Part shown: in pieces, positions 1 to 64,000 of the stretch | Position numbering within the stretch: the first letter of the stretch is position 1 | Layout: each line of letters begins with the position of its first letter | Assembly (NCBI RefSeq): GCF_011386835.1 | Contig: NC_088808.1 | Coordinates: forward strand, 22,568,001-22,632,000 | DNA length: 64,000 nucleotides | Direction: 5' to 3' | Origin: Chrysemys picta bellii | Taxonomy: Eukaryota | Made by a program: the position numbers and the translations under genes | The notes under the pieces: generated by a model | The model's database searches: none | What the model saw: only the letters and a program-made list of their open reading frames with translations | Told to the model about the DNA's origin: nothing

Positions 1-287
1 AAGTATACTTCCAATTAACTGTATAATGTGTATCTACCCCTGCCCAGCAATCCACAAGGGTGTAATAAAACAGAACTTATTTCTGTGGAGTCCCTCCATG
101 ATCAAGCCATCTCCTGACTGAGAAGCAATACAGCAAATGCATCTGCTCACTCTCAGACACTGAACCACGTGTAGCAGCAGTAACTAACCCAAAAGAGCAG
201 GTTATAAGTATTTTAAAATGTCACACTTCCAAATATATACCCCAAAACCTCAGTGATCTGATACATCCCAATCATCTTTTTCTTTAC

Positions 288-422
288 CTCACCATTCCTC
301 AAATCAATTTCCTTGCTTAAAAGATTTAAGGTAAGGCGACTGCCTTCATCTAGGGAATTCCACTTCTGTTGCATGGCTAGTGCATTAGCCTCTCTCTGAA
401 GTAACAATGAATTACTTTTGGC
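288..422 (-). CDS. RC3H2: RC3H2 exon 18 (AKSNSLLLQ...LRNGE)
   Basis: ccacag|GCC acceptor, GAG|gtaaag donor, 135 nt. Confidence 0.95.
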
Positions 423-1767
423 CTGTGGGGAGGGGGGAAAAAACATAAAAGTTACTCAACTACATTTAAACTTTGTATTGTTAGACTGCAAAACAAACCT
501 CCCCACACAAAGAACAGCTCTCTCTAAACAGGCAATTATGTATTCTCCCAGAATACACTGCATACAAATATACATCGGGGAAAAACGTCTTCCCCGATCC
601 CAGGGCTGGATCCTGCAAATACCAATACTTAACAGACATGGCACTTTCTACCATGAGCAACCCTATTACAGACGCTCCCCTGGTTGCGCAAACCCGACTT
701 AAGGAAATCTGGGCTTACGGAAAAAGTTCCGTAAGCACTTTTTTTCTTGGCGCGTAATTGGAGGAGATACATTCTTGACTTACGTAAAACTTGACTTATG
801 CAAGGCGTTCTGGAACGGAACGCTTGCGTAAGACGGGGGAGCTTCTGTAAAATAAATGGGACTGCTCAGGTTAATAAGCACCATACCTGGGGTTAAGTGT
901 TAATAGGACTAGGCTCTAGCTTTCTCATTCCTATCAGAAACTTTGGTAATTGTACAATTAAATTCTGCAAAGCATTTTGAGATAGTTTATATGAAAAACA
1001 CTATATTATATAAAGTTGTAATCACGGTACATCATCTTACTTGTTGTAGTTCAATGCTCAGTAGATCTCCAGTACTAGAATGCTTTCTGTGAGCAGATAA
1101 ATCAGTAACTATGAATCTTTCCCTTTAAAGAGAAAAGCAGCTGTTACTGTCATACACAGTGATAAAAGAATGAATCATTTTCTCGATGACCCCTCAAGCT
1201 TTGCAATTTAGCTCTAAACAGCTTAGGCATCTGGATAAAAGTTGTGTGCATGAAATAATACTTAGCACTTTACAAACATTACCTAATTAGTCCTCACAAC
1301 ATCCCTGTGAGGTGGGCAAGTACCTTCATTTTACATACAGGGAAACCAGGGTGGATAAAAATAAATGATTTAAAAACAAAAATCAGATTTTTTAAATTTA
1401 AATTGGATTTTTTTGATAAAATGTTTTTTGAGGAAAAGATAGTTTTAATTAAGATACATTATAGCTCAAAGATACCTCATTATGGAATAGGGATTACAAA
1501 TTCTAATTCTATAGTATGAGACAATATATTCATGTAATGTTTAAGAAAAGGTTTTGTAAATGAGTTCCAATAGTTCATGGATTAGGGACCCAATCTTATG
1601 GGGTTCCAGGGGCTTCTGTATAGATTATTTAGGTTAATCTTTCTATCTATGCAATGAGACTCAGTGCTCAGTCTAGAAGATACCATCAGAGATGCTTAGT
1701 TTTGCAATTCTCAAACTGTGGATTTGTCTCTCCAGAGATAACATGCTTGTTAACAGCAAAAATGGTT

Positions 1768-1799
<32 letters not shown>

Positions 1800-4287
1800 G
1801 AGGTCAGAAATAATAGACCTCAACCCTATTGTCCCTCTGCAAATTTGTGTGGTGTGGAAAAAATATTTTCTTCTTTTGGACTTAATTCATCCAAATTGAG
1901 AAACTGTTTGAGACCTGAAAAAGCAGGAAAGCTTGTTTTTCTTTTCCAGATTATGAACAAACAGGAAAACGAAGGTGAAGACAACTGAGTTAGCTGCAGA
2001 AGCCAATATTTTAAGTTTCTCATGTTGACTTGGCTGACAGTCTATTTAATTTGGTTTTTTTTTTTTTTTTTAAATATTTCATTTAACTATTTTAGTTAAA
2101 AACAATTTTAATAAAAACAAACCTGATTTAAAAAAACTTGAATGTTTAAATTCAAAAATTCATATGCTTGTTTTATTAAAATATTATATGTTTGCCATTG
2201 AGGAAAAAAATCCAGAATAGATAACGTTGTTGTTTTAGTTAAATAAAACAATTTAAATGTTTGTCTGGTGATGTTCTCCTCCTAATACAGCATGGCAAGA
2301 AAATACTCCAAATATTAATGATTAATGTGTTGAATTGGAGATAGTTCACCTCCCAATGACTTCATAAATATCTGCTTCAATTACCTGAAATAACCAAACA
2401 ATTATTCATTTTCTGATATAGCTGTAAAACTAATCTGAAAAGTTTTCAAAATAAATCACCTTCTAAAAATGAAACCTACATCTATCTCTGAGTTGTGAAG
2501 GATATGTATTAAGGTTATAACAACCAACAAGAATGCACTTTTATGTAGAAATCCATGATTAAATCGAGTCTTCTTGACTAATGATTTAAATTATGATTTA
2601 AATGAATTTGATTTAAATCAAATCCACCCTGAGGGAAACTGAGGCAGAGAAGTGAAGTGACTTGCTGAAGGCCGCACATGGCAATCAATATCTGGGTTGG
2701 GATTACAGCTCAACAATCGCTGGTTCCCAGTTCTGTGACCGGTCCACTTCAGCACACTGATGCTAACAATAGCTACATCAGATTTATCCTAGTTTAATTA
2801 TTAGAATTTGTAATTCCAATGCGTGATGATGCATAAAGTCAAAGCACTTGCCACGTTTAAAATTACTAGGTAATTCATACTCTAGATATTTTTTCCTTCT
2901 GCCTGGGATTTTTAGAATAGCTGTAAATTATAGCACAACAGTTTGAACAAAAGCCACTAGGGGAAGTTCATACCGTTCTATATAGCGTGCTGATGCAGTA
3001 GAATCTGAGCCACAGGAACTCCATCTTGAATCAACAGCATTGACGTAAGGGACATAATCTAGAACAAATTAAAGTACAATTAAATGTCTTCCCAATTTCA
3101 ATAAGAGAATATGCATATACACAGAGTTATTAACTGTCCACAGCAGTGATCTAAACGGCTGTGTGGCATATGCGGTGCTGGCAATAGGAAGCATTTACTG
3201 TACCTGACACACTGATGGGCTTAGTAGCACTTCCTTGGGAAGCAGTGGCCTGAATAGGATCTGTTGTGTGATAACCTGTGCGGGATGATCTGGAGATTGC
3301 ACCCCACTTGGAGATGATCGGTCCATCACTAAAGGGAATTATAGGATCTTCTTCCTTTGCCCTTCTTTGAGTTTCAAATAGATGAACTCTCCTCTTAACA
3401 TCTCCACTGTCCAAATCCTATACATTTAGGAGAGACAAGAAGGTACAAGAGGCTGATTTGCAGTTCAACACATTTGGTTGGGTCATTCAAAAGGCCAGGG
3501 GTCATTAAATAACCATTATTACACAAGGTGATTAGCTCCAACCTGACCAGCCAGCAAGCTGGGAGGGGACAGAATGACTCTTACCTATCGGGATTTAGTG
3601 GCCAGCTGGCACCAGACGGTGATTAACAGTGGAACAGGACACACTTCTCTTTTTTTTAAAGCTTTACTGTTTCCTCTCAGAAAAAAAGCCCAGCTGCTGT
3701 AAAACACCATTTCCACAGTATGACCCTAAACATCCTTGCTAATACTGAGGAAGGTGGGGTAGAGCTAGCAGAGAATTGAGACAGGATTGCCCTTATGGTG
3801 CAGGATGCATGAGCGGCAGCTACTTGGGCCTGGGTCCACACTAACCCCCCACTTCGAACTAAGATACACAACTTCAGCTACATGAATAACGTAGCTGAAG
3901 TCGAAGTACCTTAGTTCGAACTTACCGCGGGTCCAGACGTGGCAGGCAGGCTCCCCCGTCGACTCCGTGTACTCCTCTCGCGGAGAAAGAGTACCGGCGT
4001 CGACGGCGAGCACTTCCGGGATCGATCCCAGAAGATTGATTGCTTACCGCCGGACCCGGAGGTAAGTATAGACCTACCCTTGATCATACCAGAGTAGGAC
4101 AGAAATCCCCAACATGCATACGAGACCTTACTTATCCAAAATGAGGTCATCTCCCTGGATGTGTATTAAATAGGTTTTATTCTCCAGTTTATTCAAACCT
4201 CAATTAATTTTGTGTACCCAATTTCAATCCAATAAAACAAGGTTATGCTGTATTTTCGTTCAATTATATTTCCATATATTTCAAGGT

Positions 4288-4324
<37 letters not shown>

Positions 4325-7300
4325 CACACACACACACACAGTAGGAGGATACGTCCATTCCAAAAGCCTTTTAGCAGAGTGAGATCTCTGTTTAAGGGAA
4401 ATTACACAAATGAAGTAACAATAGTCCTGATATTATTACACTATTGTAGACATCTCTTAAATGGGAAGCGCTATCCACTAGAGGAGGAAGAAACAGCTGA
4501 AGGTGCACAGTTTTGCAAGCAACCTGACCACAAGTGAAAATCCTTATTATAGAGCCTCATAGTTGTCCATCCATTCATCCAAGTCAGTGTAACAAAAAAG
4601 TCTGAGGAGTAGGAGTCTTGAATTATAAATTATTTACTGAAGATGTTATGGCCAACAGTACATTTTATTAACCCTGATTTGGTATTAAAGTAGTTTGTCT
4701 TAAGTCTAAGAATGTTATAACCACCACTGTATTTTTTCCCCCACTGATAAGAGGATAGTTTGTTTACATAGCTGGGCAAAAGTTTGTTCCAAACAGTTTA
4801 AAATGAGCTGAACCAGTTTAACCTCAAGACTTAGTATTTTAGTTTATTATAATCAATAGAAGTTTATTTACAAAAGGCCTGGCAATCAAATTAAGTTTGG
4901 CAATCAAATGGAAACACTTGCAACACTTTCCACCCCATGAGTGAGCAGGCAGAGCGCAGAACAGCCATACCATTAACACAGCATTTGAATTGGCAATTAC
5001 ATCCTTGGGCTCTGAGTCGATGGCATTTATGCAGGAACCGATAGTACCACAGGACCAGGGTGAGTAGTGTGAAAGATGGTCTTCCTCAAATTTAGTACCA
5101 CTCAAGTCACTAACACTCTCCGAGAACTATTGAAAAGGAAGGGGGAAAAAAGGTACAAAAACAAAGGAAATTTAGTATTAAGGTGTTCATACTGAAAAAC
5201 TGCTTACTGTTGACTATTAAATCAATCTGCTTCAAGATATGAAGCAGGTAGTCTAAGTCCGTGTCCATGCTGGGGATCTGCCTCAATTTCAGCCATCAGT
5301 GGCCAACCACTGGTAAATCTGCACCGACCCTTAGCACAAACCACTGCAAGCCACATTTTGCGCCTGTGAAGCTTACTGCTTCCAAGCAGGAGTAAGCTTC
5401 GCCTGTACAAATAGCTGCTTTGCCTGCTGACACTTTGACAGCTAAATGTTTTACAAGGGTCTTGTCACTTCTCATTTCAATTTATGCATTCTTTGGGACT
5501 ACAGGCACATATGCACCTGCTCATCGTGTGGCAGCGCCATTATGAACAAGAAAATAAAATGGGAGGGTTCTTCCTAATGGAAAATTATATCCACGGTGCT
5601 TTACCAAGAGATCTGAAGGTTCGTAACAGGGTCTAATCACAGTTAATTACAATTGATATTCATGATATGCTGTTGGTATGATTTATAACTGCACAGGAGA
5701 TGTGTGTAAAGCTCTACAATAGTTTCCATACTATGGATAAGAGTCTTAACAATAAAGTAACACTGTGCTATAAAGTTAAGCTGCCTTAAAGTTAAACCAA
5801 TTCTTCACTTAATTTTGGCATTTTGTCAGTGATCAAGTGTGGCATCAGCTTAATATCCAATATTTTCTTTATTGAGGAGATTATATCCTGTACTTGCAGG
5901 GGGATGAACTTGATCTAATAGAATCACAAAAGAGTGAGACAGAAAAGCTCTTTTGGTAAGTGCAGAAAAAGAAAGCAAAAGTACCATGAAATTCTTTGGT
6001 TTCTCACCTCTGTGCTGAAGTCAACACTGAAGAGAGGAGAAGGTGGTGTTGGAGACTGTGTTGCCATAGGAAGGGTTGAGGACACAAGCGGCGTTTTTTG
6101 AGAGTGGTATTGTGCCCACTGCTCTGGCTTCCGTCTTAACTGATCATCATAACTGGTCTTCAAGTGACCACAAGGCTCCTAGAGTAAACAATGGGAGGAG
6201 AGCATCAATGTCTGAATACTCACAGCAGGATCATGCAGATAATTTATAGGTTTCGCATAGCTGCCAAGACATGGAGGAATAAGGAAGGAACAGTCACAGC
6301 TACCTTACCAAATACCAGTCGCAAGGTATATATTTGTATGCAGAAGAGAAAACAATGAAGACAAGATGAGGAACGTGTACAGCACGGTGTCAAATTGATT
6401 CCATGTTTAATTATGGTTCGTAGGCCATGGTATAAATTTAGGAGCCATCCGCCCCCACACTCTTTCCCCCCTCCCCCAATGATCTCCCACTGATATCACT
6501 GGGAGATTCAGAGTGCGATCCAGGGGACAATCTGGCCATTACACAGTAACTCAACTTTTAGATATTTTTTATTCAGTACATTATCGTCACATTCAGCATC
6601 ACTCAGTGTGAAAATCTGCTCCCCTGTATCGTCACCACTAATTCTCCCCTTTCCATCCTCCTTTCTCTTCATCTCCTTTGTTCTTTCCTCTGGATTTCCT
6701 TCTCTGCAGCAACTCCTAATTCCCACCTCCCCTTGGGCTTAACTCCCTAGTCCATATGCTAAAATGCTCTGCAGTGAAACAGTTAAGGTTGCAACTGAAG
6801 TGTCATCACTGGAGCTGACATTCCAATGAGATTAATAGGGGCAGGAGAGTTCAACCCCCCAAGTTATTGTCAGAAGCCATCTGCACATGCAAGCAAACGT
6901 TACTGTATTGATTACATTCAGTTTACATTTGAAAGGTTCTCTCTGCGACTAGGAGGGCTAGAAATGTACTAAAAAAAAAAAAAGACAGTTGAGATTCTGA
7001 ACAACCTGACTATATCCTCTGGGCTATATAAATACATTTAGCAGGCTGGATCTGGCCCGCAGGCCATGCATTTGACATCCCTGGGTCAGGATCCTTTGGA
7101 CTGGAGTCCCATTTTTAGCTGTCAATACAGGATCTAGGCCGAGGGAGATGCATCTTGGATCCAAAGTGTCTTCCTCAATGCATAGAGTCATGTCATAATG
7201 TGAATCAAGGAAATTGGAGTAGACAACATCCAGGATGTGTGTAATTAATTTAGCTGATGTGTGTTTGTAAGCAGAGGAGCAAAGGGGTCTAAGATAGCCC

Positions 7301-10300
7301 TACCCGAAAGGACAAAGATCTGACTATTATGGTTTAAAAAACAACTGGTTTTGGGGTTGCTGCTTGACAAGTGTAAATCCAAGGCAAGAAAAGAGCTCTG
7401 GGCTAATTAGGTAGTACCCTGTTTCCCCGAAAATAAGACAGTGTCTTATATTAATTTTTGCTCCCAAAGATGCGCTAGGTCTTATTTTCAGGGGATGTCT
7501 TATTTTTCAGAAATGAAAAATGCCTTATTATCGGTGGATGCCTTATTATCGGGGAGGTCTTATTATCGGGGGGATGCCTTATATTACAACGAGAGGCAAA
7601 ACTGTAAGTAGGCCTTATTTTCGGAGGATGTCTTATTTTCGGGGAAACAGGGTATGATTTCTGTCATTACTTTTAAAGTAAATCATCTCTTTTCTTTTCC
7701 ATTCTCACTTACCCTTGGTAAAGGCACAGTCCTCTGCTCATTTGGAGGTTGGCAAGCCATGGAGTAATACCCATCCAATGAATTATATCTTTCGCGTAAT
7801 GATGTCTGATAGACAGATGAGTGCATCACATCCATTGGAGGTAAAGAATTGCTCCTAATAATGTCATCTCTTGGGTAGATCTGTGGACGCCAGATGCGCC
7901 TGCTGTCATACACTGGAGCATACATTCCAGAAGGGACGGGAGGAACTGGTCCATACGGCTGCGGAGGAGGAGGTTGGTAAGGAGAATTCAGTCGATCTCG
8001 AGGGGGAAATGTACTGTAATGATCGGCATATGGCACGGAAGCAGGTGGGAGGGAGGATTCTGGAACATTACTGGACCTCACAAAGCGAGGAACACAGGGA
8101 GCCACACCAGCTGGTACTGTTGGAGGTGGTGGGTAGTATCCTTGAAAATTGGAAAAAAAGCATGTTTAACTTAGTCTCAATATAATCCAGAATTTTAAAA
8201 CGGTTCTAAAATTTTAAGTAGCACTTGATACTGACTTCAGAGTAAAGTGTCTTGATTCTATAGGCCCCCTATTAATTCCATCACTTCTCTGTGGATGTAC
8301 ACTGCATGTCTGAGAACAGGCTCTGCAGGGACAGTACTAACAGTGTACAGTGTGTTCACAGGACCTGACATGGGTGGGAGGGGTAGCAGAGGAGTGGTGT
8401 TTTCCACCATATGGTAGCACTTTTAAAAATTTTACAAGAACAGGTGGCAATTTAGCACTTTCTCTCCATACTGTGTCTGTCTGTATCTGTATGTATGTGT
8501 GTGTGTATAGATAGATATATCTATATATAGATATATCTATTATCTAACCATATATATTTTTTTTAAAGAAAAAGGTCTGTCATCTCTGTTTATATATCAA
8601 CATTTTGGGTCTAAGGAATTCTGAGGGTCTTTAAGCCATCAGTTGGCATGTGGTTTACTTTTTACATTGCAGAATAGATCATTTCCCCCTCCTACACCCT
8701 ACTCCGACAGCTGGGACCTGCCTGAAGTTAGAACAAATGATACAGCAGTTTCCTTGGTTGCACTTAATAGAAACCTTTTTCTTCTACCTAACATGGTGCT
8801 TGTTAGCTTACCAAAATACCAAGCACAGTACGCAGAGGCACTTGGTACATAGAGTGTCTCCCTCCAAGGTCTCTGCCTAGATAAATACTCAAACAAACCA
8901 TTCCTCAAGGGCATAAAGACATTTGTGCAGTCTATGAGAGACACACTAGGACTGTCTGTGTATACAGATGGCTAGAAGAGATTTGGGAAAAAGCTTGAGT
9001 TATTCAGGTCTGTAAATGTTAGTGGGAAATGCATAACCTGGACTAAATTCCGCCCATGGATGCACACAGACTGAAGTTAGACCCATACATATTGGAGTGC
9101 AGAGACTGGCCCTCATTGTGGGCGAGCAGTAAATAACTGGCCACATGGAGGGGTGAAGAAGGGTGGTGTTTCCATTAAGACATTATAGAAGGAGACTGCT
9201 AAGCCAGCTCCATGAAGGATGCTAGCAAGATGGAGTCTCACATGTTTCACGCAAAGAAAGCAAACAAAACTTTTCTCCACAACACAAATCTTCACACATC
9301 TGTCCCCTCTCCAATAAGCAGGCATGGTTTAAATGTTGCTAAACTTCCTTTAAAGAATGTTGGAGACCTCTCTAGTTATATATGGAAATAATGCAAAGAG
9401 TGTAGCAATGCTCCTGCATTCTGCATCCCTCTCTTTACTCAAATCATAATATTCAGAGTTAAAAAGCTTGGGTATTGGGCTCTGCTGAAACTAGGAGACC
9501 CAGCAAATAAGCCCCACATGACTTGGTGCCACTGGGATTTGAAGAAATGTAGAAAGCACAAACATTGAAACACATTCAAGTTTATACAGGACCTGACATG
9601 GGTGGGAGGGGTAGCAGGATAGCTCAGTGGTTTGAGCATTGGCCTGCTAAACCCAGGGTTGTGAGTTCAATCCTTGAGGGGGCCACTTAGGGATCTGGGG
9701 CAAAATCAGTACTTAGTCCTGCTAGTGAAGGCAGGGGGCTGGACTGGATGACCTTTCAAGGTCCCTTCCAGTTCTAGGAGATGGGATATCTCCATTAATT
9801 TCTATTTAATTTCTATTTCTAAAAGAAAAGGATTGCCTGTGTATCAGCAACCATGTCACTCACCTGTCTGGGGGTACTGTGGAACTTCATAGGACAACTG
9901 TGTCCTGGGATCTTGAAAATACTGAACATTATCAGAATGTGGAGGGTAGACAGGTACTCTGGTTACAAATGGGCTGGATTTTGGAGGCAGAGAATTCATC
10001 TCTGTTCCAATATTAGGACCACCAGCTGAGGTAGCTGCTGCCTGGCTTACAGGAGTCTTGGGTGGAGAACAAATTTTACTGAAAAGAATTGCAAAGAAAT
10101 AAAATGGATTTGCATTTACTACTTATTATTTGTATTCGTCTTTAGTAATTTCTAACTCAAAACACAAAACACTCCAATATGACATAGCCCAAATTCTTCA
10201 TTATCTCCACTGGAATTTCTGAAGACTTCAATTATATTTTTAAATCTAACATTGATGCTATTATTAAAAAGCAGACTATCTTCAAGAGAACATCATGCAC

Positions 10301-13300
10301 TCATAAACTGATCTAAACCTTTTAGTTTGTACCTAGAGCTCAAATACCAGTACTGAAAGCATGCTCTGGAAACAACAGATGGGCATTGAAAAGCTGGTCT
10401 GAGGTCCAGTGCTGTTTGGACAATGCCCAAATAATTTTAAAAAGGTGATACCTGGAAAACCTCCAGGACTACAAAAGAATGTTTTTGATAACAGGAAATG
10501 CAATGACTATTCTGCAAAACTCTACTATAAAGAAATAAATTATGGATGCAAATTGTTTTTAAACTGAATAACCCCAATGACAGATTAGATACTGTGCAGG
10601 AAACAGGGGAAGAGAAGGGATGTGGAGAGCTGTACTAATTTAGCCATTCTCTATGAGATTATTTAAAAACTAAAGCACTGACACAACTCGGGTGGACCTT
10701 CTGAGTAACAAAATTACATCTCCACTGCTAAATCAGACCTTGCATTTCTACACAACCAAGGAGCATCTCCAATGCATCTCCCCCTTTCCCTCCTACCTGA
10801 TACATTACTTGGATATATCATCTCCTAACACCTCACTTAGAAGAGGCCATTCCCTCTTCAAGCTCAACTCTGGCCTTCAATAGGTAGAATGCACTGTTGT
10901 GCCCTTTGGAAAGTCTTCTATTAGGCTTGCACACGAGCCACAGCAGATTTTCTGAAATGCATGGCTTATATATTACCCTTTAAAGGGCAACTGGCTACTT
11001 CAGTCATGAGGAAAAGAAAAACATATGCCCTTCAACTTGTGGAGAGCATAAAACAGAACCAGAGTTCAGTATCTATGACTCACTTAGTAGCAAAGACTAA
11101 AACAGAAACTACTCATGAACATAATTCAGACTATTATCACCTCTCTTTTGCTTGCAAGGATAGGAAAAATGCAAAATGTGGACATTAGAATATTTGATCC
11201 CAATTCTTTTAGCCCACAGCAATACATACTTTTCAGATAGTGATTCTGTAGGAGACCCAGAGGCATTTTGACCACTGGCTCCAGACTTTCCCCCCTTCTT
11301 GACATTCTCCAGAACTCTTAAAGAGGTTTCAGCGCAGCGAGGAATCAATTGGGGAACACCACTTTCCAGATTTGCAATCCCATTGGAACTCGGCACCATC
11401 TTTCCTGTTGTTTCAGTGCTTCCTATGACCGAGATTACATTTCCTGCTGTGGTTGAGACAGTGCTGTTGACACCAACTTTATTTAAGAGAGGGAATGTTC
11501 TCACAGTTGCGCTGATCTTTTTGTTCCTCAAACGATACCTATATTTACAAAGACAAATCTGATAAAGGAGTTTACGTTGTGCAGTCTAATGCATTTGTAA
11601 AACTGACATGACAGAAGGGATGAGCGGGAGATCATTAACAGCACTTCACAATTTAACTTAAACCATGAGCACTAGTTTGGAGAGACAAGTAGAACATCAG
11701 ACATTTCACTCTACAGTAAAAGACCAACTCATCCTCTGAGAGGCATCAGAGTTGTTAATTTGGAGATGGGTCTGGGTGGAAATAGCTTTATGAAGTTATA
11801 CATGAGATATTTGGTAAATTGAGTTAGGAATAAAGAACTGCTGATTAAGACCTAATGGATATTATTCCTCAGTTTGCGCCATTGCAAACCTCTTAAGGTG
11901 CCAGGCCCAGAGTCAATTTTGTGCAGGAAAATTTTGCTTCTGCTATATTCTGAGAGTAAGTAAAGGGCAATTCTGGCAATTTATTTATAGATGTTATTTT
12001 TAAGAGGTCTAATTTGCACAACAGCTCTCTTGTAATTCAAGGATCCCTAGAAATGAATTCACACATAAAGGAAGCTACTTTCAAGATCTCATGAAAGCTG
12101 CCTTGATTTGATGGAAAGAACAACACCATCCCCAGACTTACTTTTCAAGCTCTTCCTGAGAGTGAGCAAATGTACAGTTAGTTCCTCGCGGACATCCCCC
12201 TTGCTGTCGCAGATCTCGGCACATACTCGTTTTATATTTGCTATTTGGTTGCGGCTTAAAAATAGGAAAAAAAAATCCCACTTAAAATCCAATACAAGTT
12301 TAAATATAAGTAGTTTTAAAAAATAGATATAAATCCAGCCATGCAAATGTTGACAATTTTCACTCTCAATCGCCCCTTTAGATAAGGAAGTTTTTCACTG
12401 ACATTACAAATTAGCTCATCGTGGCTAGCTCTGCGGCGTACGGCATTCAGAAAGTTTTGCTCACAATCATGAATTTGTCAGGGACTAATTACAAGATGCC
12501 ATGGCTTTCAGGGTCATTATGCCCTCATAATCCTGACTAACACCTCAACCCCAACCTCCTAAGAATCACACATCCAAATTTTGAGTGTGTGCACTTTTTT
12601 GCTTTTTTTTTCCCTGTGAAAGTGTCTCTTCAAGAAAAAAAAACCTTCTTATTTTAGGGCTCATAATCAATAGGAATATATCAGCGGTTCTTAAACTTTT
12701 TGTATTGGCAACCCCCCCTTATAAATTAAAAATGTTTTTAAAATAATTTTAAAATGTAATTTTAATGCAAGAGCCCTGGTTATATTGTAACACCTCTGCC
12801 CCCCCATCCCCCGCCCAATGGGTTGCAACCCCCAGTTTGGGAACTCCTGGAACAAGGAAAGCTCTAAAGGAACATATTTGTGTTCAGTTGTTTTAAAGCA
12901 AAACTATGACAGACTTGTATTGTCTATCCCACAATACCAGGGTAAAATTCCTGGAGGCTGATCACATAGTAGGTTTCTGTTACTCTCCAATCCAGAGGGC
13001 AGCAAGAGAACTACTCCATTAACATCCTTCCAATCAGTTCTCAGATGAAAAGGAATGCCTCCCATGAATTAAGAACTGCCTTTATCACCCCAAAACTGAA
13101 GGAGATAGGGATAAGAACTAAATCCTATCCCTCATATACATATTTTTAGGTGGAGATTTTGGGATCCAAATCCCTTAGCTGGCTTTGAAAATCCTATCCT
13201 TACATCATATATAAGGCACATATCAACACTTAATTCCAGGGATAAAACAAATCGTGCCTGATATTCTGCTTAGTTGTACTGAGTGTGTCTCCAACACCTA

Positions 13301-16300
13301 TTTGCCCAGTGTGACAGGCAGACATTTGTGTGTAAAGGAGAAGAGTCTGCCACCAATCAGAGATTGTTTCTGAATGGATGTGTCAGGGGTCACGCAACAG
13401 GAAAGAGTTGGGGATTTTTAAATTTATTTTTACACCTTCCTTTACTGTATTGATTTTATTTTTTAGTTGTACCTGCTCACAGAATGGCCTTGGAAGGACT
13501 GACCATACAAGCTGGGCTTTTATTCCCTTTTATATTGCCTTGCAGATGGAAGTGTTTCCTTCTGTTCCCCACCCTCAGTCTCAGCCACTACCTCTGTCCA
13601 TCAGCTCTCCATAATTTTCTCTCTAGCATATAGTGATGTTGACAAGATTTTCTTTGCTTCGGTATCTGCTTTCCAAGAACATGCCTGTGTTGCTGACCCT
13701 ACCTGAGAAATGAAAACCACGGAAAGAGGCATCCAAGATAAACAATGAAGTCAAGGATATCTTCTGAAAGTTCGCTGGTAGCCCCGTGGGCTTTTTTTCC
13801 CCGAGAGGAAGCTGGACATGTCTACCCATGGTAGGATTACTCAAGTGGAGGGGGTGGATGCTGTGGAGGCCCACAGTGTTGCTGAAGCTGCTTTGTAATG
13901 CCCTTCATAGATAGGAATCCACTTACCTGTCTGTTGGTAACTAGTTGGATACAAACCCACCACATTTATTATTAGAAGTCCGCAGCACTATCCACTGTGC
14001 CACAGAGCCTGGTTTTTTCTGGGCCCTCTCATTCTTTTCATTTTGTTGACTATGTCTTTTTTCCACTTCTTTTAAAATAGAAGGCTCATCTGTAGGAAGG
14101 TCCCAGGCAGCAGTTATTCTCCTTAGCTTGGTCTTCGAGTATTCCCAAAAGAAGAATCTTTCCTGTATTTCACTATTTGTCTCATTAGTTCTGACCTGGA
14201 GAGCTGAAGTTCTTTCCATGAAGAAGACTCAGCCCTCTTCATAATAGCTTTTCTTTGCCGTTTTCTTTCTAGACGAGTGCTTTGGACAGGGAGCCTGCAC
14301 CCTACAGAAACTTTAACTAGAGTCTGAAAGATTCGGACTCTGAACTTAAAAATAACAGGGTTCATTCTGGGTGTGCAGCCTCTTGGGGAGGCAGTGACGA
14401 TCACATCCCTCTTTGGTTTCAGTTTTACAGTTTTTGTCCATACGAGATAAGGATATCTGAGGCAGGGTTAAGTAATGTCCTGGGGAGCCAGACGTGTCGG
14501 TTTCCTTAAGAACATAAGAACGACCGTACTGGGTCAGACTAAAGGTCCATCTAGCCCAGTACTCTATCTACCGACAGTGGCCAATGTCAGGTGCCCCAGA
14601 GGGAGTGAACCTAACGGGTAATGATCAAGTGATCTCTCTCCTGCCATCCATCTCCATCCTTTGACAAACAGAGTCTAGGGACACCATTCCTTACCCATCG
14701 TGGCTAATAGCCATTAATGGACTTAACCTCCATGAATTTATCCAGTTCTTTTAAACGCTGTTATAGTCCTAGCCATCACAACCTCCTCAGGCAAGGAGTT
14801 CCACAAGTTGACTGTGCGCTGTGTGAAGAAGAGCTTCCTTTTGTTTGTTTTAAACCTGCTGCATATTCATTTCATTTGGTGACCCCTAGTTCTTGTATTA
14901 TGGGAATAAGTAAATAACTTTTCCTTATCTACTTTCTCCACATCACTCATGATTTTATATACATCTATCATATCTCCCCTTAGACTCCTCTTTTCCAAGC
15001 TGAAAAGTCCTAGCCTCTTTAATATCTCCATGTATGGGACCCGTTCCAAACCCCTAATCATTTTAGTTGGCCTTTTCTGAACCTTTTCTAGTGCCAGTAT
15101 ATCTTTTTTGAGATGAGGAGACCACATCTATACGCAGTATTCAAGATGTGGGCATACCATCAATTTACATTAGGGCAATAATATATTCTCCTTCTTATTC
15201 TCTATCCTCTTTTTAATGATTCCTAACATCCTGTTTGCTTTTTTGACCGCCTCTGCACACTGCGTGGACGTCTTCAGAGAACTAAGCACAATGACTCCAA
15301 GATCTTTTTCCTGATTTGTTGTAGCTAAATTAGCCCCCATTATATTGTATGTATAGTTGGGGTTATTTTTTCCCAATATGCATTAGTTTACATTTATCCA
15401 CATGAAATTTAATTTGCCATTTTGTTGCCCAATCACTTAGTTTTGTGAGATCTTTTTGAAGTTCTTCACAGTCTGCTTTGGTCTTAACTATCTTGAGCAG
15501 TTTAGTATCATCTGCAAAATTTGCCACCTCACTTTTTACCCCTTTCTCCAGATCATTTATGAATAAGTTGAATAGGATTGGTCCTAGGACCATCCCTTGG
15601 GGAACACCACTAGTTACCCCTCTCCATTCTGAGAATTTACCATTAATTCCTACCCTTTGTTCCCTGTCTTTTAACCAGTTCTCAATCCATGAAAGGACCT
15701 TCCCTCTTATCCCATGACAACTTAATTTACGTAAGAGCCTTTGGTGAGGGACCTTGTTCAAAGGCTTTCTGGAAATCTAAGTACACTATGTCCACCGGAT
15801 CCTCCTTGTCCACATGTTTGTTGACCCCTTCAAAGAACTCTAATAGATTAGTAAGACACGATTTCCCTTTTCAGAAACCATGTTGACTTCTGCCCAACAA
15901 TTTATGTTCTTCTATGTGTCTGACAATTCTATTCTTTACTATTGTTTCGACTAATTTGCCCGGTACCAACGTTAGACTTACCGGTCTGTAATTGCTGGGA
16001 TCACCTCTAGAGCCCTTTTTAAATATCGGCGTTACATTAGCTATCTTCCAGTTGTTGGGTACAGCGGCCGATTTAAAGGACAGGTTACAAACCCTAGTTA
16101 ATAGTTGCGGAACTTCACATTTGAGTTCTTTCAGAACTCTTGGGTGACTGCCATCCGGTCCCGGTGACTTGTTAAGTTTATCAATTAATTCCAAAACCTC
16201 CTCTAGTGACACTTCAATCTGTGACAGTTCCTCAGATCCGTCACCTACAAAAGCCGGCTCAGGTTTGGGAATCTCCCTAACATCCTCAGCCTATTAATTT

Positions 16301-18439
16301 CATTTGGTGACCCCTATATTTTGTACCCCGGAATGATTGTGTCCCATTGATTGTCCTCAGTCCACCAGGTTTCTGTGATGCCTATTATACCAATATCCTC
16401 CTTTATCACGAGGCACTCTAGTTCACCCATCTTAGTATTTAGACTTCTAGCATTTGTGTACAACCACTTTAAAAAACTTGTCACTGTTTATTTGTCTGCC
16501 CTTTTCTGATGTGTCCGATTCTTTATGTGAATGTTTCTCATCGGATCTGGCCCTTACATTATCCTCTTCCATCCTCTGCTCCTGACTATAACCCAGAGAA
16601 TCTCTATCAATGGACTCTCCTCTAAGAGAAGTCTCTGTCTGATCCACATGCTCCTCTGCAGCAGTCAGCTTTCCCCTTGAAGGATTTTGCCTTTGGTTGC
16701 TCCATGTTCCTTTGATCCCCTTGTCAGTGCAGTTAGAAACAAGTCTTGGAGGAGAGGATGTGCATACCAGCCAGCCATATGGCTGCCAGTGGGGAATCCC
16801 AGTTTCTACCTCTGTATACCCTGAATGCCAGGAACTTGTTGGATGAGGGAAGCCCAGCTGAGAGGTCCCCATAGAAAAAAGGGGCTGGCTAATGCCTGTA
16901 AGTAAGGCATAAAAAGTTAAGTGCTCAATGTAATCTTGTCAACTAGATTTTGTGTTTGCCTTCTGTGGCCTCGCACTGGCCACTGAAATGGAGGGCACCC
17001 ACTGTTGGAACCATTGTCACCAGCACTGGATCCCAAGGCAGGCTCAGGTGGAGAAACCTCTTCCCACCGTGCCATTTGTCTCAGTCCTCCTTCCCCACCT
17101 TTGCAGTGGGAGAGGGAGAAGATGGAGCAGTAGTTTACAAGGCATTCTCAAGAAGTTTGGCAGTTGTGATTTTTGGCTCAGAGAAACCACCCTGCTTCTT
17201 TTATTTCCTGCTTTGTGCGAAGGAGTGCATTACTTGCCACCTCCTCGATTCTGCAGCCCTGGTTCTCTCCTGGTCCAGCGGAGGAAGACCTAGGAGCTCC
17301 TTTCCTGTGTTGGGGGGTTACCTGGGCCACAAAGCTAGCAGAGTTCACTATCTATACACTCTGATTGGGGAGAGATGCAAGAGAAGCAGAATTTTGCATT
17401 AGGCTTCTCTGCATGTAGGTCTGTTATGCTGGGATCAAAGAAAAGCTGCAAAAGGTATGCCAGGAAGTGTGCTGCTCAGAGCTTCAGGAATGAAGGCAAG
17501 CAATTAAGTGCTCAGTCCTAAAAGCCGACCCAAAAGTTTGACAGGTCCAGCCAAATTTAAGCCTAATTGCAACAGATAATATTAGTTTTTGGTTTAGTTT
17601 TTAAAAAGTTTTAGATCCAACAATCCTTAAACTCAACAGCAGGTGAAGTCAATCTTTCCGTCCAACAAACTGGCCAGCTCTTCACCAGGAGGGGCATATC
17701 CCTGAACCAGCAATTCACAGCTCTGAGCTCTAGCCTGAAAGCAGGCAAAAAGACCCATGGTCAGATCTGTAGATCTTAATACACTGAAGAACACACTGGT
17801 GGATCAGTACATTTTTCCAGCATTGATTGTGAACCAGTGATTAGAAAGAAGGAAAGAAAAGACCCCTAATGTCAGCTTTCTCACAGGTCACACGGAGACA
17901 GCCCCCTGAGAAAGAAGCAGCTAGCACAATGCCCACAGCGAGTCCCGACCAAACCTGCTAGAAGTGTCACCAGAAAGGAAATTGATGGATACATTTATCT
18001 TGGTGTCAGAAAGCAAAATGTTCTGAGAAAAATTTCTTGTGCTCTTTAGTCAAATGAGCTGCACTATTTTCCCTCTTTTTTCCATCTGTCCAGGGAATCT
18101 AGCATTAAGTAAGGTTGAGAAACAATCAATTCACATTTTTTACGTAGCACAGACAGAAAAACTGCCAGACATCAGGGTGGGAAAGACAATGTAAATCTGG
18201 AAGAATGGCAAAGTTTAAGTTAGAAAACGTTGAAACGCAAAAAGGCAGTGATCAGCACTTATGGTCTATCTTGTTAAGATCTGGCAGCTATTTGTTACTT
18301 ATATACAAAGGTCCTTTGTGTGATTTACCTGATATAGGTTCTTATGATTGGGTTATACAGAAATCCTTGATCCTGGCTCACAGTGTAGTTTTAGATGGAG
18401 GGGAGAGTTTTGAATAGATGGCGATTACTTAAGATGCTA

Positions 18440-18499
<60 letters not shown>

Positions 18500-21400
18500 A
18501 ATAAAGTGTGTGTGTGTGTGTGTGTGTAAAAATGGATCGAACACAATCAATTGGGCTAAAAAGATATATTTATAAAAAGATTGCATAACGAGCCCATTAC
18601 AAGTAAATTGTATCACCTATGTACGGTGGACACACCTTGACTATGGAGTTCTTATAATTTTAATATTTCTTGTATGTTTTTTCTTCATTTGTTTAAAAAG
18701 ATACCAGAATAACAATTGTCTTGATTAAGCAAGACAAGAAACCTCATTGAGCAAGTATTGAGCTAACTAACGTGGCACAACTGGGGTCTGAAAGGTTAAA
18801 ATACTCCCAGTATAGCTTTAGATTACACATAACAGATAAAATTCACTAAGAGATTTAAATCAAGTGTTCCTTGTGGGTATACTTTACTGACTACAGACAC
18901 CGTGTGCAGGGAGTCTACTCTAAAGCTGACATCACATAAGTTTGGCTTGTTTTAATATGCCAGTCAGTCAATCAGAAAAGGTCCTAATGCACTCTTTAGA
19001 ACCCTAAGGGTTCTACCCAAGTCTATCCTTAAAGTAGTGTATTAATAAATAGATACCTACCTACCTTCCTTTTTCCTACAAAAGGAAGATTGGATTGGAT
19101 TCTCTATGGTATTAATCAATGTCTATTTTTAATTGGCTAGAAGGGATCTTGGTGAATGGCATTAGATGCTCCCTGCTCAGGGAACATGGGCCTGGGATAT
19201 TAATCCTACTTTATTTCATGGCAATGGAAAGCCTGACTAGGCTACAAATGTTTTAAATCAACATTAATTTTGCAAAATAAGTTAAGACCTTTTGTTAAAG
19301 CATCACAGAACACTCAGAAATACAGGTGGTAATTAAATATAGTCACCTGTGGTGTTTCATGACCTTTTCTACTATAGTTCTGAATAAAGTCCACTAGCCC
19401 ATGTACCACAGTCTTCACCGCCACCATTGCATTTTCCAGCTGCTCCCATGTTGGAGAAGTTGCATCTACAATTGATAAATTTAAAGCACGTTTTAACAAT
19501 AATTCCAATATCATCGTCTTAAATGAGACAACTTTTATATTACACCAGAAACACCCAATACAAGGATTAAGAGGAAACAATCTTGAACAGCAGCTTAAAA
19601 ACATCAATTGATGGGAACGGTTTAGAGCAGAAACAGAATTTATTGCCAGTATAGTTATATTTTTCATAATAAGAAAATGGAAAAAGTTTTTTTTTACATT
19701 TATTAGCACCATTCACATACCTGGATTAGGATCTATGTTTGCCAGAAGCTCTAAATGAGGCCTAAGTCTGTTTAAGTTTGCTGGATCACCTGTACGTTGC
19801 AAGACAATTGTCAACTCCTGTACACTTTTTGCAAATGATTCTGGAGACTGGAGCTGAAAATAAAAGTGACATTAATGCTCTTCATTCTATAAACTGGACA
19901 TTTTAACAGAAAAAGTATTCTCATTTTCTTTCAAGAGAGATGGGCTCCAAAATGATATAGGTAGTGTCTTCAGCTTGCATATAGTAATTATCAGTGGTGA
20001 GAGATTACAATTCTCAGCTCAGAATCTGCCCTATGAAGCTTCATCATAAGACACAAAACTAGAATAAGTGATTTTTTTTTGCACTGCTTCTCTGTGACTT
20101 TTGTAAACACTAAACATTCTGAAAAGGGCTTTGTACATAAAGATTACGTATGAAAAAACAGCTATCCTAGTTTCTAGTCATGTTAAAACTTAGTTAAAAT
20201 TAGAGGTTATAGTTTAAAAACTGCTTCAGCATTATACCCTTTAACTGTTAAATCTACCAAGAAAAGGACACTAAATCTATCCCATTGACGAACCTTGTCA
20301 ATAATGGATTGCATGTGTGACTTATGTGCCAGGTCACCATAAAGGAGGGAAGACCATTGTTCTGGTGATATTCGAAGTCCTGCTTCCATGGCAATGTGGA
20401 CAATTTGGGCATCATGTTCCCTCCGCAAAGCCTCATAACTCCGAAATTCCTCTTTAAGCTGCATCAGAGAAGAATCTTCATCCCTTTTGGTGACCTAAAA
20501 ACAAGAATTCAACAATGCTTAGAAACTTCATATTTCTTTAATTACAGCAGAGTCGATCAGAGTCCAGCTGATGTATAAACAAGTGTGCTGTGGTTTATAG
20601 CACTGGGTCTCAACCAGGGGTCCAGGGCCCCCTAGGGGGCCGCGAGCAGTTTCAGGAGGTCCTCCAAGCACGGTCAGTATTAGACTCACTGTGGCCCAGG
20701 GCAGAAATCCGAAGCCCCACCGCAGTTATTGTGGCACAGGTGGGCCATGGAGATTTTATAGCATGTTGGGGGGGCCTCAGAGAGAAAAAGGTTGAGAACC
20801 CTTTGTATAGAGAATCAACATTTAGTTCTTTCAACTATTCATCCCCCTGCAGGGTACTAGCATTACTGCGGGCTAGCCAGATAATCCAGTGTTGTATAGA
20901 TAGTCATTATGAGGACATGACATCGAGTCCAATCACTTCAACTAAGGCAGAAATTGGATTTGCTTAAGTCTTTGAAGATATGATGTGGTTTGCAGGATAT
21001 ACAGCTATAGGATTAGACCTTCAGTTCCACTATCATTTCGATATATCCAATGTTAAAAGACAATTCAAAGAGAGACAGGCAAAATTCAGAATTTAATTGG
21101 TAAATATGGGGCGGGAGGGGAGGGTGAAAGATGATCAAAAAGTTGCAGTGCACTCTATAATTTAGAGTATACCTTACAGAAAGACAATTAGTATCAGTAC
21201 AGTATTAAAAATACCTGGCTCTTACATACACCTTTCATCTGAGGATCACACTTCACTTTATATACATATTAAACCTCACAAATATTGGCATAGTCAGTAT
21301 TATCCCATTTTATTGATAGATAAACTGAGACACAGTAAAGCAAAATATCTTGGTTCAAGGTCACTAATTGCATCAGTGACACAGGCAAGAATAGAACCCA

Positions 21401-24400
21401 CAAGTTCTGGCTCCTAGTCCTTTAACTCATGTGCAACACTGCATCTTTATAAAAAGAAAAGTAAAGTAAAGATGTGATACACATTTTATTATGATTATCC
21501 AGAAAAACATCCAACAAATCTTATTTGGGGGGAAAAGGTGTTATTGCTAATGGGTCACAAATCAAATTACTGCTTACATTATGTGTATATCAAGTATGAT
21601 TTCTGATAGAAGGCCTAGCGTATATGCTGAAATAAAAATTTAACCATCTTCCCATGTCATCGAACATAAGAGCTTTTGTATCAAATATTGATATTCTATC
21701 AAAGATGTCCAGAACAAACTACTGTCTTTGTCAGCTGATATTATTTTATTGCCTTTCTGGGCCAAGTAATTTCTTAATGATCGTGCTCTACATTACCATA
21801 CAGGAAGGCAGAGTTCACTTCCTACTCCTGATCTCTTATTCTTCAGAGACGAAGAGTTGGGAGCATTCAGTGGAAAAAGAGGCATGGTATAATAATTGAG
21901 AGGTTTAAACATTTCATGTCCATTTTATAATGGATGCATCGGTACTGAATGCATTAAGATTCACTCTCCATATATTTCAATCCCACCATCTCTGTGTATG
22001 CAGAGACTATAGTTAGTGGGATTAGATGGGGTCGGCAACCTTTCAGAAGTGGGGTGCCGAGTCTTCATTTATTCACTCTAATTTAAGGTTTCGCATGCCA
22101 GTCATACATTTTAACATTTTTAGAAGGTCTCTTTCTATAAGTCTACATTATATAACTAAATTATTGTATGTAAACAAGGTTTTCAAAATGTTTAAGAAGC
22201 GTCATTTACAATTAAATTAAAATGCTGATCTTATGCCACCAGCCTGCTCAGCTTGCTGCCAGCCTGGGGTTCTGTTCACCTAGGCCAGCAGCGGGCTGAG
22301 CAGGGCCTATGGCCGGGACCCCAAACCTGGGGGGGGAGGGGGAGGGAGGGGGAAGAGGGTGTTTCAGGAGTCAGGGCAGAGGGCTGGGGTGTATGGGGGT
22401 GCAGGACAGAAGGCTGGGTGTGTGGGGGGTTCAAGGGTCAGGGCAGAGGGCTGGGGGGGTGCAGGACAGAAGGCTGGGTGTGTGGGGGGTTCAAGGGTCA
22501 GGGCAGAGGGCTGGGGGGGTGCAGGGCAGAAGGCCAGGTGTGTGTTGGGGTGTGGGGGGGTTCAGGGCAGAGGGCTGGGGGTGCAGGGCAGAAGGCTGGG
22601 GGTGTGTTGGTGTGAGGGTGCAGGGCAGAGGGCTGGGGGTGTGTTGGTGTGAGGGTGCAGGGCAGAGGGCTGGGGGTGTGTTGGTGTGAGGGTGCAGGGC
22701 AGAGGGCTGGGAGTATGGGGGTGCAGGGCAGAGGGCTGGGTGTGTGTTGGGGTGGGGGGTTCAGGGCAGAGGGCTGGGGGGGTGCAAGGCAGAAGGCTGG
22801 GTGTGTGGGGGGGGGTTCAGGGCAGAGGGCTGTGAGTGTGGGGGTGCAGGGCAGAAGGCTGGGGTGCTCGGCTCATGGGAGTGCTCCCAGCCCCCTGCCC
22901 TGAGCGGCTCAAGGCACGGGGCTGGAAGGGATATGCCCTGTTCCACCCCCTTCCCCCAGGCTCCGTCCCTACCTCTCTCTGCCTGCTCTACGGAGCTGTG
23001 TGCACGCTGCCGCTCGCTAGGGCCATCAGCTGATTGGTGCAGGGACGGAGAGGAGGAGGGGCAGGAAAGCACCGCTGGGGGAAGAAGAGGGGGATAGGGG
23101 AAGCTTGGCTGCTGCAGAACCAAGCTTCTGCCTCCTGCCCCCGCAGGGGAGAGCGGTGGGCGGGGAGGCTGAGTGGGGCTGGGGGCCGGGACTACGTCAG
23201 GGAACTGCGTGCCACTCAAAAATCGGCTTACGTGCCGTAGGTTGCCGACCCCTGGATTAGATGATTAATTGCTTTTAGATCACTTCTTGATGCTTCATTG
23301 TATCTTTAGATTGGGTAAAATCTGAATTTGAGTAGCATGTTGCAGGTGAAATATATTCATGCCATATTGTTCCTCAGAACTATATGCTAAACATTGCTAA
23401 TGTATCAAAAAGTTTTTAAAAAATAAAACTGGTATTAAGTTGCAAAAAATAAAAAGCAAGTTTTCATTTTAAATTATCCAATCTTTTACCTTAAAGCATG
23501 ATGCTCGATACAGTAGTTGCACAACATGACCAATGCTTGTTTTTGATGCCTGAGGAAATCTTGGTTCTAGTCTTTGCACAACAAAAAGTACCAAAACTTT
23601 TCTTGAGAGCGCAGAGCCATCTTCAAGTGCCAGTAACACAAGTTTCAAAGCCTCTTCTTGCATAGCTTTAAACAGATGTAAAAAAAAAATAGTCATAAGA
23701 AAAGTAAGACTACCACATATTAACAGTATACACAGGAACATTTGGTTTGAGAGTTCTTGTCCACAATATATCTTAACTATTTTTAGTCCAACAAAACAAC
23801 CACAGCAAAACACAGTCAGTGAAAACTTGCCCCATTTTAAGAAATCTGCTAGTCCAGATATGAAGCAGTACGCAGAAATGCTTGAAATGCAGTAAGTGGT
23901 TCCAGTTAAAAGAAGACAGAATGATTCAGGGCTCCCTGTTTTCAATAATATTGGCGCTTTTTAACTTTTGGTTTTACATTGCAGTCTCAACATTCAGCCT
24001 TTGTCATTTCATATAGCTTGCCAATTTTATACTAGGAAGCTGCATGAAATCTAGCGGTAGGAATGGCACAGGAATATTAGAACTACCCATCAGAATTACA
24101 AGTTCGTGGCATTGCCAACTTAAACAGAATCTTCTGATGAACCCTGCACTCAATTTGGCATCAATTTACTGATAACAGCTGGTTTATATCAAAGAGTCCA
24201 AAGCCATAAATTATAACTTAACTGCTTGTAGCACAGTATTACCATGCAACCTGGGCTGGTGGTTTTGGACTCTATGACTTAAGATATAGGCGCAAACATA
24301 ACTGAATGAGAAACCTTGTGCCTATGCACTAATCATAGTGCTCAGTACTATCTGCATGTTACATAACAGTACTGGGCTACAGACAATAAGGAAAATACAT

Positions 24401-27400
24401 CTATTTATAATAGGCTGAGATTTGTGGAACATTTCCCTGCAGTATCTAGGGATAGACCATAATAAAACCAAGAGTTATACTGGTTAGAATAACCAACCTT
24501 CTCTCCCGCCCCCTCAGCTCTTTCCCATAAACCTGGAAAACAAGAGCACATCTACCTCCAAACTGCAATGACAAGACTCCCAAGAAATGTTCTTCCTGGT
24601 AAGAAAAGAAACAGACAGATCCATTCTGCAAGAGTCCTACCTGGCCCTAGAAACTGGCATCCTCGTGCCCTGACAGCAGCCCAGAGATTGGCAGACAGTT
24701 GCTGAGGGTTCTGGTGCTGTAAAATCAGTTCTGTTACAGTTCTTTCACCAAGTGAGCGTGCTGCCCGCAGGGCTCTAACACGACCCTCCTCCTCCACCAG
24801 CTGACAATTCACCAGCGTCACCAGTTTCCTTTGCATTGGACGGCTCAGGGCACTCTGATTCAAACTAGCAACTCCTTTAAAGAAAGAGGTAAATGGTCAA
24901 CTAAGTCTTAATAAGAAGACAGATTGATCAACTAAGAGAAAGGCAAACAACTATTTCTAGTATAGGCTTAAATCACAGAACAATGCCATATCCCATCATG
25001 AACACTTTTAGCCTAAGAGGCCACTCACCATCACAACGTTGATCCAACAGTACTGATCCTTGCTGTTGAAGCATCTCCCACTCAGCCCCCCACTGCTTAT
25101 CAAGATCTGTACTAAATTGGTCTATTTTTACTCTATGCCCCTTTTCTGTGCCATGTTTGATACCACCATGCCATTTTTAGGTTTTATCTAGGATCCCCAC
25201 CTCACTTTTGGAGCGTATAACCCTTCGGGCAGCTTTCAACATGGACTACAGAACATTCCTCAGTTCCCTGCAGATCACCATAAAGGCTTTCTGGCACTTC
25301 TCTGTTTCAGTCCATCCCTTGTCACTACAATCATACATAGATAGCTGACTAATAAAGGAATTTAAATTAAAATCTAATTATGTCAAACCAAACCACCCTG
25401 TCTAGCTTAAAGAGAGTTTGGGTTCCTTTCCTATGCTTAGGTGGGAACATTATAAAATGAAAAGCAATATTAGTTACCCTCAAAAGCAAAAACAATATAG
25501 CTGCTAGACCAGGGGTCGGCAGCCTTTCAGAAGTGGTGTGCCGAGTCTTCATTTATTCACTCTGATTTAAGGTTTCATTTGCCAGTAATAGATTTTAATG
25601 TTTTTAGAAGGGCTCTTTCTATAAGTCTATAATATATAACTAAAACTATTGTGGTATATAAAGTAAACAAGGTTTTTAAAATGTTTAAGAAGTTTCATTT
25701 AAAATTAAATTAAAATGCAGAGCCCCTCAGACCGGTGGCCAGGGCCCAGGCAGTGTGAGTGCCACTGAAAATCAGCTCGCGTGCTGCCTTCGGCACACGT
25801 GCCATAGGTTGCCTATCCCTGTACTAGACTGTTATTTACCAAGCACCACAGATGTGCATGAACCAATAAAGATATAAAGGAAAAGTTACCAGAAAGATAG
25901 TTGTTCTATCACTTCACAGCCTGAAACCAGTTAGAGAACATACTTCTGTTAAGAGTAAGCTTGTCTGATATACCAAGAATTGCAGAGTTTTAAGACAACT
26001 TACCCTTTCCTCCACTTAGTGGCTTTAAGTAGAGTGCCAAATCCTCAACACATTTCTTTGCTACCTCATAATGTTTGTTCTCTCCTAGGTTACTTAACTT
26101 TACTGTCTGATGATCTGGTACCTACAAAAATTGCAAAGGAAAGAAAAGGGAGTTGTAGCCAGTGTACATAATCTTTCACAGGACCTGCCTTACTCACCTT
26201 AACACAGTATGAGCATCATTATTGCTAATTATATAACACCATAGATCTCTCATAGATAACACTGCTCTTCACAAAGAAATGAAAGACAGGTTCAACCCCA
26301 AGGTGTTTGGAATGTAATAATCACAATACAGCAAGGGATTATAGAGGATGATGGTTATGGTGATGAAAAACTATGATATTATTATGATATTGTTACAGCA
26401 CATTTCTTGTGGCGTTTTTGGGTTGACACATTAAAATGTGGAGATTAAGGAGGAAAACAGGGCAGGAGGGGAGGACTGTGATGGAAGACCAGCTGAAAGA
26501 ACTAACCTCTGAAAGGTTATTTGAAAGGTAAGGTGCATGGTACACAGGGCCTGGGAGGATGATCAATGCATAGAGGCAGCATGAGAAGAAGTGCAGAGTT
26601 GCTTGTAGGAGACCAAGGAAGTGACCAGATGCAATTAACTGGCCAAGAGCAGAACACGAAAAGGTGAGCAAGGAGAAATTAGAGACAGAAATGTAGCCAA
26701 GCACAGCATGCAGTCAGTCCTTGAAGGGAAGAATGGTGAGTCTGAACTTGGTGCATGACTCACCGTGGGCATGATCTGGTCAGAGTGGCAGAAAACAAAG
26801 GGGATTTTAGTTACAATGTACTGAACAAGCTAAGATGTACTGTGAGAAGTCGGGCAGTCAGAGGAAGTGAGATTGCAATAGGCAGACAAGGTGACTATTA
26901 CAAACACTATATTAGCAATAGAGAATGAAAGAAATATATGGAGTTGAGAAGGGAAAACAAACTAGTGTATGACACTATGTTCCATAACATACACAATGAT
27001 TTTTTTAATATACACATTGTTATCACATCTGTCTGGATGACAAGTTAAAATAAGCAACGCACTAAGCAGCTCACAATAAAATACATCCTCTGCAGGTAGC
27101 ACCCCAATTCTTTTGAAGAATTATTAACTTGAAAAAGGTAAAAAACAATTTGAAAACACATGTGACAGGCCACAAGAGAGACAGATTATTTACTTACAAG
27201 TTTCAAGTGCGATGCGGACTTTATCAACATTCCTGTGCCACCACTATGAGGCACTGGAGGGAAAAATTTCTAATTCAATTAGTTGATGAGACACTCTCTC
27301 AAGTGCAACCTAAATGCCATCATGGGTGCTTCAAAAGAATGGATGTCTGAACCTGGGTTCAGAGGTCAGATTCTTTTCAATGTAAGAAGTAACATGAGGT

Positions 27401-28081
27401 TTTGACTCAACTAGTTCCCAATGCGAAGGATGAATGAGTGTAATCTGCAAATTAATTTTTCTAATGACACTTCTGATTGTCCTCTAGGTCCAGGAGGCAT
27501 TTATCTACAAGCTCACACAGCTATACACCCAACCATATTGGAAGACGCTCTTAAAAAATCATTTTACAGACATATTCTGTCCAGAACTGTGGCACATTAC
27601 AGAATCACTCTTATAATAGAGTCCTGTCTACACAAGACGACGAAATATTGTTTTAGTGGTGACAAGGGACAGCTGTCTGGTAACCTGGTCCCTTGTTGTG
27701 ATTGTCTTTGTAGGGTACACAGGCCTTCAGATGCTATAAAGGTCAGACCTTTTCTTTTCCTTGATTGGAACAGTGAGGATGTATTCCTGCTGCAAGGGTA
27801 AAATGTAAATGGTAATGTTGGAAAAAAGTAAATAGCTCCTTAAGCCATACCTGGGCTCCAACTAACTGGAGAAGTGCAAAGTTTACTGGAAGCACATCGA
27901 TGTCTGTGTTGATGGCAGTCTGGTCGAAAGGACATGCTTTGCGATGAAGCTTGTTCAGGCAGGTCTTACAGACAGTGTGTGAGCAACCTAAGCTGATGGG
28001 CTTGTGCACATTCTCATCAAACTCATTGTAGCAGATTGGACAGGACAGAAACTCCGTCCACTGAGCTGCCTGCACAGGCAT
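288..28081 (-). CDS. RC3H2: RC3H2 / Roquin-2 (RING, ROQ, CCCH zinc finger, Pro-rich region), spliced CDS, 3'-partial: join of 27851-28081, 26004-26121, 24641-24874, 23490-23665, 20294-20494, 19721-19853, 19347-19465, 12142-12254, 11230-11538, 9864-10078, 7713-8140, 6008-6178, 4971-5126, 3204-3417, 2974-3058, 1041-1122, 288-422
   Basis: Exon translations give [21 protein letters not shown] (RING), the ROQ domain, [20 protein letters not shown] (CCCH) and the Pro-rich region as recognised for Roquin-2. All introns are GT-AG and the exons sum to 3120 nt in one open frame. Confidence 0.97.
669..847. mobile_element. Tc1/mariner (Tigger-like) MITE
   Basis: TIRs CAGACGCTCCCC / GGGGAGCTTCTG flanked by TA at 667-668 and 848-849; no ORF. 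Confidence 0.8.
1041..1122 (-). CDS. RC3H2: RC3H2 exon 17 ([27 protein letters not shown])
   Basis: ttaaag|G acceptor, CAA|gtaaga donor, 82 nt. Confidence 0.95.
1262..2750 (+). repeat. MIR/CORE-type SINE split by a hAT insertion (halves ~1262-1346 and ~2640-2750)
   Basis: Removing 1347-2639 restores attttacatacagggaaac|tgaggcagagaagtgaagtgacttgc, the MIR core motif. Confidence 0.75.
1347..2631 (+). mobile_element. Internally deleted hAT DNA transposon with transposase C-terminal remnant
   Basis: TIR CAGGGTGGAT / ATCCACCCTG; perfect 8-bp TSD AGGGAAAC (1339-1346, 2632-2639); 1851-1988 translates [37 protein letters not shown], resembling the hAT dimerisation motif. Confidence 0.9.
2974..3058 (-). 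CDS. RC3H2: RC3H2 exon 16 ([15 protein letters not shown]...YIER)
   Basis: ttctag|AT acceptor, CG|gtatga donor, 85 nt. Confidence 0.95.
3204..3417 (-). CDS. RC3H2: RC3H2 exon 15 ([15 protein letters not shown]...PISVS)
   Basis: gtatag|GAT acceptor, TCAG|gtacag donor, 214 nt. Confidence 0.96.
3827..4079. mobile_element. PIF/Harbinger-like palindromic MITE
   Basis: Ends ggcctgggtccacact / agtatagacctaccc; internal inverted repeats (acttcagctac..gtagctgaagt); CpG-rich, so relatively young; TSD unclear. Confidence 0.65.
4291..4340. repeat. T27 + (AC)n simple repeat
   Basis: Read directly. Confidence 0.95.
4971..5126 (-). CDS. RC3H2: RC3H2 exon 14 ([17 protein letters not shown]...NAVLM)
   Basis: caatag|TTC acceptor, ATG|gtatgg donor, 156 nt. 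Confidence 0.93.
6008..6178 (-). CDS. RC3H2: RC3H2 exon 13 ([10 protein letters not shown]...VDFSTE)
   Basis: ctctag|GAG acceptor, GAG|gtgaga donor, 171 nt. Confidence 0.95.
7417..7652. mobile_element. pogo/Tc2-like MITE
   Basis: Perfect 23-bp TIR CCCTGTTTCCCCGAAAATAAGAC / GTCTTATTTTCGGGGAAACAGGG, TA at both sides, internal repeats of (g)ccttattatcgg. Confidence 0.88.
7713..8140 (-). CDS. RC3H2: RC3H2 exon 12 (Pro-rich; [11 protein letters not shown]...VPLPR)
   Basis: ttcaag|GA acceptor, AGG|gtaagt donor, 428 nt. Confidence 0.96.
8480..8560. repeat. Compound (TG)/(TA) microsatellite
   Basis: Read directly; boundaries approximate. Confidence 0.8.
9604..9810 (+). mobile_element. tRNA-derived SINE with CR1-like 3' tail (tortoise Pol III SINE type)
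   Basis: A box TAGCTCAGTGG (9620-9630), B box GTTCAATCC (9665-9673), CR1-type tail gatgacctttcaaggtcccttccagttcta, short tandem tail. Confidence 0.85.
9864..10078 (-). CDS. RC3H2: RC3H2 exon 11 ([11 protein letters not shown]...PQYPQT)
   Basis: tttcag|T acceptor, ACAG|gtgagt donor, 215 nt. Confidence 0.95.
11230..11538 (-). CDS. RC3H2: RC3H2 exon 10 ([16 protein letters not shown]...ESLSE)
   Basis: atatag|G acceptor, AA|gtatgt donor, 309 nt. Confidence 0.95.
12142..12254 (-). CDS. RC3H2: RC3H2 exon 9 (CCCH zinc finger)
   Basis: [37 protein letters not shown]; tttaag|CCG acceptor, AA|gtaagt donor, 113 nt. Confidence 0.97.
12682..12849. mobile_element. Decayed hAT-Charlie-like MITE
   Basis: Ends CAGCGGTTCTTAAACT / AGTTTGGGAACTCCTG; no clear TSD. 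Confidence 0.6.
13950..14330 (-). mobile_element. Probable DIRS-like (tyrosine-recombinase retrotransposon) ORF1 relic
   Basis: Frameshifted translation [16 protein letters not shown] / [40 protein letters not shown] resembles the DIRS ORF1 C-terminal region as recalled; not searched. Confidence 0.45.
14507..16675 (-). mobile_element. CR1 LINE, 5'-truncated and internally deleted
   Basis: 3' tail taagaacataagaac on +; RT remnants [19 protein letters not shown] and FADDTKL; endonuclease start [15 protein letters not shown] at ~16320-16470; frameshifted. Confidence 0.95.
18440..18527. repeat. Compound (TG)n(TA)n(CA)n-AATAAAG-(TG)n microsatellite
   Basis: Read directly. Confidence 0.95.
19347..19465 (-). 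CDS. RC3H2: RC3H2 exon 8 ([13 protein letters not shown]...GHETPQ)
   Basis: ttgtag|AT acceptor, CAG|gtgact donor, 119 nt. Confidence 0.96.
19721..19853 (-). CDS. RC3H2: RC3H2 exon 7 ([14 protein letters not shown]...IDPNP)
   Basis: tttcag|CTC acceptor, CCAG|gtatgt donor, 133 nt. Confidence 0.96.
19964..20054 (-). ncRNA. SNORD90: Box C/D snoRNA, SNORD90 orthologue
   Basis: Sense to host: terminal stem GTGTCT/AGACAC, box C ATGATGA (20047-20041), D' CTGA after GCTTCATAGGGCAGATT, degenerate C' CTGATAA, box D CTGA (19973-19970); ~110 nt upstream of the exon 7 acceptor; SNORD90 is known to be hosted by RC3H2. Confidence 0.92.
20294..20494 (-). CDS. RC3H2: RC3H2 exon 6 ([17 protein letters not shown]...SIIDK)
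   Basis: ttttag|GTC acceptor, AAG|gttcgt donor, 201 nt. Confidence 0.96.
20601..20805. mobile_element. hAT-Charlie-like MITE
   Basis: Ends CACTGGGTCTCAACC / GGTTGAGAACCCTTTG; TSD not clean. Confidence 0.7.
21225..21422 (+). repeat. MIR/CORE-type SINE relic
   Basis: tattatcccattttattgatagataaactgagacacag..aaggtcac..agaatagaacccac resembles the MIR core. Confidence 0.65.
22028..23254 (+). mobile_element. Non-autonomous hAT element with expanded internal G-rich minisatellite
   Basis: TIR (CA)GGGGTCGGCAACCT / AGGTTGCCGACCCCTG; TSD GATTAGAT (22020-22027, 23255-23262); arms match the copy at 25510-25821. Confidence 0.9.
22330..22870 (+). repeat. G-rich minisatellite (core gggtgcagggcagagggctggg; ~37- and ~60-bp higher-order units)
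   Basis: Read directly; 60-bp period visible at 22441/22501. Confidence 0.92.
23490..23665 (-). CDS. RC3H2: RC3H2 exon 5 ([11 protein letters not shown]...RASCFK)
   Basis: ttaaag|CT acceptor, AAG|gtaaaa donor, 176 nt. Confidence 0.96.
24641..24874 (-). CDS. RC3H2: RC3H2 exon 4 ([12 protein letters not shown]...CQFLGP)
   Basis: ttaaag|GA acceptor, CCAG|gtagga donor, 234 nt. Confidence 0.96.
25510..25821 (+). mobile_element. hAT-Charlie-like MITE (short sibling of 22028-23254)
   Basis: TIR CAGGGGTCGGCAGCCT / AGGTTGCCTATCCCTG; TSD TGCTAGAC / TACTAGAC. Confidence 0.9.
26004..26121 (-). CDS. RC3H2: RC3H2 exon 3 ([19 protein letters not shown]...SGGK)
   Basis: ttgtag|GTA acceptor, AAGG|gtaagt donor, 118 nt. 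Confidence 0.96.
26370..26890 (-). mobile_element. Old L2-like LINE 3' fragment
   Basis: Purine-rich + strand; minus translation ..[15 protein letters not shown].. resembles the L2 ORF2 C-terminus; boundaries approximate. Confidence 0.5.
27851..28081 (-). CDS. RC3H2: RC3H2 exon 2 coding part (RING finger); exon spans 27851-28147
   Basis: [41 protein letters not shown]; CAG|gtatgg donor; acceptor tttacag|CTG at 28147. Confidence 0.97.
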
Positions 28082-30654
28082 TGTGGAAGTTGGACGCTTG
28101 TTTAGCAGACTAGAAGACCATTATTTCACTGTCCCGTATTTTGGCAGCTGTAAAGTGAACGAACAGAGGATGTACGGTAGTTTCTACACAACATTTTGCA
28201 GTCATTTACAATTAGTATTTAATTTAAAAAGCAAAATTTTAACATTTTATGAAATAAAACCAAAAAAACGTATGTTGAAATCCCCATATAATGAATCCAT
28301 CCCCCTCCCCCGTTATCTCAATCTATAGTAACATTTCAATAATCCCATCACATTCTGCTAGCTAGTGTACACTAATCCAGGTTGTGAGCCTATCTTCAGT
28401 AAATGTCATCAGTGTTTCCTGTATACTCATGGAATTCAAATACTTTAGGGAAAAACATTGGTTGACACATGAAAGGTTAAAGGCAGAACCTCAGATACAA
28501 ATCAAGTTCACAATTTTCAAAAACTAACACCACTCCCTAATAATGGAAGGGCGGTGGGAAGTCAAAGAAATATTATATTTGTTTTACTATCATATAAAGT
28601 GGAGTGCAACATGATCACAGATGTTTCATCCTACTGATCTTGTTCAAATTTAAACAGGTGTCAGGATAAACATCGCTTTTTAGAAATACAATCCATTATA
28701 TGCTTACATTTTTTGTTTCTTAAAAGTAGTAAAAAATATTTATTGCTGGAATGGGAGAGTAATTCTGTGCTCACATCACCTCCCTTGTAACAGCCCATCA
28801 GAGGACTGCTTCCGGGGGCATACATTTCTCTATTTGCATTTTACACATTCGCTACCTCATATTTATAACAGTGAAACTCCACGTACGTAAGTCTGTGGCA
28901 GAAAGATCTCTGCTGTACTGGAAATCCAGGTATTTGGGGGCAATTACACAGTTGATACTTTGTTCACACAATTGTTTGCAGAGCATAGCACTGTAGCTGG
29001 TTCCACAACAAGGAAAGGTACAAATATAGAGACCAATTTACAATATGGAAATGTCACCAAAACGCCATATAGATCCAACAAGCAACAACTTCAGTTTATT
29101 ATAAGCAGGTCTTTCCTTTGAAATATCTCACTTTGTGCAGAGGTTCCATGTAAATCCTATGTAGAAATATGTTTGAAGGGAAAAGGGAAAATTTACTCAT
29201 ATATTCTGAAAGACACATCCCATCTGAGATAATCTAAAATTAATAAAAAGAAAACAAGCCTAAATATTTAAAGACTACTCCAGCTAAGAACTTCAGCTAA
29301 ACTATTTAAATTCAAGCCTTCAATGCTGACAATATCAAACTTGTAGGTGCTTGTAAAGGTTAAAGCTAAACAGCCACACCCATAACTACCCTGCAATAAT
29401 TTATCTGGTGGCTTTGATGTTACCAAAAACCTAGAAACAAAGATGGTTTGCGTAAGTGCTATTAATTAACCTGTCCAATTAGCACTTTTCCTTTTAAAAA
29501 TACAGATGAACTCCCATTACTCCCTACACTGCTATATTTATAAAGCGTTAAAGGCTCAATACTATATTTTCTTTTCCAAAAATGGAAATAAGGTAATGTT
29601 ATTGTTTTGAGGAAGCCAACAGTTCCCCCGTCCCATCTGAATTCAACAACTTTTCATTTTGAATCAATTGTTGGCTGTTCTACAGTTCAGTTAGTGATGT
29701 TAGTATATGTTGGACCACTAAAATACTTATTAGAACACTGCATAAGACTTGAAAAGTAAATTTTATTTTAATTATGACCATCTGTTTAGAAATTCTATTT
29801 AGCACTGAGCATCCAATGCTCTTTAAGCAACAGGATACTTGTACAAGATGTTCTTATTTCAATTAGTTTTTCAACATCATTTGGGAATTACTTTTTTCTA
29901 ATTTTTGTATAACATATAAGACAATGCAGAAATTAAACTTTGAACTCATCCCACTGACACTAAATGTGGATCCAATTTCTTCAATACTAAGTGAGCATAG
30001 TCACACAGTGAAGTATGTTTTAACCCTACTATAAAGCACACACTTTACTAGGGAGGGACACAGACAACTTTTTTAGGCAAAACATTGCATATCTGTAAGG
30101 GTTATTATTGTTACATGCATCTTCAGACATGAATGTTCAAAAGTACAATAAGCAACAGTGAACAAAATTCTAAAAGCATCCTGATTTCTCTATGAATTTA
30201 AATGTATAATGCCATTTAGTCCCCCTCAACCCTTGAGTATCCAATAGTAGGAAAACAAAAATGCAATTGTAGAGAAAGGATCTATCTACTCTAGATGTTT
30301 TCCTTAAGACTTCCCATCCTTGCTACCACAGGTTCTGACAGATTACTGCTAATGCCAGTGAAGACTGGTTGCTGGTGACCAATAGCATTTTCATCTCTGT
30401 CAGGTTAGACAACACAGGTAACATATTCTAAATCTCCACCATTGGAGTAGCAAGTGGGAAATTTTAAGAAGTATAGTACACATACAACCTAGATATTAGC
30501 ATGACACGAGTCTCCATTCCCACATCCCTCATTAACAGATTCAAAGGACAGTAATCTTTATTCAGAGAGCATATATATATATATGCTTAGCTCCACACTT
30601 AATTCAGAAGCTTGCAGGTAACAGTAGCAACTCATTTTCCAGGCTTTTAAATAA

Positions 30655-30946
30655 GGGCTAGTCACACTAGAATCACTACAGTGGCACAGCTGTCCCAATG
30701 TAGTTGCACCGCTGTAGTGCTGCTACTGCAGACGCTCTACACCGATGGGAGAGCGCTTTCCTGTCGGCATAATTACTCTACCTCCCCAAGCGGCGGTCAC
30801 TATGTCGGCAGGAGAGTTTCTCCAGCCAACATAGCGCTGTGCACATTGGTGCTTAGGTCAATGTAACTTACATTGCTCAGGAAGTGGCTTTTCCACATTC
30901 CTGAGCGATTTAAGTTATATGAAGTAAGTGATAGTGTGTACAAGCG
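30655..30946. mobile_element. PIF/Harbinger-like MITE
   Basis: TAA|GGGCTAGTCACACTA ... TAGTGTGTACAAGC ends. Confidence 0.65.
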
Positions 30947-31510
30947 AAGAGTCATTTTCCTGATCTGTGCTGGAACGTAATGTAAACAAAACATTAATTC
31001 CTCAAAGAGTATACCAGCAGCTTTTAAGACCTTATTTTGAATATTTAATCATCATAAATGAGGATCCTATTGAGCATGTGTTGACCTTCAGATTTCTTGT
31101 CAGGGAGGAATCTAATTAAATCAGCAAGAGCTGGGGAAAGTTCTCAACTCCTAAAACTTCAAGCAGCCATATTCAGAGGAGGCCTTCAGTACCGTTTCAC
31201 GCATGCCAACTATTCTGATATTTTTGCTCTCCAGTATCTTCAAAAAGGATTCTAACTAAAGTCTACTAATTATCAAGTCAGTTTCTTAAAAAAATATAAA
31301 GAAATGGTTGTACAGACCCGATTTTTCTGACAAGGAACACATTTAGGGATGTTCTGTTGAAAAACAAATTGCTCTAATAATCTAAAAATTGAACAAAATT
31401 AAAAAAAAGTGCCCTACCAAAAATCATTCCGACAAGAACTGTCAACTTAAAAATCTAGTCTCTTTTAAGAGACGAACTGAAAGTATTTTCAGATGCTACC
31501 ATTACCCTGG

Positions 31511-31602
31511 TCTTGCGTCTGATGAAGTGGGCATTCACCCACGAAAGCTTATGCTGCAATACTTCTGTTAGTCTTAAAGGTGCCACAGGACCCTTTGTTG
31601 CT
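31511..31602 (+). mobile_element. Penelope-like-element-derived 92-bp insertion with minimal hammerhead motif
   Basis: 11-bp direct repeat CATTACCCTGG both sides; GCGT-CTGATGA-A-GTGGG(cattca)CCCAC-GAAA-GCTT-ATGC. Confidence 0.85.
31515..31554 (+). ncRNA. Minimal type I hammerhead ribozyme motif
   Basis: Core CUGAUGA and GAAA, 5-bp stem II, palindromic AGCU stem III, stem I GCGU/AUGC. Confidence 0.75.
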
Positions 31603-32133
31603 CATTACCCTGGAGTTGTCCTGATCTTTCTGTGTGAAAAACCCACAAACATGATATAGAAAATGACTAAGCACAAAGTGCTGTCAAATACAGAAAGTAA
31701 ACAAACGAGTACTTTTTTTTATTGTTAACAATAGTAGGTAAAAATATTCAGAAAAATGTGATTTTTCAGCTGTTATCTTATTAAGAGCAGCATCTTAGAT
31801 TACTAAACCTGAAGATTTTAGAAGTCTAAATATACTGTTTGCTATTTATTATGTAACTATTGCATTTAGGACAGACTAGTTCAGATAAATCCAGTTTCAC
31901 TTTCTGCTTCTGCTGCAGGAGCAAAATGCTGTTGAGTTTGAGTTCACAACCCTGCAAGGGAATGTTTAAATTTTCCTATCAGCCACAATTAGTAAACTCG
32001 ACTTTCCTTCAAACATTAGTTTTTTTAAAACTTTATAATTTGTGAAGCGGATTCACAATGGAATGATATGGTATATGGGGCTCATATTTTAAACCAATTC
32101 AGGTATGCTTACTGGATCCTGTAACCTTCCTTA

Positions 32134-32192
32134 TGGGCTTGATTCAAAACCCACTGAAGTCAATTAACTTCAGTGAATTTTCGATCCAGCCC
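32134..32192. repeat. Short old palindromic repeat
   Basis: gggcttgattc..cactgaagt caatta acttcagtg..gatccagccc. Confidence 0.55.
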
Positions 32193-34983
32193 AACTTTTA
32201 ATTCTACTATTAAGCACTTTGAACTATTAAGGATTGAGTGCATTAGGCATTAAAAATAACAACATGGATTTAGTTCTAATATTAAACAATCTTACTATGA
32301 TTTTAACCATGCTATGAGGCTGAGGTGTTCTTTACATAGTAGCTAATTGCAGACAACATAGGATTTTAAAATGGGCAAATTTCAAGGCATCCATTGCAAT
32401 TTTCCATCTGTGCAAGCAGATTAATCACTTGTTTGGACTATAATGAGTAGGTTTGTCAAGCCTTCCTTCTGAAGTTACTTAAAGTTGAAAGCATCTTGTC
32501 TAGCTCAGTAACTTATTATCCATGTTATCAAATTATTAGTATTAAATTAGTTCCTAACAGGACTTTAGTCTTCCATTTATTACTCTAACAACCATCACAT
32601 GCAGATGTAAGAAACTGGGTTCATATTAAAGACCCAGGAAGTGGAAGTGGGCAGTCCCAATAATAGCTTTGCATTTTTTAGCTCTGGTGACTCAAAGTGA
32701 AAATAAATTCTCTTTAGATAGAACAGACTTGTTTGTTTCTGCATATCGCATAATGTCCATCACATTTAAATCTTCTGAGAAACAGCCTAAATGTAAAGGG
32801 AGTTGTTCAATGACCAGTACAGGACAATATTCCAAGACACTGTTCTGATCTGACTTTTTATTGGAAACCCGCATTTATCTCTGGGGAAAGCAGAAGACTC
32901 ATACTGTAGGAAGAAACCTTTGTTTTATTTAAGAAACATCACATCAACCTACTGCAAAACAAGAAGCTAGTTTTTTCATGGCTCCTCATGTTATGGACTT
33001 GAGCTAATAATTTTTAAAAACCTGGCTTAGTCTTCTGTTCTGCTCTAACACTTTTCCTAGATTTATTTATGCGTGTTTCTACGGTGATCATCACTATCAT
33101 AACTTATTATAAAATTGTCTACTTAGACTTTAGCCTTTGCCAAGCACCCATTGGAAGATTTGGAAACTGTAACACTGTTACTATTTTCCCAGTACCTAAA
33201 AAAGACTTTAAAAAACACATTTTTTCTAAGACTATTCGTTGAAACATGGCTATACTATGTAATGCACTAGTATAATATAATATAAAAATGACACTGACTT
33301 CTAGATAAACATTACTGTTTACATATACAAGGTTTTTTTTTGGCAAATGCCAGAGCTCTAGTCACCCCAGGAGGTCAGTCAAGATGCTCTATTTCCTGTT
33401 CAAGCATCACCACTAGTAATAAGGATTCTGCATGTTAAGATGTTCCCTGAGTTATACATCTGTTTTCTGGAGGGTTTCAGGGGTGTAACTGAAAGCTGAA
33501 CTTGGCCTTCCCACAAGCCTGATGAAAATCCATCTCCCATAGCTGTGTTTTCAGGACTAACAGGTCAAAATGGCAAAAATATTTGTCACTAAAATCAGTG
33601 AAGATTATTTTGAATACCAAAAAAGTATGTTTGTTGATTAAGAATGTGCTATTTTTATAGTTACTTTTCAGAGTAGATCTGCACTTAAAGGGTGCTATTT
33701 TTCTGTTATATAGAAGGTTGAGCAGAGGACCAAGGATCATGTGGGGCAGTTCTTTGTGTTTATCCTGAATCTTCTCCCATGCTCCCCAGTTGCACCTTTT
33801 AAACCACCACTTTTACAAGTGAACAGCCCACACACTAACAAATTTCACAAATAACTTTTCAAGCAAGAGTTAGTAATTCCCTAAAGACTGACTTTCATGA
33901 AAGCAGAGGGCTTCTAGGAGTATCATGAAGAAACCTTTTAGAATAGTAAAACTTGTACAAGGAGACAAGTTATGTTCAGTGGGATCCTCCATCCAATAAG
34001 AAAAGCAAAGACAGAGGTACTATTCATGTTCAGGTCATTAATAATTATAAGATTTTATGCAGCAAGCTACATTTTATTTATATCTAAACGTTGATTTTCC
34101 AGAAAGCACGTTAGATATAAATATTTACATCCTCTGCCATAAGTCAGCCAAGTCAGAAAAGATCAATACTCAAGACCAAACAGAATTACACTTTAAGCAA
34201 TCTCTAGTATTGCCATTAAGTTGACAGAATTTTATTTTTTGCATGGAGCTGTACTATTCCATACAAGATGGAAATGCTAATTACTACTACTTGTGGAAAA
34301 AGCTTGTTAATATTGAAGAATATTGTTCACATTAGATAAGAAAGGCATATAGATCTAGGGAAAGCATAGTTAATTACTAAGAATAAGAATGTAATGTTTA
34401 ATGCAACAATACAGCATGCCAGCAGTATATGTTTTAAACTCTAAAATTTCCAGTGATGGCTTTTAAACAAAAAAAGACTGAAGGTCAAATAGAGATCTAT
34501 CCGGGTCAAATGGTTACTTACAATTTCACTAGTATGTTCTCATTTAACATTCTATATCATCTGTTTTTCCTCTTAATGATAATTAATTACACTAATGTAG
34601 GTTTATTTTTCTAACCAATATGAAGAGGATAAATTGGGCTACAAAACTAGCCAAATTATGGTGAGACCCAACTTCTTCATCTAAAGAACACATATGGCTC
34701 AAAAAAGACATCTAGATCTTGCTACCAGAATCTTTCCTGATATTGTGTGGACTTGGTCTTAATTTTAGCTTATTTCTAGGCATAAGCATCTCCCCCTTTA
34801 ACTCCTTTAATCCTTCCTACTAAATCAATACTCCTACCAACCAGTCATATTGCGGTTCTTCTCTAAACTTCCTCCCGACTCTTGTACTTAAAAGTCCTCA
34901 ATATTTCTACAGGAAGAGAAGAGGCAAGGTGAGTGTGCCTACTAAGCACCCTGCATCAAGCATAACCAGATGGAACCACCTCC

Positions 34984-35117
34984 AGGGCCTTGTCTACACT
35001 GCTATTTTTCTTCAAGTTTCCCCACAGGTGCAGTTCCACAAGAGGAAGTAAGAGTGGAAATACTCATGCAATCAGACTGACTCCCCTCCACACTAGAGGG
35101 CATGATGTCTAGCCCTC
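34984..35117. mobile_element. Decayed Harbinger-like MITE
   Basis: agggccttgtctacact left end, tgtctagccct right end. Confidence 0.4.
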
Positions 35118-35199
35118 CTAGAGCAGGGTTAGTTGGCGGAGTGACTAAAAATCCCAGGGTCTGTATATGTTAGTGGTCCCACTGGTGGAGGTGCAACAG

Positions 35200-36130
35200 C
35201 AGACGAGAATGCTAGTTGAGACACGGCCTCAGGTGGGAGCGTAGCCCCGTCCATGTCCCCCCGGAATCCGTGGCCTCTGCGTGCAGCCCAGTCGTGGCGA
35301 TGGCTTTGCAATGCAGACACCCGGCCCTCAGGAACGGTCCCCAAGCTCACCGCACAGGAGCCACCCAATGGCAGCTGGGATTCTCCAGCAGCCTGGCCAG
35401 GAGCGGAGCCGGAGCCAGAGCCAGAGCGAGGCAGGTGAAAGCCCCCCGGCCGCCAGCCGCACCACACAGAGATCAACCACCACCCGGCAACGGGGCTGCC
35501 GAGCGCACCCGCCGCTGGGCCCGGGGGGGGGGGGGGGGTGTGTCTGAGCGCGCCCCTGACAGCGAGGGGGCGGGGAAGGAGCTGACGGGCCCACTCCTCC
35601 GAGCAGGCAGCCCCACCCCGAGCGAGGGGCCCGGCCTAGGAGACCCTCCGCCGCGGCGCTGCCGCAGGGCACCCGGGGGAAGGGAGAGGGGGCTGCTGCA
35701 GAAGCGCCCTGGCTCTCTCCCCCCAGGGAGCTACTCCCCCGGGCCCCCCGCCGAGAGCCGGGCCCCCTCCCTCCGAGCGAGGCCCGGCCCCCGGCTCTCC
35801 CTGGCCAGGCGCCGCCCGCCGAGCGGCCCTACCTGCGAGGCGCGGCCGGGCCGGGAGCAGGAGGCGGCACCGGCCTCTCACACTCCATGGGGCGGGCAGC
35901 CCGGAGCGGCCCGGCGGTGGCAGCAGCGGGGGCCTCGGCGGCGCCTCCTCATCGCGGTGACAGACGGGAGCCCAACCCCTCCGCCCCGCTACTATCGCGA
36001 GAGCTGCCAGGATCACGTGAGAGGGGAGCCCAGGCTGGCACCGCCCCCCTCACGCGCATCACGTGACAGCGAGTCCCACTCCGGTTGGGTGAGCCGCAGC
36101 CCTAGTGCCTCGTGGGAGGCGATCTGGAGG
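35200..36130 (-). promoter_or_regulatory. RC3H2: CpG island / RC3H2 promoter with two TCACGTGA E-boxes (36013-36020, 36059-36066)
   Basis: Very high GC and CpG density 5' of RC3H2 exon 2. Confidence 0.9.
35833..36000 (-). other. RC3H2: RC3H2 non-coding exon 1 (5' end approximate)
   Basis: Donor CGCAG|gtaggg at 35833/35832 inside the CpG island. Confidence 0.65.
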
Positions 36131-38104
36131 GGAGGGACTGGGGAACCATAGACATGACTGATGGAACAGACAAGCCCCAGCTCTCCCCTTCAGGATGGAG
36201 GCATGGAGTACCATGGAGAGGCTAAATGGGAAAGGTAGCCTTTCCCCCGCCCCTAGGAGAGCATCACAGCCTAGATGTAGCAGCCAGGCCCACTACTGCA
36301 GCAGGCTAGTGCGATGAGTTCTCTCCCTTAGCACTTATAGCCCTAGACTCCACTGGCAGGGAACAAGAATCTAGTTTATCCCGCAGGCTGTAGCCCTGCT
36401 TCTGCTTAAAGCTTTTCTTGTATTAATACAGCTCAGGAGCAGAACCGAAGGCTGCAGCTAGAGGCATCATGAAGACTTTTGGTACTGATGCTGCAAGTTG
36501 GCCATGTTTGTTTACTGGGCTAGGGCCTTCTTTTCCTCCTCAGTAATAACCTGGTACAGAAACCAAAAGCAAAAGCGGTGTTACTGGAAATAAAGAAGCC
36601 ATGCCTGCTTTCTCTCCCCCCACAGAAAGAGAAGGCAGGCCCTTTGCACTGTATAACAATGAAGAGCTCTACAGGGCAGTTACTCTGTAAGTTGAAACTT
36701 CAATCAGGAACATCTCAGAAAAGGTCTGCAACAACCTCAGTTTTTTGCTACATTCTTGCATCTATGCTTCTGGAGGCCCGTGATAATTAAGTAGGCCATT
36801 TCCAGCTTTAAAGAGCTATAATAAAGGTTGACGCAGTATAAATTCTGCATCCTTTGATCAGATAAATCATTTTATCTTATAGACTACCACAAAAGGTGAT
36901 TATATATGTATGTAACAAAGACTGTGGTTCCCAACATGATTAGCAATTGAGAATGTGCTTAGAATATGGAGTCAGAAATAATTTCTGAAATAAATGGAGA
37001 GTTTCTTAACATAATATTCAATACTTTAAGGCAGTTTCAGACTCAATGACTTTCCTCAATGTTGTGTGTGTATATATACAAACAATGCCTCTTATTTCCA
37101 TTCCATTTTATTTATGTTATAAATAGAGCAAATGGTTACATTTAAAAAAATGGTACAAGGGGAGTTGTATGCATACATATGCCTGAGTCCAATTCTCTTT
37201 AACAAAATTCATCAAGTAAGAAATTCTAGCCACTGAAGAGGTACACACAGCTTCCTCTCAGATGTACATGCACTACAACAGCTGAACAAAAGTTACCAAT
37301 CCTCACACAGAAGGTGCATATCAAGATCATAACCTCTATTTCCCCTTTATCAGTTAGGGAAACAACATGAGTAACACACACCTAGATCAGGCAATGATTG
37401 TTTGAATTCATATTGCTGAGACTCATGCACTTGCCAGAAAGGCATTTTAGTTGAACAAACCCAAAGACAGCCAAACCAAGGCTCTATCTGCCCCACAACA
37501 GCACAATACATTTAACTTCTATACTACAATATTATAAAGGGTCCAATTTAAAAGGAGCATCAAGTTTTCCTTAATTTGTTAGTTTAATACAGTTCTCCAA
37601 TGTTTTCTGACATCTCCTAACATGTAAGGAACTGATTTTTAAAAAAAGTGTGCAAATCTGCAGGCACAAATGAACAGTTAGATATAAACCTGTACATACA
37701 CCCACGTTAATATTTGTTAATACAGTAACCAAGAATACCGAGTAAGTATGTTTTTGGAAGTCAGGTGAACCGTTAATGTTACCATTAACAAAATAAAACA
37801 TTTACAAAACCAAAAATGAATCCTTTGCATTTGTTACTATGTGAGGGACCCTCACACCCACCACTAAATGCAAGGTCAACAAGACTGCAAACACAGATTA
37901 GTCAAAGAATACAAACCAAAACTAACAAAATGCCATAAAAAGCAATTAATCACAATTGTAAAACAGCCATGTTTCAAACTTAAAACTTGCAAAATTCATT
38001 ATGCATCAGTGTCCAGCAAATAAGGAAAACCCAAACCCTTAGTTTGGCAAGTATAATTGTTATAGTTAAGAATGCCAGAACAATGTTGTCCAAATTATGT
38101 ATAT

Positions 38105-38520
38105 TGGATAAGAGCAGAGAGATGAAAGATGTCTTATGCTTAAAGCACTAGACTGGGACTCAGAATATTGTTTCAGTTGGCCAGTTATGCCTTCCTTGGG
38201 CATATCATTTGGGTCCCATTCCTACAGAGACTTATATACATGCTTAACTTTACACACTGACTAGTCCACCAATTCACTTCAATAGGACTACTTCACACTA
38301 TGTAAAATGAACTGAAACATGTTCTTCGTTAGTCTCTCTGTGCCTCAGTAACCCTGAGGGTACTGTAAAAATCTGTAAAATAGAGATAGCAGTACTTCCT
38401 ATCACCCTTTAGCTTATCTATTTAGATTGCAAACCCTTTGAGGTAGGAATTATCTCTGATGTTCATGTGCAGTGCCTAGCATAATGGGATCCTGAACTCA
38501 GCTGAGACCTCTAGGCATTG
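38105..38520 (+). repeat. MIR-type SINE relic with embedded palindromic repeat (~38210-38310)
   Basis: aaagcactagactgggactcag..tctctgtgcctcagt..ctgtaaaatagagatagcagtac..gtgcagtgcctagcataatggg. Confidence 0.55.
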
Positions 38521-40126
38521 TAATAAGTGACTGGTAAATCAGTTATTCAAAGCATGATTCTAACTATCAAGTGAAGAACCTATTACAAATTCATCTTGAA
38601 ACAAAGGTAAAATGACTAAAGTATTAAACCTGCCAAAACTGGGGTTTCAGTAGAGAGCAGTCATCATATCAGTACAGTTGAACATTGCTACTATAGATGA
38701 ATAATAGTAAGTTACACAGTATATATTGTGCACACAAACAACACCTAATTGTCTGGTGAGTGAAACCCAAAAGAGTGGCTTTTGTACTACAAGCTATACA
38801 GGAGGTTAACTAAAGATATCCCTTTGCAATTGACATAAGATCAATGTGGAAATATATCCTTATGCGGTATAAATACACAAGAAAGAGCACTGTTTTTTCT
38901 AATTCAAGAGGATCTAGAATAAATGGCATTATTCCACTCCAATAACTATATATAGTCTTTATTTATAGCACATTAAATGGAAGAAATATATATGCCACTC
39001 AAGGACAGGCACAAGATAAAGAGTTTGAGTTATAGGGCAGTTTGATGCCTGCAGGTAAAACCATGAAGTGTAACACATCTACCCAGGCACATACAAGTGT
39101 TTTACAATATCATACAATTAGAGACTGAAGAGTCCTCAGTGTCCAAACTGCTCCTTATACAGAAAGAACGTCTTTCAAATAGATATAGATTCCTAATATG
39201 TGACAGCTTGTAGCTCAGATTTTCACAGCAGCAGTACACATCTGAGATTTACAAAACTAAGACAAACATAAAATACAATCAGAAGACAAAGAATTAATTT
39301 AGAGTTTGATTACTAAAACAAGTGTACAACCAAACAATTTGTATCAGTGAGAACAAAGCTGTCAGATTGTTAGAAAACTTTAGAACATGAATAAAATGAG
39401 ACCCTATTAAGTTAAAAGTGAACTGAATAGTGTGTTTGTTTGTGCCTTTTACTGCTCCTCTATTTATAAAGACAATTTTAAAGCTTCATTAGAGAGTTTT
39501 CCTGTTTTTATTTTTTTAAACTACACACTTGAGAATCAGATTCGATGAGTGTGGTAGAAAAATCTATATAGAATAGAATAGGCCCTGACTTCTTTCTACT
39601 AGAAGAGCCAATGATTTGGTGAACCGGGAAAGTGACCTCACCATAGACTGAAACAAGAACTATCGGTCTTAGAACGCTCAATTGAGTGGGAATGATTGAC
39701 TCCCTGAATAGGTATTGACATCCCCTTCCCCACTCTATTCAAGGTTGGGAAAGAAACAGTTCAGGTTTCAGCTCGTTGAGATATCAAGGGTCCTTCAAAT
39801 AAGTACTGTCCTCTAATGGGAGGAGGAAGTGTGAAAGACAAGCACAAAGAGTTCTCTTTTAGAAGAAAAAGTTTTGCAGAGCTGTCTTTTATCTGTACCA
39901 TGCGTACCTGTAAAGGAGCACAAATTTTGTTCCGATATTTTGCCATTTACCTTCAACTAGCAAACACTATCTAAACAATTGCACCAATACTAGGTTTCAA
40001 TACAGTAAGCAAAATTAGATATTTATTTGCACTTGTCTCCCTTACATAAAGAGTTGGTGAACACCTGGCATTTCACCACAACAGGATTTTAAATAGAGCA
40101 CGTCTTTACATCTATCCAGAGATCCA

Positions 40127-41410
40127 CTAATCATAGTCTATTTTGATTTGTGTAATTGTGTCAAGGTTTGGTTTGTCACCACCATTCCTTCCGTGAACTG
40201 AAGTCAAGTGCTTTTTTAGGGCAGATTTGTGTTTAAAGTCCATGTCACAACAATGGCATTTGTAAGGTCTGTCCCCACTGTGAATATTCAAGTGGTCCTG
40301 AAGCGTGCTTTTAGCAGTAAATGTCTTCAGACAAACCATGCATTGGAATGGGCGGATGCCCATGTGCCCTCGGATATGCCTATTGAGATTCTTCTTTTGT
40401 GTAAATGTTTTCCCACACTGTAAGCATAAGAAAAGTTTGTGCATTTTTAGGTGTCTCAGATAGTTTTCAAGGTGGACAAATCCTCGGGGACATTTAGGAC
40501 ACTGGTGCCGCCATGAATAACCAGAATCCTCCAGACTCTGAAACCCACTCACTACACTCGAGGTTCCTTCTGTATTGTCACTGACAAAGCCCTGAAAATG
40601 ATTCCCAGGCACTTCTGTAATTCTACTCTCAACAGTAGAATTTATCAGTGAATGTTGTGTTTCTGGAAAATATAAACTTGTTTTAGAGGAAGTGCAAGGC
40701 TGTGGAAAATGATCATTTTCCACATTGGCTGTGCTCATGGAATCCATTCTGAAGATACAAATTTCATCATCTTTATATCCTATTTCAACTGTGGAAATCT
40801 CTGGAGTTTTCATGTCCTTTCTTTCCGATATTAAACTTTGCATTGCAGGTTGTAAGGCATCCCCTTGCTCCCGTTTTACATTATATTCTATATTAACAGG
40901 GCTATCTTCAGAAATTTCAATTATTTCACAGTCTTTATCCAAATTGTCATCTTTATTTCTCAGCTCAGTGTCTGAGGAATGACATTTCTCTGTGTTCTGA
41001 TTACTGTTCTCCATAGAAGCATCAATTTCCAGATATTTAGACAATGCTTCGGTACATTTCTCTACAATGTGGACCATCTGAAGGTAACTTGCAGCAATGA
41101 GATATTTCAAAAGCTCCTTCTTTTTAACTTCGAGAGCACCAGTATAACAAGACAATAGTAACTTTCTGCCAACCTCAGCACTCTGCAATATGGTGATTCG
41201 CATCTGTTTCGACTGACTGAGCAAAAACTGATCCCTCATAAATGTGGAGCAGGCAGCAAAAATCACTTTGTGTCCATGAAACTCAGTGTCATTGATATAT
41301 ATTGATACATCACAAAATAAATTCTGCTGTCTCAAGAGGTTCATCTTTTGCAACACAGCATCCCCTTGCTGTTCAAACTGGAAATGCAGCACATCTGAGT
41401 CCGTAGCCAT
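40127..41410 (-). CDS. ZBTB6: Zinc finger and BTB domain-containing protein 6 (427 aa; BTB + 4 C2H2)
   Basis: MATDSDVLHFQFEQQGDAVLQKMNLLRQQNLFCDV BTB domain and four C2H2 fingers; acceptor ccatag|GTTGTCAACATG at 41419; synteny with RC3H2. Confidence 0.97.
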   Translation of the reverse strand: MATDSDVLHFQFEQQGDAVLQKMNLLRQQNLFCDVSIYINDTEFHGHKVIFAACSTFMRDQFLLSQSKQMRITILQSAEVGRKLLLSCYTGALEVKKKELLKYLIAASYLQMVHIVEKCTEALSKYLEIDASMENSNQNTEKCHSSDTELRNKDDNLDKDCEIIEISEDSPVNIEYNVKREQGDALQPAMQSLISERKDMKTPEISTVEIGYKDDEICIFRMDSMSTANVENDHFPQPCTSSKTSLYFPETQHSLINSTVESRITEVPGNHFQGFVSDNTEGTSSVVSGFQSLEDSGYSWRHQCPKCPRGFVHLENYLRHLKMHKLFLCLQCGKTFTQKKNLNRHIRGHMGIRPFQCMVCLKTFTAKSTLQDHLNIHSGDRPYKCHCCDMDFKHKSALKKHLTSVHGRNGGDKPNLDTITQIKIDYD

Positions 41411-41759
41411 GTTGACAACCTATGGAAAACGCACAACAGAAACGTTACAATTCAAGTATATCATTCTGGATGCAGCTTTCACTGTCTCAAACTTCCAATC
41501 TGATATTTACTGAATACGATTTCATCAGCAGTTTAAAGCCACTGCATATACCGGTGCTGAATAGTGTTTATGCAGAGTAAGGCTCAAAAGCTTACTTAGG
41601 GGCTTGCAACTGGCCTGGTTCTGTATTCCAGTCTAGACAGGGCTCCCCCATAAAACACTCATATCTAACCCTTACTCTCAGCACGGTGCCTACAAGAGCC
41701 CGTGGACACAAGTAGGAGTAGCCAGGCTTAGCCACAGCTGGGTCTGAAAACTATTTAAA

Positions 41760-42460
41760 ACGGTTACGAGCCCTACGTCGCAGTGCCACCCTCGCAGCTG
41801 CACGACGCCCCCCATCCAGCCCAGCCCAGCCCAGCCGCCAGACCTTGCTGCGCTTCCTCTCTGCCCAAACCCGCAGGAGCCCCCGCCCTCCCGAGCTGCT
41901 CCGGCTCTAGGCCCAAGTGAAGGCGGCTGGAGACGCCGGAGCCGGAACCTCCCCCTTCCGGGATTACCACCTTCTCCTTCCACGTTCCTCAGCCCCGAAC
42001 CGGCTGCGGCAGCCCTGAGAGCAAGCGCTACCCACCGCAACCGATGAACCGGAAGCACATTCCCAAGTCCCGCCCCCTCCACCGGAAGAGATCTTTGTGG
42101 AGCGCTCTATCAGTCCCCTGACCCCAGCTACCGGCCTCCCCTGCCCAATAGGACGAGGCAGCGGCAGGGCTGCGGCTTCCGGGAGCCCGGAAGTGGTTCG
42201 GGCTGGAGGCGGATGTGTTTCCGTTCGGACTCCGCCGTGCCTGTCCCCTTCATGGACGCACAGACTGGTGGGGCAACACGAGCCTCCGGGCGGAGTCATT
42301 GGGCCCCATCATCCCCCACGACGGGGACGGGGACGGGGACGGGGACACCGGGGGACGAGCCCCCCTCCCCCCAGCGGGAGACGTGTGTGTAACGGGAGGG
42401 GGTGAGTCCCGCTCCCTTGCCAGGGGCTACCGTAGCTGGAGGGTTTACGAACCCGGCAGG
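41760..42460 (-). promoter_or_regulatory. ZBTB6: CpG island / ZBTB6 promoter and non-coding first exon
   Basis: CpG-rich; ETS-type CCGGAAG at 42049, 42082, 42187 and reverse at ~42176; GC box; exon 1 donor not resolved. Confidence 0.85.
42320..42346 (+). repeat. (GGGGAC)4 tandem repeat
   Basis: Read directly. Confidence 0.95.
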
Positions 42461-45205
42461 GATCCTCCCCCATACCACAGCCCCCTCACTTGCCCACTCA
42501 GGTGCGGTGGCTCCACCAGGCAAAAGCCAAGCGTCACAGCTGGTCATGAAATCATCGGTGGGCACCTACAACTGGAGGGTGACGGCTGCCTCTCCAGCCT
42601 GGCAGCCCTGCTCCCGGTGGGCCTGCGGGCTATGGTGGTCTACTACATTCCTGCAGCCAGCCGAGTCTTAGGCCCATTCAAATGAAATTTGTGTAGAAAT
42701 GGGCCATTTTGCTTATGTCTGAAAAACACATACAGGCAAGGGGCTTAGGGGGAAGTTTAGAATAAGCATTGGCATCGTTACAATGCTTCCCAGCTAAGGC
42801 TCTCACCGCATTGTACTAACAACAGATTTAGCTACAGGGAGCAAAGCAACAGGTGAAAATGAAGCAGAAAGACGATCAATGAATTAGCCAAAGCCACAGA
42901 GCATACCAGAACCAGAAGATAAGCTCAAGAAAGTCAATGCCTTCTGTCCTTTAACCACAAAACTAGCCCTTAGAGTCCTTTAGGACAGAGTAGTGGAGTC
43001 AGTTGTAGTAATAAAGAGTAACTCATAATGGATATGGCACGCTCTTAGTGACATTTATTTAAGTCCCTCTGGGATATTTTCCAAGGTTGTCCATCAGTAA
43101 GGAATTCCAGATTTAGAAACAATTAAGGGTCTGCTCATAATTCAGGCATTTTAGTAGAAGGCAGAATTAGGCTCAGTAGTTGTAGGGGGAAAAATAGTTA
43201 CTTCTCATCACCCCTACTACCACTCACAGAATTATTGCTGTTTGGGGCAAAAAATTCAGAAACCCTACACCCTAAATGGGATATTTTAGATTACTTTGGT
43301 TTTCCTTTTAGATCACACAGTGAGTAATAGGCATTAGAAATCCTTGTGATCTGTACAGAACATACCATAAAAAAAAGCTAGTAGTGATACAAAAGTTGGC
43401 TCATCCCTTAAACAGTACTCAAAGAAAGAGTAGGCAGAAAGGTGCCTAAAAAGAGTTTAAAAAGCCATTGATGCACCAGCTTTGGTAATAAAAATGTGTA
43501 TTCAACTTCCTCCTAATCATTGAAGAGGTACTTAATTATTCTGTGGAGCATAAACTAGGATAAAGGAAATAGATGTTCAGTATATCCCTTCTCCATGGAG
43601 AATTTGACTGTCTCTATATCAGGTCAGTATAGTGAACTACAGTTCTGTACATTTGCTCATTTCATCTGCACCATTGTTTTTATTATTAAAAAAAAAAAGG
43701 AAAGAAAGACAACACAGAACTGCAGGATACCAGTAATATTTTTAATACAGTTTTGCTTTTTGTCACATTTTTAATTAAACTCTCTCTCCCTACTCTCCAT
43801 CCCTTCTCAAAATGACTCCAGTATTCACCACCAGTCCTCTCATGTTCTGTACTTTCGCATTCAATGTGCTCTATGTTCAAGTCAAATAAGACTACTGGTG
43901 TGACAAATTGTATAGGTTTATAAGTTTTGCCACAGAGGAGGAGGGGGAAAACCCACAAAAAACCTGATACTTCAGGTATGTCAGAGTCACTAACTTGTAA
44001 AATTCTTCTATAAAAAGGTAAGACAAACCTACAGTAGTTCTCTTACCCATATGTTCATCAAGTAAATAGGTTCTAAAAGCAAAAATAATCCTTACAAATG
44101 TGGCCAAAGTGTCTTTCAAATATTTTAGTAATGGTAGACTTTTCCCCTAATTATTTTTAGGATAGGCAGGAACTTGTACATTACACTCAGTTGTGAGATT
44201 ACCCATGTATCAGTAAATGGTGTTTGACACATTAACATACAGATTATGACAATTGCCAGAGAATTTATCTGACTAAGCAACAGCACTATCAACTTCAAGT
44301 GGATCTAGGCCAGTTAGAACTTTGCAATAAAAAGTGATTTAGAAGAAAGTTATACATACATGATTGGCTACATATTAAGTTCATTTTATTCTATAACAAA
44401 GCTGCCTTTGGATAGTCTGTATAAATAGATTTTATAACAATAGTGCCAGGCTCCATTTTAATTCTTAATTCAGGGGGAAAAAAACATTGACAAGATTTTC
44501 TTTGTCTCTAGTCCACATTAGAGCTATGATAACCCATTTTCCATATAATGAATATTATAGTATCAAATGTTTGAACAATATGGAAGATTCTGCCTGAAAT
44601 CAGATCCACATGCAATATTTCAGACATAATAACCATGGGGTAACAGCTCAAGCTGATTCTGTATGCAGGTTTTTGATTTTTTTCTTTAAAAAATTTAATT
44701 TATTTTTCCATGCAAGCTGTCTCTGAACCAAGATTCTGAAATAAATAGTTTCCTAAAATAGTTACATTTCAGAACTAAATTAATCTGCTATGATATTTGT
44801 TTCCCCCTCTCCATTGCCCATTACTTATTCCAAAACTGTACACATAACAGGCAACTATAGCCGTTTAAAACTTTCTATCTGAAAAGGTGATTGTGTCCTT
44901 TCATAACATTTTGCAACATTAGCACTTCATTCACTGTAATGCTTGTTTTGGGAACTTCTGACTTTTGTATGCCCCTTTTCTCAAGACCCAAGCTGTCTTT
45001 TGATAATGAAATATACATTATTTTCTGCAATAAAATGCTTTGGTCATATTTTAGTTTAGCATTGTTACAGTTCTAGACTTAAACAGCTGCATTAGAAGTA
45101 ATACTTGATCCAAATGTGAAAAGCAGTTCTTTACCAAGGGTCAAGCAGTAGATTATTAGACCACACTGCATTTCAATTCAGTAAGAGTGCTACTCTTCTG
45201 TAAAT

Positions 45206-45259
45206 CTTCTCTTCTGACTTCTGTTAGTCTCAAAGGTGCCACAGGACCCTCTGTTGCTT
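45206..45259 (+). mobile_element. 5'-truncated copy of the Penelope-derived mini-element (no hammerhead)
   Basis: acttctgttagtctcaaaggtgccacaggaccctctgttgct; 12-bp flanking repeat TCTTCTGTAAAT (45194-45205, 45260-45271). Confidence 0.85.
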
Positions 45260-46048
45260 TCTTCTGTAAATGGTATTCTTCAGATGAGATATTAAAGTAT
45301 GGTCCTTTCACTCCAACTACGACGGCAGCCATCTAGATTAAAACTTCCATGACACTTTTCAAAACAAGTACAGCATAATCTCAACCCCCAGTTAACATTC
45401 CATTCCCTCTAGGTCTGAGATTCAAAGATGTGTAAAAGAGCTATTGCTGATCACAGTCAATAACTGATGCATTAATCTACAGCCAATGACACCTGTATCT
45501 TACTCTGTCTAAACTCTTACCTTGTAAAGCTCTAGGATTCATGAACTATGTAGGGTGGTAGCTAAATTCTAGTCTACTTTTCAAGATGAAGTGCATACTT
45601 TTAGGATCCAACAGAGACTATGATCTAACTTTATATTTTCCCCCCAGTTAACTGACATACATAGCTCCTAGTAGAGCTCTAGGAAGAGTTTAAAAAAAAA
45701 AAAAAGTATGGAATTACACATTTCAGCTGCTGAAAGAGATTCTTTTCACAATGTCATAAATAAAGCAATATTCCCCACTTCAGCTTTGCTTTAAAACCAA
45801 ATATGAAAGTCACAATTGCTGTGGTTTATGTGAAGCAATGTTTATAGGAGACAGAACAATAATTTTATTTTGAAGTCTTTACCATGTCTTAGTACATACA
45901 GTGATAGGTGGTCCTTTAGTGCTTGTCTTCACTACAAGTTAGCATGCTTTAGTTACTGCATTCAAGCTAGCCTAGCTTGAGTGAGAGCAACCACACTTCA
46001 AAGCAATACGGGAGTTTCACAGCCTGATTTGATTAGTTGCTGTTGAGT

Positions 46049-47520
46049 TAGAATAATAGAACTATAGGGCAAAAAGGGACCTCGAAAGATCACTTAGTCC
46101 AGCCCTCTGTGCTGAGACAGGACCAAGTAAACCTCCTAGAACATTTGTGACAGGTGTTTGGAAGTTTTAAGAACAGATTAGACAATGATGGGAATTCGAC
46201 AACCTTCCTTGGAAGCCTGTTTCATTACAGCTTATATTTAGAAAATTTCCCTAATATCTAATCTAGATCTCCCTTGCTGCTACCTTCGAGTGGCCATTGT
46301 TCTCCATAACATCTCTCAACACATTTAAAAACTATGATCACATTCCCCCATCAGACTCCTTTTCTCAAGACTAAACATGCCCTTTTTATTTTTTGTTTTA
46401 ACCTTTCCTCATAGGTCAGGTTTTCTAAACCCAGGGCCGCCCAGAGGGGGGGCAACTGGGGCAATTTGCCCCGGGCCCCGCAGGGGCCCCCACAAGAGTT
46501 TTTCGGGGCCCCTGGAGCGGGGTCCTTCACTTGCTCTGGGGGCACTGGAAAACTCTCACGGGGCCCGGGCCCTCGAAGCTTCTTCCGCTCCGGGTCTTCG
46601 GTGGCAATTCGGCGGCAGGAGGTCCTTCCACCCTGGGACCCACCGCCGAAGTGCTGGGTCTTCGGCGGCGGGGGCCTACCGCCCCCAGAATCCTCTGGGC
46701 GACCCTGTCTAAACCTTCTATAAATTTGTTGCTCTCCTATTCTCCTCATCTTTCCTAAAGTGAGATGCTCAGAACTGGACATAGCACTCCAACAGAGGCC
46801 TCATCACTGCTGAGTAAAGTTGGACAATTACCTCCTGTGTGTTACATATGGGACTCCGGTTAATACGCCCCAGAATGATATTTACCTTTTTGGTAACTCC
46901 ATCACATTGTTGATTCATTAAATTTGTGATCCACTACAACTACTGGATCATTTTCAACAGTATAAACTCACAGCCAGTTATTCCCAGTTTTATATGTGCT
47001 TTTGATTTTTTATTCCTAAATTTACTCTTAACTTTACTGGATTTCATCTTGTTGATTTCAGACCAATTCTCCAATTTGGCAAGATTATTTTGAATTCTGA
47101 TCTGTTCCTCTAAAGTGCTACAAATCCCTGCCAGTTTGGTGGTAATCCTCACATTTAAAAAGCACATTCTACACTATATTATCCAAGTCATTAATGAAAA
47201 TATTGAGAAGTACTGGACGCAAGACAGACTCCTGCAGGACCCCACTAGATACTGCCTTCCAATTGGACAGCTACTATTGATAACTATTCTTTGAATACAG
47301 TCTTTCCACCAGTTATGCATCCACCATATAGTAACTTCATCTAGACCACGTTTCCTTATGAAAAAATCATGTGAGTCTAAGTCAAAAGCCTTTCTGAAAA
47401 TCAAGATGGAGGGAGGGGAACATACATCTACTGCTTCCCCTCTACCCACTAGGACAGTAACTCTGTCAATGAAGGAAATTAGTTTGGTTTGGCATGATTT
47501 TTGAGACGCCCACATTGGGT
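46049..47520 (-). mobile_element. Decayed CR1 LINE 3' portion, interrupted by a hAT MITE
   Basis: CR1 3' end at ~46049; RT remnants SCQTKLISFIDRV..FRKAFD and QNNLAKLENWSEINKM. Confidence 0.88.
46432..46707. mobile_element. Young GC-rich hAT MITE
   Basis: TIR CAGGGCCGCCCAGAGG / CCTCTGGGCGACCCTG; perfect TSD TCTAAACC (46424-46431, 46708-46715). Confidence 0.92.
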
Positions 47521-48544
47521 ATTATTTATTCTCTTATTGTCCTCTACATGCTTGTTGTAACTCAAGTTGTTGCATCCCCAGAGAGTTACTAGGTTTAGCA
47601 TCAACATCACTTAAGTTTCAAACGCCCGCCCTCCCAACTAGCTAGCTAGAATTTAAAGCACCACTTAACTTGAGCTAGAGAATTCCGTGTGTGGATGGGA
47701 GTTGAGCTAGGGGTAGTATTTCAATTATTACCTGAGCTAATTATGCTGTGAAAGCACATCCTCAGTAGCCCTACATCAAGGAAGAAGTCAGACCCTGACC
47801 CTAGGCAATCAGCCTCATGTTCTAAAAATCTGCAATTTATTTGCTTTACAAACAGTACCATGTAATCTACCTGACCCACCTAGATCATTCAGGGCTTTAG
47901 CTCTTTCTAAACATACATCCATGTTAATAATCCTGAAAGTTGCTATCGGCTGGGGTAGGGCTGATTAGCAGAGAAAATTCAATTACATAGTTTAAAAGGG
48001 ACAAAAAAGTGACACATGGAAAAAAGTATTTAATTTTAACTTTAGGGATTTGGGTAAGATTGGAAGGCAAATAACTGAAGTTTTAACAGATAAATTAGCA
48101 GTTGAACTACATAACTCTCAGTTATCCAGTGCTTTTTGAAAAAGTCAGGTTTTATCTCATAGACTCATCCTTTCTGTTGTTTCTTCTATCTGCCCAGACA
48201 CACACAGGCCCTTAACTGTACAGCACATAGTTTAATTGATGACTGCCTACAGCAAGAGTTCTTCAAAAGGTGACAGTCCCATGTCTCCAAATCAGATTAA
48301 ATGATCCAAAGTGTAACAAATCCAAAATTTAACCCCATGCTCACCAGTAGGAACACAGACAGAAACCCTGCATGAGGATTGCTAGTCACAGAAAATAAGA
48401 CTAGAATGAAGGCTGACAACCTGTTAGGTTTTGTAATTCAATCTGTACACAACCTTTCAGGGCATACCATCTGCTTTGGTGAAAGCCCAAATCCAACCTT
48501 TTGTTCCTTTCTTTGTGATGCCTACAAAGGGCTGCTTGGAATGC

Positions 48545-49864
48545 TTAATTAACACAGGTGCTATCACTCCTTAAATTGAGCACAGCCTGGGCCAATTTCC
48601 CTGCATCCAGTATCTGGCTTGCATCAGCTTGTTGACAGACCTTACTGTCTGTAGCAGTGCTACAGCTGAAAGAATCAAAGTCCACCGTTATATCTTGAAC
48701 ATTCCTTTCATTGGCATTGTCAAAACTATTTTTTCCATGTAACTGTTTAAGGTGTTTCCTCAGAACAGGTTTATGTGCAAAGACCATGTCACAATAGTTA
48801 CATTTATGAGGCTTGTCTCCACTGTGCAGATTGAGATGGTCCTGTAAAGAACATTTCTGAGAGAAGGTTTTCCCACAGATTTTACACTGAAAAGGTTTGA
48901 TCCCTGCATGCACTCTCATGTGTCGGTGGAGATTGCCTTTCTGAGTGAACGTCTTACCACACAGCAGACACATGAACAGTTTATGCATTTTTAAATGATT
49001 AGCATAGTTTTCCAGGTGCCGGAATACTCTGGTACACTTGGGACACTGGTGGTGCCATTGGAGACCCTTGTCTATACCTCTGTTGTTAGGACCAAACATG
49101 TCTTTAGAGGCCATGATGAAATTGTCACTGCCAGCATAAGAAAGGGCATAGTTGTGGAGATGATTTTGTTCTATTTCACTCGTTCTGTTTTCCACAGTGG
49201 AATTGATTAAAAAGTGCTGAGGCTCTGATGAATGTAAAGCAGTTTGTTCAGAAGAAATAAACTGGGTTTGATCTTTTTTATTTCTAACCTCAGACACCTC
49301 CCCAATAGACTCCACCTTGACAATCTGAATGTCACTATCTTCCATGTCCATACTGTCTTCTGAGGTTTGAATACATAGTGAATCCTGTTGCAGAGAGTCC
49401 TCATCTCCTTGGTGTTCTTTCAACTCGGAAGAATCGCTTTGCTGTTCACAATCCTCCTTGCTCTCCAATGGCTTCTTAGGTTTTATAAACTTCCAGAGAG
49501 CCTGTGTACATCGTTCCACAATGTGGCTCATCTGAAGAAAGCTTGCAGCAGTCAAGTAATTTACCAGCTCCATCTCAGGAAACTCCAGAATACCACTGTA
49601 GCAGGACAAAAGCAACTGTCTCCCCACTTCTGAACTCTGCAGAATGGAGATTTTAACCTCTCTGGAGTCATTCAACAAAAACTGATCTCTTAAAAAGGGG
49701 GAGCCTGCAGCAAACACAATTTTATGCCCATGAACCTCAACATTATCTATGTGAACTACGACATCACAAAACTTATTTTCTTCCCTCAGTTTGTTCATTT
49801 TTTGTAACATTGAATCTCCATAATTGTCAAACTTGAAGTGAAGGATATCTGATCTTTCGGACAT
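48545..49864 (-). CDS. ZBTB26: Zinc finger and BTB domain-containing protein 26 (439 aa; BTB + 4 C2H2)
   Basis: True start MSERSDILHFKFDNYGDSMLQKMNKL at 49864, after acceptor ctttag|ATCTGCCAAAATG (49874); four C2H2 fingers. Confidence 0.97.
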   Translation of the reverse strand: MSERSDILHFKFDNYGDSMLQKMNKLREENKFCDVVVHIDNVEVHGHKIVFAAGSPFLRDQFLLNDSREVKISILQSSEVGRQLLLSCYSGILEFPEMELVNYLTAASFLQMSHIVERCTQALWKFIKPKKPLESKEDCEQQSDSSELKEHQGDEDSLQQDSLCIQTSEDSMDMEDSDIQIVKVESIGEVSEVRNKKDQTQFISSEQTALHSSEPQHFLINSTVENRTSEIEQNHLHNYALSYAGSDNFIMASKDMFGPNNRGIDKGLQWHHQCPKCTRVFRHLENYANHLKMHKLFMCLLCGKTFTQKGNLHRHMRVHAGIKPFQCKICGKTFSQKCSLQDHLNLHSGDKPHKCNYCDMVFAHKPVLRKHLKQLHGKNSFDNANERNVQDITVDFDSFSCSTATDSKVCQQADASQILDAGKLAQAVLNLRSDSTCVN

Positions 49865-51345
49865 TTTGGCAGATCTAAAGAACAAAAGCAAAATAAAAAT
49901 AAAGAAACAGTATCTGAGGAAACTAATGGATGTAATCATGCAAGTTAAAAAGGGGCCAATGGTGCAGGTTAAACATACATATTTTACAAAACATTTTCTT
50001 ATATTAATAAAAACACGCAAGACTATTAAAAATGAAATAATTTTAAAAGTTAAGTTTACTTTGAATATCTTAATGATGTTTACCTTTCCACATTTCACAC
50101 AACTTGGACAGTGAAAGTAACCTAATCAATTTCTAGACTATTTCATATTCTAATCCACATGCAGTAGTATAACGTTGCAATGTCCCCAACACTACAGAAG
50201 AACGTTTATTTAAAATATTTAGTTATATAGATACACTATTTCTTTGGAATTTAAAATAAAACCATATAAATATTTCTACTGGTTTAAACTTCTGTAAAAG
50301 CTTGCTTTCGTATTAACAAAAACTAAGTTTTTGGCTCAATTTGAGCCTTCAATGTCCCTTTAGTTTTTATCAATAGTTTTGCTTTAAAGCATGAACAATT
50401 TCCATAGGCAATTGATCTCTCAATGTTACACTTAAGCACCTCTCAGAGAGGACAGTGTAATATTAAACCAAGCTTTTTAACATTCATGTACTGAGCAGTA
50501 GAAATATGGTCTATGAATCAAACTAAGAAAAATAGTTAAAATTCTTCCACCCTCAACACCTCCTGCTTGCCTGGTGGTATTTCTAAATAAAATACAGCCT
50601 GTTACACATCTAAAATGTGCAGAATTCTAGTACTGAACTTAATTTTTTAGACCAGATATAGTCACAATGGAAGTGATTGGGATCTCATTCATCTTTATGC
50701 ATTTGTCCAATGTCCATTATCAAGCACTGAAGCAAGCATTTTTATTTTGAGAGTTTTTAAGGGTGAGAAATAAAGTCAAACTGCTAGATAGCCCTGTTCT
50801 CTCACATTCACCACCTAATAAGCAGTCGCACCAGAAAACACTTTCTCACAGGAAACACACTGCTTCCTAAACTGTAATTACTTTTAGATGGCTATTAATG
50901 CTTGAATGGAAAATTACTCATTGTTAGAAAAATGATATTCCAGAAACAATACCCCACAAAGGTGCGTGAAGATTTCCATCATACCCCTCAAGTAATCTGA
51001 CCTATACAAGAAGTAGATCATACTGTTAATGCAAATTCCAGATCTGGCTATCCTCCAGTTTTGTATTCTTGGCTAGCCTGAGGAGGGAGGGAGAAAGCTC
51101 TCTGCATCTTTCTGAGTTCTACATGCTATTTCCACTCAATATCACAAGTCACAGACATCATCCTTCCAGCTGACAGGCAGACGTGACTCCTATTCAAAAC
51201 AGGTTAGGTCTAACAGAGGAATCTTACTTCTTCAGTTTAGTTCAACAGAGACATTTCAAAATTAACTAGATATGGTACCTTAGTTTTCTTGTTCAAGCAT
51301 CACAGAGAAGGTTTCTGCAAATTGCTCAATGTGTTACCAGTTTAA

Positions 51346-51439
51346 GGCAACAGAGGGTCCTGTGGCACCTTTGAGACTAACAGAAGTACTGGGAGCATAA
51401 GCTTTCGTGGGTCAGAACCTCACTTCTTCAGATGCAAGA
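51346..51439 (-). mobile_element. Penelope-like-element-derived 94-bp insertion with minimal hammerhead motif
   Basis: 11-bp direct repeat TACCAGTTTAA (51335-51345, 51440-51450); same family as 31511-31602. Confidence 0.87.
51395..51435 (-). ncRNA. Minimal type I hammerhead ribozyme motif, sense to ZBTB26 pre-mRNA
   Basis: GCAU-CUGAAGA-A-GUG(A)GGU(ucug)ACCCAC-GAAA-GCUU-AUGC. Confidence 0.75.
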
Positions 51440-52161
51440 TACCAGTTTAAAGGATTCTGGATGAATTACCTAAGGAAAGAGAAGAAAAGCCACGGTTAGC
51501 CAAAGGCTTATTTGCCTTACAACTTTAAAATGTCTTTAAAGAAAGAAGAATGATTTGAAAGTAATTAACTGTTTACATGTCCACACTACTATACGTGTGT
51601 TTTGAAAAACATTTTTCCAATACTGAAGAAGAACAGTATTGGAAAACTACTGGGGGTTAGTCAGAATTCCTCTCCAATTTATAAAATACTAGGCCTGCAA
51701 AGGGCCAAAAGCACCTGCCTACCTGCATTTGGCTCCATCTTTCTTTGTGGCTTTGCAACCAATAACAAGGGTAACATCCTTTTATTCCCCTTCTCATCCT
51801 CTCTTGGGTGGCTGCACCTTGTTCTTACAAGGAATTTCAGCTAATGAGCTATTAGAGCTTTCCTAGTTTTTACTTTATGTAATTCCACAATATAAAAGGA
51901 AGAAACCTGAGCAGCCCAGAGGCCATCTAGACCAGTGTCCTGGGTCTGGCACTCACACTATCAGCTGCTAGAGGGGAAAGCGAAAAGCCCCATAGGGGAC
52001 AGTTATGGGATTATTCGCCCACAGAGAAAGTCACTTCCTCGCCCTCCTTGGCTTAGTGGTTGGTTCATGACCCTGAGGAAAAACGGTCTAAAAATCCACC
52101 CTTAACAAGTGGGGCTGAGTGCTACACCGCCCAGGCTCCCCCCCTTCCCCACTCCACTCAC

Positions 52162-52300
52162 CTCCTTACTCCTCACACTCCCCCCTCCTCCTTCTCTCCC
52201 TAGCCGCCCCCACCGTGTCCCCTCCCCGCAAGGTTGGGAAGGGGCCACTCTCCGGATCCGGCCCCGGGCGGAGGCGTTGGCCGGAGGACACCGGAACCGG
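52162..52300 (-). other. ZBTB26: ZBTB26 non-coding exon 1 (5' end approximate)
   Basis: Strong donor GAG|gtgagt at 52162/52161. Confidence 0.65.
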
Positions 52301-52484
52301 AAGTACCCCTCCACAAATCTTCTTCCGGGGCTCCTGCCCCTGCCCGGTTTCTTCACGAACCCACCGGGAGCCGCCGCGGCCGCTGCCGGAGCAGCCGCCG
52401 CCGGGGCCCCGGAAGTGCATCTTCCTCTGACCCGGAAGACTCTCCCTGTCCCGTCCCCCTCCCCTCCGGCCTGGGTCACGTGGT

Positions 52485-52536
52485 GGGGGCGGCGGCGGCC
52501 GAGGCCCGGCCGGAGGAGGCAGCGGCGGTGGCTCGG
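52485..52536 (+). other. RABGAP1: RABGAP1 non-coding exon 1 (5' end approximate)
   Basis: GGC-rich leader ending in donor CGG|gtaggt at 52536/52537. Confidence 0.65.
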
Positions 52537-54146
52537 GTAGGTCCGGTTCGTGCCGCCCCCGGGGTTGTGCGGCGGGAGGGGCCAGGTCAGACTCCGCGCG
52601 TCTCTTCCGCATCTGGGGGGGGGTCTCCGGTCCCCGAGTCCTCCAGAGCCGGGGGCCGCGCCGCCCCCCCCCCCCCCGTGCCGAACGCCCCCCCCCCCCG
52701 GGGCCCGAGCCTTCCTGTCCCGTCCCCCCCCCCCCCCGGCCCTGGGCCTGGGCCTGGGCCTCGCCTCGCGGGCAGCCGCTGCCCAGGCCTGGTTCTGCCG
52801 GGGCTGGGCCCAGGCCGCTCCTCACGCAGCCCGGCGGTGCCAGGCCGCGTAGCCCCGGTACACTGCTCCCCTCACCTGCACGGTGCCCGGCCCCGGTGTG
52901 CGGCCCGGGGCCCTCAGGCTGTCAGGATCCGCAGAACGTGGGACTAGCGCCTGCGGGGTGGTTTTGTTGTTGGAAGTTTCAAAAGGAAGGGAGGAAGGAA
53001 ACTCCAGAACCGGGAAGTATTGGGCTAGGCACCCGGGCATATGCCATCCCGCGCAAGGTGCCTGTCCTGTGAAGCCCCTTAATGAGGTCCCCTGTGCATT
53101 CTGCAGCTTTCCCCCGTCTCTCTCTCTGCAGAGTTCAACCTTATGCTGCTCTCTTGCAAAGTTTTTTTAGCACCTGAGATATCTGAGCACCTTTCTGTGT
53201 CGTGCATGAGACTAGATTTCTGTGGGGCCCTGTCTTGATCTCTGCCCCCCTAACTCATCCACAGGCACGTGCACAATATTGGTAAAAGTGCCTTACCATC
53301 ATACTGAGTGTACTGCATGTGTAGAAAGTGTGTTATCAGTCTCTAATCACATGGCGAAATGCCAGACGGTTTTCACGGGAGTGTGTGCATACAGTTCTCA
53401 GTCACATCTATTTTCTGGCCAGATGTCCCCGTCCATCCTCCCTTTGGCTGCTTTTGTGCTGGGTCTGTTTTGTTCTTAGTCACAGGATTGGTTTGATTGA
53501 TAGGACAGTGTATTTTTCTCACTGTTTGTCACATTCAAGCCTCTGGACTACTTTTGCTTGAACTTTACAAAAACTCTTGTGTGGATATACAGCCTGCAAA
53601 ATATCTGGAAGGGCTGAAAGTTGGTGTTTGTAATAGAAACACATGTGCAATGTTCATTATAGCTGTCACTAGCTTTCGAGCTATTGATGATAACCTTATT
53701 GCATGTTCTGCATAGGGACAGTGGTGCATGCAAAGAGGTGGGAGAACAGCAGTGGGGCAATATGAGCTAGAAGTGGGCAGAGACCCACCTGTCCCTTCAG
53801 ATATGAGGTGGCTGCACCTGGGATGCTTCACACATGGCTTGTGTGCTGGACATTGTGATGGGTGACATGGACATATGAATAGATACTGTCACTAGGCCGA
53901 GGAATCCAGTATGCATCGGACAGTTGCCCACACATGTTAACTGGTGTGGGGATTGGAGGCATAAGATGACACTTGCTAAAAAATGTAGTTTCTAATAATA
54001 GTATTCTGTCCTCCTCTGCATATTTCAGGCAGCATTTTAAAAGTTTCTGATAGTAACTATTTGTGCCTAGTTAGATACTAAGATAATGGTGCTTAGAAAC
54101 CAAAGTGATAGTCTTTCACTCTTTCCCATTTAGTTGGTTATGCTCC

Positions 54147-54250
54147 AACCATCCAAACAGGTATGCATGTAACTTTCTGCACATGAATAATGCTATTGAG
54201 TTCAGTGGCACTACTCACATGTGTAAAGTTACTCACATGCTATATATTGT
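54147..54250. repeat. Old imperfect palindromic repeat, similar to ~38210-38310
   Basis: gtaactttctgcacatg..catgtgtaaagttac. Confidence 0.5.
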
Positions 54251-54952
54251 AGGGACTTTTGTTAATTTTCCCTTGTGTAATAGACTCACCCAAACAATAA
54301 GGGAAGGAAATATATTTTTAAAGTGAATGCATTTGTAAAATTACCAAAATTGCCAGGAAACTCAGATGCAATTGAAGTTCAGTTGAAAGTGACTAGATTT
54401 CAAATTGATATTGTTCCCTTAATCATAAGTCCATTATTTCTAAATCTGTGTTGCCAGACAGCGCCGAGTTTATTTTTTATGGGTACTGAGTTATGTCAAC
54501 AAAATAACCAAATTCCATTTTCAAATCTTCATGTTTTGGGACTATATCCGGTCATTGCTTGTCAGATATCACATTGATGCTAGAATCTGGCACTTTATTG
54601 CTTCCCCTTCATTTGATTTACATTCCAGTCTCAATCTTCCCCTTTTCTTTATCCCATTTGTTATCCTGTTTGTAAGTGCACATACTGTTTTAGACTTTTA
54701 TGGTTTGGAATAGGTAAATTCCAAGCACTGATAATCCTAGTTCAGAGATTGAAAACAAGTAGCAATAAACAAGCACTATACTACCTTTATATGTTTGAAA
54801 AATCTGGTAAAGTTTCAAATGAAATTGGACTTTGGTAGCTGTAGATTTTACAGTATTCACCTTTGCACTTTTGCATGTTGTAAATTAAGGTAGTATAAAA
54901 AAAGCGAAAAATTAAAATGCAGGTGGTGCGAGGGGCAACAATTATGACTTTC

Positions 54953-55155
54953 TCATAGACTTTAAGGCCAGAAGGGACCATCATGATCATCTAGTCTGAC
55001 CTCCTGCACATTGCAGGCCACAAACCTCACCCACTGATTCCTGTAATATGCCAGTAGCCACTGGCTGAGTTACCTGAAGTCCTCAAATCATGATTTAAAG
55101 ACTTCAAGTTACAGAGAATCCACCATTTACACTAGTGTAAACCAGCAAGTGACCT
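54953..55155 (-). mobile_element. CR1 3'-end fragment
   Basis: tcatagactttaaggccagaagggaccatcatgatcatctagtctgacctcc is the reverse complement of a CR1 3' terminus. Confidence 0.8.
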
Positions 55156-56420
55156 TGCCTCGTGGTGCAGAAATACAAAGCTGGAGGTGAGATTCTGTCT
55201 AGGTATCTCATGCTGCAAAAATACATAGGCTGGTCTGTATTCCCAAATTTGTTTGATCTGTCGGGATTTTATAGACAAAATAATACACTTGTTTGGACTC
55301 AGGAAATCGGTAAGACTTCTGGGCTACACTGTTGCAGAATGCCTCATTCCATGGAGTTCTGCGGAACTGTTTAAATTTTGTGGATGTTATCATGTTTTCC
55401 ATAATGATCCTTATGTCCCTGCTTAACATTAGAAGGTCAAGGCCCTGACCAGACTTGGCTATAGATACACAGTGAACAGATTAGCTAACAGTTAGGCATG
55501 AGAATTTCCTTCTGCTTTCCAAGTCCAGCTACAGACAGTTTTTAGTACCATGTATCATATGAGACTCTTAAGGTCATTGCTGCTGCTTGAAGGTTTCAGA
55601 TTATATTTTCAAAGAGCCATGCCGGTCCAATAAATGTAACTATACATTTCTGTTTGAATCCCCAGTGAATGATGTAAGCTGTATAAATACACACTGCACC
55701 CTTATAAGGGTCACTCTAACCTCAGGCTGGAGAACCTTATCTTCCATGCTAACTGCTTCTCTGTACTTACGGATCTATGTCCGCCTGAAAAGGGAGACCT
55801 GTAGATGTGCACAATGCTATTGGAATGTCATTTGGGTTCGTGAGAATAGACTCTTTGCAGTGAACTCATTTCAGTGACATTCTTTTGCTGCTCTGGATAG
55901 GGCAGTGTCAGCGTTTCTTTTATAAACCACTGTTTCCCTGGGCCTACAGTCTGTCTCCGCAGTTGGAGCAATTGCTTTGTGCTGGAGCCTGACATAAGCG
56001 TTTTGTCCCGAGCACATTTTCTAGATTAAAAATAAATCCTTATGGAATCAGCTATATTGATAATCCTTAACAGGTTTAAGGTTGTGTTAGCTTGAACCCT
56101 TTTATGTTTTTTCTGATACCTGGCTCTTTGGGTGATTCAACCACCTTCCTGAGATCTCTGCTTGTCATGCTTTCTCTTTCATGAGAATCACAGGGGTAGG
56201 GGAACTTGAGGAAGTTTAATCTTAAAATGAATCTCCTGTTTTCATTTGGCCCTTGAAGTCAGATTGACATAGAGGAGGGGTCCAATGGGAAAACTACACC
56301 ATTTTATGGCCATGATACTCCTTTGAGAACAATCCTTTACAAGGAGCTAAAAAATTAGGAGTACAATTATTCTTTGTTCCCTTGGAGCAAGAGGAATTTA
56401 GATGCTTCATTTCCATATAT

Positions 56421-56962
56421 AATCATAGGACTGGAAGGGACCTTGAGAGATCGTCTAGTCCAGTCCCCTGCATTCATGACAGGACTAAGTATTATCTAGA
56501 CCATTTTTGACAGGTGTTTGTCTTAACCCACTCTTAAAAATCTCCAATGATGGAGATTCCACAACCTCCCTAGGCAATTTATTCCAGTGCTTAACCACCT
56601 TGACAGTTAGGAAGGTTTTCCTAATGTCCGACCTAAACTTCCCTTGCTGCAATTTAATCCCATTGCTGCTTGTCCTATCTTCAGAGGTTAAGAAGAACAA
56701 TTCTTCTCCCTCTTCCTTGTAACGACCTTTTATGTACTTGGAAACGGTTATCATGTCACCTCTCAGTCTTCTCTTTTCCAGACTAAACTAACCCAATTTT
56801 TTCAATCTTCCCTCATAGGTCATGTTTTCTAGACCTTTAATCATTTCTGTTGCTCTTCTCTGGGCTTTCTCCAATTTGTTCACGACTTTCCTGAAATGTG
56901 GTGCGCAGAATTGGACACAGTATTCCAGCTGAGGCCTAACCAGCGCAGAGTAGAGCGGAATG
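56421..56962 (-). mobile_element. CR1 3' fragment
   Basis: [32 protein letters not shown] and KFRSDIRKTFLTVKVVKHWNKLP; CR1 3' terminus at 56421. Confidence 0.92.
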
Positions 56963-57311
56963 AAAAGCAAAAAGCAAAAGCAAACAGAAAAGGACCCACC
57001 AGTTATAAAGCAGCCTTGTGGGATGTGATTCTCTTAGATGTTCTCCCTCCCTTACTGGAGAACCTGTGACCTGAAGATCCAGATTCTGTGGGGCAGTTTC
57101 TGGTGTCTTAGGAGTTACCCATTCTGTTTTTGAAAATTTACTTTTTATTTGTGTTGAAATTAACCCCATAATAACAAGCTTAGGGACACTGTCAGTGTTT
57201 AGAGTTGTCACTGGGAGGGCTCTGAGCTGTGATGTGGCACATAATCTGAGATATGTGCTTGGTGGGGACCTTCTCTCCTAAACCTCTCAACAGTGAGACT
57301 GGAAACCATAA

Positions 57312-57591
57312 GGGCTACACTGCATCTGAGAGTGAGCGTCCAGCCTGGGTCTTCAGACTCATGCTAGCAGGTTTTACGTTAGTGCTCTAAAAATAGATAT
57401 GTAGGTGTTGTGGCTTGGGCTCTGAAGCCAGGTGTGTGATGTGGGTTTGAGAGCTTGAGCTCCAGCCCAAGCCATGACATCAAAGCAATGTCTGCACAGC
57501 TTCTTTTAGAGCATTAGTGTGAGCTCTGCTACCACCAGTCTGGGGACCTGGGCTTGAGAGGCTCACTCCCAGATGCAGGGTATACATGTCC
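57312..57591. mobile_element. Harbinger-like palindromic MITE
   Basis: TAA|GGGCTACACTGCATCT ... AGATGCAGGGTATACATGTCC with long internal inverted arms. Confidence 0.6.
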
Positions 57592-58654
57592 TGAGTTTCT
57601 TAGACAATCTGCAAGCACCATAGCTAGAGTGTTGTCCCTACTGCTGTGTTTTCTTGCTCTCTGATTCTGTGAGATTAATGGTGCTGCCTGCCACCTCTAA
57701 TTGTATTGCAAATTTTTGACGTGAGTTCTTTTAGACTGACACCTATTTTATTTAGCTCATAGACTTCCTATTCCACAGCCATCCCAAGTCCTCTGGTTCA
57801 GGTAAAGTGCCCAGTGGGTGCTCTACAGGGAGCCTTCTGATCTAAAGTAACTCTTGATCTAGAAGGTGCTGAAAGATGCAAGGCAAAGTAAGGGAATGTG
57901 GAAATTCAGGTTGTCGGAGAAAAACAGAGTTCTCACTATTTGTTTAGGTATAGCAAGTCAGATGCTTTATTAACTCTCACAATTGCGCAGAGGGAGAGAG
58001 CTAAGCAGGTCTCTCAACAGGTAAACAATTACAGCAAGCATTTATACCTTTTGTTACAGACAATAATGAGCAACAGTTGCATTTTGTTTATACATAGGTC
58101 ATTCTGATATCTTGTTTTGCTCACTAATGTAGACTTAGTCTACATTCCATATTATCTACACAAGGTCGCAACAACTTCTCACACAGTTCTTTCCCACTCG
58201 CCTCACACAATCCTCGCTTCTACAAATCTCGCGTTATTAGGGTTACAGTTAGCCTAACTCTTGCTAATGAACTGTCATGCATTGCATCCCCTTCCTGTCA
58301 GTTCTTTCTCTGCTTCCACGAGGTGAATTAAACCATGGCAATATTCCAACAAAAAAACCCAGGGAATTCATTATTGCTCTTTCTCGTTCAATTACGGCAG
58401 CTACGCTCCTTTCTTTTCTCAGCATCAGTGGTCAGATAAAAATTCTAACGCTTTTTAACAATCGATAAAATTCCTTCAAGGAATTTCTTTGAATTGAAAA
58501 TCTGATATTTTCTATATGCAGAACACAGATTTTTGCTTGTCGAGTTATTTGTGAGAGGCCAATAATTTACATTAATATTGCACATTAAAGCGTCTTGCTT
58601 TGGGCCAGATCCTGCTACCCTTTCTTGTGCAGAGTAGTAACGTTCTCATACTTG

Positions 58655-58721
58655 ACAGGTTTCAGAGTAGCAGCCGTGTTAGTCTGTATCCGCAAAAAAT
58701 GCCACAAGTACTCCTGTTCTT
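58655..58721. mobile_element. Penelope-like terminal fragment with internal inversion
   Basis: gtttcagagtagcagccgtgttagtctgtatccgcaaaaaa + tgccacaagtactcctgttctt; 12-bp flanking repeat TTCTCATACTTG (58643-58654, 58722-58733). Confidence 0.8.
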
Positions 58722-58946
58722 TTCTCATACTTGGTCCCCTTGATTTCAGAGAGACTGCTTGGAGAGCAAGGGATCACGCAGTGTGTGGGTGGGAAAATCA
58801 GGCTCATTTGGATCTCTTATTGTTGCACTGTAAGTGTGGTATTGATACATTCTTGTAGCGGATAAATTTAGCCAATCACACAAATTCCCTGATTATTGTG
58901 TGTGCTGCCTGTTTGAAGAGTAGAGAGTATGTGAAATCACAGCATA

Positions 58947-58948
<2 letters not shown>

Positions 58949-58997
<49 letters not shown>
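58949..58997 (+). repeat. T49 homopolymer
   Basis: Read directly. Confidence 0.97.
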
Positions 58998-59032
<35 letters not shown>

Positions 59033-61188
59033 TCAGGCTTTGAAAATAGATTAAATTTAGCACTTGACTAGACAACACTATACCAAAATAAATTGCTAAA
59101 CTGCTCCTTACCTTACTTTAATGGCTGCTAATGATCAAAGCCAGCTCTTCTCCTGAAAGACAATGGGAGTAGTGTAGATCCAACGTCAAAATACTAACAT
59201 CCCCCTATACTCTGTATGTTACCCCAGATGACTAATAACTGAAGTTTCAACACTCTGTATCATCTATTTTTAAACATTTTCTAATAAAATTTTAATTCGT
59301 TCACACTCTATTTGCAAAGTATTGGCAAAAATATTTTAAGAGAAGGTTTTGGGGGCTTATTTTTATTTTGCATTTTGTTAATAATGTGGTTATTTTCAGA
59401 TGAGCTGCCAATTTTGTAGGTGGTGTAGAAATGAGTCTCATAATAATTTTGTACTTGGAATTCAGAAATGATCACTAGTAACCATTTACGAATTATCATA
59501 TCCAATATTCCTTGTTGGGTATAAAATGAAAGGATGTTGGACTTTCAACTTTTAAAACTGATTGACTCAGGTTGAAGCTGACCCTGGAATTTTGATGTCA
59601 GAAACAAAAAGCAAAGACAGGTTTTTTAACCTTGTGGCCACTGGTACAAACACAGCAGAGAAAACTCAGAAATAAGGCAAAATGTATTGCTCAGATAGAG
59701 GTGAAAAGGCTTTAAAGGTAATAAAGGAATCTTTTCATCAGGTGATGCTAAATTTGATGTCCTCCTTCCTGGGCATAGGTGAAAATAGTATTGAGATGGT
59801 TTATCAGAAAGTCCTTGGTAGTAATCCTATGGTATTTGCTAGTAAGCATCCTTAGATATTACAGTAGAAATAAGACTTTTACTCCTTTCATTGCTTCTCT
59901 CCGTTCGCTTGTCACTCAAAGTTCTTTCCTCAGATCTGCATCTCTGTGCTGCTCAGCTCTCCCTGCTATATCTACTGCTGTTAGAGCATGGTCAGCTGCA
60001 CTGCCCTCAGCTTCATTATTAAGATGCTGTTCGCAAAGTCTGCAAGTCTCAGTCTGGAGCGAGACTGCTTAGATCAAGGTGGAAGATTGTAAACTGGGAC
60101 CGGTTCTCTCTGTGGGCCACAACCCATCTTAAAGACAGGTGGCTGCTGTCTGCGTTATGTAAATAAAGCGCACTTCTTGGGCCTCTGACGGGGTCAGTGG
60201 AGCCCCTTAGTTGGGCAAATTTTGGAGATCATCTGGGCTTGAGAGTATTTTCAAGTACTTTCTCCAAACCTATTGTATAGAGCAGCAGGAAAACATTGCA
60301 CATGAGCAGATAAGATTAGGGGGGATAGTAGGGCCAGTGTGGGTCAGAAGAGAGGAAGTTCATGAATAAACTTTTATGTTTTTGTCCAGAAGCAGTGTAC
60401 TTTGTGTAAAGTGTGGCTTCTAAGAACAAGGGTCACTCTGATATACTACATCCTCAAGCCTTCCTAGACATGATGATGGATGTGATAGTCCAATTGATCT
60501 TTCATGTCTTACTGTTACAATCTTCCTTAAATTTACACTGTTCCCTCAGTTCAGTGACAGGGCAGAGAGTCATGAGTGGCAGTTTTATTAATTCCATGGC
60601 AGCAGTAGGTTTGGTAGAGTTCAATAAATTCTAACTTGGTTTAAGAAAAATCAAACCCGGAAGCCTTTGTGGGAATACGCAAGGCCTTTGCCATGTACTG
60701 AAAAAACAGCAACTGTCTTCTAGGCTGCTGTTTGCAGCCTTTTTATTCATAAGTGTGAAATTGTCTGAATATGACAAGTGTAGGATGTTGCATTTTTTAA
60801 GAATTTCATGCTTCTCAAAGGAGAATCACACAATGCTCCTTCCTTCAGTGACTTTCACGACTGTCTGCATGTATGCTTTGGAAGAAAATGTGCTGTAATA
60901 ATACTTGGCACTCAGAGAGAAGGTTTCATGAGAGGTTAAGAGCAAGTGTACAGTCCATTTGTGAAAAAATAGAAGGCAGTATATTTGCACGAGTTGGAGA
61001 AGTAAAAGTTTATGGTGAAGTTGTGTTACTCTAATCTCAGATGTTCCTTGCACTGGAGGAAAAAAATCAGTCTCAGAGTAAGGAGTAGTCATCTGGCTGT
61101 ATTGAGTCCTAGCGTGCAGCCAGCCCATTGGTGGAGTGGGCTAGGACTGTTGTCTGCAATACAATTCCCATTCATCAGGCAGGATGAG

Positions 61189-61396
61189 TCATAGATTCCA
61201 AGGCCAGAAGGGATCATTTTAATCATTTAGTGTAACCTTCTGTATAAGACAGACTATAGAACTTGCCCAAAATAATTCCTTTTGAACTAACACACTTCTT
61301 AAATCCAATTTTGATTTAAAATTGCCTTTGATGGAGAATCCACCATGACCCTTGGTAAATTGTTCCAATGGTTAATTATCCTCACTGTTAAAAATT
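61189..61396 (-). mobile_element. CR1 3'-end fragment
   Basis: tcatagattccaaggccagaagggatc..tggagaatccaccatgacccttggtaaattgttccaatggttaatt. Confidence 0.8.
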
Positions 61397-62354
61397 CATG
61401 CCTAAAATGATGCTGAAAATCCAACCAACATTAATTCCAGAGTACCTCCTGTGCATGGCTTATGAACTTTGTAGGGCACCAAGTCAAAAAGCAATCCTCT
61501 CAGGTGGTTGTGTACCCACTGTGTGCACTTTGAAAAATGTATCTGTGCCAAGTTGTCTCATTGTTTGGCTGCTATTTTGGCAGCCAAGTGAGGTCAGTTC
61601 CCCACAGGACAAAGGGCACAATTGAAATGGAAAAAAAAAATCAGGTTTGGTCATCCTTTGGAGTCAGTAAAGACCAGTTCTCCTGTGATGAGCATGTAAT
61701 AGGGACTCACTAAGGAATTTGGCCCTTTGTTCCATGGCTTTCTATTTTTAGCCGGGTGTTCTAGGAACCTTTGATGTTAGAGGTGTGTAGTTGAACTCCA
61801 CCTTGTGTTCCCTTTATCTAAAGTGTATCTCAGTGCCAGTCCTTGTGACTTTTTTTAGCCTATCTGTTGGCTCTGACTTGCAGCACTGAGCCAGCCTATG
61901 ATGTTCTTCCTGTTTCTTGGTAGGGTGTCCAGAGCTGATTCTTATAATACAAAAGTGTCAGTGCAGATGCATAAAATATTGCTGAGCTCTCAGGGGTCCA
62001 TTGTATCTCTAGTACAGCATATCGAGTTAAATCATATAATGTTGAGATTATTTGAGAGTCGAATTTCATGATTGGCTTGTCCTGATATTTACAAAACCCT
62101 CGCATGACATTTACATGAACATAAGTGAAGGGAAGGCCAGGTTATGTATGACTAGGTTTATAGTTGGAAGTATGCTGGCCCTAAAATAATGTCTTTCATC
62201 ACCAGACATAGCACATACTCCATGAGCCCGTTTTACACTACAGACAGTATTGTGTCTGGGGTTTAGTTACAACTCTCATTTGGCAGTGTAGACAAGATCT
62301 TAACCATGTTCCTTAAAAAGATGAACTTAAGCACTGCTTGGGAGTATGATTTTA

Positions 62355-62431
62355 GGCCCCATCTACACTGCACAATGAAAGTGTTATAACCAGTTCCTCA
62401 GATGTGAATCTGTTTGTAAAGTAGATGGGCC
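62355..62431. mobile_element. Very short Harbinger-like MITE
   Basis: TTA|GGCCCCATCTAC ... GTAGATGGGCC. Confidence 0.55.
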
Positions 62432-62745
62432 TTCACTGGGAAAGGTGATCATGAAACACTTCAAAATATAACTTTATTTTCTGATCTATAGAAACCAGTG
62501 CAGCACTTTCAGAGTAGAGTTTCACAGCAAATTGAAAAGCCAGGACCATGAGTGCACATTGATGTACTGAGAACTGTTACTTAGCTGTGCAGTCAGATGT
62601 GTTGATCTTTAATAGTCATCGAGTTTCTGAAAAGAAACGTTTGAGCTTCAAGCACAAACTTCTATATAAGTATTTTTATGATTTTTGTTTTTCAGGAGTA
62701 TATAAAATTTAATCTCATTCATGAGTCGAACTTCCTTTTTAAGTC

Positions 62746-62895
62746 ATGGATGACAAGGTCTCTGTTGGAAAAATCAGTGTCTCTTCAGACTCGGTATCCA
62801 CTCTTAACAGTGAAGATTTTGTCTTGGTTTCCAGGCAAGGGGATGAAACGCCATCTACAAATAATGGTAGTGATGATGAAAAAACAGGACTGAAG
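62746..62895 (+). CDS. RABGAP1: RAB GTPase activating protein 1, first coding exon (5' part of gene; exon probably 62696-62895)
   Basis: MDDKVSVGKISVSSDSVSTLNSEDFVLVSRQGDETPSTNNGSDDEKTGLK; donor AAG|gtaaga at 62895; acceptor tttcag|GAG at 62696; synteny with ZBTB26. Confidence 0.95.
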
Positions 62896-64000
62896 GTAAG
62901 AATCCATAACCCGACTTCATTCTTTCTTCTAACCCAAATTAACCACAAAAGAGCTTAAAGAGGGACTTCTGTTGTTGAAAACTTGAAAGAAGAGAGAACT
63001 TATTCAAGAATCAATGTCCTTTGCTGATATTTTTTGAATTACTTCTGCTGTCATTGTAGATGATATTTATGTTTTGAATAAGTGCTGTCACCATCACTAC
63101 TTGGTTTTTCATTTTGCCGAATCCTTCACTGGAGTTGTCACCCAGTGTTTGAGATGAAACAATCATACATTATGATTTTCAGATGGTTAGAATTTCAACT
63201 TCACTGCAGCTTTCAGGGGAGAAAGCTCTGGTTAATGCACATATGTCATCAGTTTGCTCGTTGGTTCTACTACGTACTAAAGTTTCTCAATGTGAAAGGT
63301 TCTCTAAGAAATTTGGAAGTAGCCTGAAACCTAACACCCAGGACATGTAATGTGGACCTCAGAACACAGGCCCAGGAGCAAGTTATGTGAACTCTGTGGG
63401 CATTAAAATGGCCTTAAAATGTAGTGATAGAAATATGATGGGAACTCTAAACTCTTGTACCTGTAGCTGTATTTTCATATATTATAATATAAAGCGGATC
63501 TTTTCCAGGGCTGATCTAAGTTAGAATGTTCTGTATGGAAGTTGAAGGAAAAATTAGCTTGCCTATGTAAGAGACCTTGAGATCTCAGGTCAGTTAGATC
63601 TGTCATACAAAGAATGTCCAATCCAAATTTCAAATGGGGAGAGAAATCTTGTATTCCCTCTGTGGGACTGTTTTCTTCTTTGCTGCTAGGAGCTGGGAGG
63701 CTGAACAAAGACTTCACTGCAGATTTCCTGATGCCTTTCCACAGCTTTCTTATATCTCCAGCTGCTCTACTTGGCTTTCTTGAATTCCTTTCTGATCTCT
63801 ATAGTAGTCATTTAATGGATGCATTATTATAGATGACACAACAGACAGCCTTCAGTAGAAGAACAGTTCTTTTTCCTTAAGAACTTTTTCATCTGGTGAA
63901 AAAATTGATTTATGTAATTGTATTGCAACTGCAGAAAATTCAGCGACAATTCCCCTTGCAAAGGAATAGTCTGCAAAATTATATCAACAAGTGAGACTTC

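What the first reader, a model, noticed from the sequence alone, without database searches (positions are those of the whole stretch)
31511..31602. 92-bp mobile unit carrying a complete minimal hammerhead ribozyme
Seen: stem I GCGU/AUGC, core CUGAUGA, an extra A, stem II GUGGG/CCCAC, GAAA, palindromic AGCU stem III, predicted cleavage after 31550 (CUU); 11-bp TSD CATTACCCTGG. Established: Penelope-like elements carry such minimal type I hammerheads, which tend to work as dimers, and an extra A after A9 is tolerated in a viroid hammerhead. Inference: this copy and the one at 51346 start at the same base (TCTTGC) and end at TGTTGC, suggesting a discrete non-autonomous ribozyme-SINE mobilised in trans. 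This copy is antisense to RC3H2.
Basis: partly seen in the sequence, partly recalled or inferred. Interest (0 to 1): 0.75.

Follow-up and report, generated by a model that had tools for sequence, protein, structure and literature searches.

The report
Short Penelope retroelement fragment with hammerhead
This is a 92-base dead copy of the tail end of a very abundant Penelope-like jumping gene, carrying that family's already described minimal hammerhead ribozyme motif; it is an ordinary repeat fragment, not a new kind of mobile ribozyme.

Summary
A 92-bp insertion (31511-31602, + strand) sits between perfect 11-bp target-site duplications. It carries a complete minimal type I hammerhead motif at 31515-54, with the predicted cut after 31550. 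A structural descriptor finds this one locus in the window and none in 300 random sequences.

Rfam's hammerhead models do not recognise it, even at E<=10.

It is the 3' end of a Penelope-like element (PLE). All of the motif's odd features were described for PLE hammerheads in 2014, with turtles mentioned: an extra base after A9, a G10.1-C11.1 pair, and a palindromic AGCU in place of helix III.

Contigs of four related organisms hold about 900 to 10,000 look-alike pieces each. Some copies run on past both ends of the unit: a weakly shared upstream sequence, and a downstream "tail" starting TTTTACAGAT.

The 3' end, 52 nt after the cut site, matches the proximal internal reverse-transcription start site reported for the Anolis PLE. 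A third copy in the window shares only the 3' end.

So this is not a self-propagating ribozyme-SINE. It is a dead-on-arrival short PLE retrocopy, lying antisense in RC3H2 intron 1.

One point stays open: 5' ends seem to recur at the hammerhead's 5' edge.

This scan had already reached the same reading for the sister copy at 51346 (s1-318413).

The parts
31500..31510 (.). Left target-site duplication CATTACCCTGG
   Evidence: the repeat finder; sequence
31511..31602 (+). 92-bp PLE-derived insertion (copy 1)
   Evidence: Bounded by the TSDs. 87% identical to copy 2. Thousands of look-alike contig pieces in four runs, while the flanks are single-copy.
31515..31554 (+). Minimal type I hammerhead motif: helix I 31515-18/31551-54, core 31519-25, extra A 31526, helix II 31527-31/31538-42, GAAA 31543-46, AGCT palindrome 31546-49, predicted cut after 31550
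   Evidence: Direct reading. Descriptor scan: 1 hit against 0 in 300 random sequences. The monomer MFE fold shows helices I and II. No Rfam match.
31555..31602 (+). 3' terminal segment, ending 52 nt after the cut site at the presumed proximal RT start site (tail-less end)
   Evidence: All three window copies end at ..TGTTGC plus 1-2 nt. The main right-hand break in contigs is at 31602, followed in part of the copies by TTTTACAGAT. PMC11167929.
31603..31613 (.). Right target-site duplication CATTACCCTGG
51346..51439 (-). Copy 2 (94 bp): same 5' start TCTTGC, core CTGAAGA, helix II with a bulged A; TSD TACCAGTTTAA at 51335-45 and 51440-50
45206..45259 (+). Copy 3, 5'-truncated. The PLE-derived part is 45217-45259 and has no hammerhead. 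It is preceded by an 11-nt filler that repeats the upstream flank. TSD TCTTCTGTAAAT at 45194-205 and 45260-71.

Best explanation
Copy 1 is a dead-on-arrival, very short retrocopy of the 3' end of a Penelope-like element (PLE). The PLE family is highly abundant in this genome, which an earlier scan note calls a turtle.

Inferred mechanism: the PLE endonuclease made staggered nicks 11 bp apart. The PLE reverse transcriptase then started internally on the element's RNA, at the proximal of its two start sites, about 52 nt downstream of the hammerhead cut site. It copied only about 92 nt, through the uncleaved hammerhead, before the cDNA ended 4 nt upstream of helix I.

The hammerhead motif is inherited cargo. 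It is of the minimal, helix-III-less PLE type, which needs a second copy (a dimer) and probably the PLE protein to cut. Here it is a lone copy, antisense in RC3H2 intron 1, and most likely inert.

Shown here: the motif, the TSD, the repeat family, its fixed 3' end and its abundance. Inferred by analogy with the Anolis Poseidon element: the RT start site, the inability to re-mobilise, and the lack of activity.
For: Motif and TSD.

Three copies in the window share the 3' end; one is 5'-truncated.

Contigs: 10,066 / 7,113 / 7,207 / 886 pieces at least 80% alike lie on the unit in four runs, while the flanks are single-copy. The main right-hand break is at 31602, with the loose letters starting TTTTACAGAT in all four runs (the tail). 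The main left-hand break is at 31514, and the last ~14 loose letters (..AAATTTCCAYTACA) are shared by all four runs, so some copies are longer.

A mini-insert of a second PLE family at 58655-58721 carries such a tail, plus an inverted piece that starts at the tail-less site.

Literature:
- PMC11167929: two internal RT start sites 30-40 nt apart. They lie roughly 46-56 and 82-89 nt after the cut site, by my count from the ORF sequence in its supplement. RNA 3' of the start site is needed, and the hammerhead cuts only with protein.
- PMC8557442: high 5'-truncation, the tail, and hammerheads near the 3' ends.
Against: Two of the three window copies start at exactly the same base, which plain random 5' truncation would rarely give.

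I could not obtain a full-length PLE of this family. Placing the unit at the 3' end of a coding element therefore rests on the contig loose ends and on unchecked scan notes.

The loose-letter consensus upstream of 31514 is weak (agreement 0.39-0.49). Many copies may therefore truly end there.

The RT start sites were measured in a lizard element of a different sequence, not in this family.
Confidence: 0.8

Rival explanations
1. One reading: a discrete, non-autonomous 92-bp ribozyme-SINE with fixed ends, which multiplies as its own lineage using PLE proteins in trans.
For: Copies 1 and 2 share both ends to the base and have 11-bp TSDs. The left-hand break at 31514 is by far the best-supported 5' break in all four runs, and its upstream letters are largely heterogeneous. 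An unchecked scan note (s1-322506) reports three more insertions with the 5' end at the hammerhead edge. Non-autonomous PLE derivatives are known (PMC8557442; preprint 10.64898/2026.07.22.740005).
Against: There is no internal promoter or tRNA/7SL/5S head. The unit ends at the RT start site, so it lacks the downstream RNA that the Anolis PLE enzyme needs. Part of the copies extend past both ends. A truncated copy is present in the window. Any copy longer than this one would also break at 31514 on this reference, so that break does not by itself show an end.
Confidence: 0.12
2. A solo monomer of an animal non-LTR retrozyme, that is, a tandem-repeat hammerhead element that propagates through self-cleaved circular RNA.
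For: Retrozymes carry type I hammerheads, are related to PLE terminal repeats, and leave dispersed monomers. Reptile consensus lengths average 176 bp and family lengths go down to 51 bp.
Against: There is no tandem arrangement here. The unit's ends are not at the cleavage site, as a self-cleaved monomer's would be. The 3' end is the PLE tail-less end.
Confidence: 0.04
3. An exapted, active ribozyme that cuts an antisense transcript at the RC3H2 locus.
For: The core is intact in copy 1. The insertion is present at the same locus in all four organism labels.
Against: Single minimal PLE hammerheads show no cleavage in vitro. The nearest other copy is 20 kb away on the other strand. The sequence is about 99% like the family majority, so its intactness reflects youth and not selection. 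No RNA data were available, since all runs were kept as contigs.
Confidence: 0.02

Closest known systems
Minimal hammerheads (min-HHR) of Penelope-like elements (Cervera & de la Pena 2014, PMC4209133; Lunse et al. 2017, as cited in PMC6765202)
   Same: Type I topology, a 4-bp helix I, the core CUGANGA, an unpaired base between A9 and G10.1, a G10.1-C11.1 pair, GAAA, a palindrome in place of helix III, mostly dispersed single copies from truncated PLEs; reported in turtles.
   Different: Nothing in kind. This is one particular family and copy. Cleavage by this sequence has not been tested.
Poseidon_Ac (PAc) of Anolis carolinensis (Frangieh et al. 2024, PMC11167929)
   Same: The hammerhead lies just upstream of the insertion's 3' end. 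There are two alternative 3' ends about 40 nt apart (tail-less and tailed). The tail-less end lies about 50 nt after the cut site. There is evidence of priming from both strands (fold-back mini-insert at 58655-58721).
   Different: The sequences are unrelated at the nucleotide level. In PAc the ORF start sits at A9/G10.1. Here that triplet is AAG, and no long ORF could be tied to the motif.
Schistosome Sm-alpha / Sj-alpha SINE-like elements with a hammerhead (cited in PMC6765202)
   Same: Short dispersed retroposons that carry a type I hammerhead.
   Different: Those have an internal promoter ahead of the ribozyme and a canonical hammerhead. This unit has neither.
Animal non-LTR retrozymes (PMC7229834; preprint 10.64898/2026.07.22.740005)
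   Same: PLE-related type I hammerhead repeats with dispersed monomers.
   Different: Retrozymes are tandem arrays processed at the cut site into circular RNA. This unit is single, TSD-flanked, and not bounded by the cut site.

Membership tests
PLE-type minimal hammerhead (min-HHR) | Conserved core C3-U4-G5-A6-N7-G8-A9 ... G12-A13-A14-A15.1 ... U16.1-H17 | tested here: met
   CTGATGA 31519-25, GAAA 31543-46, TT 31549-50; descriptor hit
PLE-type minimal hammerhead (min-HHR) | Helix I (4-5 bp) and helix II closed by G10.1-C11.1, with one unpaired base between A9 and G10.1 | tested here: met
   GCGT/ATGC; GTGGG/CCCAC; extra A at 31526. Copy 2 keeps helix I through a one-sided change (G-U to A-U) and has a bulged A in helix II.
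PLE-type minimal hammerhead (min-HHR) | No stable helix III; a palindrome at 15.x/16.x that allows a dimer | tested here: met
   AGCT at 31546-49. The dimer helix is too weak to appear in the cofold MFE.
PLE-type minimal hammerhead (min-HHR) | Self-cleavage (as a dimer, or with the PLE protein) | not testable with these tools
   All sequencing runs were kept as contigs, so no RNA ends could be seen.
Rfam hammerhead families (Hammerhead_1, _3, HH9, HH10, II) | Covariance-model score at or above the gathering threshold | tested here: not met
   No hammerhead match at gathering score, nor at E<=10 on 301-nt stretches around copies 1 and 2.
Penelope-like element, 3'-terminal fragment | Fixed 3' end at an internal RT start site with an optional 30-40-bp tail, variable 5' truncation, and a TSD of variable length | tested here: met
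   Three copies end at ..TGTTGC plus 1-2 nt. One is truncated. TSDs are 11, 11 and 12 bp. The tail start TTTTACAGAT follows 31602 in part of the genomic copies.
Penelope-like element, 3'-terminal fragment | Continuity with an RT + GIY-YIG coding element of the same family | tested here: inconclusive
   There is a shared upstream sequence in part of the copies, but no full-length element could be fetched. Only unchecked scan notes place such hammerheads right after GIY-YIG ORFs.
SINE / discrete non-autonomous retroposon | Discrete 5' and 3' ends in most copies, and its own lineage of copies | tested here: inconclusive
   2 of 3 window copies share the 5' end. A strong left-hand break at 31514 is seen in contigs, but longer copies would break there too.
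SINE / discrete non-autonomous retroposon | Internal promoter (tRNA, 7SL or 5S head), or another way to be transcribed and recognised again | tested here: not met
   No tRNA or other RNA family matches on the unit. The unit ends at the RT start site and lacks downstream recognition RNA, by analogy with PAc.
Non-LTR retrozyme | Tandem units, each with a hammerhead; unit bounded by cleavage sites | tested here: not met
   Single copies, each with its own TSD.

The most novel reading that the evidence does not exclude
The recurrent 5' end, 4 nt upstream of helix I, is a real and discrete RNA 5' end (a transcription start or processing site) of this PLE family. On that reading the 92-bp (tail-less) and ~135-bp (tailed) units are 'short-circuit' products. 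They arise whenever the PLE reverse transcriptase starts at the start site nearest the 5' end of its own mRNA instead of the distal one. That would be a built-in source of solo pseudo-LTR-like mini-copies, and could explain much of the element's huge copy number.
Probability: 0.15. Interest if true: 0.5.

Novelty: already known. Interest (0 to 1): 0.2.

Why it matters
It matters little as it stands. It is one more truncated copy of a repeat whose ribozyme motif was described in 2014, and it is probably inert where it lies.

Its modest value is as a natural read-out of PLE mechanics. The fixed tail-less 3' end, the tailed relatives and the fold-back mini-insert in the same window match the two internal RT start sites and the two-strand priming found in vitro for a lizard PLE.

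If a genome-wide census confirmed a sharp 5' end at the hammerhead edge, it would point to the 5' end of the PLE template RNA. It would also show that uncleaved hammerhead RNA is the usual template.

Tried and rejected
1. Rfam hammerhead models gave no match. These models require helix III, so this does not argue against a minimal hammerhead.

2. I first took the ATG inside CTGATGA (31522-24) for the PLE start codon, because the cut lies 26 nt after it, as reported for PAc. I rejected this for four reasons.
- The PAc ORF sequence shows that its ATG is A9-N-G10.1, which is a different position.
- The 27-codon open frame here is not significant.
- The frame is broken in copy 2.
- An exhaustive search with the 30-aa translation found no PLE protein. 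It found only a Hox gene model that reads into another copy, plus two unrelated repeat proteins.

3. Pattern scans to collect more copies failed. Metagenome contigs gave 6 chance matches with no PLE context. Bacterial/archaeal genomes and viral contigs gave none.

5. No raw RNA reads were on offer, since all 24 runs are kept as contigs. Cleavage or transcription in vivo could therefore not be examined.

6. The dimer cofold does not recover the 4-bp intermolecular helix III as the MFE. This is uninformative.

7. Similarities between the flanks of copies 1 and 2 and the upstream loose-letter consensus (CCATTAC; CTGG) were considered as a target preference or a longer element. I left them unexplained.

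Full report
**What is there.** The stretch 31511-31602 (+ strand) is a 92-bp insertion flanked by a perfect 11-bp direct repeat, CATTACCCTGG, at 31500-10 and 31603-13. Its first 44 bases hold every element of a minimal type I hammerhead:
- helix I, GCGT 31515-18 with ATGC 31551-54;
- core CTGATGA, 31519-25;
- one extra A, 31526;
- helix II, GTGGG with CCCAC and a 6-nt loop;
- GAAA, 31543-46;
- the palindrome AGCT, 31546-49, in place of helix III;

A descriptor written to these rules finds this one locus on both strands of the window and none in 300 random sequences of the same composition. The looser pattern CTGANGA..CGAAAGCTT finds two loci against none expected. That is expected for a motif without helix III.

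**Copies in the window.** Similarity search finds three copies.
- Copy 2 (51346-51439, minus strand, 87% identical) has the TSD TACCAGTTTAA. It starts with the same TCTTGC and ends ..CTGTTGCC. Its core is CTGAAGA and its helix II carries a bulged A.
- Copy 3 (45206-45259) shares only the last 43 bases, has no hammerhead, and has a 12-bp TSD. Its 5' junction holds an 11-nt filler that repeats the upstream flank.

So the 3' end is fixed to within 1-2 bases in all three, while the 5' end is shared by two of the three.

**Genome-wide view.** All sequencing runs on offer were kept as contigs, so they give positions only. I laid four runs from four coded organisms on 31361-31760. This put 10,066, 7,113, 7,207 and 886 contig pieces at least 80% alike on the unit, while the flanks are single-copy.
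- The best-supported right-hand break is at 31602 (143/148/147/37 contigs). In all four runs the letters that follow begin TTTTACAGAT before fading into noise.
- The best-supported left-hand break is at 31514 (168/126/137/27 contigs). The letters before it agree poorly overall (0.39-0.49), but the last ~14 (..AAATTTCCAYTACA) are the same in all four runs.

Hence part of the family's copies run on past both ends of the 92-bp unit with shared sequence.

Junction-spanning contigs show this very insertion in organisms A, B and C (left junction, no mismatch) and in D (right junction). Copy 1 differs from the family majority at essentially one base (31556), so its intact core reflects youth and not selection.

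**What it is.** The features match the minimal hammerheads of Penelope-like elements described by Cervera and de la Pena (PMC4209133):
- a short helix I;
- a G10.1-C11.1 pair;
- palindromic 15.2-16.2 positions;
- occurrence mostly as single motifs from truncated PLEs;
- presence in "turtle and snakes";
- no detectable cleavage by a single motif, and only weak cleavage by dimers.

PLE insertions are known for heavy 5' truncation, hammerheads near the 3' end and an optional 30-40-bp tail (PMC8557442). Frangieh et al. (PMC11167929) showed several things for the Anolis element:
- reverse transcription starts internally at two sites about 30-40 nt apart, which define the tail;
- RNA downstream of the start site is required;
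- both DNA strands are nicked and extended;
- the hammerhead cuts only in the presence of the protein and is not needed for insertion.

From the ORF sequence in their supplement I count those sites at roughly 46-56 and 82-89 nt after the cut. Here the unit ends 52 nt after the cut, and the tailed relatives go on for some 40 nt more. A mini-insert of a second PLE family at 58655-58721 (minus strand) shows the same logic: a tailed arm joined to a 21-nt inverted arm that starts at the tail-less site.

**How it most likely arose.** The endonuclease made nicks staggered by 11 bp. Reverse transcription was target-primed and began at the proximal internal site. The cDNA ended after about 92 nt, 4 nt beyond helix I, and was then joined to the target. 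The template was uncleaved at the hammerhead. Because the copy ends at the start site, it lacks the downstream RNA needed for a new round, so it is dead on arrival (inference from the Anolis element).

**Genomic context.** The unit sits on the + strand between the RING-coding first coding exon of RC3H2 (27743-28081, minus strand) and a CpG island at 35.2-36.2 kb. It therefore lies antisense in what should be intron 1 (SNORD90 on the minus strand). With no second hammerhead nearby it is most likely inert.

The shared 5' start of copies 1 and 2 is real and unlikely under uniform truncation. The left-hand break at 31514 is strong, and an unchecked scan note reports the same architecture elsewhere. 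But every copy longer than this one would also break at 31514 on this reference. Part of the copies do continue upstream, a truncated copy lies in the same window, and the unit has no promoter or recognition RNA of its own. I therefore rate a self-propagating ribozyme-SINE at about 0.12. [quoted passage not shown]

One contig in organism A joins a unit end, ten T's and a second unit that begins exactly at the predicted cut site (table 5c). This echoes other scan notes, but it is a single observation.

**What failed.**
- I withdrew my own first idea that the ATG in the core is the PLE start codon.
- Scans of metagenome, prokaryote-genome and viral contigs gave only chance hits or nothing.

Noticed in passing
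window 58655-58721 (minus strand), TSD TTCTCATACTTG at 58643-54 and 58722-33: A 67-bp mini-insert of a second PLE family. A 46-nt tailed 3' end (..CAGACTAACACGGCT..) is joined to a 21-nt inverted arm that starts at the tail-less site. It looks like the product of priming from both DNA strands at the two RT start sites.
   Followed up: partly
window 45206-45216: The 5' junction of truncated copy 3 holds an 11-nt filler, CTTCTCTTCTG, that repeats the upstream flank CTACTCTTCTG (10 of 11). It looks like a template switch onto target DNA.
   Followed up: partly
table 5c, run X1 (joint 31602 to 31557): One contig of organism A has a unit end, then ten T's, then a second unit that begins ATGCTCC, exactly at the predicted hammerhead cut site. 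This would fit a cleaved RNA used as template. It is a single contig.
   Followed up: no
window 19954-20069 (minus strand): SNORD90 box C/D snoRNA (57.4 bits, E 1.8e-07) in an RC3H2 intron.
   Followed up: no
window 27743-28081, 23469-23945, 40127-41410, 48545-50098 (all minus strand); CpG islands 35201-36200 and 41601-42600: The gene order RC3H2 (RING and ROQ exons), then a 427-aa and a 517-aa BTB plus C2H2 zinc-finger ORF (ZBTB6-like and ZBTB26-like), all on the minus strand. Promoter-type CpG islands lie upstream of RC3H2 and of the first ZBTB gene.
   Followed up: partly
protein P0001, from another genome: A 141-aa gene model of a Hox homeodomain exon reads straight into a tailed copy of this PLE unit. 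This is an annotation artefact in a public protein set.
   Followed up: no
window 31493-31510 and 51440-51455, compared with the loose-letter consensus: The flanks just upstream of copies 1 and 2 contain CCATTAC and CTGG, which also occur in the weak upstream consensus of other copies. The cause could be chance, a target preference or insertion into older PLE debris; this was not resolved.
   Followed up: no

What the first reader, a model, noticed from the sequence alone, without database searches (positions are those of the whole stretch)
51346..51439. Second hammerhead element lies sense within the ZBTB26 intron
Seen: core CUGAAGA and GAAA intact, stem I GCAU/AUGC perfect, stem II 6 bp with one bulged A and a UCUG loop, 11-bp TSD. 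It lies between the ZBTB26 donor (52161) and acceptor (49875) on the transcribed strand. Inference: it is in every ZBTB26 pre-mRNA, where co-transcriptional cleavage could compete with splicing or release a small RNA. Minimal monomers are usually weak, so activity may need a second copy in trans.
Basis: partly seen in the sequence, partly recalled or inferred. Interest (0 to 1): 0.75.

Follow-up and report, generated by a model that had tools for sequence, protein, structure and literature searches.

The report
Penelope retroelement hammerhead inside ZBTB26 5'UTR exon
This is a young, dead 94-base fragment of a Penelope-like retrotransposon that carries that family's well-known minimal hammerhead ribozyme motif; it landed inside a small untranslated exon of the turtle ZBTB26 gene, and nothing suggests the ribozyme cuts there.

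Summary
Window 51346-51439 (minus strand) carries an intact hammerhead core and sits between exact 11-bp target-site duplications. A strict descriptor finds two such loci in the window against 0.013 expected by chance.

It is one copy of a short retroposed repeat. Copy A (31511-31602) and the 5'-truncated copy C (45206-45259) are the others. The motif has every hallmark of the minimal type-I hammerhead of Penelope-like elements, described in 2014 with turtles included. This scan already holds 377 'hammerhead' notes for this genome. An earlier follow-up on other DNA of it reached the same class.

Two points are new.
- **Age:** four other turtle genomes have a clean empty site, so the insertion is lineage-specific and young.
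- **Position:** it is not in a plain intron. Spliced ZBTB26 transcripts of a sister species show an 86-nt 5'UTR exon here. The element sits 30 nt inside the orthologue of that exon, and both splice sites are intact.

Self-cleavage is unsupported. Single minimal hammerheads gave no detectable cleavage in vitro. The anole Poseidon ribozyme needs the element's own protein. No second sense copy lies in the transcript.

The kind is known and interest is low.

The parts
51346..51439 (-). 94-nt retroposed unit (copy B): a severely 5'-truncated Penelope-like element fragment, made of the minimal hammerhead plus a 49-nt tail
   Evidence: Flanked by an exact 11-bp TSD. Absent, with a single target copy, from four other turtle genomes. 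Two related copies lie in the window.
51395..51435 (-). Minimal type-I hammerhead motif. Helix I 51435-51432 / 51398-51395; core CUGAAGA 51431-51425; unpaired A 51424; helix II 51423-51407; GAAA 51406-51403; GC 51402-51401; U16.1 51400; U17 51399. Predicted cut between 51399 and 51398.
   Evidence: Pair list and coordinates. Strict descriptor against the null.
51346..51394 (-). Tail of the unit. It corresponds to the start of the element's reading frame in copy A, and in copy B the frame is lost. Its 3' end (..GTTGC[C/T]) is shared by all three copies.
   Evidence: Alignment A1; translations.
51440..51450 (.). Target-site duplication, copy at the element's 5' side (TACCAGTTTAA on the plus strand)
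   Evidence: A single copy is present in L002, L011, L012 and L013.
51335..51345 (.). Target-site duplication, copy at the element's 3' side
51279..51469 (-). Orthologue of ZBTB26 5'UTR exon 2. It is 86 nt in the sister species and 191 nt here because of the 105 inserted or duplicated bases. Acceptor AG 51471-51470 and donor GT 51278-51277 are intact.
   Evidence: Spliced contigs L003-L010, which are 100% identical to L002; coordinates; alignment A2. Use of the exon in the window's own species was not tested.
52162..52417 (-). ZBTB26 exon 1 (5'UTR, GC-rich), as far as the sister-species contigs reach. Donor GT at 52161-52160.
51720..51819 (-). Alternative first exon, seen in one sister-species contig (L008)
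48545..49874 (-). ZBTB26 last exon. It begins at 49874 after the AG at 49876-49875. The ATG is at 49864, and the CDS of 439 aa runs to the stop at 48545.
   Evidence: Pfam BTB + zf-C2H2. The cluster is named ZBTB26 in turtles and birds. Coordinates.
31511..31602 (+). Copy A of the same repeat. It has a canonical CUGAUGA core, a 5-bp helix II, and an ATG inside the core that opens a 27-codon frame to the end of the unit. TSD CATTACCCTGG at 31500-31510 and 31603-31613.
45206..45259 (+). Copy C: a 5'-truncated, tail-only copy with no hammerhead. Its tail is 100% identical to copy B over 41 nt. TSD TCTTCTGTAAAT at 45194-45205 and 45260-45271. It is also absent from the other turtle loci.

Best explanation
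The element is a dead-on-arrival fragment of a Penelope-like retrotransposon. It was inserted by target-primed reverse transcription with an 11-bp duplication. This happened in the window species' lineage after its split from the two ~96%-identical turtles L011 and L012.

The fragment is the piece around the junction of the element's terminal repeat and its reading frame. In this retroelement class that piece carries a minimal type-I hammerhead with no helix III of its own. The motif was therefore inherited from the element, not evolved for ZBTB26.

It landed in sense orientation, 30 nt inside the small 5'UTR exon 2 of ZBTB26.

Active folding needs two copies to pair through the palindromic AGCU (helix III) and through swapped helix I strands. 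In the one system tested biochemically it also needed the element's protein. As a lone copy in ZBTB26 RNA it is most likely catalytically silent or nearly so.

Its realistic effects are ordinary ones: a 5'UTR exon lengthened by 105 nt, an extra 18-codon upstream reading frame, or altered use of that exon.

Shown here: the motif, the TSD, the repeat family, the empty sites, and the exon in the sister species. Inferred: the Penelope origin, the lack of activity, and the effect on the transcript.
For: **Motif and repeat family**
- Motif and TSD.
- Not chance: two loci observed against 0.013 expected.
- Three copies share a constant 3' end. One is 5'-truncated, and each has its own 11-12-bp TSD. 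This is the signature of target-primed reverse transcription.

**Match to the published class**
- That paper reports such motifs in turtles.
- Copy A has an ATG in the CUGAUGA box, and its frame stays open across the cut site to the end of the unit. This resembles the anole Poseidon element, where the ORF starts at the hammerhead and reverse transcription starts internally a short way into the ORF (PMC11167929).

**Age and position**
- Empty sites in L002, L011, L012 and L013, with flanks about 96% identical to the two closest genomes.
- Exon 2 is seen in eight spliced contigs.

**Against activity**
- Single motifs are inactive in vitro.
- The anole ribozyme is protein-dependent, and no reads end at its cut site.
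- Helix I has probability 0.018 in the exon context. The double-hammerhead conformation scores -16.9 kcal/mol, against -26.7 for the best dimer and -20.2 for two monomers.
Against: - No reverse-transcriptase or GIY-YIG reading frame of a Penelope element lies in the window. No full-length element with this tail could be fetched. The Penelope assignment therefore rests on architecture and literature, not on a direct link.
- Copies A and B start at the same nucleotide. Random 5' truncation does not predict that, so a small non-autonomous unit remains possible.
- Nearest-neighbour energies model hammerhead cores poorly.
- This genome holds very many related motifs (377 scan notes mention hammerheads), so partner RNAs in trans may be plentiful.
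- The 27-codon open frame of copy A would arise by chance about one time in four.
Confidence: 0.85

Rival explanations
1. The hammerhead is active in ZBTB26 RNA. It cleaves co-transcriptionally, alone or paired in trans with other copies, and so competes with splicing, lowers ZBTB26 output or releases a small RNA.
For: - The core is intact and in sense orientation.
- Helix I and the AGCU palindrome are compatible with copy A-type partners.
- Related motifs are very abundant in this genome.
- Dimeric constructs of such motifs cleave weakly in vitro. PMC6765202 cites Lunse et al. for cleavage as dimers.
- If exon 2 is retained, the motif would be in the mature 5'UTR, where a cut would remove the cap.
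Against: - A single motif showed no detectable cleavage, and dimers were slow and mostly needed non-physiological Mg2+.
- The anole Poseidon ribozyme needs the element's protein, and no RNA-seq ends were found at its cut site.
- There is no second sense copy in the ZBTB26 transcript. Copy C lacks the hammerhead, and both other copies are on the other strand.
- The fold is disfavoured in context.
- Helix II carries a bulged A that copy A lacks.
- The insertion is lineage-specific, so it is not conserved for function.
Confidence: 0.08
2. The 92-94-nt unit is a discrete non-autonomous element, that is a retrozyme-like or SINE-like derivative mobilised by Penelope enzymes. It is not a truncated copy of an autonomous element.
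For: - Copies A and B share both ends to the nucleotide.
- Earlier first-reader notes report the same '5' end at the hammerhead edge' elsewhere in this genome.
- A 2026 preprint argues that animal non-LTR retrozymes derive from Penelope terminal repeats and occur as monomers too. It gives consensus lengths of 51-972 bp, averaging 176 bp in reptiles.
Against: - There is no tandem arrangement here, whereas retrozymes are defined by tandem units.
- I saw no match to Pol III promoter boxes when reading the sequence by eye.
- Copy A keeps a start codon and an open frame like the start of an autonomous element's ORF.
- Copy C is an ordinary 5' truncation of the same tail.
- A shared 5' end can also come from run-off at a fixed RNA 5' end after internal initiation.
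Confidence: 0.2
3. The match is a chance resemblance to a hammerhead in ordinary intronic sequence.
For: No Rfam hammerhead model scores it. The minimum-free-energy fold is no better than shuffled sequence, z = +0.83.
Against: The strict descriptor gives 2 loci observed against 0.013 expected. Both loci belong to one TSD-flanked repeat family, and the A-U to G-U change in helix I between them still allows pairing. All class-specific hallmarks that the search did not impose are present.
Confidence: 0.01

Closest known systems
Minimal type-I hammerheads (min-HHR) of metazoan Penelope-like elements (Cervera & De la Pena 2014, PMC4209133; Lunse, Weinberg & Breaker as cited in PMC6765202)
   Same: [quoted passage not shown] It occurs mostly as dispersed single motifs in truncated copies. 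The class is reported in turtles.
   Different: Nothing essential. This copy has N7 = A and a bulged A in helix II; the 2014 paper notes such a bulge for the Drosophila virilis variant. A link to a full-length element was not shown here.
Poseidon element of Anolis carolinensis (PAc; Frangieh et al. 2024, PMC11167929)
   Same: The hammerhead straddles the junction of terminal repeat and ORF. The ORF starts at the ribozyme and the cut site lies a few dozen nt into the ORF. Insertions end at an internal reverse-transcription start site. Copy A of the turtle family shows an ATG in the core and an open frame to the unit's end.
   Different: In PAc the start codon is said to follow G8, at the start of stem II. 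In copy A it is A6-U7-G8. No sequence comparison with PAc was possible. In copy B the start codon is lost (AAG) and a stop follows two codons later.
Conserved intronic hammerheads of amniotes (HH9 in RECK, HH10; De la Pena & Garcia-Robles 2010, cited in PMC4209133)
   Same: A type-I hammerhead lying sense inside a host gene's transcribed region.
   Different: Those have a stable helix III and loop-loop contacts, are detected by their own Rfam models, and are conserved across amniotes. This one has none of these features and is absent from four other turtle genomes.
Animal non-LTR retrozymes, including newt satellite 2 (PMC7229834; 2026 preprint 10.64898/2026.07.22.740005)
   Same: Type-I hammerheads with a weak helix III that act as dimers, and an evolutionary link to Penelope terminal repeats.
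   Different: Retrozymes are tandem arrays that give small circular RNAs. This is a single TSD-flanked unit with one ribozyme.

Membership tests
Penelope-type minimal hammerhead (min-HHR) | Conserved core: C3 U4 G5 A6 N7 G8 A9, G12 A13 A14, A15.1, U16.1, H17 | tested here: met
   CUGAAGA at 51431-51425, GAAA at 51406-51403, U at 51400, U at 51399.
Penelope-type minimal hammerhead (min-HHR) | [quoted passage not shown] | tested here: met
   A at 51424; G 51423 pairs with C 51407. The criterion comes from PMC4209133.
Penelope-type minimal hammerhead (min-HHR) | Long helix II (6-8 bp) and short helix I (4-5 bp) | tested here: met
   Helix II is 6 bp with one bulged A. Helix I is 4 bp, GCAU/AUGC.
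Penelope-type minimal hammerhead (min-HHR) | No stable helix III, with palindromic 15.x-16.x / loop 3 allowing a dimer | tested here: met
   A15.1-G-C-U16.1 reads AGCU, which is self-complementary. A 2-nt loop cannot close as a monomer. The double-hammerhead structure can be written for two copies, but it is not the lowest-energy dimer.
Penelope-type minimal hammerhead (min-HHR) | Self-cleavage as a dimer | not testable with these tools
   Needs a bench assay.
Penelope-like element insertion | Target-site duplication, and 5'-truncated copies sharing one 3' end | tested here: met
   TSDs of 11, 11 and 12 bp. All three copies end at ..GTTGC[C/T]. Copy C is 5'-truncated.
Penelope-like element insertion | Telomerase-like RT plus GIY-YIG endonuclease ORF, with pseudo-LTRs in the same family | tested here: inconclusive
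   The seven ORFs of 150 aa or more scanned show no RT or GIY-YIG domain. No tool could fetch further copies from this eukaryotic genome.
Penelope-like element insertion | Hammerhead overlapping the ORF start (the Poseidon arrangement) | tested here: inconclusive
   Copy A has an ATG in the CUGAUGA box and 27 open codons to the unit's end, but such an open frame has about a 1-in-4 chance expectation. Copy B has AAG and an early stop.
Canonical type-I hammerhead (Rfam Hammerhead_1) and HH9/HH10 | Score at or above the family's gathering threshold, with a hairpin helix III | tested here: not met
   No hammerhead match at gathering score over the whole window. None at E<=10 in 1.2 kb or in 66 nt.
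Conserved intronic amniote hammerheads | Orthologous conservation across species | tested here: not met
   Empty site in L002, L011, L012 and L013.
Non-LTR retrozyme | Tandem units, each with a hammerhead | tested here: not met
   Single unit, no adjacent copy.

The most novel reading that the evidence does not exclude
Suppose exon 2 is still spliced into ZBTB26 mRNA in this turtle. The mature 5'UTR would then carry a sense Penelope hammerhead. Penelope RNAs or Penelope protein, when expressed, could drive cleavage in trans-dimers and remove the cap from the message. Output of a conserved transcription-factor gene would thus be tied to retroelement activity. Close relatives with the empty site would serve as a natural control.
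Probability: 0.04. Interest if true: 0.6.

Novelty: already known. Interest (0 to 1): 0.22.

Why it matters
As a class it does not change anything. Minimal hammerheads in Penelope-like elements have been known since 2014, and this genome is full of them.

The modest value lies in the local facts. The insertion is dated and species-restricted, and it interrupts an expressed 5'UTR exon of a conserved gene in sense orientation. Empty-site relatives are available for comparison. That makes it a convenient natural test of whether a lone minimal hammerhead does anything in a host mRNA, and of how a 105-nt retroelement insertion into a short UTR exon is handled by splicing.

The shared 5' end of the 92-94-nt units may also bear on where Penelope template RNAs begin.

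Tried and rejected
- **Rfam scans:** the whole window at gathering score, 1.2 kb at E<=10, and 66 nt at E<=10. None gave a hammerhead hit. This is expected for a motif without helix III, so it does not count against the motif.
- **Single-strand MFE fold:** no better than shuffles and not the hammerhead fold.
- **Cofold and eval of the double hammerhead:** not the favoured dimer. This is weak evidence only.
- **Bacterial promoter/terminator scan:** nothing found, and irrelevant here.
- No run could be chosen, so read laying could not be used. There is therefore no RNA or DNA read evidence for the window's own species.
- **Pfam scan for a Penelope RT/EN:** I scanned seven window ORFs of 150 aa or more (ZBTB26 and ZBTB6 were scanned). 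There was no RT/EN; only a Roquin ROQ-domain exon came up.
- **Orthologous site of copy A:** I tried to reach it through the ZBTB6 protein, but the exact-protein look-up returned only the window's own genome.
- **Papers not held:** the supplement of PMC4209133 (turtle motif sequences) and the Lunse et al. paper.
- **The search of earlier findings by sequence:** blank.
- **Weak similarity at 51219-51250:** it resembles a tail/head junction of the element. I rejected it as a tandem remnant because it is also present in L002, which lacks the element.
- **Spliced model:** I built no joined spliced model of ZBTB26. Exons were compared one by one, by reference.

Full report
**1. What is in the sequence**

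On the minus strand, window 51439..51346 is a 94-nt unit. It reads as follows.
- Four bases, then helix I 5' strand GCAU.
- The core CUGAAGA, then one unpaired A.
- A 6-bp helix II with one bulged A and a UCUG loop, closed by G10.1-C11.1.
- GAAA, then GC, U16.1 and U17.
- Helix I 3' strand AUGC, then a 49-nt tail.

The unit lies between two exact copies of the 11-bp TACCAGTTTAA, at 51335-51345 and 51440-51450. All items of the observation are confirmed.

**2. More than chance**

A loose pattern hit only two loci in the window, against 0.40 matches expected. I then wrote a stricter descriptor that also demands helix II, U16.1, H17 and a 4-bp helix I. It finds exactly the same two loci, with core C3 at 31519 (+) and 51431 (-). 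The mean in 300 first-order Markov simulations of the window is 0.013, and no simulation reached two.

No Rfam hammerhead model scores the motif at any threshold tried. Its single-strand MFE fold is unremarkable, z = +0.83. Both results are expected for a hammerhead with no helix III of its own.

**3. It is a copy of a retroposed repeat**

BLAST of the unit against the window finds two relatives.
- Copy A, 31511-31602 (+). It is 92% identical over the last 66 nt, has a canonical CUGAUGA and a 5-bp helix II, and is flanked by the 11-bp TSD CATTACCCTGG.
- Copy C, 45206-45259 (+). It is a 5'-truncated, tail-only copy. Its tail is 100% identical to copy B over 41 nt, and it is flanked by the 12-bp TSD TCTTCTGTAAAT.

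All three end at the same place (..GTTGC[C/T]). A constant 3' end, variable 5' truncation and TSDs of 11-12 bp are the signature of target-primed reverse transcription. Between copies A and B, helix I changes from A-U to G-U, which still pairs.

**4. Which retroelement**

Cervera and De la Pena (PMC4209133) described minimal hammerheads in the terminal repeats of Penelope-like elements. These occur massively as single motifs in truncated copies, and the paper reports them in turtle and snakes. The traits they list as emerging beyond their search descriptor are all present here:
- a conserved G10.1-C11.1 pair;
- a long helix II and a short helix I;
- a palindromic 15.x-16.x.

Frangieh et al. 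(PMC11167929) studied the anole Poseidon element. They showed that its ORF begins at the hammerhead and that the cut site lies 26 nt downstream of the start codon. Reverse transcription starts internally, a short way into the ORF. This explains why insertions end in a tail that is the start of the ORF.

Copy A fits this layout. An ATG lies inside CUGAUGA, and 27 codons stay open across the cut site to the end of the unit. An open frame of that length is expected by chance about one time in four, so this is consistency, not proof. In copy B the ATG is AAG and a stop follows two codons later.

I could not link the tail to a full-length element. The ORFs of 150 aa or more that I scanned show no RT or GIY-YIG domain, and no tool reaches the rest of this eukaryotic genome. 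Earlier notes of this scan place many such motifs in Penelope-like insertions in the same genome. I treat them as leads only.

**5. Whose genome, and how old**

The ORF at 48548-49864 (-) has BTB and C2H2 domains. It belongs to a cluster named ZBTB26 in turtles and birds.

The exact protein is encoded in GCA_011386835.2, record CM062335.1. Its locus L001 is 100% identical to the window. From memory only, this is a painted-turtle assembly.

Four other turtle genomes carry the orthologous site with a single copy of the 11-bp target and no element (alignment A2).
- L002 (GCA_016161935.1).
- L011 and L012 (GCA_013100865.1 and GCA_027887155.1). Their protein is named for Trachemys scripta elegans.
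- L013 (GCA_015237465.2). Its protein is named for Chelonia mydas.

L011 and L012 are about 96.2% identical to the window over 11 kb. Copy C is also missing from all four. Copies B and C are therefore young, lineage-specific insertions, and the family was active recently in this lineage.

**6. Not a plain intron**

Eight Logan contigs (L003-L010, runs SRR278805xx) encode the same protein and are 100% identical to L002. They lack two GT-AG-bounded stretches of the genome, so they are assembled spliced transcripts. Their structure is:
- exon 1, window ..52162;
- an 86-nt exon 2;
- exon 3, from 49874, with the ATG at 49864.

One contig (L008) starts instead in an alternative first exon, window 51819..51720. 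All eight include exon 2.

In the window, the orthologue of exon 2 is 51469..51279. Its acceptor AG (51471-51470) and donor GT (51278-51277) are unchanged. The element plus one TSD copy (105 nt) sits 30 nt inside it.

Whether the window's species still uses the exon is unknown.

If the exon is retained, the mature 5'UTR gains the hammerhead. It also gains an 18-codon upstream frame that starts at the AUG of helix I (51398) and ends in the TSD. The ancestral exon already holds a 6-codon upstream frame.

I built no joined spliced model. Exons were compared by reference.

**7. Does it cut?**

Nothing here shows that it does, and several things argue against it.
- The motif cannot close helix III alone, because A15.1 and U16.1 enclose only GC. 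The active form needs two copies, with AGCU pairing to AGCU and helix I strands swapped.
- No second sense copy lies in the ZBTB26 transcript.
- In the nearest-neighbour model the double hammerhead scores -16.9 kcal/mol. Two monomers score -20.2 and an alternative extended dimer scores -26.7. In the 191-nt exon, helix I has a pairing probability of 0.018. These energies describe hammerhead cores poorly, so this is weak evidence.
- In vitro, a single Penelope minimal hammerhead showed no detectable cleavage. Dimers or trimers cleaved weakly, mostly at non-physiological Mg2+.
- The anole ribozyme cleaved only when the element's protein was added. No RNA-seq reads began or ended at its cut site.
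- A review summarises the same picture and cites Lunse et al. for cleavage as dimers. That paper itself was not held.

The proposed biological consequence is unsupported.

**8. Left unexplained**

Copies A and B start at the same nucleotide, 4 nt before helix I. Simple 5' truncation does not predict that, and other first-reader notes report the same pattern elsewhere in this genome.

My untested suggestion is as follows. The reverse transcriptase initiates at the internal tail site on the 5'-proximal copy of that site in an element mRNA whose 5' end lies there. It then runs off after about 92 nt.

The alternatives are a stop at the folded ribozyme, or a small non-autonomous unit.

**9. Verdict**

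The object is an ordinary, recently inserted, dead fragment of a Penelope-like element with the family's known minimal hammerhead. The scan has met this class many times in this genome.

The local twist is a sense insertion into a 5'UTR exon of ZBTB26, with empty-site relatives for comparison. It is worth a line in an annotation and could serve as a natural test case. It is not a new kind of system.

Noticed in passing
window 31511-31602 (+), TSD 31500-31510 / 31603-31613: Copy A of the same repeat, with a canonical CUGAUGA core. An ATG inside the core opens a 27-codon frame that runs to the end of the unit. It is about 92% identical to copy B, so it may be an older insertion or a different subfamily. 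Its presence in other turtles could not be checked.
   Followed up: partly
window 45206-45259 (+), TSD 45194-45205 / 45260-45271: Copy C, a tail-only 5'-truncated copy preceded by 11 extra bases. Its tail is 100% identical to copy B and it is absent from the four other turtle loci. It is therefore a second young insertion within 6 kb, downstream of ZBTB26.
   Followed up: yes
window 51439 and 31511 (the 5' ends of copies B and A): Both hammerhead-bearing copies begin at the identical nucleotide (TCTTGC..). Random 5' truncation does not predict this. The possible causes are run-off at a fixed RNA 5' end after internal initiation, a reverse-transcriptase stop at the ribozyme, or a discrete mini-element.
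   Followed up: no
window 51720-51819 (-): An alternative ZBTB26 first exon, used in one sister-species transcript contig (L008). It lies between exon 1 and exon 2.
   Followed up: partly
window 19954-20069 (-): SNORD90 box C/D snoRNA (Rfam 57.4 bits against a gathering score of 41). It lies on the same strand as a Roquin ROQ-domain exon at 23472-23945, consistent with an intronic snoRNA of RC3H2.
   Followed up: no
window 40130-41410 (-): A 427-aa BTB + C2H2 zinc-finger ORF, about 67% identical at DNA level to parts of ZBTB26. It is presumably the neighbouring paralogue ZBTB6. The exact protein was found only in the window's own assembly.
   Followed up: partly
window 51219-51250 (-): A short stretch resembling the element's tail end followed by CUGAAGAAGU.., with 83-88% identity over 17-18 nt. 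It is also present in L002, which lacks the element, so it is old sequence and probably a chance match.
   Followed up: yes
window 51398-51342 (-): The AUG of helix I opens an 18-codon upstream reading frame that ends at a TAA in the TSD. It matters only if the lengthened exon 2 is kept in the mRNA. The ancestral exon already has a 6-codon upstream frame.
   Followed up: partly
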